In this document: piece after piece, positions 1-64,000 of the stretch | Numbering within the stretch: the stretch's first letter is position 1 | Layout of the letters: each line of letters begins with the position of its first letter | Assembly: GCA_025929365.1 (NCBI GenBank) | Contig: JAICMG010000001.1 | Location: forward strand, 1,214-65,213 | Direction of reading: 5' to 3' | Source of the DNA: Frankiaceae bacterium | Lineage (GTDB): Bacteria > Actinomycetota > Actinomycetes > JAFAQI01 | Length of the DNA: 64,000 nt | Program-made: the position numbers and the translations under genes | The notes under the pieces: model-generated | What the model saw: the letters and a program-made list of their open reading frames with translations, nothing else | Database searches by the model: none | Told to the model about the DNA's origin: nothing

Positions 1-796
1 CCGTCGCGGACTTCATCGCGCGGCGTCGCGCCGCCTGCTCACTGGCCGCAGCGTCGAGCATCGCGGCATAGATCCGAGCGGTGAGGTACCGCGGCAGCAG
101 CGCGTCGAGCACGCCCGCGCCCTCCGGCTCGAACTCCATCAGCGCGCTCTGGCCCGCCTCCTCTTCCGAGTCGGTCTCCGGCACATCGGCCGGATCCAGT
201 GGCAGCAGGCGCGACACCGTCACGCGCTGCGTAGCCATCGACTCGAACTTGGTGAAGACCAGGTGAATCTCGTCGACCCCGCCGTCCGAGGAGCCCTTGA
301 CGAAGTTCTCGAGCAGGTCGTCGGCGACCGCCTTGGCGTCGTCGTACGACGGCTGCTCCGAGAAGCCGCTCCAGGAGTGCGAGACGTCGCGGCCACGGAA
401 CCGGTAGAAGCCGACCGCTTTGCGGCCGACCAGGAAGGGCATGACGGTCGAGCTGCCTTGTTCGCGCAGCCTCGCCGTCGTCTGCTCGCCGGCGCGCAGC
501 ACGTTGGCGCTGTAGCCGCCGGCCAGACCCCGGTCGCTCGTGATCAGCAGAAGCGCCGACGCGCCGACCGTCTCGCGCGGCGTCGTCAACGGGTGGTCCT
601 CAGAGACCACACCCGGCGCGGTCACCGTGCGGACCACGTCCGTGATGGCGTCGGCATACGGGCGCGATGCGGCGATCCGCTGCTGCGCCTTGACGATGCG
701 AGACGCCGCGATGAGCTCCATCGCGCGCGTGATCTTCTTCGTCGACTGCACCGATTTGATGCGGCGACGAGCCTCGCGGAGCTGAGCACCCATTAG
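1..796 (-). CDS. atpG: F0F1 ATP synthase gamma subunit, 3'-truncated by the window edge
   Basis: Reverse-complement translation from the ATG at 796 gives [51 protein letters not shown]..., a typical AtpG N-terminus. It lies immediately downstream of atpA on the minus strand. It is absent from the ORF track because no stop codon falls inside the window. Confidence 0.9.
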
Positions 797-851
797 TGCC
801 CCCCGCCAGGGGCGGCCGCGGAGTCAGGCGATGAGCCTCTGGTGGTGGGCA

Positions 852-2417
852 CTACTTGGTGCCCTCGCTCGGCGCCGTGGTCTCGAAGGTCTTCTTGAAC
901 TCCTCGATCGCGTTGGTCAGCTGGTCGACGATGTCGCCCTCGATCTTGGTGTCGGCGAGGATCGCGTCGTAGATGCCCTTGTGCTGGCGACCGACGAAGT
1001 CGAGGAACTCCTTCTCGAACCGCGAGATGTCGGCTACCGGGATGTCGTCGAGCGCACCCGACGTGCCGGCCCAGATCGACACGACCTGGCGCTCGACCGG
1101 GTACGGCGTGTACTGCGGCTGCTTGAGCAGCTCGACCAGCCGCGCGCCACGCTCGAGCTGGGCCTTGGACGCCTTGTCGAGGTCGGAGCCGAACGCCGAG
1201 AACGCCTCGAGCTCGCGGTACTGCGCGAGGTCCAGACGAAGCCGGCCGGCGACGCTCTTCATCGCCTTGGTCTGCGCGTTGCCGCCGACTCGGGAGACCG
1301 AGACACCGACGTTGATGGCGGGACGGACACCAGAGTTGAACAGGTCCGTCTCGAGGAAGATCTGGCCGTCGGTGATCGAGATGACGTTGGTCGGGATGTA
1401 CGCCGACACGTCGTTGCCCTTGGTCTCGATGATCGGCAAACCGGTCAGCGAGCCGCCGCCGAGGTCGTCGGAGAGCTTCGCGCAGCGCTCGAGAAGGCGG
1501 GAGTGCAGGTAGAAGACGTCGCCGGGGTAGGCCTCACGCCCGGCCGGACGGCGCAGCAGCAACGAGATGTTGCGGTACGCGTCGGCCTGCTTGGAAAGGT
1601 CGTCGAAGATGATCAGGGCGTGCTCGCCGTTGTACATCCAGTGCTGCGCGATCGCGGAGCCGGCGTATGGCGCAATGTACTTGAACGCCGCGGGGAACGA
1701 CGCGGGAGCCGCAACGATGGTCGTGTACTCCATCGCCCCGGCCTCTTCGAGCGAGGCCTTCACCTGTGCGACGGTCGAGCCCTTCTGACCGATCGCGACG
1801 TAGACGCACTTGACCTGCTTCTTCTTGTCGCCGGACTTCCAGTTGTCGCGCTGGTTGATGATCGCGTCGAGCGCGACGGCAGTCTTGCCGGTCTGCCGGT
1901 CGCCGATGATCAGCTGGCGCTGCCCGCGGCCGATGGCGGTCATGGCGTCGATCGCCTTGACGCCGGTCTGCAGGGGCTCCTTCACCGGCTGGCGGGCCAT
2001 GACGTTCGGTGCCTGCAGCTCGAGCTCGCGACGCTCGGTCGAGGCGATCTCACCCTTGCCGTCGAGCGGGCGGCCGAGCGGGTCGACCATGCGACCGAGG
2101 AAGCCGTCGCCCACCGGGATCGACAGCACGTTGCCGGTACGGCGGACCTGCTGACCCTCCTCGATGCCGTGCGACTCGCCGAGGATGACGCAACCGATCT
2201 CGCGGACGTCGAGGTTCAGCGCGATGCCGAGCAGGCCGCCTTCGAACTCCAGCAGCTCGTTGGTCATCGCGGAGTACAGACCCTCGACCCGGGCGATGCC
2301 GTCACCGGTGTCCGTCACGATGCCGACCTCGTCGCGCGACGCCTTCGGGTCGTAGGAGGCGACGAGGCCCTCGAGGGCCTCGCGGATCTCCTCTGGACGG
2401 ATGCTGAGCTCGGTCAC
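852..2417 (-). CDS. atpA: F0F1 ATP synthase alpha subunit
   Basis: 521 aa. Walker A GDRQTGKT is present. Full-length similarity to AtpA (…[42 protein letters not shown]…). Confidence 0.97.
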
Positions 2418-2440
2418 AACTTGCTCCTCGTATCGATCAT

Positions 2441-3268
2441 TCAGGCGCGAGCCGGGCGGGCGCCCGACCGGCCGGTAAGAGTGCGGCGGGCTTCGTCGAG
2501 CTGGCGGGCGACGCTCGCGTCGATCAGCTCGTCGCCGACCCGGACGGTCAGGCCACCGATCAAGGACGCATCGACGATGACCTGCAGCTTCAGCTCGTGG
2601 CCGAACGTGCGACTCAGCGCGGCAGCGAGGTCGCGTTGCTCGTCGGCGGACAGCGAGGTGGCGCTCGTGACGTGAGCCACCAGGCGGTCCCGGCGCTGTG
2701 CGGCGAGAGCTGACAGGTCCCGCAGCGCCCGTTCGATCGTGCGGCCTCTCGGCTCGACCACCACGCGTTCGATCAGCTTGTAGGTGACGATGTTGACCTT
2801 GCCGTCGAGCAGGCCGTGCAACAGCTGCCGCTTGCCGTCCGCGGCGAGGTTGCGGTCCGTGAGCGCAGCGCGCAGTGTCGGCTCACCCTCGACGATGCGG
2901 CCGAACCGGAACAGCTCGTCCTCGACGGCATCGAGGTCGCCGGCGGTCTGCGCGGTGACGAGCGCCGCATCAACCGCGATCTCCTCGAGCGCGTCCACCA
3001 GGTCGCGAGTCTGCGACCAACGGGAGCGAACGGCCGTCCGCAGGATCTCGAGCGCTGTCGCGTCGAGCCGCGAGCCGAACAGCGCGTCCACCACGTGGGT
3101 CTTCGCGGCTCCACTTGAGGCCGGGTCAGCCACTGCGCGACGCAGGGAGGCCTGGCCGCCCAACATCGACACGACGGCGAACAGCTCATCGGAGAGTCGA
3201 GTGAGGTCGCCCGAGTCAGGGAGCTGCCTTCGCAGTCCGGCGAGTGAGTCGCGGCTGGCACCTTGCAT
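2441..3268 (-). CDS. atpH: F0F1 ATP synthase delta subunit (OSCP)
   Basis: 275 aa, located between atpF and atpA. C-terminal OSCP-like region (…[28 protein letters not shown]…). Confidence 0.85.
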
Positions 3269-3286
3269 TTCGCGCGTCTGCCTCTT

Positions 3287-3859
3287 CTAGCTCTGCTCGG
3301 CCAGCTCGCCGGCGCCGACGCCCGCGATGAAGTCCTCCACGAGCTTGCGCTGGCGCGCGTCCTCGCGAAGAGCGTCGTGGACGACACGCTCGGCGAGGGT
3401 CGTCGCGAGCTCGCCGATCTCCGCACGCAGCGCGAGGATCGTCTGCTGACGCTCCGTGGCGATTCGCTGCTCGGCGTTGGCGAGCATCTCCTCGACGCGG
3501 ACCTGGGCCTCGCTGCGCGCTTCCTCCACGATCTGCGCCCGCTCGGCCTGAGCCTGCTCGCGCAAGCGGGTCGCTTCGCGCTTGGTCTCGGCAAGGGCCT
3601 CGGCGTACTCGCGTTCCGCCTTCTCCAAGCGGGCCCTCGTCGCCTCAGCTTCTTCGAACTGCTTCTGGATCGCGGCCTGCCGCGCGTCGACCATCGCCGT
3701 GATCCGCGGGATGACCTTCTTGGCGAGGAAGACCACGACGAGTATGAAGACGATCCACTCGAACACGAAGGTCCCATTGGGGATCAGGAAGTTGTTCGTC
3801 TTGTCGCCGCTGGAGGAAGCCGCGGCGATGACGAGGGAGTGCGCAGACACGAGCAGCAC
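3287..3859 (-). CDS. atpF: F0F1 ATP synthase subunit b
   Basis: 190 aa with an N-terminal TM helix followed by a long charged coiled coil (…KQFEEAEATRARLEKAEREYAEALAETKREA…). Located between atpE and atpH. Confidence 0.88.
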   Translation of the reverse strand: MLLVSAHSLVIAAASSSGDKTNNFLIPNGTFVFEWIVFILVVVFLAKKVIPRITAMVDARQAAIQKQFEEAEATRARLEKAEREYAEALAETKREATRLREQAQAERAQIVEEARSEAQVRVEEMLANAEQRIATERQQTILALRAEIGELATTLAERVVHDALREDARQRKLVEDFIAGVGAGELAEQS

Positions 3860-4135
<276 letters not shown>

Positions 4136-4165
4136 TTAGATGGTCCGCGCCCGATCCCGAGCGCG

Positions 4166-4909
4166 TCAGTGCTCCTCGGCCACTGCGAAGCCGAAGTAGA
4201 GGATGGTCAGGAACGAGAAGATGAAGGCCTGGATAGGCGCGATCAGGCCGGAGTCGAAGATTCGCCAGCCGAAGTCGGCGAGACCGTAGAGCGGGAACAG
4301 GTAGAACGGCAGCAGCGCGATGACCCCGAGCATGATGCCGCCGGCGAAGATGTTGCCGAAGAGCCGCAGCGACAGCGAGAGCGGGTTCACGACCTGCTCG
4401 AGCACGAGGATCGGACGCCGGATCGCGGGCTTCGCGGTGAACCAGTCGCCCACGTAGCGGCCACCCTTCCGCGAGACACCGAGGTAGGTGTAGAGCACGA
4501 CGACCGTGAAGGCGAGCGCGTAGACCAGGTTGACGTCGGCGGTGGGGGGAGCAAGGCGCTCCGGGTGGTGCCCGGACGGGATCCAGCCGAGCCAGTTGCA
4601 GAAGAGGATGAAGAAGAACAGCGTCGCCCCGAACGGAACGAGCCACGCCGGGACGTCGTGCCCCACCGCCTCCTCGACGTAGTTGCGTGCCTGGGTCAGC
4701 ACCGTCTCGGTGATGATCTGCACCCGGCTCGGCACGCCGCTGGTCGCCTTGCGGGCGACGTACATGAGGAACGCGACCGTCACCACCGCAGCGAGCACGG
4801 TGGTGTACATGGTGTCGTAGTTGAAGCTGAGTCCGACGAAGTGGAACGTGGGGTGGTCACCGACGGAGATGTCCGCGGCAGGCAGCGGGGCGAGCGAAGG
4901 GGCGATCAC
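4166..4909 (-). CDS. atpB: F0F1 ATP synthase subunit a
   Basis: C-terminal 248 aa of the 371-aa ORF matches AtpB (…LSLSLRLFGNIFAGGIMLGVIALL…). The N-terminal 120 aa of the ORF are Arg/Pro-rich junk. Start placed at the GTG at 4909, where the sequence reads VIAPSLAPLPAADISVGDHPTFHF. Start position is uncertain. Confidence 0.85.
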   Translation of the reverse strand: MIAPSLAPLPAADISVGDHPTFHFVGLSFNYDTMYTTVLAAVVTVAFLMYVARKATSGVPSRVQIITETVLTQARNYVEEAVGHDVPAWLVPFGATLFFFILFCNWLGWIPSGHHPERLAPPTADVNLVYALAFTVVVLYTYLGVSRKGGRYVGDWFTAKPAIRRPILVLEQVVNPLSLSLRLFGNIFAGGIMLGVIALLPFYLFPLYGLADFGWRIFDSGLIAPIQAFIFSFLTILYFGFAVAEEH

Positions 4910-5334
4910 GGGGCCACCACCCGGCGCAGCGGGCGCAGGAGCAGCGACATCATCTCCAGCTGGAAGGCCACGAGGCCGACGAAGATCCCCCAGCCGTTCG
5001 TGCGCCACAGCGCGGCAACCAGAAAAGCGAGGACGGTGATGAGCCCGAGCCGGGCCAGCGAGGTCTTCATCACGGCGGTCTTCGGGCTCGGCGTCTCCGG
5101 GTTGAGCGCCTGCGTGTCCGTCCAGAGCTTGCGGGCGTTGTAGCCACCCATCGCCAGACCGATACAGATGAACAGCCCGACTGCGGGACGGCCGGCCACG
5201 AGACTCACGGCAATGGCGGCCACACCGAGGGCGGCAGCGAGGATCAACGCGTTTCGATACCCGCGCGCGACGGCGCTCCATTGAGCGTCGAGGGCCACCG
5301 TCTTCCTCTCACTGTTCGTCGGATCGGACTTCAT
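4906..5334 (-). CDS. small membrane protein of the atp operon (AtpI-like)
   Basis: 142 aa with 3-4 TM helices, directly upstream of atpB as in actinobacterial atp operons. Confidence 0.6.
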   Translation of the reverse strand: MKSDPTNSERKTVALDAQWSAVARGYRNALILAAALGVAAIAVSLVAGRPAVGLFICIGLAMGGYNARKLWTDTQALNPETPSPKTAVMKTSLARLGLITVLAFLVAALWRTNGWGIFVGLVAFQLEMMSLLLRPLRRVVAP

Positions 5335-5599
5335 CGTCAGGTCTGGCGGATTCAGTTGTGGTTGAGGCTGCGCTGATTCGAGCGGGGCTGGATCGGGTGA
5401 ATGGCCGGATCACCTGGTACGCACCGGCTGCGCCACCCAAGATACCAAGCGCCAATCCGAGCAATGCGAGGAGGGGTGAGGTCCCCCACGCACGGTCGGC
5501 GAGGACACCGAGGAACACGCCGAGGCCCACGGTAGTTCCGAACGTTGCACCGACGCCCAGCAGCGTCGCGAGGTTCATCGTCCGCGGGTTGTCGGGCAC
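5309..5599 (-). CDS. AtpZ-like small membrane protein (putative F0F1-ATPase accessory subunit)
   Basis: 96 aa with two Gly/Ala-rich TM helices. Position upstream of atpI/atpB is typical for the ATPase_gene1 family. Confidence 0.55.
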   Translation of the reverse strand: MPDNPRTMNLATLLGVGATFGTTVGLGVFLGVLADRAWGTSPLLALLGLALGILGGAAGAYQVIRPFTRSSPARISAASTTTESARPDDEVRSDEQ

Positions 5600-5605
5600 C
5601 TCCGG

Positions 5606-6730
5606 CTACGGATGCCCGCCGCTTTGCGGGCCCCTGGTGGCGGTCCGCAAGCGGGGGATGTTGCTCGCGACGAGCAGCACCGCGACGGCGGCGAGCACCA
5701 CCGCGGTCACGACGAGCGGGCGCCCGTGAGAGAGCCCGAGCGCGACGGTGCCGCCCGCGATGAGCGCCGACCACGTGTACATGATCAGGACGGCCCGGGC
5801 GTGGGAGTGCCCGAGCGTCAGTAACCGGTGATGCAGGTGTTGCTTGTCGGGCGCCCACGGCGCCTGCCCCGCACGGCTGCGGCGCACGATGGCGAGGATC
5901 AGGTCGAACAGCGGGATCGCCAGGAGCGCGAGCGGCAGCAGCAGCGGCAGCAGCGTGGGGACGAACTGGTAGTACCCGAGCGCGTTGGGGTCGAGCTGAC
6001 CGGTCAGGCTGACTGTAGCGGCGGCGAAGACCAGCCCCAGGAGCATCGAGCCGGAGTCGCCCATGAAGATCCGGGCCGGGTTGAAGTTGTGCGGCAGGAA
6101 CCCGATGCACGCGCCTGCAAGGACCGCCGAAAGCAGGGTCGGCGCCGCTGCGCGGTCGAAGTGGTGGACGACCGACAGCTCGTAGGAATAGGCGAAGAAG
6201 GACAGCGAGGAGATCGCGACGACGCCGGCCGCGAGACCGTCGAGACCGTCGATGAAGTTGATCGCGTTGATGGTGACCACGACGAACAGCACCGTGATCG
6301 GGACGCCGAGGTCCGGCGACAGCGACAGCGCGCCACCACCGGGCAGCGGCACGTAGAGCAGCTGAACGCCCTGCAACACCATGATCCCGGCCGCGACGAC
6401 CTGCCCCGCGAGCTTGGTCAGCGCATCGAGACCCCAGCGGTCGTCCGCCGCGCCCAGCAGGACGAGCACGCCCCCGCCGTACAGCACGCCCTGGACATCG
6501 CTGGAGGCGAAGACGCGCTGCAGCGTGGGAAGCCGGCTCGCCACCAACAGGCCGGCGCAGATGCCCGCGAACATGGCCACGCCGCCCATGCGCGGGGTGG
6601 GAATCGTGTGGACGTCTCGGTCGCGCACTTCGGCGAGCACGTGGAGCCGGACCGCGAGACGAAGCACGAAAGGTGTCAGGAGGTAAGTCACCGCTGCGAC
6701 CAGGACACCAGTGAGCACGTACTCACGCAC
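5606..6730 (-). CDS. wecA: UDP-GlcNAc:undecaprenyl-phosphate GlcNAc-1-phosphate transferase (glycosyltransferase family 4, MraY/WecA type)
   Basis: 374 aa polytopic membrane protein with the motifs NAINFIDGLDGLAAG and FMGDSGS. Sits at the same position as rfe/wecA (Rv1302) upstream of the atp operon. Confidence 0.9.
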   Translation of the reverse strand: MREYVLTGVLVAAVTYLLTPFVLRLAVRLHVLAEVRDRDVHTIPTPRMGGVAMFAGICAGLLVASRLPTLQRVFASSDVQGVLYGGGVLVLLGAADDRWGLDALTKLAGQVVAAGIMVLQGVQLLYVPLPGGGALSLSPDLGVPITVLFVVVTINAINFIDGLDGLAAGVVAISSLSFFAYSYELSVVHHFDRAAAPTLLSAVLAGACIGFLPHNFNPARIFMGDSGSMLLGLVFAAATVSLTGQLDPNALGYYQFVPTLLPLLLPLALLAIPLFDLILAIVRRSRAGQAPWAPDKQHLHHRLLTLGHSHARAVLIMYTWSALIAGGTVALGLSHGRPLVVTAVVLAAVAVLLVASNIPRLRTATRGPQSGGHP

Positions 6731-6821
6731 AGCGGATTGCCACCTCCTTCCGAATGAGGAGTGCGCTCACTTTACGACGCGTTCGCCGCACATTCGCCGC
6801 ATGGCAACCGCGCGTTTACCG

Positions 6822-7409
6822 CTAATCGGACAACAAGGCGAGCGGGACTCCGAGCGCCTTGTCGATCATGGCGGCCGCGCGCTCGTATCCGGACATCGGC
6901 CCCCCGAACGGATCGGGGACGTCGTCGTCGGACGGGTGGCGGGGCGGTGCGTATCCGCGGCGGGCGAACGCGGCGGCAGTGATGGCGCGAAAGCGCTCGA
7001 CGGGGTCCCCACCGGCAGGGGGCAGGTCGGCAGCTGTCACACCACCGAGGAGGCGGGCGTACTCACGCAGCGTCAGTGTGCGCGCCGACGCCCGCGGTAC
7101 CAGGGTCACCACCGCCCCGCGATGTTCGCGAGCGAGAGCGAGGATGAGGTCCGCCGCCTCGACCTGCTGCGCGTCGAGGCTGCGCGCGACAAACCCGTCG
7201 GAGGTGCCGCCGAGACGGTGCAGTGTCTCGCTCGCCTCGGGCATCATGCTCTCGCCGGCCAGGCCGTAGGTGCCGGCACTCGCGACCTCGATCCGCTTCG
7301 CCTCGGGGCCGAGACGGGCATCGAGCCGGGCCCGAAGCAGGCGCTCCGCGAACGGCGAGCGGCAGATGTTGCCGGTGCAGACGAAGAGGATCGCGTACGT
7401 GTCCGTCAC
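6822..7409 (-). CDS. low-molecular-weight protein-tyrosine phosphatase
   Basis: N-terminal ILFVCTGNICRSPFAE P-loop (CX5R-S) and a downstream DP motif. 195 aa. Confidence 0.85.
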   Translation of the reverse strand: MTDTYAILFVCTGNICRSPFAERLLRARLDARLGPEAKRIEVASAGTYGLAGESMMPEASETLHRLGGTSDGFVARSLDAQQVEAADLILALAREHRGAVVTLVPRASARTLTLREYARLLGGVTAADLPPAGGDPVERFRAITAAAFARRGYAPPRHPSDDDVPDPFGGPMSGYERAAAMIDKALGVPLALLSD

Positions 7410-8053
7410 GACTCGACCTCGAGATCAGGCACGACGTCGCGGAGCTTGTCGATGTCGAGGGCACCCGCTCGAAGCACGCGTGGGCGCTCACCCGTCACGT
7501 CGATGATCGTCGACGCCACCGAGCCGCCGCTTGATCCGCCGTCGAGGTAGACGGCGACCGCCGCGCCGAGCTGCAATCGGGCGTCCATCGCGGTGGTCGC
7601 GGCGTCATGACCGGTTCGATTCGCGCTCGACACGGCGAGGGGCCCCGTGCGGCTGATGAGGTCTTGCGCGAGCTCGTCAGCGGGCATCCGAACCGCAACC
7701 GTGCCGCGGCTGTCGCCCAGGTCCCAGACGAGATGGGCGGTGTGGCGGACGACCAGTGTCAATGCGCCTGGCCAGAACACCTGCGTCAAGGCCGCAGCGG
7801 TGTCGGGCATCTTGTCGACAAGCGCGTCGAGCATCGCGGGCGAGGACACGAGCACCGGGACGGGCATCGACCGATCGCGGCCCTTCGCGGCAAGCAGAGC
7901 CTCGACGGCGGCGGGAAGGAACGCATCCGCACCCACGCCGTAGACGGTGTCGGTCGGCAGCACGACGAGCTCGCCACTGCGGACCGCCGCCGCGGCTTCT
8001 TCGAGTGCGACCTCTCGCTCGTCAGGCTTCGTGCAGTCGAACACCCTGCTCAT
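7406..8053 (-). CDS. tsaC: L-threonylcarbamoyladenylate synthase (Sua5/YciO/YrdC/YwlC family)
   Basis: From the internal ATG at 8053 the sequence reads MSRVFDCTKPDEREVALEEAAAAVRSGELVVLPTDTVYGVGADAF, a YrdC signature. The ATG at 8125 would overlap prmC by 58 nt, so the internal start is preferred. Confidence 0.85.
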   Translation of the reverse strand: MSRVFDCTKPDEREVALEEAAAAVRSGELVVLPTDTVYGVGADAFLPAAVEALLAAKGRDRSMPVPVLVSSPAMLDALVDKMPDTAAALTQVFWPGALTLVVRHTAHLVWDLGDSRGTVAVRMPADELAQDLISRTGPLAVSSANRTGHDAATTAMDARLQLGAAVAVYLDGGSSGGSVASTIIDVTGERPRVLRAGALDIDKLRDVVPDLEVES

Positions 8054-8066
8054 GACAACCCCGTGC

Positions 8067-8867
8067 TCATGACGGCCTCGTCCCAGTAGTGAAGCGCGGC
8101 CGGCCGGTGAGATCCAGGTGGTCACTCACCGCGACGAGCCCGGCGGCGGCAAACACCTCAGGCGCGGACTCACCCTGCCGGTCCGAGTGTTCGACGACGA
8201 GGACTCCACCGGGGCGGAGCAGCACCGTCGCTCGCTGCACCACACGGCGGATCACGTCGAGCCCGTCCTCCCCCGCCCACAACGCGACGCCAGGGTCGTG
8301 GTCCTTGACCTCGGCGTCGACGAGATCGCGCTCGTGCAGCGCGACGTACGGCGGGTTGGAAACGACGACGTCGACCTGACCGTCGACGTCGGTCGGGGCG
8401 GCCTCGAGATCGGCATGGTGGACTCGCACGCGCTCCTGGGCGTCGTCACGCAATGCTCCGAGGTTGCGGCGCAGCCACTCGACCGCGGTCTCTGATACTT
8501 CGACGACGTCCACCCGGGCGCTCGGGTGTTCGTGGGCCACCGACAAGCCGATCGCGCCGCTGCCCGCGCACAGATCGACGACGCGCGGCTGCGGGTGGTC
8601 CGGGATGGCCGCAAGCACGGCCTCGACGACAACCTCCGTCTCCGGTCTCGGCACGAAGACGCCTGGACCGACTGCCAGATCGAGATATCGGAAGCCGGCC
8701 GAGCCCACGAGGTGCTGCAGCGGCACTCGTGACTCCCGCGCGGCGACCAGCGCCTCCGGATCGGCGCCCGTGGCCTCGGCGTGACGCAACAACAGTCGCG
8801 CGTCGTTCTCGGGACTGGCCACTCCCGCGGCGGCAAGACGCCGCGCCGCCTCCCGGATGGTGATCAT
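8067..8867 (-). CDS. prmC: release-factor glutamine N5-methyltransferase
   Basis: 266 aa with SAM motif [12 protein letters not shown] and catalytic NPPY. Overlaps the prfA stop by 4 nt (translational coupling). Confidence 0.92.
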
Positions 8868-9925
8868 TCGCTCCCGCTGAGGGCGGCCGCCGTGTCTGCG
8901 TCAGCCAGCGCCTGGATGACCGCGTCGAGATCACCGTCGAGCACCTGGTCGAGGTTGTAGGCCTTGAACCCGACCCGGTGGTCGCTGATCCGGTTCTCCG
9001 GGAAGTTGTACGTGCGGACGCGCTCGCTTCGGTCGACGGTACGCACCTGGCTGCGGCGGGCCTCCGAGGCCTCAGCGTCAGCGGCTTCTTGCGCGGCCTG
9101 CAGCATGCGCGCGCGAAGGATGCGCATTGCGCTCTCCTTGTTCTGCAGCTGCGACTTCTCGTTCTGGCAGGACACGACGATGCCGGTCGGGACGTGGGTG
9201 ATCCGCACGGCGGAGTCGGTGGTGTTGACGCTCTGACCGCCCGGCCCCGACGAGCGGTACACGTCGATGCGCAGGTCGTTGGGATCGATCTCGACCTCGA
9301 CCTCTTCGGCCTCCGGCATCACGAGGACACCGGCCGCACTGGTGTGGATCCGGCCCTGCGACTCCGTGACCGGCACTCGTTGCACGCGGTGCACGCCGCC
9401 CTCGTACTTCAACCTGCTCCACGGCATCGGCTCGTTGCGGCCCCGCACCGCAAGCGTGGCTTCCTTCACGCCGCCCTTGAGATCGCTCTCGGTCTCGGCG
9501 AGCAGCTCGACCTTCCAGCCCTGGCGCTCGGCGTAGCGCTGATACATCCGCAGCAGGTCGCCGGCGAACAGCGCCGACTCCTCACCGCCCTCGCCGGCTT
9601 TGACCTCGAGGATCACGTCCTTGTCGTCGTTGGGGTCGCGCGAGATCAGCAACACGCGCAGCTCGTCGGTCAGGCGGGCAAGCGCGACCTCGAGATCAGG
9701 GACCTCGGCACGAAACGACGCGTCTTCGTCGCCGAGCTCCTTGGCGGCGGCAAGATCATCACCGGTTCGCTTCCACTCGGCGTACTTCGCGACGACCGGA
9801 CCGAGCTCGGCGTAACGCCGGCCGACCGTGCGCGCTCGGCCCGTGTCGGAGTGGATGTCCGGATCGGCGAGCTGCTTCTCGAGATCCGCGTGCTCCGCAA
9901 CCAGGTCCTCAACCTGTTCGAACAC
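8864..9925 (-). CDS. prfA: peptide chain release factor 1
   Basis: 353 aa with GGQ motif ([20 protein letters not shown]) and PxT-type decoding region. Confidence 0.96.
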
Positions 9926-10078
9926 GCAAACACCCTCTCAAACCGAACCACAGAGAACGAACGAGAGCGAGTGATCAGATTCGCGCTCGCGAGGCCGCAG
10001 GGAGCGCCGCGGGCTAAGCCCGCAAGCGACCGAGAACGAAGCGAGGGCGGATCTGAGCCTCGCTATCGGCGAGCAGCG

Positions 10079-10303
10079 CTATGGCTTCTTGGCATAGCGC
10101 TGCTCGAACCTGGCGACGCGGCCGCCTGTGTCGAGGATCTTCTGCTTGCCCGTGTAGAAGGGGTGGCAGGCCGAGCACACGTCGGCGTGGATCACACCGT
10201 TCTTCGCCGTGCTCCGGGTGGTGAAGGTGTTGCCACACGTGCACGAGACGGTCGTCTCGACGTACTCGGGGTGGATGTCGGGCTTCACGTCGTCGCTCCT
10301 CAT
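10079..10303 (-). CDS. rpmE: 50S ribosomal protein L31
   Basis: From the internal ATG at 10303 the sequence reads [57 protein letters not shown], an L31 with a CxxC…CxxC zinc ribbon. The upstream 23 aa of the ORF is not L31-like. Confidence 0.92.
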
Positions 10304-10394
10304 CGATTGGTCGCCGGGTCCCCGGGCGGGGTGAACCGGTACCTGTAGCTCCAGTGTGCCTGAACCAGGCAAGCGGCCGGGTTTGTTCCCGGGT

Positions 10395-12095
10395 CTAGGC
10401 CTCGGGGCCGGGGCTGGTCTTCTGCACCTGCAGCAGGAAGTCGTAGTTGCTGTGCGTCTCCTTGAGCTTGGACAGCAGCAGCTCCATTGCCTGTTGCGAG
10501 TCGAGCGCGTGCAGCACGCGACGGAGCTTCCAGATGATCTGCAGCTCCTCGGGGGAGAGGAGGATCTCCTCCTTGCGGGTGCCGGAGGGGTCGATGTCGA
10601 CGGCCGGGAAGATCCGCTTGTCCGCGAGCTTGCGGTCGAGCTTCAGCTCCATGTTCCCGGTGCCCTTGAACTCCTCGAAGATCACCGTGTCCATGGTCGA
10701 GCCGGTCTCCACGAGCGCGGTGGCGAGGATCGTGAGCGACCCGCCGTTCTCGATGTTGCGTGCGGCCCCGAGGAATCGCTTGGGTGGGTACAGCGCAGTC
10801 GAGTCAACACCGCCGGACAGGATCCGGCCGCTTGCGGGAGCGGCGAGGTTGTAGGCGCGGCCGAGGCGGGTGATCGAGTCGAGTAGGACGACAACGTCAT
10901 GACCGAGCTCGACGAGACGCTTCGCGCGTTCGATCGACAGCTCCGCAACGCTGGTGTGGTCGGTCGGCGGGCGGTCGAAGGTGGAGGCAATGACCTCACC
11001 CTTCACCGACCGCTGCATGTCGGTGACCTCTTCCGGCCGCTCATCGACGAGGACGACCATCAGGTGGCACTCGGGGTTGTTCGTGGTGATCGCGTTCGCG
11101 ATCGCCTGCAGCACCATCGTCTTGCCGGCCTTCGGCGGCGAGACGATCAACCCGCGCTGGCCCTTGCCGAGCGGCGCGACGAGGTCGATGACGCGTGTCG
11201 TGTAGACGTTCGGCTCGGTCTCCAGGCGCAGCCGCTCCTGCGGGTACAGCGGGATCAGCTTGTTGAAGTCCGGACGCTTCTTGGCCTCTTCGGGGTCGAT
11301 GCCGTTGACGGTGTCGAGCCGAACGAGTGCGTTGAACTTCTCGCGCCGCTCCCCCTCGCGCGGCTGGCGGATCATGCCGGTGACGGCGTCGCCCTTCCGC
11401 AACCCGTATCGGCGTACCTGTGACAGCGAGACGTAGACATCGTCGGGGCTGGACAGGTAGCCACTCGTGCGCACGAACGCGTAGTTGTCGAGGATGTCGA
11501 CGATTCCACCGACCGGGACGAGTACGTCGTCCTCGGCGATCACCGGCTCGGCTTCGTTGCCGAAGCGCTCGCGGCCGCCACGGCCACGGTTGCGCTCGCG
11601 GAAGCGGCCGCGACGCGAGCGGTTGGAACCGAACTCGTCGTCGCGCTCGGCGCCACCGTCCTGCCGGTTGCCCTGACCGCCGCGTTGCTGGCCGTCACGG
11701 TTCGGGTTGTTCTGGTTCTGGTTGTTCTGCCGGTTCTGGCCGCCGCCCTGCCGGTTGCCCTGCTGGCGGTCGTCGCGCGGCGCGCGCTCGTCGGAGCCGC
11801 GCTGCTCGCGGGACGCGGAGTCCTCGCGCGGCGCGCGGTCGTCCAACGGGGCGGATTCGGCCGCGGCCGGTCCGCCGGAACGCGAACCGCCGCTCTGCTT
11901 CGCCTGGATCGCCTCGATCAGCTCGCCCTTGCGCATCTTCGCGGTGCCGGTGATGCCCAGGTCGCCGGCGAGCGTCTGAAGCTCGGGCAGCAGCATCCCG
12001 GACAGCCCCTTGCGGCGGCCGTTGCCGGATCCGTTGGCACTGGCCGACCCGCTGGTCGACGTGGTGGCGGTCGGGGCGTCGTGAGTTTCGCTCAC
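10395..12095 (-). CDS. rho: transcription termination factor Rho with an actinobacterial RG/Q-rich N-terminal insertion
   Basis: 566 aa. C-terminal RecA-like core carries Walker A (PPKAGKT), Q-loop and R-loop. N-terminal ~200 aa is low-complexity Arg/Gly/Gln/Asn-rich. GTG start at 12095 is preceded by the AAGGAAGGAA ribosome-binding site. Confidence 0.96.
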
Positions 12096-12416
12096 CTAAC
12101 GTTCCTTCCTTACTTCTTTTCGGTGCAACCGGATCAACCGGGTGAACACCGGAACCCGCCTATGCGGCGGGGGCTTGTGGAGCCGATCCCGGGCTGGTTC
12201 TCGCGCATGCGCCCCGCGGTGGGGGCGGGGAAGCTGCGGATCAAAGGACGGCAATGAGACTTTGTCAGGCTCGCTACCGGGATCGTTGACTCGCTGCAGA
12301 GCGGAAACCTCGCCCCGATGGGGCGGCTATCGCTTGTACAGCGTAGACGTCGCCGTCCACTCGTGCCAACAAAGGTCCGCACAGCGCTATTCCCGCGTGT
12401 CGCCCCGCCCCTCTCC

Positions 12417-12500
12417 CCGAAGTAGCACACAAAGTCCCTCCAGGCGCGCCCAGCCACGCTCAGGACGCGTGTCGCCGGGCCACTTTGTGTGCTACTTCGG
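12417..12500. repeat. palindromic element copy 1: perfect 19-bp inverted repeat CCGAAGTAGCACACAAAGT / ACTTTGTGTGCTACTTCGG separated by a 46-nt loop
   Basis: Arms at 12417-12435 and 12482-12500 are exact reverse complements. The loop is about 70% identical to the loop of copy 2. The element overlaps the 3' end and stop codon of the DUF559 ORF. Confidence 0.85.
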
Positions 12501-13368
12501 ACTGGGCGGCGGCCAGGTTGTCTCCGACGAGCTGTACGACGTAGTCCGGATCGTCGACGACGTCGTGCCAGCTGACAACCGCCACCCGCCAACCGGCGCG
12601 GACCAGTGCACTCCACCGACGGCGATCACGAATGAACGAGTCGCGGCTGGCGTGGTGTTGGAAGCCATCGCACTCGAGCACGACACGAGCTTCGGGCCAC
12701 GCGAAGTCCACTCGCCCGATCCACCGGCCTCCCGGCGTACGAATCGTGTATTGCGTGCACGGAGCCGGAAGCCCGGCGTCGGCGAGCAACACCCTGGTCA
12801 TCGATTCGAAGACCGAGCCCGACGACGGGTCTGCCAGGTTGGCCGTGCGAATCGCAGCCGGCCGCCTGGGTCCAGCAAGAGATTCGGCGTAGGACGACAG
12901 TGAGGACACAGTCGTAAGTCCGAGACGTAGATATCCGTCGGCGACAGCTACCGCTACCTGCAGCGGTGCGCTCCGCGCAATATCGGCGACCGTGCGGTCA
13001 GGTGCTGTGACGCGAACGCCTCGCACCAAGCGCACGTCATCGGGTTGCAGAACCGCGCGGTGAATCTGCACCCCGACGGCCGAGTCGGACCGCCGACCTC
13101 TATTGCGAGGGGCGGTGACATGCAGATGGTCCACGGGACCGGGGAGATCGACCCCGCACCAAGCAGCCGCGGACTGATGGCTCACGACAACCCTCATGGA
13201 GCGCGTGACGCCCCGCGGATCGGGAAGGCCAAGCACCTCCCCGGTCGTGTACCAGCCCCGCCATAGGCGGGTGACGACGCCCAACGCGACGAGCGCAGTG
13301 AGCTCAGGGCCGGTGACGCCGGTCGCGAGGATCTGGTTGCGGTGAATGAGCTTGTCAGGTTCGAACAC
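12460..13368 (-). CDS. DUF559-family protein (Vsr/very-short-patch-repair-like endonuclease fold), likely horizontally acquired
   Basis: N-terminal region (…ILATGVTGPELTALVALGVVTRLWRGWYTT…) and C-terminus (…VVLECDGFQHHASRDSFIRDRRRWSALVRAGWRVAVVSWHDVV…) are typical of DUF559 proteins. Codon usage is strikingly AT3-rich for this genome (GTA, GCT, GGA, TAT, CTA, CGT, CTT, ACT, TCA within 20 consecutive codons). Start chosen at the GTG at 13368. The C-terminal 13 aa read through the hairpin repeat. Confidence 0.7.
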   Translation of the reverse strand: MFEPDKLIHRNQILATGVTGPELTALVALGVVTRLWRGWYTTGEVLGLPDPRGVTRSMRVVVSHQSAAAWCGVDLPGPVDHLHVTAPRNRGRRSDSAVGVQIHRAVLQPDDVRLVRGVRVTAPDRTVADIARSAPLQVAVAVADGYLRLGLTTVSSLSSYAESLAGPRRPAAIRTANLADPSSGSVFESMTRVLLADAGLPAPCTQYTIRTPGGRWIGRVDFAWPEARVVLECDGFQHHASRDSFIRDRRRWSALVRAGWRVAVVSWHDVVDDPDYVVQLVGDNLAAAQSEVAHKVARRHAS

Positions 13369-13458
13369 TCGCAGGCGGTCGGACGTTCGGCGCGGCGCCA
13401 CCACACGGTCGTCCTGCGCTGTGGACGGACGCGTCGCCTGACAATGTTGTGGATTCCG

Positions 13459-13542
13459 CCGAAGTAGCACACAAAGTGGCTTCGGCCGGGCCCGCCCACG
13501 CTCACGAGGTGCCTGCGCGGCGGACTTTGTGTGCTACTTCGA
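13459..13542. repeat. palindromic element copy 2: same 18/19-bp stem with a 46-nt loop, ~90 nt upstream of the DUF559 start
   Basis: Arms at 13459-13477 and 13524-13541 are identical in sequence to copy 1. Both copies are followed by (G/A)ACTGGG. The loop shares the GCCC(A/G)(G/C)CCACGCTCA(G/C)GA(C/G)G core with copy 1. Confidence 0.85.
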
Positions 13543-13555
13543 ACTGGGGGTGGGG

Positions 13556-14479
13556 TTAGAGGGGGGCGAGGTGGGCGCCCTTCCGGTCGACGTCGAGAGG
13601 TAGCGCGCTCCACCCGCGGCGGGCGAACGTCACGGCCCGGTCACGGCTGTCGGTCGTGGTGAGCGCGAGCACGCTCGGGCCCGCGCCGGAGACGACGGCG
13701 GGAATTCCCGCGTCGCGAAGTTCGGCGACCAGCGCGGCCGTCTTCGGCATCGCCTCCGCGCGGTACGGCTGATGCAGCCTGTCCTCGGTCGCGCCGAGGA
13801 GGTCGTCGGGATGCGAACGAAGCGCTTCGACGAGCAGCGCGGCGCGAGCGGCGTTGGCCACCGCGTCGGCGTGCGGCACCGACTCAGGCAGCAGCTTGCG
13901 CGCGGCCTTCGTCGACGAGCTCGATCCGGGGACGAAGGCAACCGGTGCAAGGGCGTCCGACACCGGCACCTTGATCGCGCGCGCACCGGACTCGTCGTTC
14001 CACGCGATCGTCAAGCCACCCAGCACGCAAGCAGCAACGTTGTCGGGATGCCCTTCCAGCTCGGCGGCGTGCGCGAGTACGGCCGCGTCATCCATGCGCT
14101 CGCTGCCGCCGACGACGAGGCCGCGGGCGGCGACGACACCCGCCACAATCGCGGCGGCCGACGAGCCGAGACCGCGGCCGTGCGGAATCCGGTTCGCGCA
14201 GACGACCTCCAAACCGGCCGGGGCACCACCCAGCACCTTGAACGTCGCGCGCATCGACTTGACGACGAGGTGACGCGCGTTGCGCGGGACGCTCGCCGCA
14301 CCCATCCCTGCGACATCGACGGTCAGCCCCGCTTCGTCGGTGACTCGCACGACGACGTCGTCGTACAGCTCTAGAGCGAGCCCCAGCGCGTCGAACCCCG
14401 GGCCGAGGTTGGCACTCGTCGCGGGCACGCGCACCCGCACCGCCGCAGCCTTGAACGTTGGCCCAGAACGACGCGCCAC
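13556..14479 (-). CDS. thrB: homoserine kinase
   Basis: GHMP kinase with ATSANLGPGFDALGLAL and the PHGRGLGSSAA motif. GTG start at 14479 overlaps the thrC TAG stop by 1 nt (TAGTG). The upstream 38 aa of the ORF are not ThrB-like. Confidence 0.9.
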   Translation of the reverse strand: MARRSGPTFKAAAVRVRVPATSANLGPGFDALGLALELYDDVVVRVTDEAGLTVDVAGMGAASVPRNARHLVVKSMRATFKVLGGAPAGLEVVCANRIPHGRGLGSSAAAIVAGVVAARGLVVGGSERMDDAAVLAHAAELEGHPDNVAACVLGGLTIAWNDESGARAIKVPVSDALAPVAFVPGSSSSTKAARKLLPESVPHADAVANAARAALLVEALRSHPDDLLGATEDRLHQPYRAEAMPKTAALVAELRDAGIPAVVSGAGPSVLALTTTDSRDRAVTFARRGWSALPLDVDRKGAHLAPL

Positions 14480-15552
14480 TAGAGGTCCAAGGCCTCGGCT
14501 GCGGCGGAGACTTCGGCGGCGATCGTCAACGGCGCCGGCGCGCCGGCGATCGCCCATTCCGGATCCTTCAATCCGTTTCCGGTCACGGTGCACACGACCC
14601 GAAGGCCCGTGTCGAGCGTGTTCTCGCGACGTGCCTGGAGCAACCCGGCGACGCTCGCCGCGCTCGCCGGCTCGACGAACACTCCTTCTTCTCTGGCGAG
14701 GATCCGGTACGCCGCCAGGATGTCGCGGTCGGTCACCGCCTCGATCGCTCCGCCCGACTCGTCACGCGCGATCAGCGCCTGCTGCCACGACGCCGGGTTG
14801 CCGATCCGGATCGCCGTGGCGATGGTCTGCGGCGAGCGCACCGGCGCTCCTCGCACGATCGGCGCCGCGCCGGCTGCCTGGAAGCCGCGCATGATCGGAC
14901 GATGCGTCGAGATGCTGTCAGCGGCGTACTCGACGTAGCCCTTCCAGTACGCCGTAATGTTGCCCGCGTTGCCGACCGGCAGGCAGTGCACGTCCGGGGC
15001 ATCACCGAGGGCGTCGCAGATCTCGAACGCTGCGGTCTTCTGACCTTCGATGCGGAACTCGTTGACCGAGTTGACGAGCGCGACCGGGAACTTGTCGGCG
15101 AGGTCGCGGGCGAGGTTCAGGCAGTCGTCGAAGTTGCCGTCGACCTGCAGCAGCCGCGCGCCGTGCACGAGCGCCTGCGCCAGCTTGCCCATCGCGATCT
15201 TGCCGCGCGGGACCAGCACCGCGCAGACCATGCCGGCGCGCACTGCGTACGCCGCTGCGCTCGCCGAGGTGTTTCCGGTCGATGCGCAGATGACGGCCTT
15301 CGCGCCCTCCTCGGCCGCCTTGCTCATCGCCATCGTCATGCCACGGTCCTTGAAGGACCCCGTGGGGTTGAGGCCTTCGACCTTGAGATGCACCTCGCAG
15401 CCGGTGCGCTCCGACAACCGCGGAGCAGTCACGAGCGGAGTGCCCCCCTCGAGCAGCGTGACGACCGGCGTGGCGTCGGTGACGGGGAGGCGGTCGCGGA
15501 ACTCCTCGATGACACCGCGCCAGGGCGCGGACCGGGTGATCGCCGCCGTCAT
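14479..15552 (-). CDS. thrC: threonine synthase
   Basis: 357 aa, PLP-binding [19 protein letters not shown]. Collinear with M. tuberculosis ThrC along its whole length. Confidence 0.95.
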
Positions 15553-16853
15553 GCGCCACCTCCCTCCACCCGCATCACGCTGGCGACGGCGCGTACGACG
15601 TCCAGCCGGCGCAGCTCCTCGACGGTGGCTGCAAGTGCGGCATCCGTCGCAGCGTGCGTCACGAGATCCAAGGTGGCATCGTCGCCGTGGCCTTCCTGGC
15701 GCACGGTCTGGATCGAGACGTCATGGACGGCGAACGCCTGGGCGACGCTGGCGAGCACGCCCGCCTTGTCCGCAACGTCGAGGCTCACGTGGTAGCGGGT
15801 GATCGTCTCGCCCATCGGACGGATCGGAAGCGCGGCGTACGACGAGTCGCCGGCACCTCTTGCACCCGACAACCGGTTGCGGCACACCGCGACGAGGTCG
15901 CCAAGCACGGCGCTCGCGGTGGGAGCGCCTCCCGCGCCGCGGCCGTAGAACATGAGCTGCCCTGCGGCGTCGGCCTCGATGAACACCGCGTTGTAGGCAT
16001 CGCGAACCCCGGCGAGCGGGTGGCTGCGCGGCAGGATCGCCGGATGCACGCGCACGCCGACGGACTCACGGCCATTGCGATCGGGAGCGCGCTCGGCGAT
16101 CGCGAGCAGCTTGACGACACCGTCCATGTCACGCGCGCTCTTCACGTCGCCCGCCGTGACGTCGGAGATGCCCTCGCGGTGCACATCGGCCGCGGTCACG
16201 CGAGTGTGGAACGCAAGACCCGCCAGGATCGCCGCCTTGGCTGCGGCGTCGAAACCGTCCACGTCCGCCGACGGATCGGCCTCGGCGTAACCGAGCGCCT
16301 GCGCCTCTTCCAGCGCGTCGGTGAAGCTCGCGCCGGTCGAGTCCATCTTCGTGAGGATGTAGTTGGTGGTGCCGTTCACGATGCCGATGACCCGATTGAC
16401 CCGGTCACCGGCGAGTGACTCGCGCAAGGGTCGCAGCAGCGGGATTGCGCCGGCGACACTCGCCTCGCAGTAGAGATCGGTGTTGCCGCGCTCGGCGGCG
16501 TCGTACAACGAGCTGCCGTCTTCGGCGAGCAGCGCCTTGTTGGCGGTGACGACGGAGGCTCCGCGCTCCAGCGCAGTGATGAGGAGTGACCGGGCCGGCT
16601 CGATCCCGCCGATCACCTCGATGACGACATCGACGTCGTCGCGCGCGACGAGCGCGGCGCTGTCGGTGGTGAACAGCGACGGGTCGACGGAGACGTCGCG
16701 GCTGCGTTGCGGTCTGCGGACCGCGATGCCCGCCAGCTCCACGGGCGCGCCGATCCGGTGCGCAAGGTCCTCGGCGTGAGCCTCGATCAGCCGTACGACC
16801 TCGCTGCCGACGACACCGCAGCCAAGGATCGCCACCTTCAGCGGCTTGCTCAT
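15549..16853 (-). CDS. hom: homoserine dehydrogenase
   Basis: From the internal ATG the sequence reads [20 protein letters not shown] (Rossmann fold), with a C-terminal ACT domain. ATGA overlaps with both lysA and thrC. The upstream 62 aa of the ORF are junk. Confidence 0.93.
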
Positions 16854-18235
16854 CCGACGTCCAGGCCGAGCAGGTCCTCGAGGGTCTCCCGGCGCAGCAT
16901 CACGCGGCTGGTGCCCCCCTCGACGGCAACGACCGGAGGACGCGGCACGGCGTTGTAGTTGCTGGCCATCGAGCGACAGTAGGCGCCCGTGGCCGCTACG
17001 GCGAGCAGGTCGCCGGGCGCAAGGTCGCTCGGCAGCCACAGATCCCGCACCACGATGTCCCCTGCCTCACAGTGCTTGCCGACCACGCGCGCGAGCATCG
17101 GAGCGGCGTCGCTGTCCCGCGATGCGAGGACGCAGGTGTACGACGCGTCGTACAGCGCGGTGCGGATGTTGTCGCTCATCCCGCCGTCGATGCTGACGTA
17201 GGTACGGATGCCGTCGATCGGCTTGACGGTGCCGACCTCGTACAGCGTCACGCCCGCTGGCCCGACGATGGCGCGGCCCGGCTCGACCGCGAGCCTGGGC
17301 ACCGGCAGCGACGCTGCCTCGCACTCGCGCTCCACAATCGCGCGAAGCTGCTTCGCGACGTCGGCGACCTCCGCCGGGTCGTCGTCCGCCGTGTAGGCGA
17401 TTCCCAGCCCACCGCCGAGATCCAGCTCGGGCAGGGTGACGCCGACCGCGTCGCGCACCGTCGCGAGCAGTCCGACCACCCGGTGCGCGGCAACCTCGAA
17501 ACCCGCCGTGTCGAATATCTGCGAGCCGATGTGGCTGTGCAAACCGACCAGTTCGAGTGACGGCAGCATGGAAACCCGGCGCACCGCCTCGAGCGCGGCG
17601 CCACCGGCGAGGGAGAAGCCGAACTTCTGGTCCTCGTGGGCGGTCGCGATGAACTCGTGCGTGTGGGCCTCGACGCCGACAGTGACCCGGACCAGGACGC
17701 GCTGCCTGACCCCTGCTGCCTCCGCAACGTGGGCGAGGCGGGCGATCTCGTGCTCGCTGTCGACGACGATTCTCCCGACGCCGGCCGACACCGCCGCGAC
17801 GAGCTCGTCACGCGACTTGTTGTTGCCGTGCATGAGGATCCGCTCCGGCGGGAACCCGGCGGCCAGAGCGGTGGCGAGCTCGCCACCGCTCGACACGTCG
17901 AGCGACAGACCCTCTTCATTCACCCAGCCGGCAAAGCCCTTCGAGAGGAAGGCCTTTGCCGCGTAATAGATGTCGGTGTCCTCACCGAACGCCGCACGAT
18001 AGCCGCGGCAACGGGCACGGACGTCGTCCTCGGCGAGCAGGTACGCCGGCGTGCCGTGCTGCGTCGCCAGGTCGCGGACGTCGCAACCACCGATGTGGAC
18101 GACCCCGCCCCGGCGCTCTGTGCCGAGCGGCCAGATCCGCGCGTCGAGCTCACCCAGTGCGTCGGGCGGAGGGCCGAGCGGATGCGGCGGCGACGTGACG
18201 TCGCCGTGCAAGGCTCCGGCGGGATGGGCTCTCAT
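16850..18235 (-). CDS. lysA: diaminopimelate decarboxylase
   Basis: 461 aa, fold-type III PLP enzyme (…[10 protein letters not shown]…, …[15 protein letters not shown]…). Confidence 0.94.
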
Positions 18236-18289
18236 GGCCGGGGCCCCCGGGGCGTTGTGAGCGAAGCGAAGAGCGTCATGGGGTAGGCA

Positions 18290-19945
18290 CTACATCCGTT
18301 CCGGGGCGGCGACCCCGAGCAGCCCGAGGCCGCCGGCGAGCACGATGCGGGTCGCTTCGACCAGCCACAGCCGCGCCCGGGTCAGGTCGGTCGGCGGGTC
18401 GTCGCCCATCGGAAGGACGCGACACGCGTCGTAGAAGCGGTGGTAGGTGCCGGCGAGGTCCTCGAGGTAGCGCGCGATGCGATGCGGCTCGCGAAGCTCA
18501 GCCGCGCTCGCCACGATCCGGGGGAACTCCCCCAGCGATGCCAACAGGTCGCCCTCCCGCGGCTCGGCGAGCAGCGAACCGTCGAACTCATCGCCACGGC
18601 TGATCCCGAGGTCTGCCGCATTGCGAAGCAACGACGAGATCCGCGCGTGCGCGTACTGCACGTAGAAGACGGGATTGTCGTTGGTCTGCCGCGTCCACAG
18701 GTCGAGGTCGATGTCGATCGGCGAGTCGCTGCTGTAGCGCGCAAGTGCGTAGCGCGCGGCATCGACGCCGATCGCTTCCACGAGGTCCGCGAGGAGTACG
18801 ACGTTCCCGGCGCGCTTGGACATCCGGACCGGCTCGCCGTCCTTGACGAGGTTGACCATCTGCCCGATCAGCACCTCGATCGTGCGGTCAGGGTCGTCGC
18901 CGAAGCACGAGGCGATGGCGCGCAACCGGCCGACGTAACCGTGATGGTCTGCACCGAGCATGTAGATGCACCGGTCGAAGCCGCGCTCTCGCTTGTCGAG
19001 GTAGTAGGCGCAGTCGGCGGCGAAGTAGGTCCACTCGCCGTCGCTCTTGCGAATCACCCTGTCCTTGTCGTCCCCGTACCGGGTGGTACGAAGCCAGATG
19101 GCGCCGGCCTCCTCGAACACCTCACGCTGCTCGGTGAGGCGACCGAGCGCGGCGTGAAGCTCGCCCTTGTCGTGCAGTGACTTCTCGTTGAAGTAGACGT
19201 CGAAGACGACGCCGAAGTCGGCAAGCGAGCTCTTGATCTCGGCAAACATCCGCTCGACGCCTTCGACCCGGAAGAGCTCGAGTGCCTCCGCGTCGTCGAG
19301 AGCGGTGACATCGGGATGAGCGGCAACGATCGCGGCGGCGATCTCCCCGATGTACTCGCCGGCGTACCCGTCCTCCGGAATCTCCTCGCCACGAGCGGCG
19401 GCAAGAAGCGAGCGGGCGAAGCGCTCGATCTGCGAGCCGGCGTCGTTGAAGTAGTACTCGCGCGTGACGTCCGCGCCGGCCGCGCTCAGGACCCGGCCGA
19501 GCGCGTCACCGACCGCTGCCCACCGAACTGCGCCGATGTGGACCGGCCCAGTCGGGTTGGCCGAGACGAACTCGAGGTTGATGCGCTGTTTGACGAGGCT
19601 GTCGCTGCGGCCATAGTCGGCTCCCGCCGCGACGATCGTGCGAGCCAGCTCGCCCTGCGCCGACGCCGCGAGGGTGATGTTGAGGAACCCGGGTCCCGCG
19701 ACCTCGACCGCCTGGACTCCGGTGGTGTCGCGCAAGCGGCCGGCGATGACCTCCGCGACCTCTCGCGGCGGGCGTCCGGCGGCCTTGGCGAGCTGCAGCG
19801 CCACGTTCGTGGCGTAGTCGCCGTGGTCGCGGTTCTTGGGCCGCTCGACGAGCGTCGTCTCCGGAGCCTCGACCGAGAGCTCGCCGGCCGCCACGGCAGC
19901 GCGAACCGCCGCCACGATGGCGTCACCGAGATCGGCTGGAGTCAC
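18290..19945 (-). CDS. argS: arginine--tRNA ligase
   Basis: 551 aa, class I aaRS with HIGH-like [11 protein letters not shown] and KMSKR-like MSKRAG. Confidence 0.95.
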
Positions 19946-20030
19946 CCATCGAGGTTATCGGTTGCGATCTAACGATTTGCGGCGCTCAGAACCCACCAGC
20001 CGCGGAAACGCGAGGCCGATCGCCGCAACG

Positions 20031-20405
20031 TCAGGCCGCCTCGCCGGCGAGATTGCGGATGATCGTCACGAGCTCGTCCGGGTCGAACGGTTTGGTGAGG
20101 TAGGCGTCGACGCCGATCCGCTCGCCGTGCTGGATGTCCGCGTTCTGCGCGCGCGCCGACAGCAACACCACTTTGATGTGCGCGGTGTCCGGGTTCTGCC
20201 GCAGGCGCGTGGCCGTCTCCCACCCGTCGAGTCTCGGCATCATCACGTCGAGCGTCACGACATCTGGCGCGATCTCGCCGATGCGCTCGATCGCCTCCTG
20301 ACCATCGGTGGCCGTGGCGACGTCGAAGCCTTCGAGCTCCAGGTTGACGGTGATCAGCTGGCGGATCACGTCGTCGTCCTCGACGACGAGGACCCGGATC
20401 GGCAC
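20031..20405 (-). CDS. stand-alone response-regulator receiver (CheY-like REC domain only)
   Basis: 124 aa: VLVVEDDD…phospho-acceptor D in TLDVMMPRLDGWE…K in YLTKPFD. No output domain. GTG start lies 9 nt after the desaturase stop. Confidence 0.88.
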   Translation of the reverse strand: MPIRVLVVEDDDVIRQLITVNLELEGFDVATATDGQEAIERIGEIAPDVVTLDVMMPRLDGWETATRLRQNPDTAHIKVVLLSARAQNADIQHGERIGVDAYLTKPFDPDELVTIIRNLAGEAA

Positions 20406-20414
20406 GCGTCGACC

Positions 20415-21404
20415 CTATCCAGCCGGTCGGGCGCGAAGGGCTCGCCACAGCGCGGGGTAGCTGGGCCAGGTGATCGGCTCGGTGACCCAGCCCGCCGCCT
20501 CGAGCTCGACCTGCAAGGCAGGAAGGTTGCGCCACGGGATGGCGATGTCGACGTGGTGCGCGAGATGCCAGCCGATGTTGAACGGCACCAGCCAGAAGCG
20601 CGCCAGCCAGGATTGGCGGACGTGGTGCGTCGTGAGGCGCCGGTCCTTCGAGCGGACCATGCCGCCGTGTTCCGCGATGGATCGCAGCCGGTTGATGACC
20701 CGCCACACCGTCAGCCACGGGCCGAGCCACAGCAGCAGCCAGAGCCACCAACGTCCGACGGCGATCCCGGCCGCGATCAGCGGTAGCTGCATCACGAGGA
20801 TCTTGAGGACGGTCGGGCGGGCAAACGAGGTCCGCAGGCCGCGAAGCAGACCCTTGAGGTTCTTCCAACCGCTGTTGCCGAAGGCGTCGCGGCGCATCTT
20901 CCGCCAGAACGACGCGCGCGTGATCGGGTAGCCGTTGTAGAGGTTGAGGTCGGGTTCGTTGGGCCCGAACTCGTCCTTGTGGTGCGCGAAGTGCACGCGC
21001 CGATACAGGTCGAACGGGAAGAACGACGGGTAGCCGATCACCCAGCGTCCGACGAAGTCGTTGGCCCGCTTGTTCGTGAACAACAGGCGGTGCGCGGCCT
21101 CGTGGCCGAGGCTCGCGAACCTCGCCTGGGCGGGGCCCATCATCACGAACGCTGCCGCGTAGGCGAAGGGGTTCCCTATCCACACCGCCAGACCGACCGT
21201 CGCAAACGCCTGGCCCCAGGTCAGCACGACACTGCCGACATTGCGGTACGACGCGATCCGTCGCAGCTCGGCCCGGATCTCAGGGACGGGTACGCCAGTC
21301 GCCGTCAGTCGCTCGGTGGGGAGGACGTCCGGCAGCGCGTCCCCGGTCGGCACGACCGTCGTGCGCGACTCGACCGGCATTGACGTGATCATCACGGAAC
21401 ACAT
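20415..21404 (-). CDS. membrane fatty-acid desaturase family protein
   Basis: Three His boxes (HEAAH, HFAHH, HHVD) and several TM helices. N-terminal start is uncertain (ATG at 21404 or earlier). Confidence 0.8.
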   Translation of the reverse strand: MCSVMITSMPVESRTTVVPTGDALPDVLPTERLTATGVPVPEIRAELRRIASYRNVGSVVLTWGQAFATVGLAVWIGNPFAYAAAFVMMGPAQARFASLGHEAAHRLLFTNKRANDFVGRWVIGYPSFFPFDLYRRVHFAHHKDEFGPNEPDLNLYNGYPITRASFWRKMRRDAFGNSGWKNLKGLLRGLRTSFARPTVLKILVMQLPLIAAGIAVGRWWLWLLLWLGPWLTVWRVINRLRSIAEHGGMVRSKDRRLTTHHVRQSWLARFWLVPFNIGWHLAHHVDIAIPWRNLPALQVELEAAGWVTEPITWPSYPALWRALRARPAG

Positions 21405-21512
21405 GGTGGCGCGCCACAGCGCACGCGTCGACCACCCCCGCGCGCGCGTCGGCAACGCAGCTATGCGGGGGGCGGCAGGATGGTGACGCTGAACTCGGCG
21501 GCCCCCTCGTCC

Positions 21513-22181
21513 CTATAACGATGGATCCAAGCGCGCTGACGTTCGGAGGGAGCCGACGCTCCCAGTGACCACTGTCCAGGCGACGATCAGGAGTCCGAAC
21601 ACCGGCACGACGCGTACGAGTGACCGGGTGAACTGCATCGAGACCACGACGTCGGTCAGGGGCACCAAACCGGAGAAGAGGGCGAAGCCGATTCCACCGA
21701 CGACGCCGAGGAGGGCGGATATCCGGTGATCCGTGCCGGCTCGGCCGAGCAGCCATGCGACGGTGGCAACGGACAGCGCCCATACGGCGTCTACCGATTC
21801 AACGACGTCCTTCACCCACAACGCCCAGCCGTGGCGCGAGTGAGCGACGCTTGCGCGCCCCAACGGCAGCAGCAGGTGGACGGTCATCGCCACAACGCAA
21901 AGCACCGCGATCGGTCGAACGAAATCGAGGACTCGCGCAGGCCCGGGTGGAAGGCCGTCGAAGCGCGAAATGCTGAAGACGAAGACGGCGAACAGAACGT
22001 AGCTGGACAGGAGGAACAGGTGTGCGGGCCACCAATCGGCCTGACCGGTCTGGGTGTAGGCCACCTGCGCCATTGTGTGAGCCTTCGGGGCGTGTGGATG
22101 AAGGATCACGCCGACGAGGAAGAGGACACCAGCTGCTCTCAGTGAGACCGCGGCGCGCCTTGGAACTCGGGTCGCGGTCAT
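21513..22181 (-). CDS. hypothetical integral membrane protein
   Basis: About 222 aa from MTATRVPRRAAVSL, with 5-6 predicted TM segments. ATGA overlap with the upstream hydrolase gene. The 5' 52 aa of the ORF are Arg-rich junk. Confidence 0.55.
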   Translation of the reverse strand: MTATRVPRRAAVSLRAAGVLFLVGVILHPHAPKAHTMAQVAYTQTGQADWWPAHLFLLSSYVLFAVFVFSISRFDGLPPGPARVLDFVRPIAVLCVVAMTVHLLLPLGRASVAHSRHGWALWVKDVVESVDAVWALSVATVAWLLGRAGTDHRISALLGVVGGIGFALFSGLVPLTDVVVSMQFTRSLVRVVPVFGLLIVAWTVVTGSVGSLRTSARLDPSL

Positions 22182-23138
22182 GACAGGAAGTCCACTAGGG
22201 CGTCGGCGCAGACTTTCGGTTGGTCGAGCCATACGAGGTGGCCGGCGTCGGCGACGACTTCGAGGCGTGCGTTCGGCATTGATGCCGCGAGCGCCACTCC
22301 GGCCGGTGGTGCACCGAGCGGATCCTTGTCCCCCCATAGAAAGAGCGTGGGCTGGTCAAGGCAAGGCAGTTCAGGTGCGAGCTTGTGCGTCCCAAGGCTC
22401 TGTCTGGCGAGCAGGCCCCAGCCGGCTGGCACGAAGACTCGTTCGACCATGGTGATCCAGCTCGTGGTGGCGCCTGGAATCTGCGCCCCGGCCGCGAGGC
22501 ACTCGCAAAGCACATCGGGCATGCGGCCGACATCCGCGACGAGCTTGGCCTTCGCGAAGCCAGCTCGCACGCCGGCTGCGGCGTTCGGAGGCCTGAGCGG
22601 ACCTTTGTACAGAAGGCGGTTGAGCCCGCGGGTACCGACCAGGCGGTGGAACAAGCGCGGCGCGCCTTCGGCGTTCGCAGGCTCGCCGAGAATTCCTAGC
22701 CGCGAGACCCGTTCGGGGTGTGCCAGCGCAAAGACGAGCGCGAAGTAGCTACCGATGGAGTTGCCGACGATTGCGACCCGCTGCTCGCCTAGCGCATCGA
22801 GGAGAGACCGGATGAAATCCACACCGTGCCGGCGTAGGTCGATGCCCCGGTAGTCGAAGTGAGACGTCAGGCCGCATCCCGGCCGGTCAGGGACGATGAG
22901 CCGATGGGTCGCCGCAAGAGGCGCCAGCAGGGGCAGCCAGGACGCCCCCACGCTGTTGCCGCCGTGAATGAAGAGCACCGGATCGCCGGTGCCCAGCTCG
23001 TTGACCCGCACCCGGAGCCTCGGCTCGGAAATCTCCACGAATCGCGACGACACCCGAAGGTCCGCCGCGGCGAAGGCGGCCGCTTCCGCCCGCTCGAACC
23101 GTTCCGCAGGGGTCGTCGTGTCCAACACCGGTGCCACC
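22178..23138 (-). CDS. alpha/beta-fold hydrolase
   Basis: HGG oxyanion motif (VLFIHGGNS) and nucleophile elbow GNSIGS. Start set at the GTG 23138 so that the gene does not run through the divergent operator and tetR. Start is uncertain. Confidence 0.75.
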
Positions 23139-23144
23139 TCATTT

Positions 23145-23170
23145 CCGATATTATCGGTTATATCGGAATG
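23145..23170. promoter_or_regulatory. AT-rich nested palindrome TTCCGATATTATCGGTTATATCGGAA, putative TetR operator
   Basis: CCGATA-T-TATCGG is a perfect 13-bp palindrome nested in the TTCCGATA…TATCGGAA repeat. Sits in the 48-bp divergent region between the hydrolase (-) and tetR (+). It is conspicuously AT-rich in a 70% GC genome. Confidence 0.6.
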
Positions 23171-23186
23171 GAGGGTGGCTCGGCCC

Positions 23187-23837
23187 GTGGCTGATGTCAA
23201 GCGGCGTCGGTACGACGCGTCTCGTCGCCAGGAGCACGCCGGTGCCAATCGCAGGGCAATGCTTGACGCCGCCATCGAGCTCCTGGTCGGGCGCGGCTAC
23301 GGCGAAACCACCCTCGCCCTCGTCGCTGAACGTGCTGGCGTTGCCGTGCCCACGGCCTACAAGGCGTTCGGTAACAAGCCGGGCATGGTGAAGGCTGCCC
23401 TCGACTATGCGGCAGCCGGCGACGATGACCCCACGCCCATTCATCAGCGTGAGCGCGCGATGCGGATCCTGTCCGAGCCGGATCCCGTGCGGAAGCTCAA
23501 GATCTATACCGATGGCTTGATCGGGACGCTCACTCGCTCCGCCCGCCTGCAGCTCGTCGCCCGAGCCGCGGCCGAGGTCGACCCTGAGATCGCGGCCATC
23601 TGGGAGCACATCACGTCGAGGCGCCTGTTCGGCATGGGAGTCATCGCCACCAACTTGGCCGAGGGCGGCCACCTGCGGCGCGGCCTGAGCAAAAGAGAGG
23701 CCCGAGACGTTCTGTGGGCGTACACCTCGCCGGAGCTGTATCAGCTCATGGTGCTGACCCGTGGCTGGTCTCGTTCCCGCTATCGGGACTGGATCTTCCG
23801 TTCGCTCGTTGACGCGCTCTTGCCTGAAAGCCGCTGA
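23187..23837 (+). CDS. TetR/AcrR-family transcriptional regulator
   Basis: N-terminal HTH (…AMLDAAIELLVGRGYGETTLALVAERAGVAVPTAYKAFGNK…). GTG start at 23187 is in frame with the longer ORF, whose upstream part overlaps the divergent gene. Confidence 0.85.
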   Translation: MADVKRRRYDASRRQEHAGANRRAMLDAAIELLVGRGYGETTLALVAERAGVAVPTAYKAFGNKPGMVKAALDYAAAGDDDPTPIHQRERAMRILSEPDPVRKLKIYTDGLIGTLTRSARLQLVARAAAEVDPEIAAIWEHITSRRLFGMGVIATNLAEGGHLRRGLSKREARDVLWAYTSPELYQLMVLTRGWSRSRYRDWIFRSLVDALLPESR

Positions 23838-23881
23838 TCGTCCGTCGAAGACGGCTGGCGCGCTCTCGGCTCACTTGCTTG

Positions 23882-23953
23882 TGCCCCCGGGGCGATTCGA
23901 ACGCCCGCACCCGCCTCCGGAGGGCGGTGCTCTATCCCCTGAGCTACGGGGGC
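23882..23953 (-). tRNA. tRNA-Arg (anticodon CCG)
   Basis: Reverse complement GCCCCCGTAGCTCAGGGGATAGAGCACCGCCCTCCGGAGGCGGGTGCGGGCGTTCGAATCGCCCCGGGGGCA folds into a cloverleaf. Perfect 7-bp acceptor stem, GTTCGAAT T-loop, anticodon loop CU-CCG-GA. No encoded CCA. Confidence 0.9.
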
Positions 23954-24014
23954 GACAACGCGCCGAGGCTAGCAGCGGGTGAGTCGTCCTCGATCGACGT
24001 CGAAACCGACAGTG

Positions 24015-25232
24015 TCACGTGTCCATCGCCAACGCGATGGTCAGCTCCTCGACCACTCGGGGATCCTGCAACCGCTCGCCGTACCGCTCGCGCAGCTGGG
24101 TCATCCGGTAGCGAACCGTCTGCGGATGCACCGACAGATCGGCAGCGATGTCCTCGCGCCGACCTTGGTGCAGCAACCACGAACGCAGGGTCTCGACCAG
24201 GCGGTCCGCCGACGATCCCCGCAACCCGGCGAGTGGCGCGAGCGCCCTGGCGCGCAGGTCCGCGAGCGCCTCACCGTCCGCGGTGCAGACCAGCCGGGCG
24301 AGGTAGCTCTCGGTGTCGATCGGCGCACCGTCATCGGTGTGCACGAGACGGTGCACTCGCAGTGCCCGGCGGTACGACGCGGCAACCGCGGTCCACGGGC
24401 GATCCGGGCCTACCACCGCTTGCCGACCGACGAGGTGCCGGAACAGGAACTGTCGCGACGCGGCGCCCGTCGACGGGACCAGCAACGCCGTCAGCGGCTG
24501 CTCGTCCTCGCCGGGTTCGACCCCTATGGACAACGCGGCACGATCGAGGCCGGCGCGGGCTGCGCGCATCTGGCTCGACGGCAGCAGGACCGCGATCAAC
24601 GATTCCGGCGGACTCCAGTCGGCACGCTGCGCGGTTTCGGCGAGCTCGTCCTCGGCGACGCCGTCCAACAAAGCTTGAGCCAGACGCTCGAGCAGCCGCT
24701 CGCGGACCCGGCCGGTGGTGGCGAGCTCGTCGGAATGGCCCGCGACGCTCGCCGCCGACAGCTCGTCGATGTAGGCGAACACCAGCTCGGCGAACCTGGC
24801 GAGCTGCACCGCCGGCAGCCGGGAGCTGACCGCCGTCTGCGACAGCTCCCGCCAGGCGATCCGGGCACCCACGCGGTACGCCGCCAGCAGGGCATCCATG
24901 GGGCGACCGGAGCGAGCCTCGCCGCGGCCGAGCGCGTAGGCGCCGTCGAGCGCGGGCTGCAACGGCGTGCCCGCGTCGCTCGCGCGACCGCTGCCGACCA
25001 GGTGCAGGAAGCCGGCGAGCGCGAGCTGCACGGCCTCGGCGATCGTCTGGCCCATCGGCCCGTCCCACGCGTCGGCGTAGCTCGGGACGTTGTCGATCAC
25101 CGCGGCGACGGTCAGCTCGGCGACCGAGGGCAGCTGCTGCCGGAGCGCGTCGACGAGGGGGGCACCGACCGCGAACGCGCTGGCCGCGTCGACGGCGCCG
25201 GGAACTGGTACTGATTTGTCTTTCACGAACAA
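24015..25232 (-). CDS. PucR-family (CdaR-like) transcriptional regulator
   Basis: C-terminal PucR HTH (…DLSVHPQTVRYRMTQLRERYG…). Start is uncertain (TTG at 25232 or GTG at 25226) and lies inside a palindromic intergenic region. Confidence 0.75.
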   Translation of the reverse strand: MFVKDKSVPVPGAVDAASAFAVGAPLVDALRQQLPSVAELTVAAVIDNVPSYADAWDGPMGQTIAEAVQLALAGFLHLVGSGRASDAGTPLQPALDGAYALGRGEARSGRPMDALLAAYRVGARIAWRELSQTAVSSRLPAVQLARFAELVFAYIDELSAASVAGHSDELATTGRVRERLLERLAQALLDGVAEDELAETAQRADWSPPESLIAVLLPSSQMRAARAGLDRAALSIGVEPGEDEQPLTALLVPSTGAASRQFLFRHLVGRQAVVGPDRPWTAVAASYRRALRVHRLVHTDDGAPIDTESYLARLVCTADGEALADLRARALAPLAGLRGSSADRLVETLRSWLLHQGRREDIAADLSVHPQTVRYRMTQLRERYGERLQDPRVVEELTIALAMDT

Positions 25233-25247
25233 ATCTATCGGATCAGT
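25209..25247. promoter_or_regulatory. nested inverted repeats ACTGATTTGT-N9-ACAAATC…GATCAGT between the PucR regulator and the divergent reductase-desaturase operon
   Basis: GATTTGT/ACAAATC and ACTGAT/ATCAGT arms. AT-rich. Positioned at the 5' ends of both divergent transcription units. Confidence 0.45.
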
Positions 25248-25256
25248 TCACGCTTC

Positions 25257-26390
25257 ATGGTCAGGACTTTAACCCTTCCGGTCAGCCACGCTGACGCTGT
25301 GAGCATCCTCGAACGGCCGGCGGCAGCGGGCCGCCCACTTCGACACGGCCTGTCCCGGCTCGGGCGAGCCCTCGCGACGCCGCTGGTGCCGACCGACTTC
25401 CTGGACCTGCTGGACCCCCTCGCGTCCGCGGTCGACCTGCGTGGGCGGGTCGTCGAGGTCCGGCCGGAGACCGCCGACGCCGCGACGCTGGTCATCAAGC
25501 CGGGGCGCGCGTGGCGCGGACACGTCCCCGGCCAGTACGTCCGGATCGGCGTCGACATCGACGGCGTCCGCCGCTGGCGCGCGTACTCCCTCACCTCTCA
25601 CCTCGGCCGTGCCGACGGCTGCATCGCGATCACCGTCAAGGCGATCCCCGACGGCATCGTCAGCAACTACCTCGTACGACGCGCCACGCCCGGCCTCGTT
25701 GTCCAGCTCGACCAGGCCACCGGGGACTTCACCCTTCCGGCGAGACCGCCGGCACACCTCCTCTTCATCACCGGCGGCAGCGGCATCACCCCGGTGATGG
25801 GCATGCTCCGCAACGCGATCGACGCCATGGACGACGTCGTGCTGCTGCACTCCGCGCCGACCGCGCAGGACGTGATCTTCGCCGGCGAGCTGCGCGCGTT
25901 GGGCGGCTCCGGCCGACTGCGGCTGATCGAGCGTCATACCGACGTCGACGGCATGCTCGGCGCCTCGGACCTGGCTGAGTTGGTCGACGACATCGGCTTC
26001 CGCGAGGTCTGGGCGTGCGGCCCCACGGGGATGCTCGACATGCTCGACGCGGCGTGGACCGCGAGCGGACGAACCGACGTCCTGCACACCGAACGCTTCC
26101 GGCCGGCGATCACCGCGGTCGGTGACGGCGGCACCGTCACCTTCACCTCCAGCGACGTGACCGTCGCCGCCGACGGCGGCACGCCACTGCTCGACATCGG
26201 CGAAGCAGCCGGTGTCCTCATGCCGTCGGGGTGCCGGATGGGCATCTGCTTCGGCTGCGTGCGACCGCTCCGCGACGGCGCCGTCCGGGACCTGCGCACC
26301 GGCCAGGTGACCGAGGCGATTGAAGGTGACGGCGTGCTGGTACAGACCTGCATCTCCGCCGCCGCCGGCCCCTGCTCCATCGACGTATGA
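25257..26390 (+). CDS. ferredoxin-NAD(P)H reductase-type oxidoreductase (FAD/NAD-binding plus C-terminal 2Fe-2S ferredoxin domain), desaturase electron donor
   Basis: FAD-binding RAYSL, NAD-binding LLFITGGSGITP, C-terminal Cys cluster MPSGCRMGICFGC. Same architecture as Rv3230c, the partner of DesA3. Start is uncertain. Confidence 0.85.
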   Translation: MVRTLTLPVSHADAVSILERPAAAGRPLRHGLSRLGRALATPLVPTDFLDLLDPLASAVDLRGRVVEVRPETADAATLVIKPGRAWRGHVPGQYVRIGVDIDGVRRWRAYSLTSHLGRADGCIAITVKAIPDGIVSNYLVRRATPGLVVQLDQATGDFTLPARPPAHLLFITGGSGITPVMGMLRNAIDAMDDVVLLHSAPTAQDVIFAGELRALGGSGRLRLIERHTDVDGMLGASDLAELVDDIGFREVWACGPTGMLDMLDAAWTASGRTDVLHTERFRPAITAVGDGGTVTFTSSDVTVAADGGTPLLDIGEAAGVLMPSGCRMGICFGCVRPLRDGAVRDLRTGQVTEAIEGDGVLVQTCISAAAGPCSIDV

Positions 26391-26415
26391 CCTACGAACG
26401 ACACAAGGAGAGCTC

Positions 26416-27579
26416 GTGACCGCGATCCAGCGCCTTCCGCTCGACCCGACCGCGCATCTGCGCGCCGAGGACATCGAGGCAATCGGCCGCGAGCTCGACG
26501 CCATTCGCGACGCCGTGCTCGCCACGCGAGGCGAAGCGGACGCGGCGTACATCCGCAAGGTCATCGACGCGCAACGCAAGGTGGAGCTCGCGAGCCGCGC
26601 GGTGCTTCTCGTGTCTCTGTTCCCGCCTGCATGGCTGGCGGGAACCATCGGGCTGTCGATCTCCAAGATCCTCGAGAACATGGAGATCGGCCACAACGTC
26701 ATGCACGGCCAGTGGGACTGGATGCGTGACCCGAAGATCCACTCCACGACCTGGGAGTGGGACAACGCCTCGCCGTCGTCGATGTGGAAGCACTCCCACA
26801 ACCAGATCCACCACGCGTATACCAACGTGCTCGGCAAGGACAACGACCTCGGCTACGGCATCATGCGCGTCGACGAAGACCAGCGATGGAGTCCCTTCTA
26901 CCTGGGCCAGCCGCTGTGGAACTTCCTCAACGCGTGCCTGTTCGAGTACGGCATCGCGGCCTACGACCTGGAGATCGGGAAGTACCTCAAGGGCCGCAAG
27001 GACAAGGCGGAGTTCCGCCAGCAGGTCAGAGACGTCATGGCCAAGATCAAGAAGCAGGCCACGCGGGACTACGTGCTCCATCCGTTGCTGTCGGGCCCGT
27101 CGGCGCTGTCGACCCTCGGCGCCAACGCGACGGCAAACCTGGTGCGGAACTGGTGGACGCACTCGGTGATCATGTGCGGCCACTTCCCCACCGGTATCGC
27201 GACCTTCACGAAGACCTCGATCGAAGGTGAGACCCGCGGCGAGTGGTACCTGCGCCAGATGCTCGGCGCCGGCAACATCAGCGGCGGAAAGCTCCTGCAC
27301 CTGATGACCGGCAACCTGTCGTTTCAGATCGAGCACCACCTCTACCCCGACCTGCCGAGCAACCGGTACGCCGAGGTCGCGCCGAAGGTGCGCGAGGTGT
27401 TCGAGCGCTACGGCTTGCCGTACGTCACCGGCTCGCTGCCGCGGCAGGTCGGGTCGGCCTGGAAGAAGGTGCTTCGGCTCTCGCTTCCCAACGACTTTGC
27501 CCGCAAGGCGGTCGGCGCGGTGGTCAAGCCCCTGGCCTCGACCGCCACCCGAGCCGAGCCCGAGCGCGCGGCCGCCTGA
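26416..27579 (+). CDS. acyl-CoA (stearoyl-CoA-type) membrane desaturase, DesA3-like
   Basis: His boxes HNVMHGQWDW, HSHNQIHHAYTN and QIEHHLYP. GTG at 26416 is preceded by an AAGGAGA ribosome-binding site. The upstream part of ORF 26320.. overlaps the reductase stop and is not coding. Confidence 0.88.
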   Translation: MTAIQRLPLDPTAHLRAEDIEAIGRELDAIRDAVLATRGEADAAYIRKVIDAQRKVELASRAVLLVSLFPPAWLAGTIGLSISKILENMEIGHNVMHGQWDWMRDPKIHSTTWEWDNASPSSMWKHSHNQIHHAYTNVLGKDNDLGYGIMRVDEDQRWSPFYLGQPLWNFLNACLFEYGIAAYDLEIGKYLKGRKDKAEFRQQVRDVMAKIKKQATRDYVLHPLLSGPSALSTLGANATANLVRNWWTHSVIMCGHFPTGIATFTKTSIEGETRGEWYLRQMLGAGNISGGKLLHLMTGNLSFQIEHHLYPDLPSNRYAEVAPKVREVFERYGLPYVTGSLPRQVGSAWKKVLRLSLPNDFARKAVGAVVKPLASTATRAEPERAAA

Positions 27580-27660
27580 GCCCCTGCTGGTCGACCCGGT
27601 GGTCGCCACCGGCCGGAACGCGATAGAAAACGGTGTCCGCATCGACGCCGGAGGCCGCTC

Positions 27661-29130
27661 GTGACCGCACCCGTAGCTCATCCAGATCGCTTCTTCATCG
27701 GCGGCGAGTGGGTGGCCCCCTCGTCGACGGCGACGATCGACGTGATCGACTCGCACAGCGAGGAGGTCTACTTCTCGGTCGCCGAGGCGCAGGCCGCCGA
27801 CATGGACCGCGCGATCGCGGCGGCCAGAGAGGCCTTCGACAACGGCCCGTGGCCGTTTCTCAGCCACAGCGAGCGCGCCGACTACCTCCGCGCGCTCGGC
27901 AAGGAGGTCGCCGCGCGCGCGGATGCGCTGGGCGACATCTGGCCGCGCGAGTCCGGAATCCTCGCGATCATGGCGAAGTACGCCGCGCCGGCGTTCGCCA
28001 CGGTCTTCGACTACTACGCGGACCTCGCCACCACGTTCGCGTGGGAAGAGCGGGCCCAGCCGACCGGCGGCGGCGCGTTCGGCCTCGTCGTTCGCGAGCC
28101 GGTCGGCGTGGTGGGCGCGATCATCCCGTGGAACGCGCCCATCCAGCTCGCGATCTACAAGATGGCGCCGGCGATGCTCGCCGGCTGCACCGTCGTGCTG
28201 AAGGCCTCACCCGAGGCACCCGGCGCGGCATACCTGCTCGCCGAAGCCGCCGAGGCAGCCGGCCTGCCGGCCGGCGTCTTCAACGTCTTGACCGCTGACC
28301 GCGAGGTCTCGGAGCGACTGGTCACCGATCTGCGGATCGACAAGATCGCCTTCACCGGCTCAACCGCGGCAGGTCGCCGGATCGCCTCGCTGTGCGGCGA
28401 GCGCATCGCGCGCTACACGCTCGAGCTCGGCGGCAAGTCCGCAGCCGTCATCCTCGACGACGCCGACCTCGCGCAGGCGGCGACGGCGATCTCCGGCTCG
28501 GAGTGCATGATCTCCGGGCAGGTGTGCTCATCGCTCACCCGCCTGGTGGTCCCCCGCAAGCGCCACGACGAGTTCGTCGAGGCACTCGCGAGCACGTTCT
28601 CGAAGGTGGTCGTCGGCGACCCGTTCGACGACGCGACCCAGATGGGCCCGCTCGCGATGGAGCGGCAGCGCGACAAGGTGCTCGGCCTGATCGAGCAGGG
28701 CAAGACCGAAGCGAAGCTCGTCACCGGCGGCGGGCGGCCGGCGCACCTCGAGCGCGGTTACTACGTCGAGCCCACCGTGTTCGCCAACGTCGACAACTCG
28801 GCCACGATCGCGCAGGAAGAGATCTTCGGCCCGGTCCTGTCGGTGATCCCGGCCGCGGATGAAGAGGACGCGATCCGGATCGCGAACGACACCATCTACG
28901 GACTCAACGCCTCGGTTTTCACACCCGACGCGGATCGCGCCCGAGCCGTCGCGGCACGACTGCGCTCCGGCACGGTCGGCCACAACGGCTTCCGCACCGA
29001 CTTCGGCATCGCCTTCGGCGGCTTCAAGCAATCCGGCATCGGCCGCGAGGGCGGCGTCGAGGGCCTGCTCCCCTACCTCGAGACCAAGACCGTCATCCTC
29101 GAGGGAACCCCGAGCGCCTACACGGACTGA
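27661..29130 (+). CDS. NAD(P)-dependent aldehyde dehydrogenase
   Basis: 489 aa. Contains the catalytic Cys (GQVCSS) and the motifs ELGGKSAAV and the Glu in the EEIFGPV region. GGAGG ribosome-binding site 9 nt upstream of the GTG. Confidence 0.93.
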   Translation: MTAPVAHPDRFFIGGEWVAPSSTATIDVIDSHSEEVYFSVAEAQAADMDRAIAAAREAFDNGPWPFLSHSERADYLRALGKEVAARADALGDIWPRESGILAIMAKYAAPAFATVFDYYADLATTFAWEERAQPTGGGAFGLVVREPVGVVGAIIPWNAPIQLAIYKMAPAMLAGCTVVLKASPEAPGAAYLLAEAAEAAGLPAGVFNVLTADREVSERLVTDLRIDKIAFTGSTAAGRRIASLCGERIARYTLELGGKSAAVILDDADLAQAATAISGSECMISGQVCSSLTRLVVPRKRHDEFVEALASTFSKVVVGDPFDDATQMGPLAMERQRDKVLGLIEQGKTEAKLVTGGGRPAHLERGYYVEPTVFANVDNSATIAQEEIFGPVLSVIPAADEEDAIRIANDTIYGLNASVFTPDADRARAVAARLRSGTVGHNGFRTDFGIAFGGFKQSGIGREGGVEGLLPYLETKTVILEGTPSAYTD

Positions 29131-29198
29131 GCGGGCGAGCCCAACCGCGCCGGCCGATCAGCCACCTCGGCTCGGGCGCGAGGCGCGATTCGGTGCCG

Positions 29199-29657
29199 TC
29201 ACAGGACGGTGACGGTGGCAGACCCGCTCGACGGCCAGCGGCCGGCATACGTGGTGGTGGGCGCGAGCAAGCCGCATTGCTGCGTCGCGGTCGCGACGTA
29301 GCGCACGACGCCTTGCCGCATCGCGGCCGCCGGAATGTGCAGCACCCCTGCTGACGCGACGGACTTGTTCGAAAGCTCACGGCTCGCCGAGTACCGGTGC
29401 CCACCGGCCCGCCACCAGGTAAGGGTGATCGTGAAGGGCGCGCACAGCAGCTGGTCGTAGGAGTTGTCGACGGCAATCTCCACATTCGCCCTCCGGCTCG
29501 GCGGCGACGCCGTCGGGCCGACCGCGACGACGGTCAGCGTGGAGTTGTCACCGGCCGGCGAAGCGGCGAAGGCCTGGCCTCCAGCGGATCCGCATGCCAG
29601 CACACTGAGTACGGTTGCGCCGGCCGCGACTCGGCGCCGGCTGCTAAATGTGACCAT
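29199..29657 (-). CDS. hypothetical lipoprotein
   Basis: Signal peptide with lipobox VLSVLACGS (from M8). No recognizable domain. Confidence 0.5.
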   Translation of the reverse strand: MVTFSSRRRVAAGATVLSVLACGSAGGQAFAASPAGDNSTLTVVAVGPTASPPSRRANVEIAVDNSYDQLLCAPFTITLTWWRAGGHRYSASRELSNKSVASAGVLHIPAAAMRQGVVRYVATATQQCGLLAPTTTYAGRWPSSGSATVTVL

Positions 29658-29725
29658 GGCCCCAGCGTCCGCAGCCAAGCGGCGACGAACATCGGTAGCG
29701 CTACCTATTTCGCGAGCTGCTGTAC

Positions 29726-32488
29726 CTACTTGCGACCCAACGCCGCGGCGACCAACTCGGGTCGCGAGCTCAGGCCGAGCTTGGCGTAGATGTGGGTCAG
29801 GTGCGCATCGACGGTTCGCCGCGAGATGAACAGCCGACCCGCGATGGCGGCATTCCCGAGGCCCTCCGCGGCGAGCTCAACAACGCGAACCTCGGTCGGA
29901 GTCAGGCTCGGCCATCCCGCCGCCGGGCGCTTGCGCCTCCCGGTGCGCCGAGCGACGTTCTTGACCGCTTCCTCGATCGGGGTGCCGGCTCCTTGCGCCC
30001 ACGAGGTCTCGTACGCCGCGGGGCCGAGCCGTTGCCGGGCGGTCTCGAGCGCGTTGTCGGGGGGATCGGTCCAGCAACCGGCGACACCGGCGGTCCGCCG
30101 GTGTCGCGCCGCGGCGCCCGCCAGCCATACGGCGAAGCCGTCGTCTTCGTCGGCGACGGCCAGGACGGCAAGTAGCTCGAGCGCGTCGGCCGAGACGCCG
30201 TACATCCCGGTTCGGGCGGCCAGCGCCAAGGCGTCGACGGCGAGGCGTTCGGCCTGCTGCGGATCGTGATCCGCGTGAGCGATGGCGGCCGCAACGACGA
30301 GTGCGATGTCGCTCGCGAGGACACTGTCCCGCCGTCGCGCCAGCTCAAGCCCGACCTCGGCCGTCCTCCGGGCCGTCGCGACGTCGCCGAGCCGCCACTG
30401 CGCGCGCGCCATGATGGCGTAACCGCGACGTTTCCACGCCGCCGATACCCAAGGCCCGAAGACGTCAGCGGTCTCGATGGCTTGTTCGGCCGCGGCCACG
30501 GCGGCGCTGAAATCTCCGTCCATGAGGAGCGCGACCCCGCGAAAGCTGTGACCCGCGGCCATTGCGAAGTTGCGGCCTTGGGGCACGATGACCTCCCCGG
30601 TGGCGCAGGCCGCAAGCCCGCCCCTGACATCGCCTCGCCCGAAACGCGCCAACGCCAGGCAGCCCCAGGCGTTGGCCTCCAGATAGCGGTTCCCGGTTCG
30701 CGCGGACATCGCCTGTCCGACCTCGGCATGCTCCAGTGCCGCATCGAGATCGCCGGCACTGAGCTCGACGAGTGCAAGGCAGTTCCGGGCCTGGCCCCCG
30801 ACCACCAGGTCACTCCGCTGCCCGGTCAGGTCGCGGACCCCCAGCAAGGTCGGCCGCGCCGCTGCCGGACCGTCGGCCGTCAGCTGGAACCAACCCAGCT
30901 GGCACAGACACACGTGAAGGATCGGTGTGTCGCGCGTCTCGCGGGCGATCTCAATCGCCGCCTCCAGCTTCGGCCGCCCCGCTTCGAGATCGAGCCCTCC
31001 GAGCGTGAGGCCGATGCGGGCCAGACACCGACCCTCGAGCCGACGGTCGCGGGAGGCGACGGCGAGCTCAAGCGCCTGCTCGGCGTGGTCGTAGGCGATG
31101 GCATAGTCGCCGTGCATCTCTTCGAGCCAGGACAGAGCGAACATCCCGGCTGCGACCGCGGCGGGGTTGCAACCCTCCGAGACCGAGTCCACGACACGTT
31201 GCGTGATCGCGCGGCCTTCGACGAATCGGGCCCGACTGGTCCAATAGCCCCAGAGTTCGCCGACCAGGCGCAGAGCGTCGTCGACTCGCCCGGCGGCGAG
31301 GGCCCAATCCACAGCGGCGTAGATGTTTTCGCGCTCAGTCTCCACCAAGGTCAGCGCCGCGACCTGGTCTTGTTCCGACAGCAGCCAGGCTTGACTGACC
31401 AACTCGAGGAAGTGGTCGAGGTGACGATGCCTGACCACCTCCAGCTCCCCTGAAGCGGCCAGCTCCTCCGCGGCGAACTGTCGGATCGTCTCGAGCATCC
31501 GGTACCGACTGCGCGACGACGTCGCATCGACGACGAGAAGGGAACGGTCCGCCAGGCGCGCGAGCACATCGAGCAGCCCCGCGTCCTCCAGTGGCTCGAA
31601 CGCCGCCACCGACTTCGCGGCGGCCAAGTCGCAGCCGGCGACGAATACCGAGAGCCGGCGCAACAACGCTCGCTCCGCATCAGTGAGCAGGTCGTAGCTC
31701 CACCGGACCGAGCCCAGCAGCGTCTGCTGCCGCGGGATCGCCGTCCTCGCGCCGTGGCCAAGGAGCCGAAATCGGTCGGAGAGGCCGGCCGCGATCTCCT
31801 GCGGTGACAACACACCGAGGCGTCCGGCTGCGAGCTCGATCGCCAGCGGGATCCCGTCCAGCCGCCGGGCAATCTCACGCACCGATGGCTCATTGTCATC
31901 GGTCAGCCGAAACTCGGGACGCACGGCCTGCGCTCTGTCGACGAACAGCTGGAGAGCATCCGGGACTTCCTGGCCCTCGAGGGATGCCACACCAAGCGAG
32001 GGAACTCGGTACGTGGTCTCGCCCTCAACGCCGAGTGGTTCTCGGCTCGTCGCGAGCACGACGAGGTCGTCACAGCTCTGCAACAGGTCATGGACTGTCG
32101 CGGCGACCGCATCAACGACCTGCTCACAGTTGTCGAGGATCATCAGCAGCTGGCGCCCCGACAGGTGGACGGCCAGCGCGCTGCGAAGCTCGGCCCCGGG
32201 CGTCTCCATCACGCCCAACGCCGTGGCGATGCTGCGATCGACGACGTCTGCGGCGGTAGCGGAAGACAGGTCGACGAAGCACGCACCGTCGCGCCACCGC
32301 TCGCCGGATTCCCTTGCGAACCGAGTCGCCAGCCGTGTCTTCCCGCAGCCACCGGAGCCCACGACGGTGACGATGCGCCGAGAGTCGAGCAAGCCACCGA
32401 GCTCGGACAGCTCGCGTTTCCTGCCGACGAACGAGGTGAGCTCGTTGGGCAGGCTCACGGCCAGGGGCGACAGCCGGTCAGCGGTCAC
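29726..32488 (-). CDS. large ATP-binding LuxR-family regulator (LAL / STAND NTPase-TPR-LuxR)
   Basis: 920 aa. N-terminal P-loop VTVVGSGGCGKTRLA (NB-ARC/AAA-like), central helical/TPR-like repeats, C-terminal LuxR HTH (…EVRVVELAAEGLGNAAIAGRLFISRRTVDAHLTHIYAKLG…). Confidence 0.85.
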   Translation of the reverse strand: MTADRLSPLAVSLPNELTSFVGRKRELSELGGLLDSRRIVTVVGSGGCGKTRLATRFARESGERWRDGACFVDLSSATAADVVDRSIATALGVMETPGAELRSALAVHLSGRQLLMILDNCEQVVDAVAATVHDLLQSCDDLVVLATSREPLGVEGETTYRVPSLGVASLEGQEVPDALQLFVDRAQAVRPEFRLTDDNEPSVREIARRLDGIPLAIELAAGRLGVLSPQEIAAGLSDRFRLLGHGARTAIPRQQTLLGSVRWSYDLLTDAERALLRRLSVFVAGCDLAAAKSVAAFEPLEDAGLLDVLARLADRSLLVVDATSSRSRYRMLETIRQFAAEELAASGELEVVRHRHLDHFLELVSQAWLLSEQDQVAALTLVETERENIYAAVDWALAAGRVDDALRLVGELWGYWTSRARFVEGRAITQRVVDSVSEGCNPAAVAAGMFALSWLEEMHGDYAIAYDHAEQALELAVASRDRRLEGRCLARIGLTLGGLDLEAGRPKLEAAIEIARETRDTPILHVCLCQLGWFQLTADGPAAARPTLLGVRDLTGQRSDLVVGGQARNCLALVELSAGDLDAALEHAEVGQAMSARTGNRYLEANAWGCLALARFGRGDVRGGLAACATGEVIVPQGRNFAMAAGHSFRGVALLMDGDFSAAVAAAEQAIETADVFGPWVSAAWKRRGYAIMARAQWRLGDVATARRTAEVGLELARRRDSVLASDIALVVAAAIAHADHDPQQAERLAVDALALAARTGMYGVSADALELLAVLAVADEDDGFAVWLAGAAARHRRTAGVAGCWTDPPDNALETARQRLGPAAYETSWAQGAGTPIEEAVKNVARRTGRRKRPAAGWPSLTPTEVRVVELAAEGLGNAAIAGRLFISRRTVDAHLTHIYAKLGLSSRPELVAAALGRK

Positions 32489-32536
32489 GCCCGTCAGTGT
32501 GCACGCTGCCCCGACCGCATGCCCGCTGCCGCCGCG

Positions 32537-35245
32537 TCAGTCCGCGGTGTCGTCGCGGTCGGCCGTGTCATCGGTGCTCGCGTCAGGTCCTGGTGGCGGC
32601 GGCTGCGAGCCCTCGCCGTGCACCGCGTGCCAGAGGATCGCGTCGAGCACTCGTTGCGGCATCTGGTCCGGCACGGAGAAGTCGAGCGCAGCCGAACGCG
32701 CCGCGTCCGGGCTCAGCGCGGTGTTGAGCGCCGACCGGCTCTGCGGCGGAACAATCGCCGTGTACGGCGCGAGGTTCACCGGACTCGGGCTGAACACGTC
32801 GTACATCGGCGTCGCCAGCCGGTCGAAGAGCCCCAGCGGCTTCATGCCGAGGATCAGCTCGATCGACCGGATCACCGACAGGAAGTCGTAGCGCGTGTGC
32901 ACGATCGCGCCGGCCGGCGCATACGGGCTGATCACCGCCGCCGGAATCCGGTGCGCGTCGACGTGGTCGGCGCCGTCCTGCGAGTCGTCCTCGATGACGA
33001 AGATGGCTGACGAGCGCCAGATCGAGGAATGCGAGATCAGGTCGACCATCTGGCCGAGTCCGTAGTCGTTGTCGGCGATCATGGCCTGCGGCGTCCGTTT
33101 GCCGGGCGTCGTACCCACCGTGTGGTCGTTGGCGAGCACGACGTAGTTGAACGCCGGCACGGTCCCGGTCGCCAGCTGCGCGTTGAACCGGGTCTGGAAG
33201 CAGTCGAAGCGCGACTCCGCGGTCGGCGAGGCCCCGGCCGGCGGCGTTGCGTCGTAGACCGGTTGTTTGGTCACCGCGTCGGTCTCGATGTCCGCGTCGT
33301 TCGGGTAGCACTGCCCGGCGGGTGTCGCCCCAACCCCGATCTTCGTGCCGGCACCCAGGTCGGAGTGGGCGAACTTCGCCGCCACCTCAGCGGTCATCGC
33401 GGCGGTGCGGTCCTTGTCGGTCAGCGGGACGACGCCGGCGATCGCCTCGCCGTAGTTGAAGTAGCTGATTCCCTGCTTCTGCGCCTGGTCGAACAGGAAC
33501 CCCGTCGATGGCCAGGTCACGGAGTACACACCGAAGTCGTACGGCCGACCGCGCGCCGCGTAGTTCTGATACCAGTTCTTCTGCACGTAGTCGGACACCG
33601 AGCCGGCACTCGTCCAGAAGTGCCCGTCGATCGAGGCTTCGCTGTCGGCGTAGACGTGGTCGACCAACGGGAAGCGGTTCACCAGCGCGTGGATGTTCGG
33701 CGTGACCGATGGCCCGAAGAGCTCGAGCTTCGGGTCGCTGTCGCCACGGCCGAGATCACCGAGGATCTGGTCGTAGGTGCGGTTCTCGCGGACGATGTAG
33801 AAGACGTGCTTGATCGGTCCGCCCGGTCGAAGCGGAGTGCCGGCCGGTGCGGCCTCGTGGTTGACGGGCCGCAGCGAAGCGTCGGCTCGGTGGGTGTCGC
33901 GCCGCAGCGCCGTCGCGCCGGGCCGGGCCAGCACCCCGACCGCTCCGTCGACGATCGACGGCAGATAGCTGAACGTGTTGATCGCGTTGTCGCTGTCGTC
34001 GGGGCTCAACGGGTCGGGACCATGGCGGTTGGGACCGACGCCACGGTTCTTGGCGGACAGGTACACGACTTTCGTCTTCGTCGTCGCGACGTCGGTCGGG
34101 AACTCGGCCGTGGGAATGCGGCCGATCAGCCGCAGCCCGGGCGCCCGGCGGGTGTGACCGAACACGGCGAGGTCGTCGGCGCCCTCCTCAGCCACGTACA
34201 GCCGGGTTCCGTCCGGTGTCATCGACAGCCCGACCGGCGACACTCCGAGCCCGGACCCGTGGTCGACCGACACGGACCCGACCATCGCAAGCTTGTTCGT
34301 GTCGAGGATCGCGACTTGGTCGGAGTTGGTGACGCTGACGTACGCCCGCGCCCGCTTCGGGTCAAGGACGATCGACTCCGGGTGCGAGAGGTCCGGCCCG
34401 ACGCGGATCGTCTTCGTGACGCGTGCCGACGCCAGGTCGATCACGGAGACCGTGCCGGCGGCTTCGTTCGACACGAGGCCCGTGCGGCCACCCCGAAGGA
34501 TCGCCGCGCCGTACGGGTAGTGACCGACCGCGACGTCCGTCACCGCGCCGCTATGGGTGTCGACAACTGCCGCGTGGTCAGCGAGATTGAGGGGGACGAG
34601 CAGTCGGCGCCCGTCCGGGGAGACCGCGAGCCGGTCGGGCCAGGCCAGCCGCTGCGTGTTGGTCGGCGGGAAGTTCTCCGGCGGACCTTCGAAGCCCGGG
34701 ACGTCCACGACGCCCTGCGGAATCGGTGAACCGGCAGGTGGGGGCACCGCGATCAGCCGCCGGAACGCGGCGTGGCCGGTCCGGCCGCTGTACCGGAACA
34801 CCCAGACGACGTCGCCTGAACGACCGGGCAGATGGGGCCGCTGCTGGTCGAGGTGCGCGGAGTCCGCGACGCCGGAGACATAGGCAAGGTGTGCCGTCGG
34901 ATCCATCGCGATCCCACCGGAGGCGCCAGGCATCGGCACGTTCTGGATCACCCGGCCGTCCCGCACCCGCACGATCCGGATGTCGTTGAAGCCGCGCCCG
35001 GTGTCGACGGCCCAGTAGAAGCGGCCATCCGGCGTCAACGCCCCGCCGGTCGGGAAGTTGCCCACCTTCGTCAGGCGACCGGCCGGGTGCAGCACCCGCC
35101 CGTCAGGAAGGACGCCCGCCTTGGGACCGATCACGCCGACCGAGCGCCCGGACACCCCAGCCATGGCGACGCCCGAGCCGACCAACGCGACGATCGCCAA
35201 CGCTCCGGCCCACGGTCGGAGAACTTGCATGCGTCTCAACCCCAT
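32537..35245 (-). CDS. secreted beta-propeller (YVTN/lactonase-type repeats) fused to a phosphoesterase (PLC/AcpA family) domain
   Basis: 902 aa. N-terminal signal peptide. Residues ~40-400 carry repeated …DGRRLYVA…/…AYVSVTNSDQVAILD… propeller blades. Residues ~470-850 carry phosphoesterase motifs (HVFYIVRENRTYDQILGDL, VVLANDHTVG, FVIEDDSQDGADHVDAHR). Confidence 0.8.
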   Translation of the reverse strand: MGLRRMQVLRPWAGALAIVALVGSGVAMAGVSGRSVGVIGPKAGVLPDGRVLHPAGRLTKVGNFPTGGALTPDGRFYWAVDTGRGFNDIRIVRVRDGRVIQNVPMPGASGGIAMDPTAHLAYVSGVADSAHLDQQRPHLPGRSGDVVWVFRYSGRTGHAAFRRLIAVPPPAGSPIPQGVVDVPGFEGPPENFPPTNTQRLAWPDRLAVSPDGRRLLVPLNLADHAAVVDTHSGAVTDVAVGHYPYGAAILRGGRTGLVSNEAAGTVSVIDLASARVTKTIRVGPDLSHPESIVLDPKRARAYVSVTNSDQVAILDTNKLAMVGSVSVDHGSGLGVSPVGLSMTPDGTRLYVAEEGADDLAVFGHTRRAPGLRLIGRIPTAEFPTDVATTKTKVVYLSAKNRGVGPNRHGPDPLSPDDSDNAINTFSYLPSIVDGAVGVLARPGATALRRDTHRADASLRPVNHEAAPAGTPLRPGGPIKHVFYIVRENRTYDQILGDLGRGDSDPKLELFGPSVTPNIHALVNRFPLVDHVYADSEASIDGHFWTSAGSVSDYVQKNWYQNYAARGRPYDFGVYSVTWPSTGFLFDQAQKQGISYFNYGEAIAGVVPLTDKDRTAAMTAEVAAKFAHSDLGAGTKIGVGATPAGQCYPNDADIETDAVTKQPVYDATPPAGASPTAESRFDCFQTRFNAQLATGTVPAFNYVVLANDHTVGTTPGKRTPQAMIADNDYGLGQMVDLISHSSIWRSSAIFVIEDDSQDGADHVDAHRIPAAVISPYAPAGAIVHTRYDFLSVIRSIELILGMKPLGLFDRLATPMYDVFSPSPVNLAPYTAIVPPQSRSALNTALSPDAARSAALDFSVPDQMPQRVLDAILWHAVHGEGSQPPPPGPDASTDDTADRDDTAD

Positions 35246-35247
35246 TG

Positions 35248-36072
35248 CTAGTGCCGAGGCACCATCGGTACCTCGGACGCGAGCGCCGTCACGGTCACGA
35301 TGCCAACCGGCCCCGCAGCATCGACCATCACTGCCGAGCCGACGGACACCCCGTCCGCCCCCTGGCGGTCGCTTGCCGCCATACCGATCATCGTCCCTCG
35401 CGGGAGCCGCGAGAGGAGCAGGGTCACATCGGAGTTCACGAACTGGAGGCCGTTGCTTCCCCAGTTGGTCAGCGGGTTGGCTACATCCGCGACCGCGGCC
35501 GCCCGGACGAACGGCGAGGTCTCCTCACCGTCGACGAGCTGGGCGTCGAAGTCGTACCAGACGTATTTCTCCTGGCTGGCATCCCGCCAGGGCTCGAAGT
35601 CACGCGCCGCCAACGCCCTGGATCCGACGTACGGCTTCGGTCCGAACGCCGGTGTCTCACCCGGCTCGGGCGGCGGCGGCATCTTCACCGCCCGGCCCCA
35701 TACGTCGCCCGAAGGCGGCTCGGATCGCCGCGTGAACACCCCTCGGCCATGGGCGACGTTTCGCCCGGCCTGGGTGATCGTCACGTCGACCAGGCGCAGC
35801 CGGCGTCCCTCCCGCAACACGGTCGCCTCGGTGCGGAGCTCGTCGAGCAACGCCATCCGCACCATGTCGACGGTCAACCGGGTGGCGAGGAAATCCGCGT
35901 CACCCGCGGCCTGCTCAGCGGCGTACCCCACGAGCCCCGAGACCACGAGTCCGCTGACGGTCGTCGGACCCCACGGCCCGACAGCCTGCGGCGTGGGCTT
36001 GAAGGTGTCCTCGTCGAGCCGCGTCAGGAAGGTACGGCGATCGGTCACCTGCACATCCTGCCGGTCGGCCAC
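35248..36072 (-). CDS. acyl-CoA thioesterase (TesB-like, double hotdog)
   Basis: 274 aa, consistent with acyl-CoA thioesterase II architecture. Lies 2 nt upstream of the phosphoesterase gene. Confidence 0.7.
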   Translation of the reverse strand: MADRQDVQVTDRRTFLTRLDEDTFKPTPQAVGPWGPTTVSGLVVSGLVGYAAEQAAGDADFLATRLTVDMVRMALLDELRTEATVLREGRRLRLVDVTITQAGRNVAHGRGVFTRRSEPPSGDVWGRAVKMPPPPEPGETPAFGPKPYVGSRALAARDFEPWRDASQEKYVWYDFDAQLVDGEETSPFVRAAAVADVANPLTNWGSNGLQFVNSDVTLLLSRLPRGTMIGMAASDRQGADGVSVGSAVMVDAAGPVGIVTVTALASEVPMVPRH

Positions 36073-36133
36073 CCCGCCCCGCCCACCCCGCCCTTAGGTG
36101 ACACGGGCGTCATAGAACATGCAATAGTGATTC

Positions 36134-37369
36134 GTGACTGAAGCGGATGCGACCCTCAACGCCGCGATCCCCGAGGCCGGCCTGGGCGAGCGGCAGGCCA
36201 CCGAGGACATGACGGCGCTCCTCGACTTCTCCTCGCCCCACTCCCGGTTCCGGAGCCTCACCGAGTCCGGCGGCTACCTCGTGCCGATGGAAGGCATGGC
36301 GATGCAGTTCGATCGCGAGTCGATCGAGTTCGTCCTGCACAATCCAGAGCTCTTCTCCTCGCGGATCGACCTCGGGCTGGGCAACGTCCGGCCGCTGATC
36401 CCGCTCAACGTCGACCCACCGCAGCACTCGAACTTCCGGCGGCTGCTCGATCCGTTGTTCTCGCCGAAGAAGATGACGGCGTATGAGCCGGACATCGCCC
36501 GACGCGCGAACACCCTCATCGACACCTTCATCGATAACGGCGGCTGCAACTTCTCCGACGACTTCGCCGATGTGCTCCCGAGCACCATCTTCCTGGACCT
36601 GACCGGCCTGCCGGAGGAGCGGCTCGACGAGTTCCTCCACCTGCGTGACGGCATCCTGCACCCGGAGAAGCACGACGAGCTCGCCGCCTTCGATCCCGAG
36701 GTACGCACTCGCGTGCTCTTCGGCACCGGCGAGAAGATCTACGCGCTGTTCACCGAGCTCATCAACGAACGCCGCAGGCAGCCGGGCGACGACGTCATCT
36801 CGCAGTTTCTCGCTGCCGAGGTCGACGGCGCCCGACTCACCCACGACGAGATCCTCGACATCCTGTTCCTGTTCCTGATCGCGGGCCTCGACACGGTCAG
36901 CGACACGCTCACCTGCATGTACGCGTTCCTCGCCCGCAACCCCGACCACCGCAAGCAGATCGTCAACGACCCGGACTGCCTCGACAACGCCGTCGAGGAG
37001 ATGCTGCGCTGGGAGGCACCGGTCCCGTTCTCCTCGCCGCGGTCGGCGACCCAGGACGTCACCCTTCCCAACGGCTGCCCGGTCACCGCCGGATCGATGG
37101 TGCTGTGTGCCTACGGCTCGGCCAACGTCGACCCCACGGAGTACCCGGACGCCCACGAGGTCCGCTTCGATCGCACCCGCAACCGCCACATCACCTTCGG
37201 GATGGGTCCCCACCGCTGCCTCGGGTCACACCTCGCCCGGCGGGAGCTGCGCGTCACCCTGCGGGAGTGGCACCGGCGCATTCCTGAGTACTGGCTGACT
37301 CCGGGCCACGAGGACCTCGTCTACCCGCCCGGCCTTCGGCACGTGAAGGACCTGATGCTCAGCTGGTGA
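36134..37369 (+). CDS. cytochrome P450
   Basis: Heme-binding loop FGMGPHRCLG, I-helix AGLDTVSD, ExxR motif (EEMLRW). Confidence 0.93.
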   Translation: MTEADATLNAAIPEAGLGERQATEDMTALLDFSSPHSRFRSLTESGGYLVPMEGMAMQFDRESIEFVLHNPELFSSRIDLGLGNVRPLIPLNVDPPQHSNFRRLLDPLFSPKKMTAYEPDIARRANTLIDTFIDNGGCNFSDDFADVLPSTIFLDLTGLPEERLDEFLHLRDGILHPEKHDELAAFDPEVRTRVLFGTGEKIYALFTELINERRRQPGDDVISQFLAAEVDGARLTHDEILDILFLFLIAGLDTVSDTLTCMYAFLARNPDHRKQIVNDPDCLDNAVEEMLRWEAPVPFSSPRSATQDVTLPNGCPVTAGSMVLCAYGSANVDPTEYPDAHEVRFDRTRNRHITFGMGPHRCLGSHLARRELRVTLREWHRRIPEYWLTPGHEDLVYPPGLRHVKDLMLSW

Positions 37370-37379
37370 GGCGCGAGCG

Positions 37380-38189
37380 TCATCCGCTGCGCTGGATCAG
37401 GTAGCCGACGTCACCCATGGCCACCAGCGGTCTGTGCACCGCGAGGATGCAGACATCGTCTGGCGCCTCCACCGGGTCGTGCGGGAGGCGGCGCAGCACC
37501 CGGTCGACCAGGCGCTCGAGCGCGGCCTGGCTCAACGCCGGCACATAGATCTCCTCGACGACTGCTCGTAGCCCCGCCATCTGGTCGCCGAGATCGAGGC
37601 CGGGCCGCTCGATCAAACCGTCGCTGTAAGCGAGGAGCAGCCCTCCCGGCGCGAGGCGCACCCGGTCGACCAGCACATGCCGATCGACGAACCCGCTGCC
37701 CAACGGCGGTGCGCTCGCGGCTGACAGCAGATGAGCAGGGTCGTCCACCCCCGCGAAGACCGGCGGCGGGTGGCCGGCGCTCGCGTACTCCAGCCAGTCG
37801 GTCCTGCGGTCGTGGATTCCGAGCCACAGCGTCGCGAGCTCCTCCGGGCCCCGACTGCACTGCAGCACGTCCAGCAGCCGAGCGATCTCGACGACCGAGA
37901 GCCCGTCCATCGCCAAGGCGCGGTTCTCGGCGCGGAGCACGTGCATGCGGCCGGCCGCCTCGACGCCATGACCGACGACATCACCGACCGCGATCAACGT
38001 CCGGTCCTCGTCCAGAGCGACTACGTCGAAGAAGTCTCCCGCGATCGGCTCGCCCCGCAGTCCCGACGGGAAGCAGCGGCCGGCTGTCGCCATCTCGGTC
38101 GAGCGGCGCGCAACCGCGAAACCGGAGGCGGGTTCTTCTACGTCGCGCGAGCTCGTCGCCACGATCGGCTCGCGAGCAGCATCAGCCAC
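37380..38189 (-). CDS. PP2C-family (PPM) serine/threonine phosphatase, RsbU/SpoIIE-like
   Basis: Motifs GDFFDVV, AVGDVVGHG, LLLAYSDGL and ILAV. GTG start at 38189 overlaps the stop of the upstream membrane ORF (GTGGCTGA). The 40 N-terminal residues of ORF 37380..38309 are out of character and not used. Confidence 0.82.
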   Translation of the reverse strand: MADAAREPIVATSSRDVEEPASGFAVARRSTEMATAGRCFPSGLRGEPIAGDFFDVVALDEDRTLIAVGDVVGHGVEAAGRMHVLRAENRALAMDGLSVVEIARLLDVLQCSRGPEELATLWLGIHDRRTDWLEYASAGHPPPVFAGVDDPAHLLSAASAPPLGSGFVDRHVLVDRVRLAPGGLLLAYSDGLIERPGLDLGDQMAGLRAVVEEIYVPALSQAALERLVDRVLRRLPHDPVEAPDDVCILAVHRPLVAMGDVGYLIQRSG

Positions 38190-38499
38190 CAATCGCCCCG
38201 GTGGTTCGTTGCCGTGTGCCCAAGGCGCTGTCCGTGAAGTCGACCCGGTCCAGCTCGAGCTGTTCAGCCTCGAAGCGGTCGCGCCGGCTGTTCGCGATGG
38301 AGAAGCCAAGCCCGAGCGCCATCACCACGACGGCGACGACCCAAAGGACGTGCCAGGCGAAACCGACGATGCCCATGACGAAAGCAATGCCGAGGACACT
38401 GGTCAGGACGACGTTCGGTGCCTTCTTCTGGCGGAGGGCTCGGGTCAGCCGGTCGTCGGACCCAGGATTCGAAACGTCGTGCCGCAATCTGGTTGTCAT
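38182..38499 (-). CDS. small two-TM membrane protein, translationally coupled to the PP2C phosphatase
   Basis: 105 aa. High GC3. Two hydrophobic helices (VVLTSVLGIAFVMGIVGFAWHVLWVVAVVVMALGLGF). Confidence 0.6.
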   Translation of the reverse strand: MTTRLRHDVSNPGSDDRLTRALRQKKAPNVVLTSVLGIAFVMGIVGFAWHVLWVVAVVVMALGLGFSIANSRRDRFEAEQLELDRVDFTDSALGTRQRTTGAIGG

Positions 38500-38701
38500 T
38501 GATGGTCCTCAACGCCGGTGCTACGAAGCGGCGAGGGAGCACGAGGTCCGGACAGACCCAGGCGCGCAGAACTTCCTTATTGTCGCACGAGACGCCCGCG
38601 GAAGCGACTGTGCGAGACTGGCAATACCAAACGCGTGTGAGCCGTGTACGGACCCCGCATCTCGCCGCTTCCCTTCTGATGCCTCCCGAGGCGGCGACAG
38701 C

Positions 38702-39400
38702 GTGCCCGACCCTGCCGATCCCGTCGACGCCGCGCCAGGCGTCGCTCAGGCGGAGCGGCTGTGCCGTGAAGCCATCAGCGCGGTCGACGTGGACGGCGCG
38801 GGGCTGTCGATGATGACCTCCGCAGGACACCGCGGAACGGTGTGCGCCACGGACGATGTTGCGCGCCGCGTGGAGGATCTGCAGTTCGCGCTTGGCGAAG
38901 GACCTTGCTTCGACGCGTTCACCGGCGGTGGCCCGGTGCTCATTGCGGACATGAACGTCGCGCTGGGCGCCGAAGGGGCGCGCTGGCCCGTCTTCACGGA
39001 GGCCGTCGCCGCGGCAGGGGTCGGCGCGCTGTTCGCCTTCCCGCTGCTGATCGGCGCCATCCCGCTCGGCGCACTCGATCTCTACCGCCGGCGGGCCGAA
39101 GGCCTTACTCCCGTCGAGCTGCGGGCCGCATGGCGGATCGCGGACGCCGCCGCAGACGCCTTGCTCGACGTGCGCTCCGGAACCGCGATGGACCTTCCTG
39201 CCGACGCTGCGCCCGCCGGCGCGTCGTACCGCCTCGAAGTCCACCAGGCCACCGGCATGGTGTCGGTGCAGCTCGGCGTGCCCATCGACGAGGCCTTCCT
39301 GCGGCTTCGCGCCTACGCCTACTCCCGAGAACGCAACATCGACGACGTCGCGCGCGACGTCGTCGCGGGGCGCCTACAGTTGTTGCCGGAAGAGGACTGA
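38702..39400 (+). CDS. GAF-ANTAR RNA-binding regulator (paralog 1)
   Basis: GAF-like N-terminal region (…FALGEGPCFDAFTGGGPVLIAD…) and C-terminal ANTAR helix set (…HQATGMVSVQLGVPIDEAFLRLRAYAYSRERNIDDVARDVV…). GTG at 38702. The upstream 330 codons of the track ORF are antisense junk. Confidence 0.82.
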   Translation: MPDPADPVDAAPGVAQAERLCREAISAVDVDGAGLSMMTSAGHRGTVCATDDVARRVEDLQFALGEGPCFDAFTGGGPVLIADMNVALGAEGARWPVFTEAVAAAGVGALFAFPLLIGAIPLGALDLYRRRAEGLTPVELRAAWRIADAAADALLDVRSGTAMDLPADAAPAGASYRLEVHQATGMVSVQLGVPIDEAFLRLRAYAYSRERNIDDVARDVVAGRLQLLPEED

Positions 39401-39402
39401 CC

Positions 39403-40173
39403 ATGACGGAACCACGCTCGGAAGCAACCCTCAGTGCAACGGCAGTCGCCCAGCAGGCGAGGCTGGCCGAGGTCTTCGTCGTCTTGGCCGACACCCTTGT
39501 CGCCGACTTCGACGTCGCGGGCTTGCTCGATCTGCTCGTCAGAACCTGCGTCGATGACCTCGGGGCGACAGCCGCCGGGCTCCTCCTCAGCGACCACCAG
39601 GGCGTGCTGCGCGTCGCGGCGTCGTCGAGTGAGGCGACCGCGTTGCTCGAGGCCTTTCAGATTCAGGCAGAGGAGGGCCCTTGCCTCGACGCCTTCCACA
39701 CGCGGCGGCCCGTCTCCGCGGACCTCACCGCCTCCGACAGCGCCTGGCCCACCTTCGCTCCGTTCGCGGTCTCGCACGGGATCAACCACGTCGACGCCCT
39801 GCCGATGCGGCTGCGCGACCAGTCGATCGGCGCGCTGAACCTGTTTCACGAGCATGATCTGACAACCATCGATCTTCGGGTTGCCCAGGCACTCGCGGAT
39901 GTCGCGACCATCGGAATCCTGCATCAGGAAGGGGCGCGTGCCGGCGACCTGATCATCGAACAGCTTCAGTCAGCGCTCAACAGCCGCGTCGTCATCGAAC
40001 AGGCCAAAGGCGTCCTCGCCGCGACCGGCCGAGTCGACATGGACACCGCGTTCCAGCAGCTGCGCAAATACTCCCGCGACAACAACGCAAAGCTGAGTGT
40101 GCTGGCCAGCCAGATCGCCAATCGCACGCTTGACCCTTCCGTCATCCTCCAGTGGCGGCAGCCGCCTGCCTGA
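39403..40173 (+). CDS. GAF-ANTAR RNA-binding regulator (paralog 2)
   Basis: ATG lies 2 nt after the paralog-1 stop. GAF-like region (…EEGPCLDAFHTRRPV…SIGALNLFHE…) and canonical ANTAR (…VVIEQAKGVLAATGRVDMDTAFQQLRKYSRDNNAKLSVLASQIA…). Confidence 0.85.
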   Translation: MTEPRSEATLSATAVAQQARLAEVFVVLADTLVADFDVAGLLDLLVRTCVDDLGATAAGLLLSDHQGVLRVAASSSEATALLEAFQIQAEEGPCLDAFHTRRPVSADLTASDSAWPTFAPFAVSHGINHVDALPMRLRDQSIGALNLFHEHDLTTIDLRVAQALADVATIGILHQEGARAGDLIIEQLQSALNSRVVIEQAKGVLAATGRVDMDTAFQQLRKYSRDNNAKLSVLASQIANRTLDPSVILQWRQPPA

Positions 40174-40209
40174 GGCTGGATGCACCTGTCGGCCCATCGC
40201 AACGAGAGG

Positions 40210-40380
40210 TCACTTCTCGGCGCGCCGGAAGTCGACCGGCAGGTGGGCCTTGCAGATGCAGCTGCGGACCAGCGAGCCGGCTGCCGTCGCGCGACAGTAC
40301 CGAGCTGCGATCGGATCGTGATCGGCCGGCGGATGCCCGCACAGGCATGCGATGACAGACGCTTCAACGGTGCGGGTCAT
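40210..40380 (-). CDS. putative small Cys/His-rich (metal-binding?) protein, 56 aa
   Basis: MTRTVEASVIACLCGHPPADHDPIAARYCRATAAGSLVRSCICKAHLPVDFRRAEK. GGAGG lies 6 nt upstream of the ATG. High GC3. Symmetric CxCxH … CxCxxH arrangement. Confidence 0.35.
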   Translation of the reverse strand: MTRTVEASVIACLCGHPPADHDPIAARYCRATAAGSLVRSCICKAHLPVDFRRAEK

Positions 40381-40640
40381 CCGAGACCTCCGCCGGGCCG
40401 TCGGTGCAAGGTGCTCATGGTCGGGATCGTGCCCATCAGTCGCAGACGGGCCGAGGGCGCGAACGGACCTGACAGGCCTAGGCGTGGTGAACAACGCGAA
40501 GGCTACTCCGCAACTGCCCGGCAGATCCGTGTCACACTCGACCTACCAGTCGCGGCTGGATCTCATCAAGACCTCGTGCTCACTCGCCGCCTCGATGCGC
40601 TCGCAACCGATGCTCGCCGGCGGATGGGGAAGCGTCCTAC

Positions 40641-42773
40641 ATGTGGCTCGATGCAGATCCCCTGAACGCCGCAGCCCCGGTGAGCCTGGAGCAGCCCGGC
40701 GGTCAGGTGACGATCGTCGAAGGCTCCTCCTTCTGCCTGTCCGGACGCGCGGGCGACATCCGTTCCGGGGCCGCGGACGGCCTGTTCGTGCTCGACGTCA
40801 GGGTTCTCAGCGAGTGGGAGCTCCGACTCGACGGGCACGCTCTGGAGCCGCTGTCTGTGAGCGGCGCGGAACCGTTCAGCGCAACGTTCGTCGCGCGTGG
40901 TCATCCGGGTGCTGATGGTGAAAGCACCTCCCTCGTCGTCCGGCGCCGCTGGGTGGGATCCGGAATGCGCGAGGACCTGGAGCTGCACAACTACAGCAGC
41001 CGAGAACTGACCCACGAGGTTGAGCTCAGAATCAGCAGCGATTTCGCCGACCTCTTCGCTGTCAAGGCCGGACGACCCAGTGCAGACGCTGCGAAGGACC
41101 CGGGGAGCGAACCTCTGCACGCCCGCTCCACGCATGGCTCGATCCTGCGAGAGGTGCTCGTCAGCGAGTGCTCCGCGGCGCAGCCCGGGCGGCCCGGACC
41201 GACCGGGCTGACCTGGACGGTGGTCATTCCGCCCAAGGCGTCGTGGCACACCTGCCTGGAGGTTTCGGTCCGGATCGGCGGCCACGCTGTCCCGTTGCAG
41301 TACGGATGCGGCCGGACGCCGCAGACGTCCAGGCCGGCCAGACGGCTCGCCGGCTGGCGCCAGCGGACACCAGTGCTGAGCTCCTGCGATGCTCGCCTCG
41401 ATGCCGCGATCGTCAGGTCGGTGGACGACATCAGCTCGCTCGTCATCGAAGACCCGCTACATCCCCAGTCACCGGTCGTCGCCGCGGGCGCACCGTGGTT
41501 CATGGCGCTGTTCGGCCGGGACTCGCTGCTCACGTCGTACATGACGATGATCGTCGATCCGGCGCTCGCGATAGGGACGCTGCAGACCTTGGCGCGGCTG
41601 CAGGGCAAGAAGACCGATGCCCTCACCGAGGAGCAACCCGGCCGGATCCTGCACGAGGTGCGGTTCAACTCCTCCGCGACGGCCGACATGGAAGATGGCC
41701 GCATCTACTACGGAACCGTCGACGCAACCCCGCTGTTCGTGGTGCTGATCGGTGAGCTCAGCCGCTGGGGCGTCGACCGCGCGGTCGTCGACGAGCTGCT
41801 CCCCCACGCGGACCTGGCGCTGGAGTGGATCGAGCGCTACGGCGACATCGACGGCGACGGCTACGTCGAGTACCAGCGGTCGTCGGCGCAAGGTCTGGCA
41901 AACCAAGGCTGGAAGGACTCCTGGGACGGCGTCAACGCCGCGGACGGCACCCTCGCGATCGCACCCGTCGCGCTCGCCGAGGTCCAGGGCTACGTCTACG
42001 CCGCGTATCTCGCTCGTGCCGACCTTGCTGCCGAGCGCAACGACACCGCCACCGCCGAGAGCTACACGCAAAAGGCCACGAAGCTTCGATCCGCGTTCAA
42101 CCGTGACTTCTGGGTCGCCGCCAAGGGCTGGTACGCGATTGCCCTCGACGGCGACAAGAAGCAGGTCGATGGGCTGGCGAGCAACATGGGCCACTGCCTG
42201 TGGTCCGGGATCATCGATCCGGATCGTGCGGGTCGTGTCGCCGCGCACCTCGTCTCCCCCGAGCTGTTCAGCGGGTGGGGGGTGCGCACCCTGGCGACCA
42301 CGATGTCCCGGTACAACCCGCTGAGCTACCACAACGGCTCGGTCTGGCCGCACGACAGCGCGATCGCTGCCGCCGGCCTCATGCGTTACGGCTTCACCGA
42401 CGAGGCGTGCCGCATTCTCGACGCGGTCCTCGACGCGTCGGTGACGAACGGCGGCCGGTTGCCGGAGCTGTACGCCGGAGTCGCGCGGGAGGAACTGCCG
42501 GTCCCGGTGGCGTACCCGACCTCCTGCTCACCGCAGGCATGGTCGTCCGCGTCCGCGTTGTTGGTGCTTCGCACGCTGTTGCGCTTCGAGCCCCGGCTCG
42601 ACCTCGGGCAGATAGGAATCTCCCCCGTCGACGGCGATCACCGTGTCGGAAATGTGCAGATCTCACTTGCTCGTTCCCGGCTGACTGTCCTCACCACGCC
42701 CGACGGTCAGGTCGAGGTCAACGGCGTACCGGCTGGCGTGGCGCTCGTGGTCGCGCCTCCTGCCACGGCCTAG
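40641..42773 (+). CDS. amylo-alpha-1,6-glucosidase / glycogen-debranching-enzyme-like protein (GDE_N + GDE_C)
   Basis: 710 aa. N-terminal …VTIVEGSSFCLSGRAGDI… and a C-terminal (alpha/alpha)6 catalytic region (…GWKDSWDG…, …YHNGSVWPHD…). Confidence 0.8.
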   Translation: MWLDADPLNAAAPVSLEQPGGQVTIVEGSSFCLSGRAGDIRSGAADGLFVLDVRVLSEWELRLDGHALEPLSVSGAEPFSATFVARGHPGADGESTSLVVRRRWVGSGMREDLELHNYSSRELTHEVELRISSDFADLFAVKAGRPSADAAKDPGSEPLHARSTHGSILREVLVSECSAAQPGRPGPTGLTWTVVIPPKASWHTCLEVSVRIGGHAVPLQYGCGRTPQTSRPARRLAGWRQRTPVLSSCDARLDAAIVRSVDDISSLVIEDPLHPQSPVVAAGAPWFMALFGRDSLLTSYMTMIVDPALAIGTLQTLARLQGKKTDALTEEQPGRILHEVRFNSSATADMEDGRIYYGTVDATPLFVVLIGELSRWGVDRAVVDELLPHADLALEWIERYGDIDGDGYVEYQRSSAQGLANQGWKDSWDGVNAADGTLAIAPVALAEVQGYVYAAYLARADLAAERNDTATAESYTQKATKLRSAFNRDFWVAAKGWYAIALDGDKKQVDGLASNMGHCLWSGIIDPDRAGRVAAHLVSPELFSGWGVRTLATTMSRYNPLSYHNGSVWPHDSAIAAAGLMRYGFTDEACRILDAVLDASVTNGGRLPELYAGVAREELPVPVAYPTSCSPQAWSSASALLVLRTLLRFEPRLDLGQIGISPVDGDHRVGNVQISLARSRLTVLTTPDGQVEVNGVPAGVALVVAPPATA

Positions 42774-43806
42774 GTGCGTCCTCCCGGGCCTTGATCACCC
42801 GCCGGTAGAGCGCAAGGTGGTCCGCCACGACGCGTGCCGTCGAGAACCGCGCCGTCACGGTCGCCCGACACGCGTCCCGGTCGAGGCGGCCGACCTCGGC
42901 CAGGCGAGCCACCATGGTCGCCTCGTCGCCGCACAAGAACCCGGTGACACCATGCTCGACGATCTCCGGGGCTGCTCCCAACGGGGATGCCAGGACCGGC
43001 GTGCCGGCGGCAAGGGCCTCGACCATCACCAGGCCGAACGGCTCCGCCCACTGGATCGGGTTGAGCAGCGCCACCGCTCCTTGGACCAGCGTCAGCACGT
43101 CGGCCTGCCCCAGTTCGCCGACGTACTCGACATCGCCGACGAGCAACGGCTTGACGTTCGCCTCGAACCAGGCCTGCTCCGCCGGTTCCCGCATCTTCGC
43201 CGCGATTCGCAGCGGCAGACCCGCTGCGTGTGCCACGCGCGCCGCGGCGTCCACGCCCTTGTCCGGATGCATCCGGCCGACGAACGCGAGATATCCGCCA
43301 TCGCCGGCACCCGCCGTCACCTCGTCAGCATCGAGCCCGTGGTGGATGACGGTCGCGACCTGGATTCCCTCGTGTGCTGCCTCGACGGCCTGCGAGTGAG
43401 AGATCGCAATGATCGGGACGCGGCGAGCGAACGATCGGTAGACCTCGCTCACCTCGGGAGTGAACGGACCGTGACTGGTCGTGACCAGCGGGGGCGCACC
43501 TGGCCGCGTTCCGATGGCCGGGCCCGCCAGCGTGTGGTCGTGGACGATGTCACATCGGGCGAGACTGTCGTGCCCGCGAATCACGTGCGCGAGCTCGACG
43601 GTGGTGATCCCGATGTGCTCGGGCCGCGCGGGGAGGGTGTCGGCCACGGTCTCGACCGGACACGTGCTGTCACCCGCAGCGAAGAGCAGCACCTCGTGTC
43701 CGGCCGCCACCAGGCCGCGGGCCAAGCGATCGACGACGGCTTCGGTGCCGCCGTACAGCGGCGGCGGGACCGGAAGCCACGGCGGAGCGAGCAGACCGAC
43801 CTTCAC
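42718..43806 (-). CDS. glycosyltransferase family 4 (GT-B, group 1)
   Basis: From the GTG at 43806 the sequence reads VKVGLLAPPWLPVPPPLYGGTEAVVDRLARGLVAAGHEV, with a C-terminal E-x7-E-like region (…EPFGLVMVEALAAGTPVLAS…). The 3' end overlaps the GDE gene by 55 nt (convergent). Confidence 0.8.
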   Translation of the reverse strand: MKVGLLAPPWLPVPPPLYGGTEAVVDRLARGLVAAGHEVLLFAAGDSTCPVETVADTLPARPEHIGITTVELAHVIRGHDSLARCDIVHDHTLAGPAIGTRPGAPPLVTTSHGPFTPEVSEVYRSFARRVPIIAISHSQAVEAAHEGIQVATVIHHGLDADEVTAGAGDGGYLAFVGRMHPDKGVDAAARVAHAAGLPLRIAAKMREPAEQAWFEANVKPLLVGDVEYVGELGQADVLTLVQGAVALLNPIQWAEPFGLVMVEALAAGTPVLASPLGAAPEIVEHGVTGFLCGDEATMVARLAEVGRLDRDACRATVTARFSTARVVADHLALYRRVIKAREDAPRPWQEARPRAPRQPVRR

Positions 43807-43966
43807 GCCGCTCGCCGCCTTCAGATAGCCGCGGCAAGGGACTGCGCAAGGTCCGAACGGACCCCGGTCGCGAGGGAGTCTCAGTCTCGCACAGGGCACA
43901 CCCTGCGGCTTTCGCGAGTCTTCGGCTCCGCCCGGCCCTCGCGTTCGTCAGACGTGGGTGCGCGAG

Positions 43967-44698
43967 TCAGGTGGTAACGACGAGCGGAGTTCCCAGCGGT
44001 AGTCGCCCGGCAAGCATGGTGATCACCTGGTTGGACACCCGGATGCAGCCGTGCGTCACCGAGTGACCGATCGAGGACGGATCGCTCGTGCCATGCAGGC
44101 CGAGCTGCCCGGGCCCGCCGGCGAAGTGCTTCAGCACGGGTGAGAAGCCGGATAGCCCGAACGCGTAGGGACCGTATGCGCCACCGGGCTGCGGCTGCCG
44201 CAGCAGCGCGGTGAGGAAGAACGTGCCGCGCGGGGTCGGCGTCGCCGGCGCGCCCACCGCCGCCCGCGTTCGATAGACGAGCCGACCCGCGTCGTACAGC
44301 AGCAGCTGGTGGCGGGTCAGGGATACCTCGACGCGGTAGGCCACCCACATCAGCCGTACCGATGACTCCGGAATCCAGCCGGTGGACCCGTTGGGGCGAA
44401 TCGGCAACAGCACCTTCAGCCAGCTGCCGCTGCGCGCGACGGGCATCAAGGTGAGCGGCTCGCCGAAGCTGGTCGGGCTCGCCAGCCGCGTGACGACGGC
44501 ACCACTCGGCGTACGTCGGGCGACCAAATGGTGACGCAGGGCCTGCGCGACCCAGGTGTACGTCGGCGGAGCAGCAGCGGCAGCCCGCGTCGTGCCGCCG
44601 ATGCCCGCGTCCGTGAACGCGCATCCGGTGGCGGAAGCCGTCAGGGCCACGGCAAGCACGACCGCGGCGAGCGCACGGTGCGGAAGGGGCCTGGTCAC
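43967..44698 (-). CDS. L,D-transpeptidase (YkuD domain) lipoprotein
   Basis: Lipobox TASATGC. Catalytic HGTSDPSSIGHSVTHGCIRVSN motif. Confidence 0.85.
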   Translation of the reverse strand: MTRPLPHRALAAVVLAVALTASATGCAFTDAGIGGTTRAAAAAPPTYTWVAQALRHHLVARRTPSGAVVTRLASPTSFGEPLTLMPVARSGSWLKVLLPIRPNGSTGWIPESSVRLMWVAYRVEVSLTRHQLLLYDAGRLVYRTRAAVGAPATPTPRGTFFLTALLRQPQPGGAYGPYAFGLSGFSPVLKHFAGGPGQLGLHGTSDPSSIGHSVTHGCIRVSNQVITMLAGRLPLGTPLVVTT

Positions 44699-44706
44699 GA
44701 GCTACG

Positions 44707-45267
44707 TCAGCCGGTGAAGTTGGCCTTCTTGGTCTTCGCGGCGTGCACCTGCGCCTGGGTGAAAGCACCGGTTGCTCCGCCACCACCCGCGCCGGCGCCG
44801 CCGCCGCCGTGCGACCCGCGGCCGGACGTGCTCGACGGGGAGGCACAGGGATCGCTGGAGGGCGACGCGCTCGACGAGGCAGTCGGGTCGGCCGACGTGG
44901 TCGTGCTGGCCGAGGCGCTCGGCGTCGCGGTCGTGGTCGGTGTCACCGAGGCGCTGGGCGAGGCGGCGTCGGGGTTGGCGTTGCCGAACGTCATGCCCTG
45001 AAGCAGTCGGGCTGACGACCCGGACGGAGCCGGCGACGCCGAAGCTGAGCCGGACGACGCGGGTGGCGGCGGCGAGGCCGACGGGAACAGGCCGTTCGTG
45101 AGGTCGCACACCAGTGACTGCAGCGAGGGCGGTGAGCCAGAGGGCGTGGTGGAGGGCGACGGGGAGGCTGCCTGCGGGCCAGGCGCCGAATCAGCTGCCA
45201 CCGCCACCGCGGCCGGGGTGATGAGGATCGCTACCGCCGCTGACAGTCCCAGCGTCAGCCGGTTCAT
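44707..45267 (-). CDS. secreted Ser/Pro/Ala/Thr-rich low-complexity protein
   Basis: Signal peptide MNRLTLGLSAAVAILITPAAVAVAADS, then about 150 aa of S/P/A/T-rich sequence with a Gly-rich stretch. 9 nt upstream of the L,D-transpeptidase gene. Confidence 0.55.
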   Translation of the reverse strand: MNRLTLGLSAAVAILITPAAVAVAADSAPGPQAASPSPSTTPSGSPPSLQSLVCDLTNGLFPSASPPPPASSGSASASPAPSGSSARLLQGMTFGNANPDAASPSASVTPTTTATPSASASTTTSADPTASSSASPSSDPCASPSSTSGRGSHGGGGAGAGGGGATGAFTQAQVHAAKTKKANFTG

Positions 45268-45408
45268 CGCAGACCTCCAGAGGAGACGTCAGGTGCTCCG
45301 GGACGAACGAAGATGTCTCGAACTCGCCTACCCGCGCCGATCATCAGAAAACGACCGAGAGCAGCCCGTCCTGCGGGTTGGAGATGGGCCGCCAGCGGGC
45401 AGAAGGGC

Positions 45409-45753
45409 CATATGACTGAACCGATGCGCGAGGCATTGACCAACCTGCGCGAGCACACGCCGACGCTGCCCTCGGTGAAGGATGCAGGTGAGGCGGTCCG
45501 CTCCCACCTCCCGGACGTCGATCTGGACGCGATGCGCGGACATCTCACCGCGCTGAAAGAGGTCGACACCTCTGCGATCACCGAACGCGTCCGGTCCAAG
45601 GCACGAAGCAAGTGGACCCTTGCGGCGATGGTGGCCGCTATTGCCGCTGCCGCGGCGGCTGCCGCCAAGTACGCGCGGGCGAAGCGGGCCGCGGCCGCTG
45701 AGCGGGCCACCACCCCGCCCAACATGTACACGCCGCCGCTGCCCAAGGCCTGA
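45409..45753 (+). CDS. hypothetical protein with C-terminal Ala-rich hydrophobic helix
   Basis: From the internal Met MTEPMREALTNLREH…. High GC3. No recognizable domain. Confidence 0.4.
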   Translation, partial: HMTEPMREALTNLREHTPTLPSVKDAGEAVRSHLPDVDLDAMRGHLTALKEVDTSAITERVRSKARSKWTLAAMVAAIAAAAAAAAKYARAKRAAAAERATTPPNMYTPPLPKA

Positions 45754-45765
45754 GGCCGCCTTCGC

Positions 45766-45810
45766 GGGTGGCTAGGCGAGGGGTGGCTATGCGAGGGGTG
45801 GCTAGGCGAG
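45766..45810. repeat. tandem repeat, 3 x 15 bp (GGGTGGCTAGGCGAG / GGGTGGCTATGCGAG / GGGTGGCTAGGCGAG)
   Basis: Direct head-to-tail copies with one mismatch. Lies in the convergent gap and contains the stop codon (CTAG) of the 45802..46023 ORF. Confidence 0.8.
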
Positions 45811-46023
45811 CGCGGAGCTCCAGCGCTCGGCAGGATCGCGGCGCGGGTTGCCGACATGCCAGCCGCCGCAGCGGCGGCAGAAGTGCGCCGCCAGCATGAA
45901 GTCGTCGTCGTAGTTGCGCCGTCTCGCCATCGCGTACCAGGCCTGTCGGTCTGCCTCGCTGTACGTCTCGAACCGTTGCCGGCCTTCGCAGGTCTCCAAC
46001 CGGACTTGGGAAGTAGTACTCAC
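45802..46023 (-). CDS. small hypothetical protein with C-terminal CxxC-GGWH motif, 73 aa
   Basis: GTG start. GC3 is almost 90% in this frame versus AT-rich third positions in the overlapping alternative frame. Sequence …TCEG…FCRRCGGWHV… is zinc-ribbon-like. Confidence 0.45.
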   Translation of the reverse strand: MSTTSQVRLETCEGRQRFETYSEADRQAWYAMARRRNYDDDFMLAAHFCRRCGGWHVGNPRRDPAERWSSALA

Positions 46024-46109
46024 GCATGATCGATTCCCGAAACCGAAGATCGTTACGCCGGCGAGTTCGCGAGCCCCCTAGCTCAGCTCGGGCAGCGTCT
46101 GGCTGCGGT

Positions 46110-46695
46110 CGAGGGCACCCCGCGAACAGGTCGCCTCGCTCGGCCAGCCGCTTGATCAGGGAACGGACGGTGAACGCGTCGGGCCGCAGCCCGGGCCTGT
46201 CCAGCTCCTCCCATGCGATCGGCGCTGACACGGGCGACCCGGCGCGGGACGAGGGCTGTACGGCGCGACCAGCGTTTTGTTGATCGCGTTCTGCGTGTAG
46301 TCCAGCCTCGCCAGGCCACCGCGGTCGTCAACCTGCCATTTCCAGCTCACGAGGTCAGCATGACCGCCCCGACAGCCCGTGAGACTCCCTCGACCCAGTC
46401 ACGGGTCTCGTCGAAGGACGGACCGGGCGCGATCGGGAAACAGCACCTTGTCGAGGTTCGTCACCCGGAGCTCGCGACCGAACACCCGCACCGACCGGCC
46501 GTGATCCTCCGGGTCCCACCCCGACACGGCGTAGTCGTCGCGCTTGTGCAGCATCAGCCACTCCTCCTTGCCGGAGGAGTCGGTCTTGGTCCGGACCAGG
46601 ACGAACCGCCCGCGCAGCTTCTCGCCGTGCACGTCGAGGTGAAGCTCACCGGCGGCGACTGCGGCCGCCGGGTCCAGCGTGGGCCCGTTCGGCAT
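46110..46695 (-). pseudogene. remnant of an NHEJ LigD-like gene (3'-phosphoesterase C-terminus plus polymerase/primase domain), 5'-truncated and frameshifted
   Basis: Frame A (46399-46695) reads …GELHLDVHGEKLRGRFVLVR…EEWLMLHKRDDYA (PE-domain C-terminal signature), followed by RELRVTNLDKVLFPD (PolDom N-terminus). After the stop, frame B reads …TLVAPYSPRPAPG… and frame C reads …APIAWEELDRPGLRPDAFTVRSLIKRLAERGDLFAG (PolDom C-terminus). At least two frameshifts are present. The PE N-terminus is missing because the DJ-1 gene abuts at 46706. Confidence 0.65.
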
Positions 46696-46705
46696 GCGCC
46701 GGATC

Positions 46706-47266
46706 TCAGCCGGTTGCGGCGAACCGATCGACGACCTCGTGGCAGAACGCCTTCAGGTCATCGGGCTTGCGCGAGGTGATGAGGACGTTCGGACCGCCGG
46801 TGCACACCACGACCTCCTCGTCCACCCAGTTCGCGCCCGCGTTGCGAAGGTCCGTTTGCAAGCTCGGCCAGCTCGTCACCTTCCGGCCGCGGACGACGTC
46901 GGCCTCCACGAGCGTCCAGGGCGCGTGGCAGATTGCCGCCACCGGCTTACCTCGATCGAAGAACGCCCTTGCGAACCCCACTGCCTCTTCCTTCATGCGC
47001 AACTGATCGGGATTCGCGACGCCGCCCGGCAGCACAAGCCCGTCGTAGTCGTCGGCGTGTGCGCGGACGAGATCAACATCGACCGGGAAGCTGTCCGCCT
47101 TGTCGAGGTGGTTGAAGGCTTGGACCTCTCCACCGTCAGGCGCGACAAGCAGCGGAGTTCCGCCGGCGTCAGTCACGGCCTTCCAGGGTTCAGTGAGCTC
47201 GACTTGCTCAACACCTTCGTTTGCGACCAAGAATGCGATGGTCTTGCCAATCAGCTCGTCTGCCAT
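46706..47266 (-). CDS. DJ-1/PfpI-family protein (class I glutamine-amidotransferase-like)
   Basis: MADELIGKTIAFLV…, nucleophile elbow AAICHAPW, …DGLVLPGG…. Confidence 0.85.
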   Translation of the reverse strand: MADELIGKTIAFLVANEGVEQVELTEPWKAVTDAGGTPLLVAPDGGEVQAFNHLDKADSFPVDVDLVRAHADDYDGLVLPGGVANPDQLRMKEEAVGFARAFFDRGKPVAAICHAPWTLVEADVVRGRKVTSWPSLQTDLRNAGANWVDEEVVVCTGGPNVLITSRKPDDLKAFCHEVVDRFAATG

Positions 47267-47308
47267 ACCTGTCGGCTTCCCGATGCACGCCGGCATATGC
47301 AGGGTCGG

Positions 47309-48742
47309 CTAGGTGGGCAGCCGGTCCGCGCGCAACTGCGACCTGCGGACTTTTGCCGTGTCGTCCCGCAGTGGATGGTCGACCCGCTCGAAGCTGCGCG
47401 GCACCTTGTACTTCGTGAGCCGTTCGCTGCACCACGCTCGCAGGTCGTCGTCACTCACCTCGCCGCCAAGCTCGACGATGGCGTGCAGCCGGTTGCCGAG
47501 GTCATCATCCGGTAGCCCGATGACGCACGACGACAGGACTGACGGATGCTCGTCGAGCGCTGCCTCGACCTCGGCGGGATACACGTTGCTGCCCCCGACC
47601 AGGACCATGTCGGTCATCCGGTCGTTGAGATAGAGATAGCCGTCGGCGTCCATCCAGCCGAGGTCGCCGAGCGACTCCCATCCGCCCTCACGAGTCCGCG
47701 CCTCCGCGCCGATGTAGCGGTACGACGGCCCGGCGTTCGACTTCAGCCACACCTCGCCCACCTCGCCGGGCGGTAGGCGATTGCCCTCGGGGTCGCAGAT
47801 CTGCATCTGGCCGATCAGGGGCTTGCCGACCGAGCCGCGGTGCTCCAGCCACTCGACACCGTTGATGAACGTCGCGGCCTGCGCCTCGGTTCCGGCGTAC
47901 AGCTCCATGATCCGTTCCGGGCCGAGCCAGTCGATCCATGCCTGCTTGAGGTACGGCGGACAGGGCGCGGCCATGTGCATCACGGTGTGCACGCTCGACA
48001 GGTCGTAGCGCAGCCGCACCTCGTCGGGCAGCTTCGAGATGCGCGACATCATCGTGGGAACCAGATAGACCCACCCGGCCCGATGCCGCTCGATGTGCTG
48101 CAACGTCGTCTCGGCGTCGAACCGCCCCGGCAGGACGACGTGCCCGCCCGTCGCGAGCGTCGCGGTCGAGGTCAGGAACGGCCCGTTGTGGTGCATCGGT
48201 GCCGTGATCAGCGAGGTGTCCTCGGGCTTGATCCGCATCGCGGCGCCCAGCAACACGAGCCCCTCGACCTCCGCCGGGTTCGTGGCCACGATCAGCTTCG
48301 GTCGCCCGGTCGAGCCGCCGGACATGGGCGCCTTCAGGTTCGGCGCGGTGACGTCGGGAAGCGGATCGCGACCAGCCAGCGGTTCGGGCAGCGTCAACAA
48401 CGAGTCCGCGAGCGGTCCAGCGTCGAAGCCGACCGCGACGGCAGGCTTCGCGAGCTCCAGGACGGCATCCCGCTCGGCCCGCGGCATGCTCGCCGGCAGC
48501 GGCTGCGGAGTGGCACCCACGATCCAGGCCGCGACCGTCGCGATGAGGAACGACGCGTCGCTGGGCAGTCCGATGGACACGAGATCGGCGACGCTGACCC
48601 CGCGGCTCAGGAACTCGTGCGCGAGTGCATCGGCCCGGTCGACGACCTCGCTTCGGGTGAGTGTCCCCGTGGTGTCCGTGACGGCGGGTGCATCGGGCTT
48701 CTCACGGGCGAGGGTTCGAAGCGCTGCCGGAATCGAAGGCAT
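47309..48742 (-). CDS. AMP-dependent synthetase/ligase (acyl-CoA synthetase family)
   Basis: 477 aa. AMP-binding motif region (…APMSGGSTGRPKLIV…), …YAGTEA…, and a C-terminal …GWMDADGYLYLNDRMTDMV… region. Confidence 0.88.
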   Translation of the reverse strand: MPSIPAALRTLAREKPDAPAVTDTTGTLTRSEVVDRADALAHEFLSRGVSVADLVSIGLPSDASFLIATVAAWIVGATPQPLPASMPRAERDAVLELAKPAVAVGFDAGPLADSLLTLPEPLAGRDPLPDVTAPNLKAPMSGGSTGRPKLIVATNPAEVEGLVLLGAAMRIKPEDTSLITAPMHHNGPFLTSTATLATGGHVVLPGRFDAETTLQHIERHRAGWVYLVPTMMSRISKLPDEVRLRYDLSSVHTVMHMAAPCPPYLKQAWIDWLGPERIMELYAGTEAQAATFINGVEWLEHRGSVGKPLIGQMQICDPEGNRLPPGEVGEVWLKSNAGPSYRYIGAEARTREGGWESLGDLGWMDADGYLYLNDRMTDMVLVGGSNVYPAEVEAALDEHPSVLSSCVIGLPDDDLGNRLHAIVELGGEVSDDDLRAWCSERLTKYKVPRSFERVDHPLRDDTAKVRRSQLRADRLPT

Positions 48743-48804
48743 AGGTCAGGTGACCCCCTCGCGCCGCATGCGATCAGTGTGATGGATCCGCGCCCGTCAT
48801 TCGA

Positions 48805-50112
48805 TCAGGACCCGAAGACCTGCTTCGTGTAGGCGTTGCCGAAGACGCGGCCCGGGTCGACGCGGTCACGCACCGACATCGCGTTGTCGAAATGCGGATA
48901 GCGCTGGCGGAGCGCATCCGCGTCCAGCCAGTGCAGCTTGCCCCAGTGCGGGCGCCCGTCAACCTCGGTCGCGATCGCCTCGACGGCCCGGAAGTAGGGC
49001 TCGAAGTCGACCCGGTGCCACTGATGGACCGCGAGGTACCCGCTTGCGCGACCAGACGCCGTCGACAGCCAGATGTCGTCCGCGGCCGCGACGCGCACCT
49101 CGACCGGGAAGGAGACGACGGCACCGCTTCGCTCGATCCACGACCGGACCTCGCGAAAGACGTCGACGAGGTTCTCCCGAGGGACGGCGTACTCCATCTC
49201 CCGGAATCGCACCCGGCGCGGCGACACGAACACGCGGTGCGAGACGTCCGTGAAGGTGCGCGCCGACAGCGCTCGCGCAGAGATGCGGTTGAAGCCGGGG
49301 ATCGCCGTTGGCCGCCGATAGGCGACGCGCTGGACGACCTCGAACACACCGTTCGACAGCAGCTCGTCATCGACCCATTCGCGCCAACCTGGCAGCCGCT
49401 TGCCGGCCTCACCGGGATTCGGGCGGTTGTTGCGTTTCGTCAGTGCGACGTCGGTGTGGGGAAACCAGTAGAACTCGAAGTGCTCGTTGCCGTCGGCGAG
49501 GTCGTCGAAGCTGTCGAGGACCTCGCCGAGCGGCATCGGCTGCTCGACCGCGGTGAGCTGGAACAGCGGATCACACTCGAGCGTCACCGCGGTCACGATC
49601 CCGAAGGCCCCGATCCCGACCCGGGCGGCCTGGAACAGCTCGGGGTCTGATTGCTCTGAGACCTCGGCGACCGAGCCATCGGCCAGCACGAGCTGCAGGC
49701 CCCGGACCTGCGTGGCGATCCCGCCGAGATTGGCGCCGGTGCCGTGCGTGCCGGTCGAGATCGCACCAGCGATCGTCTGGGCGTCGATGTCACCGAGGTT
49801 GCGCATCGACAGGCCGCGCGCTTCGAGCTCGGCGTTCAGGACGTGCAAGGGGGTGCCGGCTCCGACCGTGACGAGTGCCGTCGCCTCGTCGACCGACCGC
49901 ACGCCACTGAGGTGGTCGAGTCGGACCTGGATGTCGTCGGTCACCGCGGCGGCGGTGAAGCTGTGGCCCGCCCCGACAGCCTTCACGGTCCTTCCGTCGT
50001 CAACGGCGCGTTCAACGATGCGCGCGACGGCCTCGACGGTCACGGGCACGGCGACCTCGCGTGGCGTCGAGGACTGGTTGCGCCCCCAGTTGCGCCAGAC
50101 CTCGTGACCCAC
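48805..50112 (-). CDS. FAD-linked oxidase of the L-gulonolactone / D-arabinono-1,4-lactone oxidase family
   Basis: FAD-binding PCMH domain (…VKAVGAGHSFT…) and C-terminal ALO domain with GRPHWGK. GTG at 50112 is preceded by AGGAGGAG. The upstream ~315 codons of the track ORF are antisense to the divergent gene and not coding. Confidence 0.82.
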   Translation of the reverse strand: MGHEVWRNWGRNQSSTPREVAVPVTVEAVARIVERAVDDGRTVKAVGAGHSFTAAAVTDDIQVRLDHLSGVRSVDEATALVTVGAGTPLHVLNAELEARGLSMRNLGDIDAQTIAGAISTGTHGTGANLGGIATQVRGLQLVLADGSVAEVSEQSDPELFQAARVGIGAFGIVTAVTLECDPLFQLTAVEQPMPLGEVLDSFDDLADGNEHFEFYWFPHTDVALTKRNNRPNPGEAGKRLPGWREWVDDELLSNGVFEVVQRVAYRRPTAIPGFNRISARALSARTFTDVSHRVFVSPRRVRFREMEYAVPRENLVDVFREVRSWIERSGAVVSFPVEVRVAAADDIWLSTASGRASGYLAVHQWHRVDFEPYFRAVEAIATEVDGRPHWGKLHWLDADALRQRYPHFDNAMSVRDRVDPGRVFGNAYTKQVFGS

Positions 50113-50143
50113 CGGCGGCCTCCTCCTTCGATACGTTGCGCGG

Positions 50144-51148
50144 GTGCCGCTCGACGAGATCACCACTCCGGGCCTGATCGTCGACTCCGCCGCGCTCGAT
50201 CGCAACCTAGCGACGATGGCGGCGGCTTGGCCCGGCCGGACGCTGCGGCCGCACGTCAAAGCGCACAAGACGACCGGGATCGCGCGGCGCCAGGCCGCCC
50301 TGGGCCACACCGGCTTCACGTGCGCGACGATCCGCGAGGTGGAGGTCATGGCGGCCGCCGGCCTGGGAGAAGACCTCCTCCTCGCCAACGAGGTGGTGGA
50401 CATGCGACGGCTCGGTACGGTCGCCGCGTCCGGTGCTCGCGTGACGGTGGCCGTCGACTCGGAAGCGACCGTGGCCGCCGCCGTCAGCGGCGGCGTGCGC
50501 GAGGTGCTGATCGACGTGAACGTCGGCCTGCCGCGCTGTGGCTGCCCACCCGAACGGGCCGGCGGCCTGGCAGAGCAGGCGCGCGCCGCCGGCCTCGTCG
50601 TTCGCGGCGTCATGGGGTACGAGGGACATCTGATGCACGAGCCGGACGCCGAGCAGCGGCGCCGGCAAGCTGCCGAGTCGATGGCGCTGCTCGCCCGCGC
50701 CCACGCGGACGTCGGCGGGGACGTCGTATCCGGCGGCGGGACCGGCACGTGGACCGCGAACACCGGCGTGACCGAGCTGCAGGCGGGGTCGTACGCCCTC
50801 ATGGACACGACGTACCGCGGTTTGACCGACCTTCCGTTCGAACCGGCGCTGACCGTCCTCGCGACGGTCATCTCGGTCGGCGATGGCTGGGCCGTCGCCG
50901 ATGCCGGGCTGAAGGCCTTCGGCATGGACGAGGGCAATCCAAGGCTGCCCGGGTACCTGATCTGGTACTGCTCGGACGAGCACGTCGTCTTCTCCGCCGA
51001 GGACGGCCACGAGCTTCCCGCCGTCGGCGACCGGGTGCGCCTCGAGCCGGCACACATCGACCCGACCTGCGCACTTCACGAGCGGATGTACGTCGTCGAC
51101 GGCGACGCGATCGTCGAGGTATGGCCGATCGACATGCGCGGATGGTGA
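50144..51148 (+). CDS. alanine-racemase-N-domain / D-serine-dehydratase-like (DSD1/YhfX family) PLP enzyme
   Basis: Sequence includes …TLRPHVKAHKTTGIARRQ… (PLP-lysine context HVKAHK) and a C-terminal beta-domain. 334 aa. Confidence 0.75.
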   Translation: MPLDEITTPGLIVDSAALDRNLATMAAAWPGRTLRPHVKAHKTTGIARRQAALGHTGFTCATIREVEVMAAAGLGEDLLLANEVVDMRRLGTVAASGARVTVAVDSEATVAAAVSGGVREVLIDVNVGLPRCGCPPERAGGLAEQARAAGLVVRGVMGYEGHLMHEPDAEQRRRQAAESMALLARAHADVGGDVVSGGGTGTWTANTGVTELQAGSYALMDTTYRGLTDLPFEPALTVLATVISVGDGWAVADAGLKAFGMDEGNPRLPGYLIWYCSDEHVVFSAEDGHELPAVGDRVRLEPAHIDPTCALHERMYVVDGDAIVEVWPIDMRGW

Positions 51149-51173
51149 TCAAAATGGGCGGGGTGGAGGACGT

Positions 51174-51560
51174 ATGACGGAGGACGCATCCCAGAAGATC
51201 GACGCACGGATCGCCGAGTACGACGACTGGCGCGGCAAGACGCTCGCCAAGGTGCGCAAGGCCATCCACGCGGCAGACCCCGACGTCGTCGAGGAATGGA
51301 AGTGGGCCAGCGCGAACAAGCCGGGCACTCCGGTCTGGTCTCACGGCGGGATCATCTGCACGGGTGAGGTCTACAAGAGCGTCGTCAAGCTGACCTTCGC
51401 CAAGGGGGCCTCCCTCGCGGACCCGCGCGGCCTGTTCAACTCGAGTCTGGACGGCAACACCCGTCGCGCCATCGACATCGCCGAGTCCGACAAGATCGAC
51501 GAGACCGCGCTCAAAGCGCTCGTTCGCGAAGCGGTCGCCCTCAACCTGAAGAAGAAGTAG
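51174..51560 (+). CDS. DUF1801 (YdhG-like) domain protein
   Basis: 128 aa, …WRGKTLAKVRKAIHAADPDVVEEWKW…GIICTGEVYKSVVKLTFAKGASL…. Confidence 0.65.
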   Translation: MTEDASQKIDARIAEYDDWRGKTLAKVRKAIHAADPDVVEEWKWASANKPGTPVWSHGGIICTGEVYKSVVKLTFAKGASLADPRGLFNSSLDGNTRRAIDIAESDKIDETALKALVREAVALNLKKK

Positions 51561-51607
51561 CCGGAGTTCGCCGGTCAGTCTTGCGATCCACAGGGTCGCC
51601 GGTATAG

Positions 51608-51630
51608 ATATTGAGACGCAGTCTCAATAT
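51608..51630. promoter_or_regulatory. Fur box: perfect palindrome ATATTGAGAC-GCA-GTCTCAATAT
   Basis: 10-3-10 perfect inverted repeat located 28 nt upstream of the furA TTG start. Classic autoregulatory FurA operator position upstream of furA-katG. Confidence 0.8.
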
Positions 51631-51657
51631 CGATCTCACGACCTGGTGGTGTAACGG

Positions 51658-54268
<2,611 letters not shown>

Positions 54269-54325
54269 CCCTGCCGACCCGGTAACCCAAGGAGGACGGC
54301 GAGGACCGCCGCCGAATCTTGTTCT

Positions 54326-55867
54326 ATGCGTCCTCGCCGTTCTCTTGGCTTGCTCACGGCTGCCCTCGCGGCTGCCGCCGCACTGACACCCGCCGTGGCA
54401 GGTGCCGCCTCGAAGGGCGTCACCACGACCAACGGCTGCGTCGTCAGCGTCCCGGATCCGGGCAGCACGGCGGCAGTCAAGATCTGCTACTCGCTGTTCC
54501 GGCCGGCAATCGCCTCGCCGGCGCACCGGGTACCGCTGATCTTCCACAGCCACGGCTGGGGCGGATCCCGCGTCACGAGCCCCACCGACTCGCAGGTCAA
54601 GCCGTTCCTCGACGCGGGCTACGGCGTGCTGTCCTACGACCAGCGCGGATTCGGGCAAAGCGGCGGTAAGGCCTACGTCGAGAACCCGGACGTCGAGGGT
54701 CACGACATCGAAAAGCTGGTCGCCCTGGTGAGCCGGCTTAGCTGGGTCGTCCAGGACGCTCCCGGCGACCCACGGCTCGGTGCCATCGGCGGCTCGTACG
54801 GCGGCGGGTACCAGTTCCTCGGCGCGTTCAAGGAGATCGCCGATCAGCACAAGCAGGTCTTCGACGCCCTCGCTCCGCAGATCACGTGGTTCGACTTGAA
54901 GCAGTCACTGGCGCCGTCGGGCGTCGCGAAGACCGAATGGTCGACCTTGCTGACCGCCGCTGGTGCGTCGTCACTTCCGCAACCGGTGCTCGAAGGGTTT
55001 GCCGAGTCGGCGGCGACCGGCACCTGGACCGACGGCAGCATTCCGGGGACGGCAAACCTCGACGCGTTCTTCGCCAAGAACGGTCCGTCCTGGCAGGTCT
55101 CGCAGGGCCGTCACATCAACGTCCCGGTGCTGTTCGGCCAGGGCATCACCGATGAGCTGTTCCCCCTCGACCAGGGTCTGAAGAACTGGGCCAACGCGCT
55201 GACTCCGCGCGCCCGCCGGCAGAGCATCTTCGTCGGCTACAACGGCGGTCACGTGCTTCCCAACGCGTTCCCCCAGACGATCCAGCCGAGCGGCGACCCG
55301 TGCAGCGCCGAACTGACCCACGGCAAGGACTTCACGGCACTCACCGTTGCGTTCTTCAACCGCTACCTCAAGCACGAGCGGGTCCATCTGCCGGGGCTCG
55401 ACGAGTTCCACCTCGCGACCGCCAACGGCACCTGTACGACGACTCGATCCGTCACACCCAACCGGACCTTCAGCGTCGGGACCGTTGCGACCCCCGAGCT
55501 CGCCGGACCCCCGCTCGCCTCGAAGATCGCCGACGGCCCGCTGCGGATCGCCGGCATGCCGTACCTCTCCGGAGACGTCACCGCGCTTGGCGTGAACAAT
55601 CGCGCGTTCTACGCCCTCGCGGTGGGCACCAACCCGATCGACGCGAAACTCGTCCAGGGCGACATGTACCCGTGGAGCTCACTCACCCCGGTCAGCAGCA
55701 CCGCGGCTCGCGTGGAGCTGCCATCCGTCGCGGTGAACGTGCCGCAGGGACAGTCGCTCTACATCGTCGCCGCGGCAACCAATGACATGTATGCCGGCTT
55801 CGGCAGTCGCACGCCGGGTGCCGTGATCTTCCAGAACGCAAAGGTGAGCCTGCCGGTCATCCGGTAG
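54326..55867 (+). CDS. secreted alpha/beta hydrolase of the CocE/NonD / X-Pro dipeptidyl-peptidase (S15) type
   Basis: Signal peptide. Nucleophile elbow GGSYGGG. Sequence includes …LIFHSHGWGGS…. 513 aa with a C-terminal beta-sandwich-like region. Confidence 0.7.
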   Translation: MRPRRSLGLLTAALAAAAALTPAVAGAASKGVTTTNGCVVSVPDPGSTAAVKICYSLFRPAIASPAHRVPLIFHSHGWGGSRVTSPTDSQVKPFLDAGYGVLSYDQRGFGQSGGKAYVENPDVEGHDIEKLVALVSRLSWVVQDAPGDPRLGAIGGSYGGGYQFLGAFKEIADQHKQVFDALAPQITWFDLKQSLAPSGVAKTEWSTLLTAAGASSLPQPVLEGFAESAATGTWTDGSIPGTANLDAFFAKNGPSWQVSQGRHINVPVLFGQGITDELFPLDQGLKNWANALTPRARRQSIFVGYNGGHVLPNAFPQTIQPSGDPCSAELTHGKDFTALTVAFFNRYLKHERVHLPGLDEFHLATANGTCTTTRSVTPNRTFSVGTVATPELAGPPLASKIADGPLRIAGMPYLSGDVTALGVNNRAFYALAVGTNPIDAKLVQGDMYPWSSLTPVSSTAARVELPSVAVNVPQGQSLYIVAAATNDMYAGFGSRTPGAVIFQNAKVSLPVIR

Positions 55868-55927
55868 GTCACCTGGCTTCATCTGTTCGATGACCTCAGT
55901 GCCCGTTCGCTCGGGGAGGATGATCAC

Positions 55928-57421
55928 GTGACGGTGGATCGAAGAGCCCTGCTCAAGGGTGCTGCTGTCGCCTCCGGTGCCGTGCTGCTCGGTCAGCACG
56001 CCACCGGTACGGCGGCCGCCAAGCCATTCCTCAACTACGGCCCCATCTCGCGCGAAAAGACGGCGCGCATCGTCGGGCGATCCCCCGTCGAGCACGTCGT
56101 CGTCGTGATGATGGAGAACCGCAGCTTCGACCACTTCATGGGCTGGCTGCCCGGGGCCAACGGGATCGGCATCGACCCGGACGGCGCGGTCGTCGACCAT
56201 CGCCGATACGAGTCCTTCCGCTTCCGCGACCGGGCCGGGAAGAAGCACGGCATCTACCGCACCGAGGCGCTCAACGCCTGCGGCGAGGCCGACCAGGACC
56301 ACGGCTACTCGGGCGGCCGGATCCAGTGGAACAACGGCAAGATGAACGGCTTCGTGCTCGACCCCGAGAACACGACGTACTCACTCAGCTACTACGCATC
56401 GACAGCGCGGCAGTTCAGCAGCCCGCTCGCCATGAACTACACGACCTGCGACAACTACTTCTGCTCCTACCTCGGCCCGACCTGGCCGAACCGCTTCTTC
56501 CAGCACGCCGCGCAGACCGACCGGCAGAACAACGACGTGCATCCGGATGGATCCAAGCTGCCGGTCGAGCCATCCGCGACGGCCACGATCTGGGACCAGC
56601 TCAACCAGTCCGGCGGCCCGACCGGCCGCTACTACTTCAGCGACCTGCCGTTCCTCGGCCTGTGGGGGCCCAAGCACCTTCCCAACTCGGCGCCGTACGC
56701 GCAGTTCCTGGTCGACGCGGCGGCCGGCAACCTGCCCAACTTCAGCATGGTGGACCCTCGCTTCGAGGACGAAGGCAGCGGTACGTCGGGCGACGACCAT
56801 CCCCTCGCCGACCTTCGCGCGGGTGACGCCTTCCTCTCCGAGGTCGTGCACGCCGTCACGAACAGCCCGCAGTGGTCGACGACGCTGTTGGTCATCAACT
56901 ACGACGAGTGGGGCGGCTTCTTCGACCACGTCGCGCCGCCACGAGTGGCGCCGGGCAACCAGACGCTCGACACGCAGGACGTCATCCGGGATCGCAGGAC
57001 GGGCCGGATCACCAAGGTGCTCGCCGGCTTCCGGGTGCCGTGCATCCTCGTCTCGCCGTGGACGGCGGGCAGCCCGAACCGGCCACGGATCAGCTCCTAC
57101 GCCTACGACCACGCCTCCGTGTTGCGCTTCGCCGAGTGGAACTGGGGGCTGCACGCGATCACACCCCGCGACGCGTCCATCCCGTTCACCGGAGCGTCGA
57201 AGAAGTCGCTGACCAACTTGCGTTACGCCCTCGACTTCGCCAATCCGCGCACGAAGGTGCCCGACCTGAAAGAGCTGTCGCCGTTCGTCGCGACCGGCTG
57301 CGACCTTCCGGTCGGCCCGACCGGAGGCATCAGCGTCGGCGGCGACGCCGGCTCGGTCGAGTCCACCCGTACCGAGTGGGATGAACTGAAACAGTCAGGT
57401 CTCCTCGCGGGCTGGCTGTAG
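55928..57421 (+). CDS. Tat-secreted phospholipase C / phosphoesterase family protein
   Basis: Twin-arginine signal VDRRALLKGAAVASGAVLL. Phosphoesterase motifs VVVMMENRSFDHFMG, …NYTTCDNYFCSY…, …HPLADLRAGDAFLSEVV…. Strong GGGGAGGA ribosome-binding site before the GTG. Confidence 0.88.
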   Translation: MTVDRRALLKGAAVASGAVLLGQHATGTAAAKPFLNYGPISREKTARIVGRSPVEHVVVVMMENRSFDHFMGWLPGANGIGIDPDGAVVDHRRYESFRFRDRAGKKHGIYRTEALNACGEADQDHGYSGGRIQWNNGKMNGFVLDPENTTYSLSYYASTARQFSSPLAMNYTTCDNYFCSYLGPTWPNRFFQHAAQTDRQNNDVHPDGSKLPVEPSATATIWDQLNQSGGPTGRYYFSDLPFLGLWGPKHLPNSAPYAQFLVDAAAGNLPNFSMVDPRFEDEGSGTSGDDHPLADLRAGDAFLSEVVHAVTNSPQWSTTLLVINYDEWGGFFDHVAPPRVAPGNQTLDTQDVIRDRRTGRITKVLAGFRVPCILVSPWTAGSPNRPRISSYAYDHASVLRFAEWNWGLHAITPRDASIPFTGASKKSLTNLRYALDFANPRTKVPDLKELSPFVATGCDLPVGPTGGISVGGDAGSVESTRTEWDELKQSGLLAGWL

Positions 57422-58312
57422 CGACCCGCGCACCAGCTCGACGATCGCGTCCCGTGCCGGTCTGCCTTCGGGAATCGGCAGGATCGGAAAGTCGTGCGGC
57501 AGCCGCGGACCTTCGTGCACCCGCAGCGTCGCGCCGTCGCGCTCCGCTGCCGCGACGATCGGCGGGACGTCGGCGTACAGGACGTCATGAGTCCCGATGA
57601 ACAGGTCGATCGGCGCCAGACCGGTCATCTTGCCGAACAGCGGGCTGACTCGCGGGTCCTTCGGGTCGAGGCCGCCCGCGTAGAGACCGCCGCAGTAGCG
57701 AAGTCCTGCCACGCTCAGCATGACGTCGCGCGGCTCGATCTCCATCGCGGCGGGCTCGCTCAGCGACACGTCCAGCCACGGGCTGATCAGCACGATTCTT
57801 GATGGTTGCCTGCCGCGATCGCGCAGCTGTTGAGCGACTGCCAACGCCATGCCGCCGCCGGCGCTGTCCCCCATGAGAGTGACGTTGCCCGATCCCCTCT
57901 CCTCGAGGAGATCCTCCACGAGGTCGGCCATCGCGGCGACCGTGCGGTCAGCTCCCGCCTCGGGGGCCAGCTCGTAGATCGGGACGGTGAAGCCGGCCGG
58001 AGTCGCCCGTGCCATCTCGCTGATGAAGCGCCAGTGGACCGGCGTGATCTCGAAGGTGTAGGACCCGCCGTGCAGGTAGCAGACGTGCTTAGCGGGTTGG
58101 GTGCCACGTGGTGCCACGTCGTAGACGACCACACCGTCGGACTCACGGGAAGTGACGTCGAGGTGTCGGGCCACTCGTGACGGCGGCCCGGCAGGCGCCG
58201 GCTTGGCCCTCGCCTTCTCGATCCGCGCCTGCATGAGCTCGGGCGAACCTGACGGCCGGAGCCGGCGAACGGTACGCAATGCGACCTCGGTGGCGCGCAG
58301 CTGCCAGCTCAT
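57395..58312 (-). CDS. alpha/beta hydrolase, esterase/lipase (HSL-like)
   Basis: HGGSY oxyanion motif and GDSAGG nucleophile elbow. Start uncertain (58312 or 58375). Confidence 0.82.
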   Translation of the reverse strand: MSWQLRATEVALRTVRRLRPSGSPELMQARIEKARAKPAPAGPPSRVARHLDVTSRESDGVVVYDVAPRGTQPAKHVCYLHGGSYTFEITPVHWRFISEMARATPAGFTVPIYELAPEAGADRTVAAMADLVEDLLEERGSGNVTLMGDSAGGGMALAVAQQLRDRGRQPSRIVLISPWLDVSLSEPAAMEIEPRDVMLSVAGLRYCGGLYAGGLDPKDPRVSPLFGKMTGLAPIDLFIGTHDVLYADVPPIVAAAERDGATLRVHEGPRLPHDFPILPIPEGRPARDAIVELVRGSLQPAREET

Positions 58313-58380
58313 CCCATCCCCTGGTCGCGGAGTCGTGGCGACCAGCATGTCGCACGCCATCGCACCTAAGATCACCGACC

Positions 58381-59418
58381 GTGACCACTACGGCAGGCGG
58401 ACGCGCAGAAGCATGGCGACAGCGTGGCTCGTACTTCTCCTGGGCGCCCGCTGACGGGTCAGCTCCAGCGGTCGACGTCTTTCACGTCGAGGGTGGCGAC
58501 CCAGCCAACCCGACCGTGCTGCTCGTGCACGGCTTCCCGACGTGCAGTGTCGACTGGTTCGATCTCGGAATCCTGCTCAGCCAGCACTTCCATGTTTGCG
58601 CGCTGGACTTCCCGGGCTACGGGTTCTCGAGCAAGCCGGCCGGGTGGGGCTACAGCCTCGCCCGCGACGCCAGCCTGCTCGATCACTACCTCGCCGAAGT
58701 GCTGGGCAAGGAGTCGGCGATTGTCATCGCGCATGACCGCGGCACGAGTGTGTCCTTGCTTCACACCATCAACGCGGCCGCGGGCAACACGAAGGCGAAG
58801 GTCGACCACCTGGTCCTGACCAACGGCAACATCTTCCTGCCGCTGTCGAACCTCACCGACTTCCAGCGGATGGCGCTCGATCCCGCGACCTGGCCGACCG
58901 TGAAGGAGATCATGACGCCGGCGATGCTGGCCGTCGGCATGGGGATGCTCACGTTCTCGCCGCCGCGCGCAGCCGGCGATCCCGAGGTGGACGCGCTCGA
59001 CGCGACCTTTGCGCACAACGACGGCGTTCAAGTGATCAACGAGACGATCCAGTACCTCGTCGAGCGCGCAGAGCACGAGACCGACTGGCTCGAAGCCCTC
59101 GGCACGCTCGACACACCGACCTCGGTGATCTGGGGAATGAACGACCCGGTCTCTCCGCCACGGGTGGCGCTGCACGCGTGGGACGACTTCCTGATGTTCA
59201 AGCCCGGCCGCAACCGGATCTACCTCGTGCCGGACGCGAACCACTACATCCAGAACGACCGGCCGGATGCCTTGGCCGCTGCCGTCGTGCACTCCCTCGA
59301 TCCGGACAGCGGTGCTGCGCCAGGGCCGATCACGCAAGAACCCGGCGCGCCCGTGCTCGTCGACAGCTCACGGAATCGCATGCCGAAGAGCACCGAGGTT
59401 CTGGCGGGGACGCTGTAG
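58381..59418 (+). CDS. alpha/beta-fold hydrolase
   Basis: Sequence includes …VLLVHGFP…FDLGILL…, …IAHDRGTSV…, …IWGMNDPV…, …ANHYIQNDRP…. The first in-frame GTG is at 58381. Start is uncertain. Confidence 0.75.
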   Translation: MTTTAGGRAEAWRQRGSYFSWAPADGSAPAVDVFHVEGGDPANPTVLLVHGFPTCSVDWFDLGILLSQHFHVCALDFPGYGFSSKPAGWGYSLARDASLLDHYLAEVLGKESAIVIAHDRGTSVSLLHTINAAAGNTKAKVDHLVLTNGNIFLPLSNLTDFQRMALDPATWPTVKEIMTPAMLAVGMGMLTFSPPRAAGDPEVDALDATFAHNDGVQVINETIQYLVERAEHETDWLEALGTLDTPTSVIWGMNDPVSPPRVALHAWDDFLMFKPGRNRIYLVPDANHYIQNDRPDALAAAVVHSLDPDSGAAPGPITQEPGAPVLVDSSRNRMPKSTEVLAGTL

Positions 59419-59477
59419 CCAAAGTCCATCCGGCGCAAGAGCACATGAACCATGCGAGATCCGGCGCTCTCGATCGC

Positions 59478-59605
59478 ATGTGACATAGGTGTCGTGATAG
59501 GCCGCCCCTATGTCACATGCGTGTCGTGATTCACCGCCCCTATGTCACATGCGTGTCGCGATTCACGACACCGATGTCACATACGTGCCGCTACACGGCA
59601 ACGGA
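59478..59605. repeat. array of four phased 32-bp degenerate direct repeats, each beginning ATGT(C/G)ACAT
   Basis: Unit starts at 59478, 59510, 59542 and 59574, an exact 32-bp period. Units 1 and 2 are 28/32 identical (ATGTCACATGCGTGTCG(T/C)GATTCAC…). Unit 2 contains a GTGTCG-N7-CGACAC hairpin. Lies in the convergent gap between a hydrolase gene and the PQQ-propeller gene. AT content is raised. Confidence 0.8.
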
Positions 59606-59730
59606 TAGTTCCAGCTCTGAGCAGGCGAGTCGGCGCGATCGTGTGCGGTCGCCCACCTCGCCGACACCTACGGAGGTTGTCTGACTCCCGCGGCTTGTTT
59701 GGCCCCCTACGTTGGGCTCGGCGTACGAAC

Positions 59731-61458
59731 CTACTGCTGCGGGCCACCCGGCAGGCTGAACGCCCATATGCCGTTGGCCTTGGACAACGGGTTGAGGGTG
59801 GCGCTCAACGGCGTTGCCTTGCACGGCCCTTGCACCGGTGCGGGCAGGTTGTCACAGGTCTTGAACTCGACGTCGCTGTCCGACGTTCCTGCTCCGACGA
59901 CCAACGAGCCGGCCGTGATCGCTGCGCCGGAGGACACCGGGGCCGTGAGCGGAAACGCCCACAACAGCGCGCCGGTCGCGGCGTTGTACGCCCGCAGCAC
60001 GTCGTCGGTAGCGCCGCTGTAGACGACCCCGTTCGCCGCGGTCGTCGGACCGTACGTCGGCGCCTGCACCTGCGCCCAGACCCGCCGGCCCGTCGTACCG
60101 CTGAAGCCCACCATCGGTGTCGCGAGGTCGAGGACGTTCCGGGTCGGTTGAAGCTTTTCTTCTCCGGCGACCTCGTCGAAGTAGACCGGCGTGTTGATGG
60201 CCCCGCTCCCGAACACATCCGGCCGGCCCGCGACCGGCAGCACCGCAGTTGCGCCCAGCAGCCCGCCGAGCGCGAACCCGGACTGCAGGTTGCCGCTACC
60301 GGTCTCCGCCCTGTTCCACAACAGCTTGCCGGTGTGGCGATCGACCACGTAGTAGTGCCCGCTCTTGTTCGCCTCACCGACGACCTGCTCACCGGAGGGC
60401 AACGTGAACAGCTGCGCCGAAGCGCCGAAGTCGTCGTCGGAGATGTCGTTGCGCGGGAAAGGCTGGTAGCTCCAGACGGGCTTGCCGGTCACGGCGGACA
60501 TCCCGATCATCGCCTGCGACAGCCACGTCCAGCGGTTCGCGTAGTTGTAGTGACCACCGCGCGGACAGCGCAGGTCCGAGCCATCGGGCGGGCACGGTGA
60601 TCCGCTGTTGTTGGGGCAGTCCGCCGTCCCGAAGTACAGCATCGCCCGCCGCGCGGGATCGCCTGCGCTCGGATCGAGCGAGAGCGCCGGCGAGGACCAC
60701 ACGTTGCCACAACCGTAGAGAGCGTGGTGGGTGTAGGTCTCAGGGTTGAAGTGCCAGACGACCTGACCGGTGGCCGCGCGCAGCTCCCACATGCCTTCGC
60801 CGACGTAGCCGCTGTCCTGGTTCGCGTCGCTGCCGAAGATGACGACCGGCCCGCCCGGCGCGCCGGACCACACCACCGGAGAGGACTCGACCTCGCCATC
60901 GTTCGTCGGATGACGCGGATCGAGGTTGACCGACCAGATCACGCGACGCCGGTCCTGTAGGTGCCGCCGAGATCCGTCGAGCGCGTACATGCTGTCACCG
61001 GCGCCGACGAACACCATCCGATGGCCGCCGACCGTCGCCACTGCTGCCGATGAGGTGATCGTGCCGTAGGACCCTTGGTGGTGGTCGAGGTGGCCGTCGG
61101 TGCGATGGCGGCCCAGCGTGGTTTGCCAGACCACCTTGCCGGTGCGAAGGTCCAGCGCATAGAACTCGCCATCCCAGGCACCGACGTACACCGTCCCGCC
61201 GACGACTGCGGGACTGGCGGTGATGACGTCGTTGGCGTGGAAGTACCAACGCGGTAGCAACCGGGAGACGTCCGACACACTCGGGGCCAGCGGGCAAGCC
61301 GTGGAGAAGGTGCGCGCCGGGTTCTGTCCGAACATCGGCCAGTCGCACCCGGCGCTGCCAGGGGCGGCAGACCCCTTGCCGAAGCTCGGCGACGCGATCA
61401 CCCCTGCGGCCAGCACCCCCGCAAGGAGCGCGACCCGCAGCCGCCGATGCCCACCCAC
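59731..61458 (-). CDS. secreted PQQ-like beta-propeller repeat protein
   Basis: Signal peptide from the GTG at 61458 (VGGHRRLRVALLAGVLAAGVIASP). Repeated …G.VY.G…DG.LYALD..TG…W… blades. C-terminal Cys pairs. Confidence 0.75.
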   Translation of the reverse strand: MGGHRRLRVALLAGVLAAGVIASPSFGKGSAAPGSAGCDWPMFGQNPARTFSTACPLAPSVSDVSRLLPRWYFHANDVITASPAVVGGTVYVGAWDGEFYALDLRTGKVVWQTTLGRHRTDGHLDHHQGSYGTITSSAAVATVGGHRMVFVGAGDSMYALDGSRRHLQDRRRVIWSVNLDPRHPTNDGEVESSPVVWSGAPGGPVVIFGSDANQDSGYVGEGMWELRAATGQVVWHFNPETYTHHALYGCGNVWSSPALSLDPSAGDPARRAMLYFGTADCPNNSGSPCPPDGSDLRCPRGGHYNYANRWTWLSQAMIGMSAVTGKPVWSYQPFPRNDISDDDFGASAQLFTLPSGEQVVGEANKSGHYYVVDRHTGKLLWNRAETGSGNLQSGFALGGLLGATAVLPVAGRPDVFGSGAINTPVYFDEVAGEEKLQPTRNVLDLATPMVGFSGTTGRRVWAQVQAPTYGPTTAANGVVYSGATDDVLRAYNAATGALLWAFPLTAPVSSGAAITAGSLVVGAGTSDSDVEFKTCDNLPAPVQGPCKATPLSATLNPLSKANGIWAFSLPGGPQQ

Positions 61459-61483
61459 GGCCGAACTTTCGACGCGCGCGGCG

Positions 61484-62395
61484 TCATCCCTTGCTGATGA
61501 CCTCGGCGCCGTACTGCTCGAGGGCCTCGATCGCGTGGTCGACGGAGTCGCCCGGCACACCGACGCCGTTCCAGGTGACCCCGATCTCGGCGAGCTCGGC
61601 GAGGCCCTCGAGCTGAGCGCCAGGGTCGAACGACGCCGTCCCCGGCGAGCCGCCGGAGTGGGTCATGAAGGAGACGTCGATCTCGGTGCGGTCGCGGCCG
61701 GCCGACTCCACCCGCCGCCAGAGGTCGTCGAGGAGGCGCCTCAGGTCCTCGGTGGTCTCCAGGACCGTCGTCTTCGCCGTGGCCGCCAACGTCGCCGGAG
61801 CCGGGAACGGGTTCCACCCGTCACCGAAGTCGGCGACGCGCTGCCGCGCCCGCGCGCCGTTGCCGCCGACCCAGATCGGCACCTTCAGCGGCTTCGGGTT
61901 CACGGTCTGGCCCACGGCGGAGAACGTCGAGCCGTCGAACGCGAAGTTGTCGGTCGACCAGACCCCTTTGAGGACTTCGATCGCTTCGTCGAACCGGTCG
62001 TTGCGCGCGTCGAAGTCCACCCCTACCGCGCGGTACTCCGCCTTCATGTAGCCGACGGCCGCCGACAGCGTGAACCGGCCGTTCGACAACGCATCGATCG
62101 TCGCGATCGATTTCGCCACGATGAACGGGTTGCGGTAGGGCAGCACGAGGATGTTCGGGATCAGCCGGATCCGATCCGTGACCGCCGCGACGAACGACAG
62201 CGCCGCGAACGGATCCAGCGCATCGTGCCCGCCGGCGTTCAGCCACCGATCCGACGGCGCCGGATGGTCGGTGAACCCGATGCCGTCGAAGCCGGCCGCC
62301 TCCGCGGTCTGCGCAAACCGCACGATCGCATCCTTCGTCACGAAGGCCGGGTCGTACGGATGCTTGACCAGCGGGTACGTCACCCAGTGTCTCAT
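61484..62395 (-). CDS. LLM-class (luciferase-like) flavin/F420-dependent oxidoreductase
   Basis: From the internal ATG the sequence reads MRHWVTYPLVKHPYDPAFV… and includes …IGFTDHPAPSDRWL…. TIM-barrel LLM signatures. The upstream 79 aa of the ORF are junk. Confidence 0.8.
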   Translation of the reverse strand: MRHWVTYPLVKHPYDPAFVTKDAIVRFAQTAEAAGFDGIGFTDHPAPSDRWLNAGGHDALDPFAALSFVAAVTDRIRLIPNILVLPYRNPFIVAKSIATIDALSNGRFTLSAAVGYMKAEYRAVGVDFDARNDRFDEAIEVLKGVWSTDNFAFDGSTFSAVGQTVNPKPLKVPIWVGGNGARARQRVADFGDGWNPFPAPATLAATAKTTVLETTEDLRRLLDDLWRRVESAGRDRTEIDVSFMTHSGGSPGTASFDPGAQLEGLAELAEIGVTWNGVGVPGDSVDHAIEALEQYGAEVISKG

Positions 62396-62405
62396 TGCGC
62401 GCGCT

Positions 62406-63215
62406 TCACGTGGTGGGACCCAAGACGTAGGTACCGGTCTCGGGATGGTGGTACCAGCCGCCGGAGGCGAACGTGCCGCCGTCGACGTGGATGGTCTGGC
62501 CGGTGACGTAGGCCGACAGATCGGACGCGAGAAACACCGCCGCGCCCGCCATCTCGTCGACGTGCCCGGCGCGCCCCATCGGCACCATGTGCCGGACGTG
62601 CTCGATGACGCCCGGGTGCGCGATCGACTCAAGTCCTTCCGTCATCGTGAAGTCGGGAGCGAGTGCGTTGACGCGGATCCCGTACGGCGCGAGCTCCAGC
62701 GCCGCGGTCTTCGTGTAGTTGATGACGCCGGCTTTGGCGGCGGCGTACGCCGCGTAGCCCGGCGCCGCCCGGGTGCCCTCGATCGAGGTCACGCTGATGA
62801 CGCTGCCACCGAGGCCGGCAGCGATCATCGCCTTCGCCACCCGCTGGGTGCAGAGCAGGACGTGACGCAGGTTTGCCTTGTAGAGCGCGTCCCAGCCGTT
62901 CTCCGACGTCTCGAGGAGGGGAGAGGAGAAGGCGCCGCCGGCGTTGTTCACGAGGATCGACGGCGTACCGAGCTCGTCGATCGTCCGAGTCAGCGCAGCT
63001 TCCACCGCGGCGGTGTCGCGCACATCCGCCGGAATCCCCAGCGCACCGATCTCACTCGCCGCCGACCCACAGGTCTCGGCGTCGCGTTCCCAGATCGCCA
63101 CCGATGCGCCGAAGGCCGCGAAGCCCGCGGCGATCCCCCGACCGATTCCCGACCCGGCGCCCGTGACGACCGCGACGCGACCGTCGAGGCGCGCGGCGTC
63201 GGCGGAAAGCGACAT
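62406..63215 (-). CDS. SDR-family oxidoreductase
   Basis: TGAGSGIGRG cofactor motif, NNAG, catalytic YAAAK. Confidence 0.9.
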   Translation of the reverse strand: MSLSADAARLDGRVAVVTGAGSGIGRGIAAGFAAFGASVAIWERDAETCGSAASEIGALGIPADVRDTAAVEAALTRTIDELGTPSILVNNAGGAFSSPLLETSENGWDALYKANLRHVLLCTQRVAKAMIAAGLGGSVISVTSIEGTRAAPGYAAYAAAKAGVINYTKTAALELAPYGIRVNALAPDFTMTEGLESIAHPGVIEHVRHMVPMGRAGHVDEMAGAAVFLASDLSAYVTGQTIHVDGGTFASGGWYHHPETGTYVLGPTT

Positions 63216-63278
63216 GCCGCGAAACCTAACGTGCCGACGATCATTGTGTGGACAACGGGCAGGTGTTTATGTAGCAGG

Positions 63279-63857
63279 ATGCCCATCATCGAGCCGATCC
63301 CGATCGAGCAGCTGCCACCGCGGTCCCGCGAGATCATCGAAGGAGGCGTCGCGGCCGGCCTCTACGCCACTCCCCTGCCGTTGCAGGTCTTCGCCTACAA
63401 CAGCCAACGCCTCGAGGCCACCCACCAGAAGCGCTTGGCCACCGGCCAGGGAACGCTGCTCGGCGGTCGGATCCTCGAGCTGCTGCGGATTCGCAGCGCG
63501 CAGCTCGGCGAGTGCCAGCCCTGCATGCAGTCGCGCAAGCACGACTCCATCACCGACGGCGATGTGGCGTGTCTCATCACCGAGGACCGCAGCGACATGG
63601 ACCCGCAGGAGCGCATGGCGCTTGAGTTCCTCGACCTGCTCTCGGCCGACCACCATGCACTCGACGCCGACTTCTACCGTGCGCTCAGCGAAGTCTTCAC
63701 GACCGCACAGATCGTCGAGCTCGGCTTCGCCTGCGCCGAGATGATGGGCGTGCACCGGTTCGTGCACACCCTCGACATCTTCGGCACCGAGACTCCCGCC
63801 CTGCCCTACTCGGCGGACCAGGTCGACTCCCGCCACGAGTCCTCCGTCCACGCATGA
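63279..63857 (+). CDS. carboxymuconolactone-decarboxylase / AhpD-like family protein
   Basis: About 192 aa from the ATG at 63279. Sequence …LRIRSAQLGECQPCMQSRKH… (CxxC in an AhpD-like fold). Confidence 0.6.
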   Translation: MPIIEPIPIEQLPPRSREIIEGGVAAGLYATPLPLQVFAYNSQRLEATHQKRLATGQGTLLGGRILELLRIRSAQLGECQPCMQSRKHDSITDGDVACLITEDRSDMDPQERMALEFLDLLSADHHALDADFYRALSEVFTTAQIVELGFACAEMMGVHRFVHTLDIFGTETPALPYSADQVDSRHESSVHA

Positions 63858-64000
63858 GCACCGTCTTCGTCACCGGCGGCACGGGTCTCGCCGGAGCCAA
63901 CGTCTGCCGGCAGCTCGTCGAACGCGGTGACGACGTGCGCGCGCTCGTCCGCAACCCCGACGACGCGACCGCGCTCTCCGCGATCGGGGTAGAGCTCGTC
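63854..64000 (+). CDS. NAD-dependent epimerase/dehydratase (NmrA/atypical SDR) family protein, 3'-truncated at the window edge
   Basis: MSTVFVTGGTGLAGANVCRQLVERGDDVRALVRNPDD… is a Rossmann-fold N-terminus. ATGA overlap with the preceding gene. Confidence 0.6.
   Translation, partial: MSTVFVTGGTGLAGANVCRQLVERGDDVRALVRNPDDATALSAIGVELV

What the first reader, a model, noticed from the sequence alone, without database searches (positions are those of the whole stretch)
12396..13545. Foreign DUF559 (Vsr-like nuclease fold) gene bracketed by two copies of an ~85-bp perfect-stem hairpin element, inserted at the conserved thrB-rho junction
thrB and rho are adjacent or nearly so in Mycobacterium (Rv1296-Rv1297) and many other Actinobacteria. 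Here they are separated by about 1.45 kb holding one ORF of the DUF559 family, which has a restriction-endonuclease/Vsr-like fold. Its codon usage is plainly non-native: third positions are frequently A or T (GTA, GCT, GGA, TAT, CTA, CTT, ACT, TCA in a single 20-codon run), whereas flanking core genes are almost all G/C3. The ORF is bounded by two same-orientation copies of an element with identical 18-19-bp inverted repeats (CCGAAGTAGCACACAAAGT … ACTTTGTGTGCTACTTCG) around 46-nt loops that are only about 70% identical. Identical stems with drifting loops suggest selection or gene conversion acting on the stem rather than a recent tandem duplication. Copy 2 sits about 90 nt upstream of the start. 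Copy 1 overlaps the last 13 codons and the stop, so the protein C-terminus is encoded by the element. The whole arrangement looks like a small selfish or mobile cassette, or a target-hairpin duplication, that delivered a nuclease-fold gene into a housekeeping operon junction. I do not recognise this hairpin-flanked architecture for DUF559 genes.
Basis: partly seen in the sequence, partly recalled or inferred. Interest (0 to 1): 0.78.

Follow-up and report, generated by a model that had tools for sequence, protein, structure and literature searches.

The report
Nuclease gene bracketed by cognate palindromes
A gene for a DNA-binding nuclease sits between thrB and rho with a copy of the same ~82-base palindromic hairpin on each side; relatives of this gene are bracketed the same way by their own matching palindromes, and in this bacterial clade the hairpin has also spread to dozens of gene ends, which suggests an undescribed kind of nuclease-linked mobile repeat.

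Summary
Two ~82-nt hairpins (perfect 18-nt arms) bracket a minus-strand ORF that is an AbiEi-type DNA-binding module fused to a Vsr/DUF559 nuclease.

- **Not a recent foreign insertion.** thrC-thrB-[hairpin-gene-hairpin]-rho recurs in three other species. One relative has a solo hairpin at this site, and another has only a decayed remnant.
- **The hairpin is a dispersed repeat.** About 100 exact-core copies were found in about 10 related soil MAGs. More than 90% are solo. They sit tightly against gene 3' ends and often supply the TAG stop.
- **The bracketing is not coincidental.**
  - Every close homologue examined, at five or more unrelated sites, has both hairpins.
  - In a broader set of homologues (30-73% identity), 74% share a ≥12-nt word between their up- and downstream flanks, against 6% in controls.
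  - These flank words diverge in step with the protein.
- **Subtypes follow the genome, not the site.** Solo hairpins match the resident gene's hairpin subtype, even at sites orthologous between species.

Best reading: the nuclease recognises its own palindromes and drives their copying and homogenisation, and occasionally its own relocation. This resembles REPIN/RAYT or a free-standing homing endonuclease, but uses a different enzyme. Nuclease activity and mechanism are inferred, not shown. I found no prior description.

The parts
12418..12499 (.). Downstream hairpin element (82 nt). It has 18-nt perfect arms and a 46-nt loop. The extended imperfect palindrome runs 12405-12512.
   Evidence: DNA fold z -6.2 and -6.7
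13460..13541 (.). Upstream hairpin element (82 nt) with the same 18-nt arms. It lies 14 nt after the thrB stop and 91 nt before the nuclease gene start.
12460..13368 (-). AbiEi-DUF559 nuclease gene, 302 aa from GTG at 13368. The database annotation (P0001) starts at GTG 13404, giving 314 aa. The longest possible ORF starts at 13470.
12877..13365 (-). N-terminal AbiEi-like module: winged-helix DNA-binding domain plus the AbiEi C-terminal domain (P0001 residues ~14-176).
   Evidence: PADLOC AbiEi E 1e-15; Foldseek 6Y8Q E 4e-6, 1ZEL E 5e-4; model pLDDT 89
12505..12759 (-). C-terminal Vsr/DUF559-type PD-(D/E)XK nuclease domain (P0001 residues ~216-300). It carries the motif VDFAWP..LECDG..H..RDRRR; of its putative catalytic residues D233, E244 and H251 are invariant and D246 nearly so.
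   Evidence: 3r3p E 2e-4; 3R3P TM 0.80, 3HRL TM 0.76
12460..12500 (-). Hairpin-encoded C-terminal tail (EVAHKVARRHAS plus stop). Among the 24 aligned homologues only P0003 (the L086 gene) has the same hairpin-encoded tail; most end ..LAAA just before the hairpin and a few have unrelated short tails.
13369..13459 (-). Leader between the upstream hairpin and the start codon. It holds two conserved TCCAC motifs (about 13450-13456 and 13420-13426) that align across homologues sitting at unrelated sites.
13556..14440 (-). thrB, the upstream neighbour. Its TAA stop lies 14 nt before the hairpin.
10395..12095 (-). rho, the downstream neighbour. Its conserved leader (12096-12417) begins directly after the downstream hairpin, as it does after the solo hairpin or remnant in relatives that lack the gene.

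Best explanation
This is one member of a large, apparently undescribed class of palindrome-bracketed nuclease genes. The single protein joins a sequence-specific AbiEi-type winged-helix module to a Vsr/EDxHD-type nuclease domain, and the gene is bracketed on both sides by its own cognate palindromic element.

Shown:
1. The unit [hairpin - ~90-170-nt leader - gene - hairpin] recurs with fixed geometry at unrelated chromosomal sites.
2. The bracketing sequence co-diverges with the protein across the family.
3. In this Mycobacteriales/Frankiaceae clade the hairpin also exists as tens of solo copies per genome. These sit against gene 3' ends and often supply the TAG stop.
4. Solo copies carry the subtype of the hairpins that bracket the resident nuclease gene, even at sites orthologous between species.
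5. The thrB-rho site occurs as hairpin-gene-hairpin, solo hairpin, or remnant, and the gene tree disagrees with the species tree.

Inferred:
1. The protein, probably as a dimer, binds the two inverted arms through the AbiEi module.
2. It nicks or cuts the element, in duplex or extruded form.
3. Host recombination then repairs the break from another hairpin copy, primed by the conserved arms. This usually overwrites the hairpin, which would produce concerted evolution and flip loops in either orientation.
4. Occasionally repair copies through hairpin-gene-hairpin and relocates the gene.
5. Recombination between the two bracketing hairpins deletes the gene (leaving a solo) or inverts it.

Functionally this would be a REPIN/RAYT-like partnership run by a homing-endonuclease-type enzyme rather than by a transposase. 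At thrB-rho the element is tolerated because it lies between two genes and leaves the rho leader intact.
For: - **Architecture at unrelated sites.** Both hairpins are present at thrB-rho (window, L086, L040, L105), at the acyltransferase/163-aa site (L002, L190), at sodX-ABC (L003), at FMO-permease (L191, L192) and at L106. Hairpin-to-hairpin spacing is 1031-1052 nt in the full-length copies. For L067 only the downstream hairpin is recoverable, because the contig ends at the gene start.
- **Junctions are conserved.** The leader and the gene-to-hairpin junction align across different sites, while homology stops outside the hairpins.
- **Family-wide bracketing.** In 61 loci at 30-73% identity, up- and downstream flanks share a ≥12-nt word in 74%, against 6% in mismatched controls. 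The cognate words lie only at about -100 to -240 and 0 to +140 relative to the gene. Sharing of flank words between loci follows protein identity: 98% at ≥60% identity and about 12% below 45%. The cores differ by subfamily.
- **Dispersed solos.** The scan returned 94 stretches holding about 103 hairpins. Only 4 of the 94 pattern-scan stretches hold the gene.
- **Subtype match.** Solo subtype equals gene-bracketing subtype in 4 of 4 MAGs where both are known.
- **Turnover at fixed sites.** Hairpins at orthologous sites in four species carry species-specific subtypes. Their interiors are no more alike (0.60) than random between-genome pairs (0.59), whereas within-genome pairs average 0.67.
- **Recent conversion between bracketing hairpins.** Interiors are identical but inverted in L190, and 0.89 identical in direct orientation in L003. 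L188 has 65-nt flanking repeats at 94% identity.
- **Mobility.** The site exists in occupied, solo and remnant states. The DUF559 and ThrBC trees are incongruent. The gene is inverted at the same site in L002 versus L190. L106 holds a 5'-truncated copy between intact hairpins.
- **No other candidate enzyme.** The nuclease gene is the only recurrent non-syntenic neighbour of hairpins. No RAYT-like hit was found in 1.1 Mb of loci.
- **Protein.** The N-terminal half matches AbiEi and the C-terminal domain matches I-Bth0305I and 3HRL, and the catalytic motif is conserved: D233, E244 and H251 invariant, D246 nearly so.
- **Literature context.** AbiEi proteins bind inverted repeats (PMC7319586). I-Bth0305I is a homodimeric, multidomain enzyme with a ~60-bp footprint on a pseudopalindromic site (PMC3239194).
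Against: - There is no biochemical evidence that this protein binds or cuts the hairpin. No activity is known for any AbiEi-DUF559 fusion.
- A hydrolytic nuclease cannot itself carry out strand transfer, so spread to new sites is unexplained. The arms offer only 12-20 bp of homology for recombination.
- Both bracketing hairpins stay intact. A classical homing endonuclease gene, by contrast, disrupts its target.
- In 5 of 9 MAGs with hairpins, no cognate gene was recovered. The MAGs are incomplete, and the exact-core scan misses bracketing hairpins that carry a mismatch, so this is uninformative rather than contrary.
- The within- versus between-genome identity difference is modest (0.67 against 0.59).
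- The trees are neighbour-joining on few taxa.
- Some sharing of flank words among 60-80% identical loci may reflect synteny.
- One distant homologue, in Phytohabitans (L186), has no flanking repeat.
- All data come from MAGs or metagenome contigs.
Confidence: 0.5

Rival explanations
1. The hairpins are an independent REP-like host element, for example a 3'-end RNA stabiliser, a termination or insulation signal, or a topological site, propagated by some other process. The nuclease gene is a separate selfish element that merely targets such hairpins for insertion, as some insertion sequences target REPs. It plays no part in making or homogenising them.
For: More than 90% of hairpins are solo and sit at gene 3' ends: 138 gene 3' ends face a hairpin against 58 gene 5' ends, and 45 hairpins lie between convergent genes against 6 between divergent genes. 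Solos are retained at orthologous sites across species. A solo hairpin occupies the 'empty' thrB-rho site in L103. The outer flanks of the left and right bracketing hairpins are complementary, as if one target hairpin had been split or duplicated.
Against: It does not explain why solo hairpins genome-wide carry the subtype of the resident nuclease gene's hairpins. It does not explain why orthologous-site hairpins switch subtype between species. It does not explain why distant subfamilies with no known solo population are still bracketed by their own cognate palindromes. No other candidate mobilising enzyme was found near hairpins.
Confidence: 0.25
2. The palindromes are simply operators. The AbiEi-like module binds them to autoregulate the gene and perhaps to loop DNA between upstream and downstream sites. 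The protein would then be a host defence or repair nuclease, and the dispersed hairpins would be functionally unrelated look-alikes or extra binding sites.
For: AbiEi and Rv2827c autoregulate by binding inverted repeats in their promoters (PMC7319586). The N-terminal half is a clear AbiEi homologue. In the ~38-40% identity subfamily, upstream 18-bp perfect palindromes form arrays with 42-nt spacing, which looks like an operator array.
Against: It does not explain the obligatory downstream copy at the stop codon. It does not explain the movement of the whole hairpin-gene-hairpin unit between sites and its inversion. It does not explain the ~100 solo copies at other genes' 3' ends, or the presence/absence polymorphism at this site. 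No AbiEii toxin partner is adjacent. Autoregulation is compatible with the best explanation and may well be an additional role.
Confidence: 0.12
3. The unit is a conventional transposon whose ends are the hairpins, with the solos as MITE-like derivatives. It would be moved by a transposase encoded elsewhere, or by the DUF559 protein acting as an unconventional cut-and-paste enzyme together with host end-joining.
For: In L190 the two 81-nt elements are identical inverted repeats bracketing a single gene, the classic IS layout. In one genome the arms behave as imperfect 14-nt terminal inverted repeats of an asymmetric element with a conserved interior. L106 holds a truncated, non-autonomous-looking copy.
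Against: No DDE, HUH, serine or tyrosine recombinase lies inside or recurrently beside the elements. No target-site duplication could be recognised. Solos are single hairpins, not end-plus-end fusions of a longer element. The bracketing hairpins are direct in some loci and inverted in others. Hairpins persist at orthologous sites rather than scattering.
Confidence: 0.1
4. Coincidence: two copies of a common repeat happen to lie on either side of an ordinary gene.
For: The repeat is dispersed.
Against: The window has only these two copies in 64 kb. Eleven of twelve gene-bearing loci in the close subfamily (59-100% identity), at five or more distinct sites, have both hairpins at fixed distances, and the twelfth (L067) is cut by the contig end. 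The family-wide control was 74% against 6%.
Confidence: 0.02

Closest known systems
REPIN-RAYT systems / REPtrons and TIRtrons (PMC3116915, PMC3333891, PMC3733652)
   Same: A single gene is bracketed by copies of a palindromic repeat that also populates the genome in tens of extragenic copies, mostly at gene ends. Each genome has its own repeat subtype matching the copies beside the gene. Repeats persist at orthologous positions. The arm even contains a GTAG tetranucleotide.
   Different: The enzyme is not an IS200/IS605-type HUH Y1 transposase. It is an AbiEi winged-helix module fused to a hydrolytic Vsr/PD-(D/E)XK nuclease, so the chemistry (no covalent DNA intermediate) must differ. The host phylum is Actinobacteria. 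The gene changes site and orientation and its tree conflicts with the species tree, whereas RAYTs are described as mostly vertically inherited. The unit is one 81-93-nt element with 12-20-bp arms rather than pairs of 20-25-nt REPs.
EDxHD/Vsr-fold homing endonucleases (I-Bth0305I, PMC3239194) and free-standing homing endonuclease genes of phages
   Same: The nuclease domain is the closest solved relative by sequence profile and by fold. The layout is multidomain, with a DNA-binding part plus a C-terminal Vsr-like nuclease. The expected target is long and pseudopalindromic. The gene shows presence/absence polymorphism between conserved genes and an incongruent gene tree.
   Different: It is not in an intron or intein and not in a phage. 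Its DNA-binding module is AbiEi-like. The presumed target is duplicated and intact on both sides rather than disrupted. The target is a multicopy dispersed repeat rather than a unique site.
AbiEi antitoxins of type IV AbiE toxin-antitoxin systems (6Y8Q, Rv2827c/1ZEL; PMC7319586)
   Same: The N-terminal ~175 residues are homologous in sequence and fold. Inverted repeats lie upstream of the gene, as with AbiEi operators.
   Different: There is no AbiEii nucleotidyltransferase partner. A nuclease domain is fused instead. Repeats also lie downstream and are dispersed genome-wide.
Insertion sequences that target REP sequences, and MITE-flanked composite elements (from my own knowledge; not checked here)
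   Same: A protein-coding unit is associated with pre-existing palindromic repeats. A solo repeat is found at the unoccupied site.
   Different: No known class of transposase is present. The bracketing repeat co-diverges with the enclosed protein across the family, which is not expected for opportunistic targeting.

Membership tests
DUF559 / Vsr-like PD-(D/E)XK nucleases (PF04480) | Profile match above the curated threshold | tested here: met
   PF04480 scores 27.9 bits against a 20.6 cut-off. PF18741 (MTES_1575) scores 30.9, below its 38.2 cut-off.
DUF559 / Vsr-like PD-(D/E)XK nucleases (PF04480) | Vsr-type nuclease fold | tested here: met
   AlphaFold2 model with pLDDT 89. Foldseek gives 3R3P at target-normalised TM 0.79-0.80, rmsd 2.7 Å, and 3HRL at TM 0.76.
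DUF559 / Vsr-like PD-(D/E)XK nucleases (PF04480) | Conserved acidic and histidine catalytic residues | tested here: met
   D233, E244, G247, H251, D260, R261 and R263 are invariant and D246 nearly so across 24 homologues. Their role as catalytic residues is inferred by homology.
DUF559 / Vsr-like PD-(D/E)XK nucleases (PF04480) | Endonuclease activity | not testable with these tools
   Needs biochemistry.
AbiEi antitoxin (type IV toxin-antitoxin) | N-terminal winged-helix domain plus AbiEi C-terminal domain | tested here: met
   PADLOC AbiEi models, E 1e-15 to 1e-23 over residues ~14-176. Foldseek 6Y8Q E 4e-6 and 1ZEL E 5e-4.
AbiEi antitoxin (type IV toxin-antitoxin) | Adjacent AbiEii (DUF1814) toxin gene | tested here: not met
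   The neighbours are thrB and rho here and unrelated metabolic genes elsewhere.
REPIN-RAYT / REPtron | Palindromic extragenic repeat present in many copies per genome | tested here: met
   Up to 25 exact-core solo copies were found per MAG, which are lower bounds. They are extragenic and lie at gene 3' ends.
REPIN-RAYT / REPtron | Associated gene bracketed by the repeat | tested here: met
REPIN-RAYT / REPtron | Associated gene encodes an IS200/IS605-like HUH Y1 transposase | tested here: not met
   The protein is AbiEi plus a Vsr-like nuclease. No RAYT-like ORF was found in 1.1 Mb of hairpin loci, using a query recalled from memory.
REPIN-RAYT / REPtron | Single copy, vertically inherited | tested here: inconclusive
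   The site is the same in four species, but the gene tree is incongruent with the species tree and the gene sits at other sites in other genomes. Copy number per genome is unknown because the data are MAGs.
Homing endonuclease gene (EDxHD family / free-standing) | Nuclease domain homologous to a characterised homing endonuclease | tested here: met
   3r3p (I-Bth0305I) is the best PDB sequence-profile hit, E 2.3e-4. By fold it is the best match for the C-terminal nuclease domain.
Homing endonuclease gene (EDxHD family / free-standing) | Presence/absence polymorphism at one site among relatives, with a gene tree unlike the host tree | tested here: met
Homing endonuclease gene (EDxHD family / free-standing) | Insertion interrupts the recognition site, and the enzyme cleaves the empty allele | tested here: inconclusive
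   Intact hairpins lie on both sides and a solo hairpin occupies the empty site. Cleavage cannot be tested here.
Integron gene cassette (attC) | Integrase-linked array of diverse cassettes, each ending in an attC hairpin | tested here: not met
   Only one gene type is ever enclosed, and there are no arrays. Other hairpin pairs simply flank ordinary genes such as a GNAT acetyltransferase or an MFS transporter.
Intrinsic (Rho-independent) terminator | Short GC-rich stem followed by a T-run | tested here: not met
   No terminator-like site was found in 12000-13700. The stems are 18-31 bp with 46-nt loops and no T tract.
Any Rfam RNA family | Covariance-model match | tested here: not met
   No match covers either hairpin at E ≤ 1 or at the gathering threshold.

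The most novel reading that the evidence does not exclude
AbiEi-DUF559 proteins are the engines of a previously unrecognised type of bacterial genetic element. Each would be a site-specific nuclease that cuts its own cognate palindromes wherever they occur, so that host recombinational repair copies palindromes between sites, and occasionally the nuclease gene with them. This would be replication of REPIN-like repeats by gene conversion, without any transposase. It would assign a function to thousands of 'DUF559' genes in Actinobacteria (7,445 clusters at 50% identity with E ≤ 1e-30). It would also explain how dispersed palindromes at gene ends evolve in concert.
Probability: 0.35. Interest if true: 0.9.

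Novelty: new variant of a known kind. Interest (0 to 1): 0.78.

Why it matters
DUF559 and AbiEi-domain proteins are very common in Actinobacteria and have no assigned role. If the gene and its palindromes form a functional pair, three things follow:
1. A large orphan family gains a concrete, testable function.
2. There would be a second, mechanistically independent route to REP/REPIN-like genome-wide repeats, driven by a nuclease plus host repair instead of an HUH transposase.
3. It would explain concerted evolution of palindromes that sit on stop codons and between convergent genes, where they probably affect mRNA 3' ends.

The enzymes would also be naturally diversified, long-site, palindrome-specific nucleases whose targets can be read directly from their own flanks.

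Tried and rejected
- **Known RNA family.** Rfam found nothing on the hairpins. The only nearby hit is a weak ASdes match in the rho leader, E 0.46 and below threshold.
- **Canonical terminator or sigma-70 promoter.** None was found.
- **Integron-like cassettes.** Other close hairpin pairs (L092, L009, L022, L027) enclose ordinary genes: a GNAT acetyltransferase, an aminotransferase, an MFS transporter and a hydrolase. They are not recurrent cargo.
- **A hidden transposase.** Clustering all ORFs next to hairpins gave only the nuclease gene plus syntenic housekeeping genes. A tblastn search with an E. coli RAYT sequence recalled from memory found nothing better than E 0.58.
- **Phage or plasmid origin.** There was no hairpin and no homologue in the viral contigs, and no homologue in PLSDB plasmids at E ≤ 1e-10.
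- **Orientation bias relative to transcription, expected for a strand-specific RNA element.** None was seen: 20 same-sense against 17 antisense in tandem gene contexts.
- **Target-site duplication.** None was recognisable. The bases outside the core continue the palindrome, C-rich on the left and G-rich on the right.
- **Simple vertical inheritance of the thrB-rho copy.** The DUF559 tree conflicts with the ThrB+ThrC tree.
- **Literature.** No paper in the library links DUF559 or AbiEi-nuclease fusions to flanking palindromes.
Full report

Yes. Window 12418-12499 and 13460-13541 are two copies of an 82-nt element. Each has perfect 18-nt inverted arms (CGAAGTAGCACACAAAGT / ACTTTGTGTGCTACTTCG) around a 46-nt loop. 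The 18-mer occurs nowhere else in the 64 kb, even with up to 3 mismatches, and none of 100 shuffles produced a match. Both strands fold far better than shuffles as single-stranded DNA, with z-scores of -4.6 to -6.7.

Between the two copies lies a minus-strand ORF, 12460-13470 at its longest. Alignment with homologues places the start at GTG 13368, giving 302 aa, 91 nt from the upstream hairpin. The last 13 codons and the stop lie inside the downstream hairpin.

Three details need correcting:
- The loops are 59% identical, not about 70%.
- The relative orientation of the two copies cannot be decided: interior identity is 0.74 direct and 0.76 inverted.
- Codon usage deviates only moderately: GC3 is 0.72 against 0.81-0.91 in the neighbours.

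**2. The protein**

Pfam DUF559 is matched above threshold. PADLOC models identify residues ~14-176 as a full AbiEi antitoxin-like module, E 1e-15.

An AlphaFold2 model (pLDDT 89) matches two known structures:
- The N-terminal half matches S. agalactiae AbiEi (6Y8Q) and M. tuberculosis Rv2827c (1ZEL).
- The C-terminal ~100 residues match the catalytic domain of the homing endonuclease I-Bth0305I (3R3P, TM 0.80, rmsd 2.7 Å) and the Neisseria DUF559 protein 3HRL.

3R3P is also the best sequence-profile hit in the PDB. The motif VDFAWP..LECDG..H..RDRRR is invariant or nearly so across 24 homologues.

The hairpin-encoded tail (EVAHKVARRHAS) is shared only with the closest same-site relative. Other homologues end ..LAAA, with a stop 2-4 nt before the hairpin or at the hairpin's own TAG.

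No AbiEii toxin gene is adjacent at any locus. The family is large: 7,445 clusters at 50% identity have E ≤ 1e-30.

**3. The hairpin is a dispersed repeat**

I scanned one genome per species for CGAAGTAGCACA-N45-75-TGTGCTACTTCG. The scan returned 94 stretches holding about 103 hairpins. All but one come from about 10 uncultured Mycobacteriales/Frankiaceae soil MAGs, with up to 25 solo copies in a single MAG. Lengths cluster at 81-82 and 91-93 nt. Only four of those stretches encode a homologue of the nuclease, so more than 90% of hairpins are solo.

Where the solos sit:
- 138 gene 3' ends face a hairpin, against 58 gene 5' ends.
- 45 hairpins lie between convergent genes and 6 between divergent genes.
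- 46 genes end exactly at the TAG inside the CGAAGTAG core, and only 4 read further in.
- A further 52 genes stop within 20 nt of the hairpin.

Other properties:
- The 12-nt core is flanked by covarying positions: -2 and +12 to +17 are paired far more often than in shuffles.
- The outer flanks are C-rich on the left and G-rich on the right.
- The loop carries an asymmetric motif (..CTGNGCTC..TGTCCGRTTCGAG..) and small internal stem-loops.
- Loop orientation is random with respect to transcription.
- The hairpins are not Rfam families and not canonical terminators.

**4. The bracketing is not a coincidence**

Close homologues (59-84% identity) occur at unrelated sites:
- between an acyltransferase gene and a 163-aa gene (L002, L190);
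- between sodX and an ABC transporter (L003);
- between a flavin monooxygenase and a permease (L191, L192);
- at L106 and L067.

Wherever both flanks are available, each has one hairpin about 90-180 nt upstream of the start and one at the stop. Hairpin-to-hairpin spacing is 1031-1052 nt. The leader, which holds two TCCAC motifs, and the gene-to-hairpin junction align across these sites. Homology ends outside the hairpins. The mobile unit is therefore hairpin-leader-gene-hairpin.

A metagenome scan with the protein alignment gave 80 more loci at 30-67% identity:
- In 61 loci with both flanks, the up- and downstream flanks share a ≥12-nt word in 74%, against 6% for mismatched flank pairs.
- The shared words lie only next to the gene.
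- The words differ between subfamilies: CGAAGTAGCACACAA; CGTTTCAGCACACAAC; TTCTGCACACAAA; CCGTTCTACCTACAACC; arrays of ACGTTATGCGCATAACGT; CGTGAGGTTCATCGGGGCGCCGA.
- Sharing of flank words between loci follows protein identity: 98% at ≥60% identity, 30% at 45-60%, and about 12% below that.

A cultured Blastococcus homologue has 65-nt flanking repeats at 94% identity. A Phytohabitans homologue has none.

**5. The thrB-rho site**

The arrangement thrC-thrB-[hairpin-gene-hairpin]-rho is also present in three other assemblies:

| Locus | Source | ThrB identity to window |
|---|---|---|
| L086 | Frankiaceae MAG | 90% |
| L105 | JGI contig | 91% |
| L040 | SMAG_U5565 | 84% |

Two relatives lack the gene at this site:
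- In MAG DASZXX (L103; ThrB 84%) the site holds one solo hairpin, while that genome's nuclease gene sits at sodX-ABC (L003).
- In DASZTV (L101; ThrB 86%) only a ~50-nt decayed hairpin remains at the thrB stop.

The rho leader resumes directly after the hairpin in every case.

The nuclease tree conflicts with the ThrB+ThrC tree. L105 is a close relative of the window species, yet its gene is closest to L040's (71%) and it has L040-type 92-nt CACAACTC hairpins. L086's gene is closest to L003's (75%), which sits at a different site. The site is therefore a recurrent landing or exchange point, not a single recent foreign insertion.

Three further observations show active recombination between the bracketing hairpins:
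- The gene is inverted at one and the same site in L002 versus L190.
- L190's two hairpins have identical interiors in inverted orientation, whereas L003's are 0.89 identical in direct orientation.
- L106 holds a copy that has lost codons 1-67 but sits between intact hairpins.

**6. Hairpin populations follow the resident gene**

In the four MAGs where both are known, solo hairpins have the arm subtype and length of the hairpins bracketing the gene:
- U5565: 23 of 26 arms are CACACAAC, 91-93 nt.
- CAZEAM: 20 of 26 arms are CACACAAA, mostly 82 nt.
- U6075 and U6196: the CACATG/CACATC type, 81 nt.

Four sets of orthologous intergenic sites each carry a hairpin in four species, and each hairpin has the species-specific subtype. 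Their interiors are no more alike (0.60) than random between-genome pairs (0.59). Within-genome pairs average 0.67. This is the signature of concerted evolution or in-place turnover.

**7. Mechanism**

The shown facts are the architecture, the co-divergence of gene and flanks, the mobility, and the coupling between solo and gene-bracketing subtypes.

The inferred steps, and how likely I think each is:
- **The AbiEi module binds the arms (likely).** AbiEi proteins bind inverted repeats (PMC7319586).
- **The Vsr-type domain nicks or cuts the element (plausible).** The motif is intact. The nearest characterised relative is a dimeric homing endonuclease with a ~60-bp footprint on a pseudopalindromic site (PMC3239194).
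- **Host repair copies sequence from another hairpin, primed by the conserved arms (speculative).** Because the arms are inverted repeats, priming can occur in either orientation. That would explain the random loop orientation and the mix of direct and inverted bracketing pairs.
- **Occasionally repair reads through hairpin-gene-hairpin and relocates the gene (speculative).**
- **Recombination between the bracketing hairpins deletes or inverts the gene (speculative).**

Open problems remain. It is unclear how hairpins reach new sites, whether 12-20-bp arms are enough for recombination, and why so many hairpins abut stop codons. The last could reflect selection for harmless insertions or a real role at mRNA 3' ends.

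**8. Comparison with known systems**

In behaviour the closest match is the REPIN-RAYT / REPtron-TIRtron class (PMC3116915, PMC3333891, PMC3733652). The defining HUH Y1 transposase is absent, so this is not a member of that class.

By enzyme ancestry it is closest to EDxHD/Vsr-fold homing endonucleases. It is not intron-borne or phage-borne, and its presumed target stays intact.

It is not an AbiE toxin-antitoxin system, because no toxin gene is present. It is not an integron cassette and not a terminator.

Full-text searches found no description of palindrome-bracketed DUF559 genes.

**9. Caveats**

- All sequences come from MAGs or metagenome contigs.
- Copy numbers are lower bounds from an exact 24-base pattern.
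- My gene calls use a crude GC3-based ORF picker.
- The trees are neighbour-joining on a few taxa.
- No activity has been demonstrated for any protein of this family.

Noticed in passing
L006-L099 (hairpin loci); window 13541-13558: The TAG inside the conserved CGAAGTAG core serves as the stop codon of the adjacent gene at 46 of 138 facing gene 3' ends, while only 4 genes read deeper into the hairpin. Many other stops are followed by a short C-rich spacer (CTAGCCCC..) before the hairpin. This suggests targeting of, or strong selection at, stop codons.
   Followed up: partly
L190:454-1575 versus L002:4830-5950: The nuclease gene lies in opposite orientations at the same intergenic site (acyltransferase / 163-178-aa gene) in two related genomes. 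In L190 the two bracketing 81-nt hairpins have identical interiors but are inverted, which would allow flip-flop inversion.
   Followed up: partly
L106:695-1636: A copy of the nuclease gene lacks the first ~67 codons (the winged helix) but still sits between two intact hairpins, with spacing 861 nt instead of about 1040. It is a possible decaying or non-autonomous copy.
   Followed up: partly
L128, L131, L132, L136, L148 (upstream -100 to -290 of the gene): In the ~38-40% identity subfamily the cognate site is an 18-bp perfect palindrome, ACGTTATGCGCATAACGT. It is repeated 3-4 times upstream at 42-nt spacing and 1-2 times downstream, a layout resembling an operator or iteron array.
   Followed up: no
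L101:4915-4975: At the thrB-rho junction of MAG DASZTV only a ~50-nt internally deleted hairpin remnant survives (..CTGTAGCA..TGTCCTGAGCGTG..GTGCTCCTTCGAAC). The thrB stop is the remnant's TAG.
   Followed up: partly
L063:1099-1187: There is a single 89-nt hairpin with the same 12-nt core, 22-bp perfect arms and an AT-rich loop in an Acidobacteria MAG, with no nuclease homologue nearby. A chance match is not excluded: for uniform random sequence about 0.1 such matches are expected in the scanned collection.
   Followed up: no
window 59475-59587: An intergenic array of about 3.4 copies of a 32-nt unit (ATGTCACATGCGTGTCGTGATACACCGCCCCT). The unit also forms 23-55-nt inverted repeats, so it looks like an operator or iteron. 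The adjacent genes were not identified.
   Followed up: no
window 12096-12417 (rho leader): A long leader is conserved between species (..CGGAATA..GACC.TTGTTGGCA..GCCGCCCCATCGGGGCGAGGTT.CCGCTCTGCAG..). It has a weak, sub-threshold Rfam ASdes match at 12122-12202 (19.9 bits, E 0.46). It may be a regulatory leader of rho.
   Followed up: no
window 10309-10345 and 23881-23953: An L31-Actinobacteria ribosomal protein leader (Rfam RF03158, 45 bits) lies upstream of rpmE, and there is a tRNA-Arg(CCG). Both are ordinary features.
   Followed up: no
window 11766-11843: An 18-nt imperfect tandem repeat lies within the 5' part of rho. It encodes the low-complexity Arg/Asp/Gly/Gln/Asn-rich stretch seen in the Rho translation; such N-terminal insertions are, from my own knowledge, typical of actinobacterial Rho.
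   Followed up: no
L092:3876-4648: Two nearly identical 92-93-nt hairpins lie 681 nt apart and flank a GNAT acetyltransferase gene. This shows that near-identical hairpin pairs can bracket ordinary genes, and it is possibly the result of recent conversion between neighbouring hairpins.
   Followed up: partly

Follow-up and report, generated by a model that had tools for sequence, protein, structure and literature searches.

Does a secreted protein that joins a β-propeller to a phosphoesterase domain, encoded next to a LuxR-type regulator, represent an unusual enzyme with a switch of its own? This question is raised by two neighbouring genes on the (-) strand of the window, by which we mean the whole 64 000-nucleotide stretch of DNA analysed here. 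One encodes a 902-residue propeller-phosphoesterase (32537..35245), the other a 920-residue STAND-NTPase/helical-repeat/LuxR-HTH regulator (29726..32488), and for both the ORF coordinates and the domain architecture proposed in a sequence-only reading of the window proved right. We conclude, with a probability of roughly 0.6, that the fusion is an exported, competent two-domain phosphoesterase belonging to a large family of soil Actinomycetota and that the regulator is not linked to it.

The fusion gene is complete, as judged from the ORF and its translation; the start chosen by NCBI corresponds to Met-6, which gives a protein of 897 residues. The chance that it results from an assembly or frameshift error joining two genes is negligible. 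The same architecture is found in thousands of independently assembled homologues, some of them on contigs of 0.5–2.5 Mb, and a protein identical to the 902-residue fusion (P0001) is present in the GenBank MAG GCA_025980775.1; two contigs carry this protein. Codon-position GC is uniform along the unbroken reading frame of the fusion and coding-like for both ORFs (GC3 of 0.82 and 0.85). Homologue architecture and continuous frame together identify a single genuine gene.

The fusion had been described as unusual, which it is not. More than 2690 near-full-length homologues were found, and the best 120 listed mostly cover 92–100% of the query. The fusion occurs in at least 555 species-level genomes, mostly of soil Actinomycetota, with carriers among the Solirubrobacterales, Thermoleophilia, Frankiales and Mycobacteriales. 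The propeller lies amino-terminal to the catalytic domain in 123 of the 150 most similar clusters (formed at 50% identity); the 27 representatives without a propeller are mostly short. Both Pfam domains are present in all eight long representatives. The catalytic domain alone retrieved 918 clusters at E <= 1e-30. NCBI has already named these proteins ‘bifunctional YncE family protein/alkaline phosphatase family protein’; the window protein is an ordinary further member of this known family and shows its standard architecture. A literature search for the propeller-phosphoesterase fusion returned no assayed member, the terms mentioned together there referring to separate proteins.

The protein begins with a signal peptide, MGLRRMQVLRPWAGALAIVALVGSGVAMA, which by direct reading comprises residues 1–29 and ends in AMA (35159..35245, (-) strand). 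All 31 aligned fusion homologues whose N-termini were read have an amino-terminal hydrophobic leader, and a Tat-like motif ([ST]RRxhh) is present in only 9 of 120 homologues. The leader is thus probably of the Sec type.

Residues ~40–400 (34046..35128, (-) strand) form a seven-bladed β-propeller of the YVTN/YncE type, as indicated by HMMs, a PDB match and Foldseek. The YVTN repeat model TIGR02276 scored 51.1 bits (cut-off 27.85) and the lactonase propeller PF10282 scored 23.2 bits (cut-off 21.7); with PF04185, discussed below, all three models expected for the two halves of the protein were above cut-off. The propeller matched PDB entry 1l0q by sequence (E = 1e-29) and by Foldseek (E = 5e-20), and the YncE structures 7seu and 3vgz with a TM(target) of 0.81–0.83. 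In the AF2 model its pLDDT is mostly above 90. The YncE equivalog NF052280 was not reached (26.5 bits, cut-off 400).

Conservation is distributed very unevenly over the protein. Seven positions are conserved to at least 90% in the propeller versus 46 in the catalytic domain, and the seven lie in the last blades, each of them a Gly, Pro or Tyr. The word ‘bifunctional’ in the family name suggests that the propeller has a catalytic site of its own; this pattern led us to reject such a site. The propeller looks like a poorly conserved accessory module, on the evidence of the alignments. It is followed by a linker with a helical segment (residues 401–470; 33836..34045, (-) strand), which has a lower pLDDT of 57–96 in the AF2 model and not a single position that reaches 90% conservation among 123 representatives of the family.

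The carboxy-terminal part, residues 471–885 (32591..33835, (-) strand), is a divergent PF04185 (AcpA/PLC-type) phosphoesterase domain with the fold of the alkaline-phosphatase superfamily, closest to the solved PF04185 structures. The Pfam match covers residues 508–800 with 39.9 bits (cut-off 23, E = 3.9e-10) and spans profile positions 100–354 only. An amino-terminal β-strand is followed by a metal-ligand motif of the ENRSFD type, with IKHVFYIVRENRTYD aligned to IKHVVIIFQENNSFD of AcpA. The predicted metal ligands Glu-487 and Asn-488 (33782..33787, (-) strand) lie here in the motif RENRTYD, which aligns with the IFQENNSFD block of AcpA, and both are kept in all 144 aligned representatives. 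The two carboxy-terminal motifs of PF04185, DExxGxxDHV and GxRVP, are present as EDDSQDGADHV and AHRIPAAVISPY. The former belongs to the EDDSQDGADHVD block (residues 752–763; 32957..32992, (-) strand), equivalent to DExxGxxDHV of the PLC/NPC enzymes, which would provide the second set of metal/phosphate ligands. It is invariant in alignments of 31 and 44 sequences and aligns with YDDSDGDYDHV of AcpA. Asp-753, Asp-754 and Asp-760 are each found in 143 of 145 representatives, His-761 in 141 of 145 and Arg-766 in 144 of 145. All these counts refer to cluster representatives that are only 40–65% identical.

The nucleophile resides in a TxPNR motif in PLC/NPC enzymes and is Ser175 in AcpA. The candidate in the fusion, chosen by conservation and position, is Ser-538 in the motif SIDGH (33632..33634, (-) strand), which is Ser or Thr in 145 of 146 aligned representatives. 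It follows a TPN-helix-strand element and may therefore occupy the nucleophile position of AcpA, PLC and other enzymes of the alkaline-phosphatase superfamily. Neither HMMER nor hhalign aligned the Ser-538 block directly to the AcpA/PLC nucleophile, and the loop has a pLDDT below 50 in the AF2 model. When the fusion family was compared with the free-PLC family, hhalign instead paired Cys-646 in C-YPND with TxPNR, which would imply a nucleophile of the Cys/formylglycine type. We rejected this pairing because Cys-646 is present in only 29 of 150 representatives and Cys-682 is kept in 9 of 150 diverse ones, as against the Ser/Thr at position 538 mentioned above. Cys-646 is a clade-specific feature, possibly forming a disulfide with Cys-682.

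As the metal ligands Glu-487, Asn-488, Asp-753, Asp-754, Asp-760 and His-761 and the candidate Ser-538 are all conserved, we regard catalytic activity as probable. If the protein were instead a binding or structural exoprotein without catalysis, its degenerate phosphoesterase domain would serve only as a ligand-binding scaffold. This would be in line with the weak Pfam score, the partial profile coverage and the low-confidence modelling of the active-site loops. Yet the predicted ligands and the serine are essentially invariant across clusters that have otherwise diverged widely, which fits purifying selection on catalysis and makes such a scaffold very improbable.

As a catalyst, the carboxy-terminal domain of the AcpA/PLC branch would most likely hydrolyse organic phosphate mono- or diesters outside the cell. 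Glu-487, Asn-488, Asp-753 and Asp-754 would form a single metal site with Asp-760 and His-761 nearby, and, as in AcpA, the reaction would pass through a phosphorylated Ser-538 as covalent intermediate. The propeller would be a rapidly diverging accessory module instead of a second catalytic site; most likely it would anchor the enzyme at the cell envelope or at a substrate that is bulky or insoluble.

A second phosphoesterase is encoded elsewhere in the window. The gene at 55928..57421 on the (+) strand encodes a free-standing PF04185 phospholipase C/NPC-type enzyme of 497 residues, and the Tat signal ascribed to it by the sequence-only reading was confirmed. PF04185 matched over profile positions 1–355, the full profile, with 233.5 bits. 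By direct reading the protein contains the Tat motif DRRALLK and the family motifs ENRSFDH, TWPNR, DEWGGFFDHV and GFRVP, and its PDB matches are NPC4 (8hav, E = 2e-32) and a bacterial PLC (9gy2, E = 1.8e-31). The two proteins had been regarded as paralogues 20 kb apart. The fused PF04185 domain is only distantly related to the free protein (21% identity over 154 residues, E = 0.001), which is a canonical enzyme of the PLC/NPC type; the fused domain represents a divergent branch. The neighbours of the free gene had been called secreted esterases. There are three hydrolases there, and only one of them has an obvious signal peptide.

Another possible reading makes the fusion specifically a phospholipase C that cleaves phospholipids of membranes or of a host and cooperates in the remodelling of lipids with the products of nearby genes, namely the thioesterase, P450, desaturase and acyl-CoA ligase. 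Directly upstream of the fusion, on the same (-) strand, a TesB-like acyl-CoA thioesterase of 274 residues is encoded (35248..36072; PF13622 and PF20789), with 2 nt between its stop codon and the fusion ATG. A P450 and an AMP-binding ligase, the latter 12 kb away, are also present as had been stated; of the desaturases, only one fatty-acid desaturase, with a reductase, was found. The adjacency of thioesterase and fusion is retained only in relatives with 80–84% identity, and the synteny of thioesterase, P450 and fusion likewise holds only in relatives at or above 80%. The remainder of the window contains mixed housekeeping genes, among them those for KatG, ArgRS, a glycogen-debranching enzyme and a glycosyltransferase. 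The interpretation of these surroundings as a lipid locus is not supported, and we consider a phospholipase C of the kind described unlikely.

A response of the locus to phosphate or lipids, which had also been proposed, gained no support from the regulatory sites. A scan with the Streptomyces-type consensus found no PHO box near these genes and two matches elsewhere in the window, where 0.69 are expected by chance and 16% of shuffles reach two. A promoter and terminator consensus scan of 29000–37500 gave nothing above chance. The intergenic inverted repeats are short and imperfect, and those in the promoter region 36073–36133 are at chance level only.

The regulator itself is of a familiar kind. 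It has a Walker A motif, GSGGCGKT, at residue 44 and a Walker B motif, LLMILD. AAA_22 (43.6 bits, above cut-off) and NB-ARC (29.5 bits, cut-off 23.5) identify the NTPase, and the GerE/LuxR HTH domain PF00196 (57.7 bits, residues 861–914) has PDB matches to the HTH domains of NarL, DevR and GerE. TPR_12 scored 21.3 bits, below the cut-off of 30.1; homologues are annotated with PF17874, PF13424 and PF25872. The nearest non-self homologues are 36–45% identical, and most of these carry an additional amino-terminal class III adenylate cyclase. The MalT equivalog NF003420 gave 38.1 bits against a cut-off of 537, with a match confined to the HTH. A function as an anti-phage STAND protein (Avs-like) was considered and rejected: the carboxy-terminus carries a DNA-binding HTH in place of an effector domain, and PADLOC yielded no defence-system match for regulator or fusion and no Avs/STAND model. 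Its only matches to the regulator linked the HTH region to CARF models and, weakly, the protein to mad8 (E = 0.002). The assignment as a LAL-type transcription factor, already preferred in the sequence-only reading, therefore stands.

The regulator had been placed upstream of the fusion. On the coding (-) strand it lies downstream, separated by a gap of 48 nt. This small gap and the shared strand make co-transcription of the two genes possible. One could go further and regard the STAND-LuxR protein as a dedicated switch of a thioesterase-phosphoesterase operon, perhaps also of the divergent P450, the whole being a scavenging module that responds to phosphate or lipids: the scan revealed no terminator-like site separating the fusion from the regulator, and regulator genes often adjoin their targets. 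However, the regulator is found beside the fusion in only one of 86 loci, which is that of the window's own species, and is absent from the other 85. In relatives at 84% and 80% identity the P450, thioesterase and fusion genes are retained but the regulator is missing, and the slot between the fusion and the aldehyde dehydrogenase is taken by other genes. As the nearest homologues of the regulator are at most 45% identical, a conserved orthologue that goes with the fusion is lacking, and neither a PHO box near the genes nor an inverted repeat above chance level speaks for such control. A dedicated switch is decidedly unlikely. We found no evidence that links the regulator to the phosphoesterase; their adjacency is lineage-specific and the linkage is not conserved. 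The regulator is an unremarkable representative of the expanded ATPase-LuxR family of actinobacteria, occupying a variable slot in one lineage.

Among the same 86 loci, a free PF04185 gene adjoins the fusion in three, and one locus contains a tandem duplicate of the fusion. Both arrangements are weakly consistent with a shared role in phosphoester scavenging.

The locus itself thus carries little weight, being one more copy of an abundant, named family beside an unrelated regulator. As a subject for biochemists the family is of interest: it comprises hundreds of clusters at 50% identity, occurs widely among soil Actinomycetota, seems to have retained an intact AcpA-like site and is nearly always fused to a propeller. 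Gene surveys of phosphorus cycling in soil usually count phoA, phoD, phoX, class A–C acid phosphatases and phytases, and could for this reason miss it. We offer as a tentative and rather doubtful extension that these proteins make up a major, so far overlooked class of exported hydrolases for organic phosphorus among soil Actinomycetota, in which the variable propeller directs an AcpA-like Ser/metal site to one particular polymer or insoluble material, for instance extracellular DNA, teichoic acid or membrane debris. If true, targeting by the propeller would give a substrate specificity unlike that of stand-alone AcpA or PLC enzymes. Less likely is the addition that the acquired STAND-LuxR protein puts the enzyme under new ligand-dependent control in this lineage.

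Several known systems can be compared with the two proteins. The regulator shares the order of an amino-terminal NTPase, a long, predicted helical-repeat region and a carboxy-terminal LuxR/GerE HTH with the LAL proteins, of which MalT is the prototype, and with the mycobacterial cyclase-ATPase-LuxR proteins of the Rv0386, Rv1358 and Rv2488c type. It is not a MalT orthologue, and the class III adenylate cyclase found in most of its closest homologues is missing.

The seven-bladed YVTN propeller is common to the fusion, E. coli YncE (3vgz) and the Methanosarcina S-layer YVTN propeller (1l0q). In contrast to the fusion, the latter two are stand-alone or PKD-linked surface proteins, and identity to them is low (12–22%). 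YncE binds ssDNA.

Members of the NCBI ‘bifunctional’ family agree with the fusion in domain order, are ~870–970 residues long and begin with a signal peptide. The window protein is 50–84% identical to them over nearly its whole length and does not differ in architecture. ‘Bifunctional’ is a domain-based label. The propeller has no conserved polar site.

Francisella tularensis AcpA (PDB 2d1g) is ~20% identical and has no propeller, and the surroundings of its nucleophile differ from the SIDGH motif of the enzyme predicted here. From the PF04185 phospholipases C, namely NPC4 (8hav), Rasamsonia RePLC (8k3g), Pseudomonas PlcH (9gye) and the free PLC of the window, the fusion is set apart by the absence of TxPNR, by a Sec-like instead of a Tat leader and by its additional amino-terminal propeller.

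The two open reading frames that the sequence-only reading had placed on the minus strand were recovered at exactly the coordinates it gave, in a window whose GC content is 66–71% throughout. Their GC3 values are 0.82 and 0.85, and GC by codon position is as expected for genuine high-GC genes. In transcription order, an acyl-CoA thioesterase gene (36072–35248, minus strand) comes first, followed after a 2-nt gap by the gene for the 902-residue propeller–phosphoesterase fusion (35245–32537, minus strand) and, after a gap of 48 nt, by the gene for the 920-residue regulator (32488–29726, minus strand). The regulator gene, described earlier as lying upstream of the fusion gene, is therefore downstream of it. 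A P450 gene (36134–37369) diverges from the thioesterase gene. GenBank has an identical protein on one contig of MAG GCA_025980775.1, where it is annotated from M6 at 897 residues, and a second contig, 78 kb long, carries the identical sequence as well. Among named relatives, the closest are 'Mycobacteriales bacterium' MAGs.

The fusion begins with a signal peptide (residues 1–29, ending in AMA), which is followed by a seven-bladed propeller of the YVTN/YncE type (residues about 40–400), a linker and, in the C-terminal part, a PF04185 phosphoesterase domain. The propeller is matched by TIGR02276 (51.1 bits), by PF10282 (23.2 bits), by PDB entry 1l0q (E = 1e-29) and, in Foldseek, by YncE with a TM(target) of 0.81–0.83. 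The phosphoesterase domain scores 39.9 bits against PF04185 (cut-off 23). The architecture proposed from sequence holds.

More than 2,690 homologues of the fusion came up in a word-indexed search of proteins. Most of the best 120 cover 92–100% of it at 51–84% identity, and one of these is named 'bifunctional YncE family protein/alkaline phosphatase family protein' by NCBI. With each species represented by one genome, a scan found at least 555 genomes that encode the fusion; the best 80 loci listed are nearly all from soil or freshwater Actinomycetota (among them Solirubrobacterales, Thermoleophilia, Frankiaceae, Mycobacteriales and Acidimicrobiales), and several of them lie on contigs of 0.5–2.5 Mb. 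The catalytic domain alone gave 4,703 matches among 1.84 billion cluster representatives, 918 of them at E ≤ 1e-30. Using HMMs built from the two halves of the fusion, we found both propeller and catalytic half in 123 of the 150 best representatives, with the propeller first in 122 of these 123; the remaining 27 are mostly short and may be fragments. The number of homologues, the long contigs and the recurrent domain order rule out that the fusion is an artefact. With so many homologues and genomes, and with both halves in most representatives, it can hardly be called unusual, as had been suggested; it is a true member of the YncE/alkaline-phosphatase fusion family named by NCBI.

A Pfam scan of long representatives detected propeller and PF04185 domain in all eight. 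One of them, P0356 (1708 residues), has, on the N-terminal side of the other two, an additional type I phosphodiesterase/NPP domain (PF01663), and another, P0326 (1125 residues), carries a CBM9-like carbohydrate-binding domain. These extra modules are compatible with extracellular action on polymeric substrates.

Across the 150 representatives, with catalytic domains that are 40–65% identical, the predicted ligands E487, N488, D753, D754, D760, H761 and R766 are essentially invariant. At the position of S538, within an SIDGH motif, 145 of 146 representatives have Ser or Thr. In AcpA, PLCs, NPPs and sulfatases, the nucleophile comes after a TPN-helix-strand element, and by its position after such an element S538 is a candidate nucleophile. 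Neither HMMER nor hhalign aligned the S538 block directly, and its loop is modelled at low confidence. The pairing of the PLC TxPNR motif with C646-YPND offered by hhalign was rejected, because no more than 29 of the 150 representatives have C646. C646 and C682 are invariant among homologues at least 59% identical to the fusion (alignment A1), C682 occurring in 9 of the 150 representatives of the wider family; they may pair in a disulfide particular to this clade.

While 46 positions of the catalytic domain are conserved at ≥90%, the propeller has only seven, all Gly, Pro or Tyr and all in the last blades. This weak conservation across the family leads us to read the propeller as a putative accessory module for targeting or scaffolding, not as a second enzyme. 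Among the aligned homologues, the N-termini of 31 were read, and every one has a hydrophobic leader. Since a Tat-like motif occurs in only 9 of 120 listed homologues, export probably proceeds through Sec.

In an 84%-identical relative, P450, thioesterase and fusion genes are kept and are followed by a convergent S15 peptidase gene and then by the aldehyde dehydrogenase gene of the window; in an 80%-identical relative, four other genes fill the slot of the regulator, and at ≤70% identity the neighbourhood is entirely different. When the neighbours were searched by tblastn in 86 fusion loci, the regulator was found only on the window's own contig, and the thioesterase and orthologous P450 only in the closest relatives. 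The gene content between fusion and aldehyde dehydrogenase varies; in this lineage, the regulator fills the slot. The evidence speaks against a link between regulator and fusion, and no result argues for a regulatory one. Co-transcription of the two is possible, because of the 48-nt gap and because a search for a terminator-like site between them found none.

The regulator has Walker A (GSGGCGKT) and Walker B (LLMILD) motifs, matches AAA_22 and NB-ARC above cut-offs, and continues with a long helical region (TPR score below cut-off) and a clear GerE/LuxR HTH, to which the match of the MalT equivalog is confined. No PADLOC Avs or STAND model matched, in agreement with the earlier preference for a LAL-type switch over an Avs-like protein. 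Its nearest homologues, apart from its own entry, are 36–45% identical, and most, at about 1,100 residues, additionally carry a class III adenylate cyclase domain at the N-terminus, the architecture of mycobacterial Rv0386, Rv1358 and Rv2488c. The regulator begins directly at the NTPase (LTSFVGRKREL), 48 nt past the preceding gene, and is either a cyclase-less subtype or a copy that lost the cyclase domain. From its matches and the architecture of its homologues, it is an unremarkable LAL-type regulator from an actinobacterial paralogue family that has expanded greatly.

Between regulator and aldehyde dehydrogenase lies a small ORF (29199–29678, minus strand), which from an internal Met reads MVTFSSRRRVAAGATVLSVLACGS. 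This resembles a lipoprotein leader and has an L-A-C lipobox. The GenBank annotation here is limited to a 94-residue product; the ORF has no Pfam match and fell outside the GC3 filter.

The free PLC (55928–57421, plus strand) scores 233.5 bits against PF04185, contains all four NPC motifs, has a DRRALLK Tat motif in its leader and matches NPC4 at E = 2e-32, features of a canonical PLC/NPC-type enzyme. It had been taken for a second paralog; with 21% identity over 154 residues (E = 0.001), it and the fused domain are distant relatives within the superfamily and not recent paralogues. Of the secreted esterases reported beside it, one stands, an exported S15/alpha-beta hydrolase (leader MRPRRSLGLLTAALAAAAALTPAVAGA) encoded 60 nt upstream on the same strand; two others have no obvious leader. 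The hydrolase and the free PLC (54326–57421, plus strand) may form a secreted pair.

The remainder of the window is mixed chromosomal, with KatG, arginyl-tRNA synthetase, a glycogen-debranching-like enzyme, a GT4 glycosyltransferase, GAF-ANTAR regulators, a PP2C phosphatase and a desaturase with its reductase. A Streptomyces-type PHO box was found near neither the fusion gene nor the free PLC gene, and the idea of a phosphate- or lipid-responsive locus was not borne out. Just past the P450 gene (38702–40173, plus strand; 37380–38309, minus strand) are two tandem GAF-ANTAR RNA-binding antiterminator-type regulators next to a SpoIIE/PP2C phosphatase, named after the annotation of the identical GenBank contig. 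A 750-residue protein (48805–51057, minus strand; predicted start) matches FAD_binding_4 and ALO (D-arabinono-1,4-lactone oxidase) only in residues 333–746, with no Pfam match in the first ~330.

In three of the 86 loci, a free PF04185-like gene abuts the fusion gene on the same strand (L006:6001–10013, L040:7875–11929 and L072:1717–5883), with a 4-nt stop/start overlap in L006, and one locus (L008:7875–13165) has two full fusion genes in tandem. These arrangements are a weak hint of functional clustering and may reflect a shared phosphoester-scavenging role.

A literature search found no publication assaying any member of the YncE/alkaline-phosphatase fusion family, and the remaining interest lies in the activity and substrate of this family and the role of its propeller, not in the locus itself. 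The comparisons listed for the phosphoesterase domain give 20.1 for RePLC (8k3g), 19.2 for AcpA (2d1g), 18.9 for NPC4 (8hav), 18.6 for a glycerophosphoethanolamine phosphodiesterase (8yk5), 18.1 for PlcH (9gye) and at most 17.8 for other superfamily members (phosphonate monoester hydrolase, sulfatases and NPPs). In the family profile, IKHVFYIVRENRTYD and VVEDDSQDGADHV...RIPAxVISPY align to the corresponding metal-ligand blocks of AcpA (E = 4.5e-10). Within PF04185, the fusion belongs to a divergent AcpA-like branch.

Follow-up and report, generated by a model that had tools for sequence, protein, structure and literature searches.

The locus described here raises the question of what two adjacent genes for putative RNA-binding regulators of the GAF-ANTAR type act on, and which part is played by the phosphatase gene beside them. 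The genes lie in a 64-kb stretch of DNA (the window) from an uncultured high-GC actinobacterium, in which the segment 37380-43900 is best explained as a compact regulon island. An ORF check of the window found all the genes of the original prediction in place (Table 1). Their gene content and synteny bear out the earlier view of a real, conserved module for signalling and regulation: in related contigs these genes are again found together while their order varies, indicating that their adjacency is not due to chance.

Table 1. Genes and cassette elements of the island, with window coordinates
Feature	Coordinates	Strand	Evidence or detail
SpoIIE/RsbU-type PP2C phosphatase	37380..38189	-	Pfam PF07228
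105-aa protein (2TM), two predicted TM helices; first gene of 2TM-PP2C unit	38182..38499	-	
Leader copy 1, best family match, GCGCGCCUGGGUCUGUCCGGACCUCGUGCUCCCUCGCCGC	38525..38570	-	nhmmer E=1.4e-11, pattern match
-10-like motif GTGCGACAAT of 2TM-PP2C unit	38579..38588	-	motif scan
-10-like motif GTGCGAGACT of A-B operon	38610..38619	+	motif scan
Possible diverged A-B leader, weak	38632..38701	+	CCGUGUACGG hairpin, CUCGCCGC block, GGCGGCGA 4 nt before GTG
GAF-ANTAR protein A, altered RNA-binding patch	38702..39400	+	
GAF-ANTAR protein B, canonical ANTAR paralogue	39403..40173	+	
56-aa RGCVC-family Cys/His protein	40210..40380	-	NCBIfam NF038206
RGCVC leader copy, CCCUCGGCCC variant	40443..40490	-	nhmmer E=1.6e-3, pattern match
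-10-like motif GTGTCACACT of GDE gene	40529..40538	+	motif scan
Weaker GDE sense-strand leader copy	40551..40596	+	nhmmer E=1.5e-4
GDE-like / MGH1-like glycoside hydrolase	40641..42773	+	GDE_N_bis, MGH1-like, GDE_C domains
GT4 glycosyltransferase, GTG start at 43806	42718..43806	-	Pfam annotation of orthologous genes
GT4 leader copy, full 3' module GGCGGCGAG 4 nt before GTG	43825..43874	-	nhmmer E=4.2e-5
-10-like motif GTGCGAGACT of GT4 gene	43883..43892	-	motif scan

The GAF-ANTAR pair

Genes A and B are separated by 2 nt in the window, and their products share 24% identity. Protein B comprises a GAF_2 domain (4.6e-14) and a nearly complete ANTAR domain (6.4e-18, profile positions 1-53 of 54), whose score of 64.7 bits, above the Pfam gathering cut-off of 27.3, assigns it to PF03861. 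In protein A GAF_2 is also recognised (1.9e-8), and the ANTAR match is marginal and partial (30.4 bits against the cut-off of 27.3, profile 12-54). The GAF domains of both carry an invariant Cys in an EGPC motif.

Tandem GAF-ANTAR genes had been considered uncommon; within this subfamily the arrangement proved to be nearly universal. At 76 of 80 A-anchored loci in Actinomycetota genomes the gene immediately after A is a B-type gene in the same orientation, contig ends accounting for two of the four exceptions, and at least 562 A-B tandem loci are present in species-representative genomes. In orthologous contexts the two genes lie 2-3 nt apart or overlap by 4 nt.

Mutagenesis of NasR has revealed that R340, K347, R366, and N373 are needed for RNA binding (PMC7496416). 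The position equivalent to K347 is occupied by Lys in 68 of 78 B-type proteins and in none of 86 A-type proteins (T 48, Q 23, S 9, A 4), 57 of which have Thr or Ser there. The equivalent of N373 is kept in 13/83 A-type and 58/75 B-type proteins, that of R340 in 57/83 and 75/75, and that of R366 in 80/83 and 74/75, respectively. Protein B of the window retains the RNA-binding residues of NasR (SRV..EQAKG..LRKYSRDNN); protein A contains QATG for QAKG and Glu at the N373 equivalent. The suspicion that the second copy might be a decayed duplicate was correct insofar as one copy has altered ANTAR residues, but this copy is A, the first gene, and its altered state is conserved across the phylum, which argues that A is specialised rather than decayed.

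A leader cassette shared by the units of the island

Canonical ANTAR antitermination involves two hairpins with A1/G4 hexaloops and a terminator overlapping the second of them, and the original prediction expected such elements near the module, namely in the A-B and GDE leaders. Neither component was found. Dual A1/G4 hexaloops occur 7 times in the window, matching the level of shuffled sequences (6.3 +/- 2.6), with none in 36500-44500 and none with stems of at least 5 bp. Since intrinsic terminators are missing from both leaders, the sole match in 37300-44000 being located inside the GDE gene, nothing indicates antitermination.

The island contains a conserved cassette, absent from Rfam, that consists of a -10-like motif followed by a leader of about 45 nt with a C-rich anti-Shine-Dalgarno block. 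It precedes the 2TM-PP2C unit and the RGCVC, GDE, and GT4 genes and, weakly, A-B. No match to Rfam 15 was obtained at the leader coordinates, even at E<=10 in the window and E<=1 in six related loci. Leader copy 1 ends 25 nt upstream of the 2TM ATG, and the -10-like motif of this unit is conserved upstream of the leader element in other loci. The RGCVC gene, whose 56-aa product belongs to NCBIfam NF038206 "RGCVC family protein" (52 bits, cut-off 35, E=5e-14), has a GGAGG Shine-Dalgarno sequence and homologues adjoining A-B in other loci; a TAGCCT -10-like hexamer lies upstream of its leader at about 40500-40505, and this arrangement is repeated in three related loci (L002, L007, L003). Orthologous copies of the GT4 leader are present in L002 and L007. 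The GDE copy ends 44 nt before the GDE ATG, and the GDE orthologue in L110 has a marginal leader match (E=0.69). Against the family model the A-B copy reaches just 4 bits; its sequence is conserved in L002 and L007, and the promoter motif common to the units lies in front of it. The pattern GTG[CT][GC]A[CG]A[CA]T has four matches in the 64-kb window, versus about one expected, and all four precede module genes. The regions 38500-38700 and 40380-40640, proposed as places for cis elements, both contain conserved elements. Their presumed strand stood only in part: the weaker GDE copy and a trace before A-B are in the sense orientation, but the strongest copies lie on the opposite strand, leading the RGCVC gene and the 2TM-PP2C unit.

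The conservation, orientation, and position of the cassette extend to other genomes. A pattern derived from two window copies retrieved 36 metagenome stretches, about 24 of which were judged to be family members, and iterated nhmmer in the related loci examined yielded 59 matches, 51 of them distinct. An ORF in the sense of the match starts -2 to +78 nt from its end in 50 of the 59 cases, mostly 8-34 nt after it. A -10-like hexamer occurs about 11-15 nt upstream of the leader element; a conserved -35 element is not visible there. Besides RGCVC proteins, an approximately 80-aa CxxC protein, the PP2C orthologue (L004, L125), GT4, and GDE, the genes behind the cassette encode FA desaturase, DUF5994, PRC-barrel, GGDEF, CDO_I, and DUF4389 proteins and an ABC ATPase; in related contigs such genes usually have an A-B pair nearby.

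The link between A-B and the leader is one of genomic association. Motif-anchored contigs with enough sequence have A-B within 0.3-7 kb (L103, L108, L121, L122, L125), and at least one leader copy is present in the window and in each of six related A-B loci (L002, L003, L004, L007, L126, L128). Of the 80 A-B genome loci, only 8 have the leader element nearby according to nhmmer, so the targets of most A-B pairs must be different or diverged.

Possible modes of action of the cassette

The preferred reading, in which roughly even confidence is placed on the basis of genomic association, is that A-B acts on the leader RNA to control translation, PP2C being among the regulated genes. The core of the island is a tightly coupled two-gene operon encoding B, with a canonical ANTAR RNA-binding surface, and A, with a conserved but altered one, in which the lysine and asparagine needed by NasR for RNA binding are replaced. 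The units 2TM-PP2C, RGCVC, GDE-like hydrolase, GT4, and probably A-B each open with the same cassette. This starts with the -10-like motif (C)GTGCGACACT, followed about 11-15 nt on by the leader of about 45 nt, in which a small GC-rich hairpin with a GUCC-type loop is possible, and then by the C-rich block CCCUCGCCGC; in many members a complementary block, GCGGCGAG(G), follows 12-23 nt on, over the Shine-Dalgarno region and a few nt upstream of the start codon. The leader would work as RNA, its C-rich block masking the ribosome-binding site, with CCCUCGCCGC:GCGGCGAGG as the candidate pairing. A-B, most simply a heteromer with one functional ANTAR domain, could bind the 5' hairpin region and shift the masking equilibrium following whatever the GAF domains sense, while PP2C, as one regulated gene, may feed back on signalling. 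We infer RNA binding by A and B, the direction of regulation, and the sensed signal; translational control has a precedent in mycobacteria, whose ANTAR targets repress translation from a position overlapping the ribosome-binding site (bioRxiv 10.1101/660928).

Part of the cassette signal is certainly at the DNA level, because every copy travels with its own promoter motif. The whole cassette could be a DNA signal, namely an alternative sigma factor promoter and/or an operator at about +5 to +45. The island would then belong to a stress regulon controlled by partner switching of the RsbU type, with participation of the PP2C, and A-B would be mere regulon members with their own RNA targets elsewhere. 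This explanation is rather unlikely, but several features fit it. The -10-like motif is at a fixed distance in every copy; variant copies have G(N)GTA(C/G)-like -10 regions, which resemble SigB/SigF-type promoters; a DNA palindrome, GTCCGGAC, lies inside the block; and the closest solved relative of the PP2C is the phosphatase domain of Rv1364c (9e-23), a SigF regulator. The proposed 5' hairpins show no significant covariation (76.2% paired versus 74.9% in shuffles, 54 of 500 shuffles being as high), RNAalifold recovers only a 5-bp hairpin, and single-sequence folding z-scores of the leader are weak (-2.0 to +0.9).

Other observations argue for RNA. A conserved -35 element is not visible, and genes for sigma factors, anti-sigma factors, STAS proteins, or HTH regulators are not among the recurrent neighbours of the module in the contexts examined, nor does any DNA-binding regulator recur in the neighbourhoods examined. 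The variable spacer of 12-23 nt between the two complementary blocks makes a rigid DNA dyad ill-suited, and the 3' block tracks the start codon, like a ribosome-binding-site mask. G-U pairs occur in conserved leader stems. In the main class the C-rich block pairs with its own downstream region at -14.4 kcal/mol, versus -10.5 kcal/mol when shuffled (Wilcoxon p about 1e-6, p-values being inflated by the relatedness of the leader sequences); the pairing is unsupported in the CCUCGGCCC variant, to which the RGCVC leader of the window belongs.

The original prediction assigned the sensory input to the membrane-linked PP2C, which would dephosphorylate a GAF-ANTAR protein and thereby cause antitermination in the A-B and GDE leaders. 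The phosphatase is a genuine SpoIIE/RsbU-type enzyme (E=3.3e-35, 122 bits, profile 1-191 of 192 of PF07228), with intact metal-binding motifs GDFFD, GDVVGHG, AGHPPP, SDGLIE, and DDV that align with Rv1364c. It lacks a sensor domain, and its orthogroup is small, with about 26 proteins. The 2TM ORF (GC3 0.81) overlaps its GTG start by 8 nt, but in a near-identical NCBI contig (L001) the PP2C is called 9 codons downstream, leaving a 19-nt gap, so that the two genes may be coupled with or without an overlap. A 2TM homologue is encoded directly upstream of A-B in L121 (jackhmmer, 133 bits), and no others were found in the related loci examined.

An input role, now considered improbable, would agree with the presence of A-B in all six contexts of this PP2C orthogroup, including co-directional A-B-PP2C operons in L004 and L008, with the second, larger SpoIIE protein encoded after an extra A-type gene in L013, L017, and L024, and with the Thr or Ser that most A-type proteins have where B has its RNA-binding Lys. 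Neither a STAS antagonist nor a kinase like RsbW is encoded in the 6 kb on either side of the PP2C (contig L001) or in five orthologous contexts; this would also agree with an input role and upholds the earlier remark that such a partner is missing nearby, and these surroundings thus hold no partner-switching module of the RsbU-RsbV-RsbW type. Against it, the canonical dual hairpins and terminator are both absent, the module encodes no kinase, and the 2TM protein is missing from most orthologous contexts of the PP2C. The linkage of PP2C to A-B is specific to this clade: a SpoIIE gene of any kind lies within 8 kb of only 7 of 80 A-B loci, which by a rough estimate is about the background SpoIIE density in these genomes, and PP2C is absent from the other 73. 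The leader element precedes PP2C itself in the window, L004, and L125, and PP2C thus looks like a regulated gene; the claim that it is the input was not sustained.

It is very improbable that the leader senses a signal by itself, as a riboswitch or a Shine-Dalgarno-masking RNA thermometer, independently of A-B and co-located with it through a shared stress theme of desaturases and of sugar-handling enzymes with a possible role in the synthesis or breakdown of compatible solutes. The anti-SD/SD architecture with its variable loop, the FA desaturases and sugar-handling enzymes of the gene set, and the lack of an Rfam match, which would make it a new class, are compatible with such a sensor. However, some 35 nt of near-invariant sequence exceed the need of a thermometer, a ligand pocket would call for a larger structured part, and the tight clustering round an RNA-binding regulator pair would be left unexplained.

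The preferred reading of translational control by A-B can be extended to a partner-switch-like pair operating on RNA, with A as a pseudo-ANTAR antagonist or co-receptor of B. The GAF ligand would set the state of A, as would, in this clade, dephosphorylation dependent on PP2C, with the Thr/Ser replacing the RNA-binding Lys as a possible site, and the A-B complex with its single functional ANTAR domain would recognise a new class of single-hairpin leaders, toggling Shine-Dalgarno masking. Taken jointly, these proposals are speculative and unlikely to hold in full.

Relation to known systems and significance

The full ANTAR domain of B aligns to those of EutV (6wsh), PAL (6hmj), and NasR (4akk), and, as in EutV, NasR, and AmiR, the sensor domain is at the N-terminus and the candidate target in 5' leaders. 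Unlike in these systems, the sensor is a GAF domain, B has an obligatory, co-encoded paralogue with an altered ANTAR surface, and the candidate target has neither a two-hexaloop A1/G4 motif nor a terminator, consisting of one small hairpin and a Shine-Dalgarno-masking block. The PdtaS/PdtaR (Rv1626) system is likewise actinobacterial, and its target RNAs, which overlap the ribosome-binding site, work at the level of translation (10.1101/660928); there, a GAF-domain cysteine motif upstream of the ANTAR protein senses Cu and NO (PMC8131098), and an invariant GAF cysteine is present in both A and B. However, PdtaR is a kinase-activated REC-ANTAR response regulator that binds a canonical dual stem-loop, whereas in A and B the GAF domain is joined directly to ANTAR, the two proteins occur as a pair, and the leader has another sequence. 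The PP2C resembles RsbU/RsbV/RsbW phosphatases (Rv1364c, B. subtilis SpoIIE) in family and in having all metal-site motifs, but it has neither partners of that type in the module or orthologous contexts nor a sensor domain, and is itself behind the shared leader. With RNA thermometers and translational riboswitch platforms the leader shares a C-rich block complementary to the ribosome-binding region and a variable loop between the two; it differs in its long, nearly invariant 5' part without an Rfam 15 match and in spanning many gene families round an RNA-binding regulator pair.

GAF-ANTAR is reported to be the commonest ANTAR architecture in mycobacteria (10.1101/660928), and a full-text literature search found no described target or mechanism for GAF-ANTAR proteins. 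The locus offers three handles on them: the obligatory pairing of A with B, in which one RNA-binding surface is altered; a defined candidate for the target, about 45 nt long, that can be used as it is in binding and reporter assays; and a candidate regulon (RGCVC and CxxC mini-proteins, PP2C, desaturases, DUF5994, GGDEF, GT4/GDE) that places several families of unknown function in a context. If the partner-switch-like reading is true, small Cys-rich proteins, desaturases, and sugar-handling enzymes would constitute a stress regulon. If the link between A-B and the leader is true, the range of RNA recognised by ANTAR domains would be wider, and the ANTAR family would gain a heteromeric, pseudo-domain-containing variant.

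Source and gene content of the module

The window has a G+C content of 66–71% throughout and is nearly identical to a contig of the MAG assembly GCA_025980775.1 (PP2C proteins 99% identical); the A, B, RGCVC and 2-TM proteins encoded on a sibling NCBI contig of 78,425 nt are identical to those of the window. The source organism is uncultured, and the nearest named relatives of protein A belong to uncultured Actinomycetota, namely "Mycobacteriales" and Acidothermaceae MAGs. Rfam matched the L31-Actinobacteria family of ribosomal-protein leaders at 10309-10345(-) (45 bits) and a tRNA at 23882-23953(-), both ordinary features that confirm the actinobacterial origin of the window.

All ORFs of the original prediction are present at the coordinates listed in the table. 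The PP2C is a true enzyme of the SpoIIE/RsbU type and, among solved structures, is closest to the Rv1364c phosphatase domain from M. tuberculosis (9e-23). The predicted stop/start overlap between the 2-TM and PP2C genes amounts to 8 nt if the upstream-most GTG of PP2C is used, but the NCBI call on the near-identical contig starts PP2C 9 codons later, so that coupling of the two genes, in one form or another, is plausible. The GDE gene is a single intact 710-aa ORF in the window and is called as two genes (163 and 560 aa) on the near-identical GCA_025980775.1 contig (L001 1391-3522; L numbers denote compared loci), which suggests that this MAG contains a frameshift or was misassembled there.

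Features of the module and leader copies in the window
Feature	Position	Strand	Evidence
PP2C, SpoIIE family	37380-38189	-	3.3e-35; metal-site motifs intact
2-TM, 105-aa protein with two hydrophobic helices	38182-38499	-	
Leader copy	38525-38570	-	nhmmer
A, GAF-ANTAR	38702-39400	+	
B, GAF-ANTAR	39403-40173	+	
56-aa ORF, "RGCVC family"	40210-40380	-	NCBIfam NF038206
Leader copy	40443-40490	-	nhmmer
Leader copy	40551-40596	+	nhmmer
GDE/MGH1-like glycoside hydrolase	40641-42773	+	
Leader copy	43825-43874	-	nhmmer

The GAF-ANTAR gene pair

Genes A and B are separated by 2 nt, their products share 24% identity, and they represent two separate orthologous groups. A search with an A-type protein alignment yielded at least 562 loci in species-representative genomes. 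The best 80 of these range in taxonomy from Actinoplanes and Streptomyces to Acidimicrobiia and Solirubrobacterales; 76 of them have a B-type gene directly downstream of A in the same orientation, and of the four that do not, two lie at contig ends. The A-B pair is an ancient unit, and the original view of tandem GAF-ANTAR genes as uncommon is wrong for this subfamily.

Mutagenesis of NasR identified R340, K347, R366 and N373 as required for RNA binding (PMC7496416). Their equivalents are largely kept in B-type proteins (R in 75/75, K in 68/78, R in 74/75 and N in 58/75), and B is a bona fide ANTAR protein. Protein A failed this residue test: none of 86 A-type proteins carries lysine at the corresponding site, occupied mostly by T (48), Q (23), S (9) or A (4), and asparagine is found in only 13 of 83. 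A decayed second copy had been considered in the original prediction; the altered copy is A, the first gene, and since its residue pattern is conserved across loci family-wide, A is a specialised partner rather than a decayed copy.

The GAF domains of both types share the invariant motifs Q..GEGPC.DA, with one invariant cysteine, and WP.F, pointing to a ligand or redox site common to A and B. By analogy only, this cysteine recalls the GAF cysteine motif of PdtaS, which senses Cu and NO (PMC8131098). A literature search on GAF-ANTAR proteins, this pair, RGCVC, DUF5994 and ANTAR heterodimers found nothing on this system.

A conserved leader and its gene neighbourhoods

The window contains exactly two copies of a 20-nt block, at 38545 and 40465, and the same two copies, with extended similarity around them, are present in L002. 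When metagenomes were scanned with a pattern based on these copies, 36 stretches matched, about 24 of which were judged true relatives; being derived from the window, the pattern favours near-identical copies. It also matched conserved coding sequence (CCGGACAGGCCCAGGCGGTGCACCTTGCCGATCAC..., which by appearance may belong to a transposase- or HTH-like gene) in the unrelated contigs L093, L095, L102, L104, L111, L113 and L116, and these were discarded as chance matches. An assignment of the block as a plus-strand leader of A-B and GDE was rejected, because in the metagenome copies a start codon lies at a fixed short distance downstream on the other strand; the functional strand is therefore the opposite one (window minus).

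Iterated nhmmer searches of all compared loci gave 59 matches (51 distinct), which are in sense with a downstream ORF; for 50 of the 59, an ORF start was located from 2 nt before to 78 nt after the match end. About 11–15 nt upstream of the element lies a -10-like hexamer (GACACT, GAGACT or GACAAT; TAGCGT/TACGGT in a variant class), and the block should thus make up the ~45 nt at the 5' end of the mRNA. Four matches to the promoter-like motif GTG[CT][GC]A[CG]A[CA]T are present in the 64 kb, against about one expected, preceding the 2TM-PP2C unit, A-B, GDE and the glycosyltransferase gene GT4. In the A-B leader the element is barely recognisable (4 bits), although this leader is conserved in L002 and L007. 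Together, the leader copies and motifs identify the two intergenic regions flagged in the original prediction as back-to-back promoter-plus-leader units, but without the dual hexaloops or terminator envisaged there.

Elsewhere, the element precedes genes for RGCVC, an ~80-aa CxxC...CxxC protein, the PP2C orthologue (L004, L125), GT4, GDE, fatty-acid desaturases, DUF5994, PRC-barrel, GGDEF, cysteine dioxygenase, DUF4389 and ABC ATPase proteins. The ~80-aa family (PCVYCREPIAAD..FVYWS..RLLSA.CP.C.R.VTL...TWRRW), whose genes are uncalled, was seen in L002 (5525-5758(+)), L096, L098, L101, L105, L108, L119, L120, L122, L125, L011 and L075; its gene lies behind the leader, often with RGCVC next, and is absent from the window. 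It matched no Pfam or NCBIfam family, apart from a weak similarity to DUF7560 (21 bits).

Motif-anchored contigs with enough sequence carry A-B close by (L125, L122, L121, L108, L103), in the order element-CxxC-RGCVC-A-B followed by element-PP2C in L125, and element-RGCVC-A-B-element-CxxC in L122. At least one copy is present in the window and in each of six related A-B loci (L002, L003, L004, L007, L126, L128). Of the 80 genome loci, those in which nhmmer found the element (L011, L013, L017, L020, L024, L050, L075, L087) all belong to the clade closest to the window. No shared element was seen upstream of A in other lineages. Some Actinoplanes and Dactylosporangium A-B operons (L021, L058, L038, L051, L074, L076) share a motif unrelated to the leader, CTGCCCYGGC...GGAAGGTGC...RTG, which begins ahead of A at a distance of ~60-100 nt and may be a small upstream ORF or a hairpin. 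A P-type ATPase gene is divergent from the leader-CxxC unit in L125 (L106/L125: ~130 nt from the element, opposite strand), and a fragmented kdp operon adjoins the A-B/DUF5994 cluster in L126 (14081-20702), so these neighbourhoods may have a link to ion or osmotic functions.

The PP2C orthogroup is small, with ~26 proteins at E<1e-35 among 5.8 billion. Co-occurrence of PP2C and GAF-ANTAR genes holds in all six contexts of this orthogroup examined, A-B being divergent from PP2C in L002 and L007, 5 kb from it in L003, and co-directional (A-B-PP2C) in L004 and L008, with otherwise unrelated surroundings; L125 also encodes both. It does not extend to A-B loci in general: only 7 of 80 have a SpoIIE gene within 8 kb, close to the background SpoIIE density as roughly estimated for these genomes, and a general linkage was dropped. 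No PP2C lies near the close A relatives in L126 and L128. As in the original prediction, neither a STAS nor an RsbW-like partner-switching gene adjoins PP2C in any context examined. The 2-TM protein, absent from L002, L004 and L008, was rejected as a conserved PP2C partner; its sole homologue found, a distant one, is encoded directly upstream of A-B in L121. Acidothermaceae-like MAGs contain an array A-B-[leader]-RGCVC-A'-large SpoIIE (L013 9772-12282, L017 2689-5180, L024 9772-12258), in which A', a third A-type gene, overlaps the RGCVC end and directly precedes a PP2C gene (~590 aa), so that an A-type protein is paired with a PP2C a second time, independently of the first.

Nature of the signal and proposed mechanism

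Single-sequence folds of the leader contain a 5' hairpin, GCGCG..GGGUCU[GUCC]GGACCU..CGUGC, followed by a helix of the C-rich block CCCUCGCCGC with the ribosome-binding region GCGGCGAGG. In the main class, this duplex reaches -14.4 kcal/mol versus -10.5 kcal/mol for shuffled sequences (p ~1e-6); in the CCUCGGCCC variant it is no better than shuffled controls, and class-level compensation between CUCGCCGC and CUCGGCCC leaders was not supported by the duplex comparison. The complementary blocks are separated by a spacer of variable length (12-23 nt), whereas the distance between the 3' block and the start codon is always 0-5 nt; this suits a variable-loop RNA hairpin better than it does a dyad in DNA. 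Pair counting in MAFFT alignments of 41 distinct leaders gave no covariation beyond composition (76.2% vs 74.9%), RNAalifold found no significant covariation and retained only a 5-bp hairpin, and folding z-scores were weak. All these comparisons draw on closely related sequences. With duplex and spacer for it, and covariation and folding against, an RNA structure is plausible but unproven. The promoter motif is certainly a DNA signal, and the less likely rival reading of a DNA-level regulon, with the element as a sigma-factor or operator signal, draws on this motif and on the non-significant covariation, whereas the spacer favours RNA. A sigma-70 promoter scan returned nothing in the leaders.

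A protein-independent riboswitch or RNA thermometer, an unlikely alternative, could employ the same helix at the ribosome-binding region. Rfam, in gathering and E-value modes, matched no family at the element, which would then be a new class, and the recurrence of A-B beside it would be left without an explanation. The original model of phospho-control of a GAF-ANTAR leading to antitermination is likewise unlikely: the terminator scan found no terminator in either leader, and canonical dual hexaloops are no more frequent in the window than expected by chance, with none in 36500-44500, so that the system lacks both defining features of canonical ANTAR antitermination.

The functional links all come from association. 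On the most economical reading, the A-B pair would act on the leader, being the sole recurring regulator in these neighbourhoods and possessing an RNA-binding domain. If A and B form a heteromer, only one of its two ANTAR domains would be competent, which would match a target that has a single small conserved hairpin instead of two; by binding beside the C-rich block, it could expose or mask the ribosome-binding site. Such a mechanism would resemble that of mycobacterial ANTAR targets, for which control of translation has been shown (10.1101/660928). Since the PP2C gene follows the leader in three lineages, it is most readily taken as one of the regulated genes, and its product may feed back.

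Follow-up and report, generated by a model that had tools for sequence, protein, structure and literature searches.

The window (the whole stretch of DNA analysed here, 64 kb) is core actinobacterial chromosome, carrying the atp operon, prfA, rho, thrC, lysA, argS, katG-furA and an L31-Actinobacteria leader. Within it, an intact DJ-1/PfpI gene on the minus strand (46706–47266, with its stop codon at 46706–46708) lies just upstream of a minus-strand region, 46078–46695, in which homology searches and lesion mapping reveal the remnant of a LigD-like gene for a 3′-phosphoesterase (PE) domain, a linker and a polymerase (Pol) domain. The upstream part of this remnant is occupied by an open reading frame of 98 codons (46399–46695, minus strand), which is picked up by gene callers. 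Next on the minus strand comes an intact gene for a small protein of 73 aa with the pattern C-x36-CxxCGxWH (ORF73, 45802–46023), then a 15-bp tandem repeat of 3.0 copies with 93% matches (45766–45810), which starts at the ORF73 stop codon, and finally a convergent gene for a protein of 113 aa whose C-terminal segment is hydrophobic (ORF113, 45412–45753, plus strand). No promoter-like site or convincing terminator was found in 45300–47400, and no Rfam family in this region. A second assembly (GCA_025980775.1, contig JAICXA010000001.1; L001 below), reached via its DJ-1 protein, is 99.87% identical to the window over 20,562 nt, so that the two represent near-identical strains. The first-pass annotation had described a decayed LigD-type phosphoesterase-polymerase gene with a 73-aa CxxC ORF and a 3 × 15-bp repeat downstream. 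Both downstream features are present, and on the nature of the gene the homology, the broken frame, the lost catalytic residues, the intact orthologues and the second assembly all agree with it.

When the frame changes are bridged, the remnant yields a stitched product of 205–206 aa. This sequence matches approximately 2,000 PolDom proteins, both stand-alone and fused (best E = 1e-60, 77–80% identity), and scores 81.4 bits (E = 1e-22, cut-off 27.4) against the Pfam family LigD_Prim-Pol (PF21686), a score reached solely after stitching three frames and covering profile positions 148–254 of 254. Its first 87 residues match PE-domain proteins with E values down to 3e-27. The PE piece has a weak match to Pfam PF13298 (E = 0.03, 14.8 bits, cut-off 31.1; positions 81–107 of 107 only) and a clearer one to NCBIfam TIGR02777 (E = 1.5e-8, 34.5 bits, cut-off 144; positions 111–155 of 156 only), neither of which reaches a whole-domain match at the curated cut-off, whilst the Pol part scores 57.7 bits against TIGR02778 (cut-off 214.7). 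The TIGR02777 and TIGR02778 matches are partial and confined to the C-terminal ends. All of the LigD peptides that had been quoted from three minus-strand frames were found, and the similarity held up in searches against both PF21686 and the PolDom proteins. On these scores, the resemblance to LigD PE and Pol is far beyond what chance would produce. A tblastn search with the reconstructed full-length relative gave no second significant match elsewhere in the 64-kb window. The top PDB matches of the stitched remnant are designer pentatricopeptide-repeat proteins; these were rejected as a repeat artefact, because each score adds up eight repeat matches, all individually with E > 30, to one helix-rich stretch of 30 aa.

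The form of the gene before its decay can be deduced from its relatives. A scan of one genome per species led to 80 fetched loci, and 80 more were taken from metagenomes. In 64 of the 110 classifiable loci, all from Actinomycetota, PE, linker and Pol are contiguous in one frame without a ligase domain. In the other 46, PE and Pol lie approximately 1.2 kb apart, and those checked, which are from Chloroflexota, hold a ligase domain in the gap; the Chloroflexota loci fetched have the order PE-Lig-Pol. Searches with Chloroflexota ligase-domain queries covered 33 genome loci from Actinomycetota (L006–L038) and found no ligase-like gene in their flanks. The best relatives in the genome scan belong to Mycobacteriales, Jatrophihabitantaceae, Frankiaceae and Micromonosporaceae-type Actinomycetota, with identities of 77% at most, and the metagenome contig scan, which looked for alleles with fewer lesions, gave nothing closer than 79%. 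The closest full-length example is a 558-aa protein from a Mycobacteriales MAG (L006), which matches the NHEJ polymerases 5DMU, 6SA0 and 2IRU with E values of 1e-31 to 1e-38. By comparison with these proteins, the ancestor was a ligase-less protein of ~558 codons, with an N-terminal 3′-phosphoesterase, a linker of ~55 aa and a C-terminal polymerase of the archaeo-eukaryotic primase (AEP) type.

Three-domain LigD proteins, which unite Lig, Pol and PE, are arranged as Pol-PE-Lig in Mycobacterium and as PE-Lig-Pol in Pseudomonas. They differ from the ancestor of the window gene in their ligase domain, which that ancestor never had: its closest full-length relatives are PE-linker-Pol proteins that leave no space for one, and the lack of a ligase is ancestral and not a loss. 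The earlier statement that Ku and a ligase domain are missing is correct for the 64-kb window, where tblastn and Pfam scans of the larger ORFs detected neither Ku nor an ATP-dependent ligase nor a further PE/Pol gene and where no ligase similarity was seen anywhere (tblastn E > 0.1), but the missing ligase should not be counted as part of the decay. There is likewise no Ku gene within 10 kb on either side of the remnant in L001, and ku is found next to PE-Pol in only some of the relatives (L004, L019, L026, L034, L055 and L079). The same ancestral architecture, in intact form, is seen in the ligase-less PE-Pol proteins of Actinomycetota assigned to ‘non-conventional’ NHEJ (Sharda et al., 2020; PMC7719229), and split architectures of this kind are documented in Actinobacteria (PMC7719229).

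We mapped the lesions in the remnant by comparison with L006 and with orthologous DNA from three further loci: L002, a 2.7-kb metagenome contig, and L086 and L087, which carry an intact Pol domain. A global MAFFT alignment misplaced the upstream blocks (columns 430–760) and piecewise local alignments were used at those junctions. The lesions total seven, comprising four deletions and three single-base frameshifts. What is left amounts to 205 of the ~558 ancestral codons (37%), distributed over four blocks and three reading frames, and these 205 codons are 80% identical to L006. Ancestral states at the junctions derive from relatives of 80–89% identity, so the microhomology lengths given are approximate. 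All coordinates in the following account refer to the minus strand.

Deletion 1 (junction 46696–46705) removed PE codons 1–89 and left a spacer of 10 nt, rather than the 11 nt reported before, which separates the DJ-1 stop from the ATG that opens the 98-aa ORF. The PE N-terminus is therefore missing, as had been noted, yet the cause is not truncation by the DJ-1 gene but a deletion of ~0.8 kb in all that runs up to the intact DJ-1 stop. It probably also took a lipoprotein gene, because the Mtb12_C gene present in L002 is absent from the window. The first surviving block, block A (46669–46695), reads MPNGPTLDP and corresponds to L006 aa 90–98, where the conserved PE motif is VPKGPTLDP; the Val codon of this motif is the apparent source of the start codon of the 98-aa ORF, and L001 has MPKGPTLDP here. 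Deletion 2, with the sequence GACCCG at its junction (46669–46674), removed 147 nt in frame (L006 aa 99–147), including the active-site motif HVEDHPLEY, and is flanked by a direct repeat of Asp-Pro codons. Block B (46489–46668; L006 aa ~146/148–207) holds the last 60 PE codons and the start of the linker, ending HKRDDYAVSGWDPEDHGRSV. Deletion 3 (junction GTG CGG GTG, 46483–46491) cost a net 165 nt, again in frame, and with it the PE-Pol linker. Block C (46435–46488; L006 aa 262/263–279) represents the first 18 Pol codons, RVFGRELRVTNLDKVLFP.

Deletion 4 (junction 46434–46437, with CCCG microhomology and (T)CCCG repeats) is the largest of the internal deletions at 479 nt and is out of frame. 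It removed Pol aa ~280–439 (~160 codons), with the motifs IDLDPG (DxD) and TGRRGIQIW (motif II), and created the stop that ends the 98-aa ORF at 46399. The last 119 Pol codons survive as block D (46078–46436; L006 aa 440–558; PIAPGPSFDE...QTLPELS), which closes with the ancestral stop codon, TAG, at 46078–46080; the end previously placed at 46083 is the stop of an off-frame ORF. Block D is interrupted by three 1-nt indels. At 46357–46358 one nucleotide is missing from a Pro codon (GTC ATG C-T GAC against the orthologous GTC GTG CCC GAT), at 46236–46237 a second has been lost (GGT -CG CCC GTG against GGC GCG CCG GTG), and at 46113–46121 one has been gained in a G-run or C-run (GCGGGGTGCCCTCGAC against GCGGGC-GTACTCGAC). 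In place of a single uninterrupted Pol reading frame there are thus four frame changes between 46436 and 46078. The first-pass annotation had counted at least two frameshifts, which is consistent with the three single-base changes and the frame-changing 479-nt deletion, but the internal deletions, of 147, 165 and 479 nt, had escaped it. At least two internal deletions are bounded by short direct repeats of 4–6 nt, and slippage or microhomology-mediated deletion between such repeats may have produced them. Programmed frameshifting was rejected as an explanation of the broken frame, the catalytic parts being physically absent.

The consequences for catalysis can be read from alignments with characterised enzymes. 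L006 aligns with the P. aeruginosa LigD PE domain (2LJ6) at E = 7.5e-50 with all active-site motifs, and the alignment reproduces the native numbering. In this alignment R14, D15, E21, Q40, H42, H48, D50 and R52 fall upstream of L006 aa 90, the part lost through deletion 1, and E82, H84 and Y88 align to HVEDHPLEY, the motif lost through deletion 2; all of these are established as essential residues of the P. aeruginosa enzyme. The active-site positions H42, H48, D50, R52, H84 and Y88 accordingly have no counterpart in the window, where QRHRARRLHYDFRLE and HVEDHPLEY, both present in L006 and L002, are deleted. On the Pol side, IDLDPG (L006 aa 394–399) and TGRRGIQIW (aa 430–438) both lie within the 479-nt deletion, and solely the third Asp of the AEP catalytic motifs (RLDYTQN) is kept. 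This residue lies 88 residues past DxD, a spacing that equals that from D139 to D227 in M. tuberculosis.

Set against the LigD 3′-phosphoesterase (P. aeruginosa LigD PE; 2LJ6, 3N9B; PF13298; TIGR02777), to which family the ancestral N-terminal domain belongs, the window copy keeps the last ~45 profile positions but is without the first 89 and a further 49 internal codons, and hence without any metal- or phosphate-binding residue. The ancestral C-terminal domain likewise belongs with PolDom (M. tuberculosis Rv0938, 2IRU; Methanocella 5DMU; PF21686; TIGR02778). Of this domain 18 codons survive at the start and 119 at the end, the latter with the LDYTQN segment that contains the third catalytic Asp, whereas the ~160 codons that carry DxD and motif II are gone and the remaining C-terminal part is in three frames. 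Because the PE active-site residues, DxD and motif II are deleted, neither PE nor Pol activity can survive; no catalytic centre is encoded by what is left, and no function is expected of it.

The surroundings of the remnant show that it decayed where it stands. Upstream, L002 carries an AMP-ligase gene (88% identical), a DJ-1 gene (89% identical, as in L003), the Mtb12_C lipoprotein gene and an intact PE-Pol N-terminus with all N-terminal motifs. Downstream, in L086 and L087 the intact Pol domain is followed by a same-strand ORF73 homologue (80–83% identical) and then by a convergent ORF113 homologue, the latter marking conserved downstream synteny. Since both flanks are syntenic with intact copies, decay in place is indicated. 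The ancestral locus would have had the order AMP-ligase, DJ-1/PfpI, (lipoprotein), PE-Pol, small CxxC protein, convergent membrane protein. Its decay would have comprised a 5′ deletion that removed the lipoprotein gene and PE codons 1–89 and joined the DJ-1 stop to PE codon ~90, the in-frame deletions of 147 and 165 nt, the out-of-frame deletion of 479 nt and the three single-base indels. We are highly confident that the region is a non-functional pseudogene of a ligase-less PE-Pol gene that decayed in place through these seven events. Homology to a functional family is combined here with a disrupted frame, missing essential parts, intact syntenic orthologues (L002, L086 and L087) and lesions reproduced in GCA_025980775.1, and no observation speaks against this reading.

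The decay looks recent. For block D, dN/dS is 0.12 and 0.15 against L086 and L087, respectively, compared with 0.11 between L086 and L087, which are both intact. Private replacements at columns invariant in the other four sequences number 1 in the window, 1 in L086 and 3 in L087, and, measured against the outgroup L006, the window shows an excess dN of ~0.015. As the divergence of block D matches that of the intact orthologues, inactivation appears recent relative to the split from the nearest sampled relatives; if the excess dN is neutral, inactivation would date from about the final few per cent of the branch, a rough estimate with a wide error. To read the low dN/dS as continued constraint rather than youth is implausible, because three frameshifts lie inside the block.

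Seven indel events with essentially no excess substitution might suggest that the lesions, instead of accumulating slowly, arose in a short burst, through clustered error-prone or microhomology repair at this locus or through selection against a harmful truncated PE-Pol protein. A separate idea is that the 98-aa ORF is expressed with an acquired function. We consider both improbable. Approximately 0.017 neutral substitutions per site since inactivation corresponds to about one indel per four substitutions, with a wide error. Such a ratio is not obviously unusual for bacterial pseudogenes, and on this rough estimate neither a burst nor a functional 98-aa ORF is needed. The remnant is like ordinary deletion-biased bacterial pseudogenes in its multiple deletions, 1-base indels, junction repeats and intact flanks, and is slightly unusual solely in having seven indels with almost no excess amino-acid change.

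A related proposal, raised in the first-pass annotation, is that of a domesticated remnant, in which the 98-aa ORF or the Pol C-terminal piece would be kept as a small functional protein, for instance a DNA- or Ku-binding module, translated after DJ-1. The position of the ATG 10 nt past the DJ-1 stop, the in-frame nature of the first two internal deletions, the calling of the 98-aa ORF in both assemblies and the good conservation of block D are all in keeping with it. However, the 98-aa ORF is chimeric: blocks A, B and C contribute 9 aa, the 60 aa that end one fold and the 18 aa that begin another, and past deletion 4 come 11 codons read out of frame. It has no complete domain and is a by-product of deletion junctions with no functional domain. 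No Shine-Dalgarno-like sequence precedes its ATG, no promoter-like site was found, and two out of two in-frame deletions are expected by chance in ~1 in 9 cases. Block D for its part is interrupted by three frameshifts and lacks a start codon. Two of the eight SNPs between the strains fall in the 0.6-kb remnant (at 46687 and 46650, the only differences there), where ~0.24 would be expected, and both are non-synonymous in the 98-aa ORF, a weak sign, given such small numbers, that the ORF is now free of constraint. We regard domestication as very improbable and find no support for it. In annotation, this ORF should be labelled a pseudogene fragment and not a hypothetical protein.

The pseudogene reading also has to be weighed against an assembly or sequencing artefact, with the gene intact in the organism. 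The source is a metagenome-assembled contig, and spurious frameshifts do occur in this family in long-read metagenome assemblies: the L004 copy is spread over at least four frames, and many of the database ‘proteins’ (P0130–P0146) are fragments. Yet all seven lesions recur, identical to the base, in the second genome record, which has the same junctions and single-base indels whilst differing from the window by 8 SNPs and 2 indels over 20.5 kb, and since it carries every lesion an assembly error can be set aside. Indel noise does not explain gaps of 147, 165 and 479 nt or the absence of 89 N-terminal codons, and the neighbouring genes are intact. We consider an artefact scarcely credible. Nor could resequencing restore an intact PE-Pol gene, the refutation that had been envisaged, because only 37% of its codons remain. 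The fragments remain a caution for others, as many short ‘LigD’ proteins from metagenomes are pieces of frameshifted assemblies and not small proteins.

Arrival of an already broken piece by horizontal transfer or on a mobile element is scarcely credible too: NHEJ genes are repeatedly gained, lost and horizontally transferred (PMC7719229) and synteny with L002 stops directly after DJ-1, but both flanks are syntenic with loci that hold intact copies (DJ-1 in L002; ORF73 and ORF113 in L086/L087), no transposase or repeat flanks the region, and the GC3 of the ORF (0.87) is in line with that of the neighbouring genes.

The pseudogene is a clean and well-resolved case in which an NHEJ accessory gene was taken apart at its own locus, chiefly through deletions flanked by microhomology, in line with the published pattern of repeated gain and loss of bacterial NHEJ components (PMC7719229). 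Its wider importance is small: the gene family and the architecture are known and the decay is ordinary. The earlier description of the locus as a snapshot of NHEJ gene loss is apt for this gene only.

The downstream neighbour has fared differently. ORF73 is a real, conserved gene, with a dN/dS of 0.10–0.14 against its L086 and L087 homologues. Its family comprises 23 clusters among 1.8 billion representatives, with Cys12, Arg17, Ala24, Cys49, Cys52, Gly54 and His56 invariant, and is found near PE-Pol in this clade only, for which reason a connection with NHEJ is not anticipated; neither ORF73 nor ORF113 belongs to a Pfam or NCBIfam family. No gene is called at the ORF73 position in L001, and ORF73 deserves a gene call. 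The 15-bp repeat at its stop codon has no counterpart in the orthologous loci L086 and L087, and is a lineage-specific local duplication.

Among relatives, the common form of the gene in the Actinomycetota is a fusion of the 3′-phosphoesterase (PE) domain, a linker and the LigD primase-polymerase (Pol) domain in the absence of a ligase, which was seen at 64 loci, with ku inside the flanks of only 7 of them. At the 33 genome loci whose flanks were searched for an ATP-dependent ligase, none turned up. At 46 other loci PE and Pol lie approximately 1.2 kb apart, and in the Chloroflexota loci checked this gap holds a ligase domain. The architectures were compared between loci L006–L038 together with L088 onward and loci L039–L085. 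In the closest relative, the metagenome contig L002, the gene for an Mtb12_C-domain lipoprotein (1773–2318) stands between DJ-1 and PE-Pol, its start overlapping the DJ-1 stop; no such lipoprotein gene is present anywhere in the 64-kb window.

Directly downstream of the remnant, a 73-aa reading frame (ORF73; 45802–46023, minus strand) encodes a conserved small protein, with homologues at L086 791–1012 and L087 1164–1388, two loci with an intact Pol domain and the same downstream synteny. The invariant pattern is C-x4-R...C-x2-C-G-x-H (CEGK.RF...C..CGGWHVG), and of 1.8 billion cluster representatives the family accounts for 23; in one of its proteins, 913 aa long, the motif occurs six times. 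ORF73 matched no Pfam or NCBIfam family, and the sister assembly locus L001 lacks a gene call there. A 15-bp tandem repeat (3.0 copies, 45766–45810; duplicated sequence CTCGCCTAG) begins exactly at the ORF73 stop codon. Neither L086 nor L087 has this repeat in its orthologous intergenic spacer, so it is a lineage-specific duplication. Convergent with ORF73 is a plus-strand gene for a 113-aa protein (45412–45753; counterparts L086 1046–1237 and L087 1402–1518), which has a hydrophobic segment and, after it, the conserved motif N(L/M)YTPPLPK at the C-terminus, and which was assigned to no known family.

The C-terminal helix stretch of Pol, AWEELDRPGLRPDAFTVRSLIKRLAERGDL (46130–46220, minus strand), matched designer pentatricopeptide-repeat proteins repeatedly but weakly. 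We rejected this likeness as a search artefact, since every individual repeat was insignificant behind a seemingly strong summed E-value.

Fragmented genes of this type recur in the databases. On L004 (ENA ERZ25039562 contig_89167, 4900–6530) a full-length PE-Pol gene adjoining ku is broken across at least four frames, and further genes on that contig are likewise fragmented; long-read indel errors probably account for these breaks. Among the database proteins (P0130–P0146), many of the short ‘LigD_N’ entries are fragments of the same kind, not small proteins.

Between the window and the nearly identical L001, a 17-nt indel lies at the katG 3′ end (54252 versus 2998–3014) and a 1-nt indel inside a gene with a GDE_N_bis domain (42070 versus 15197), so that one of the two assemblies carries a frameshift or altered C-terminus at these places. 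An L31-Actinobacteria ribosomal-protein leader (10309–10345, minus strand, 45 bits) and a tRNA gene (23882–23953, minus strand) are consistent with an actinobacterial chromosome.
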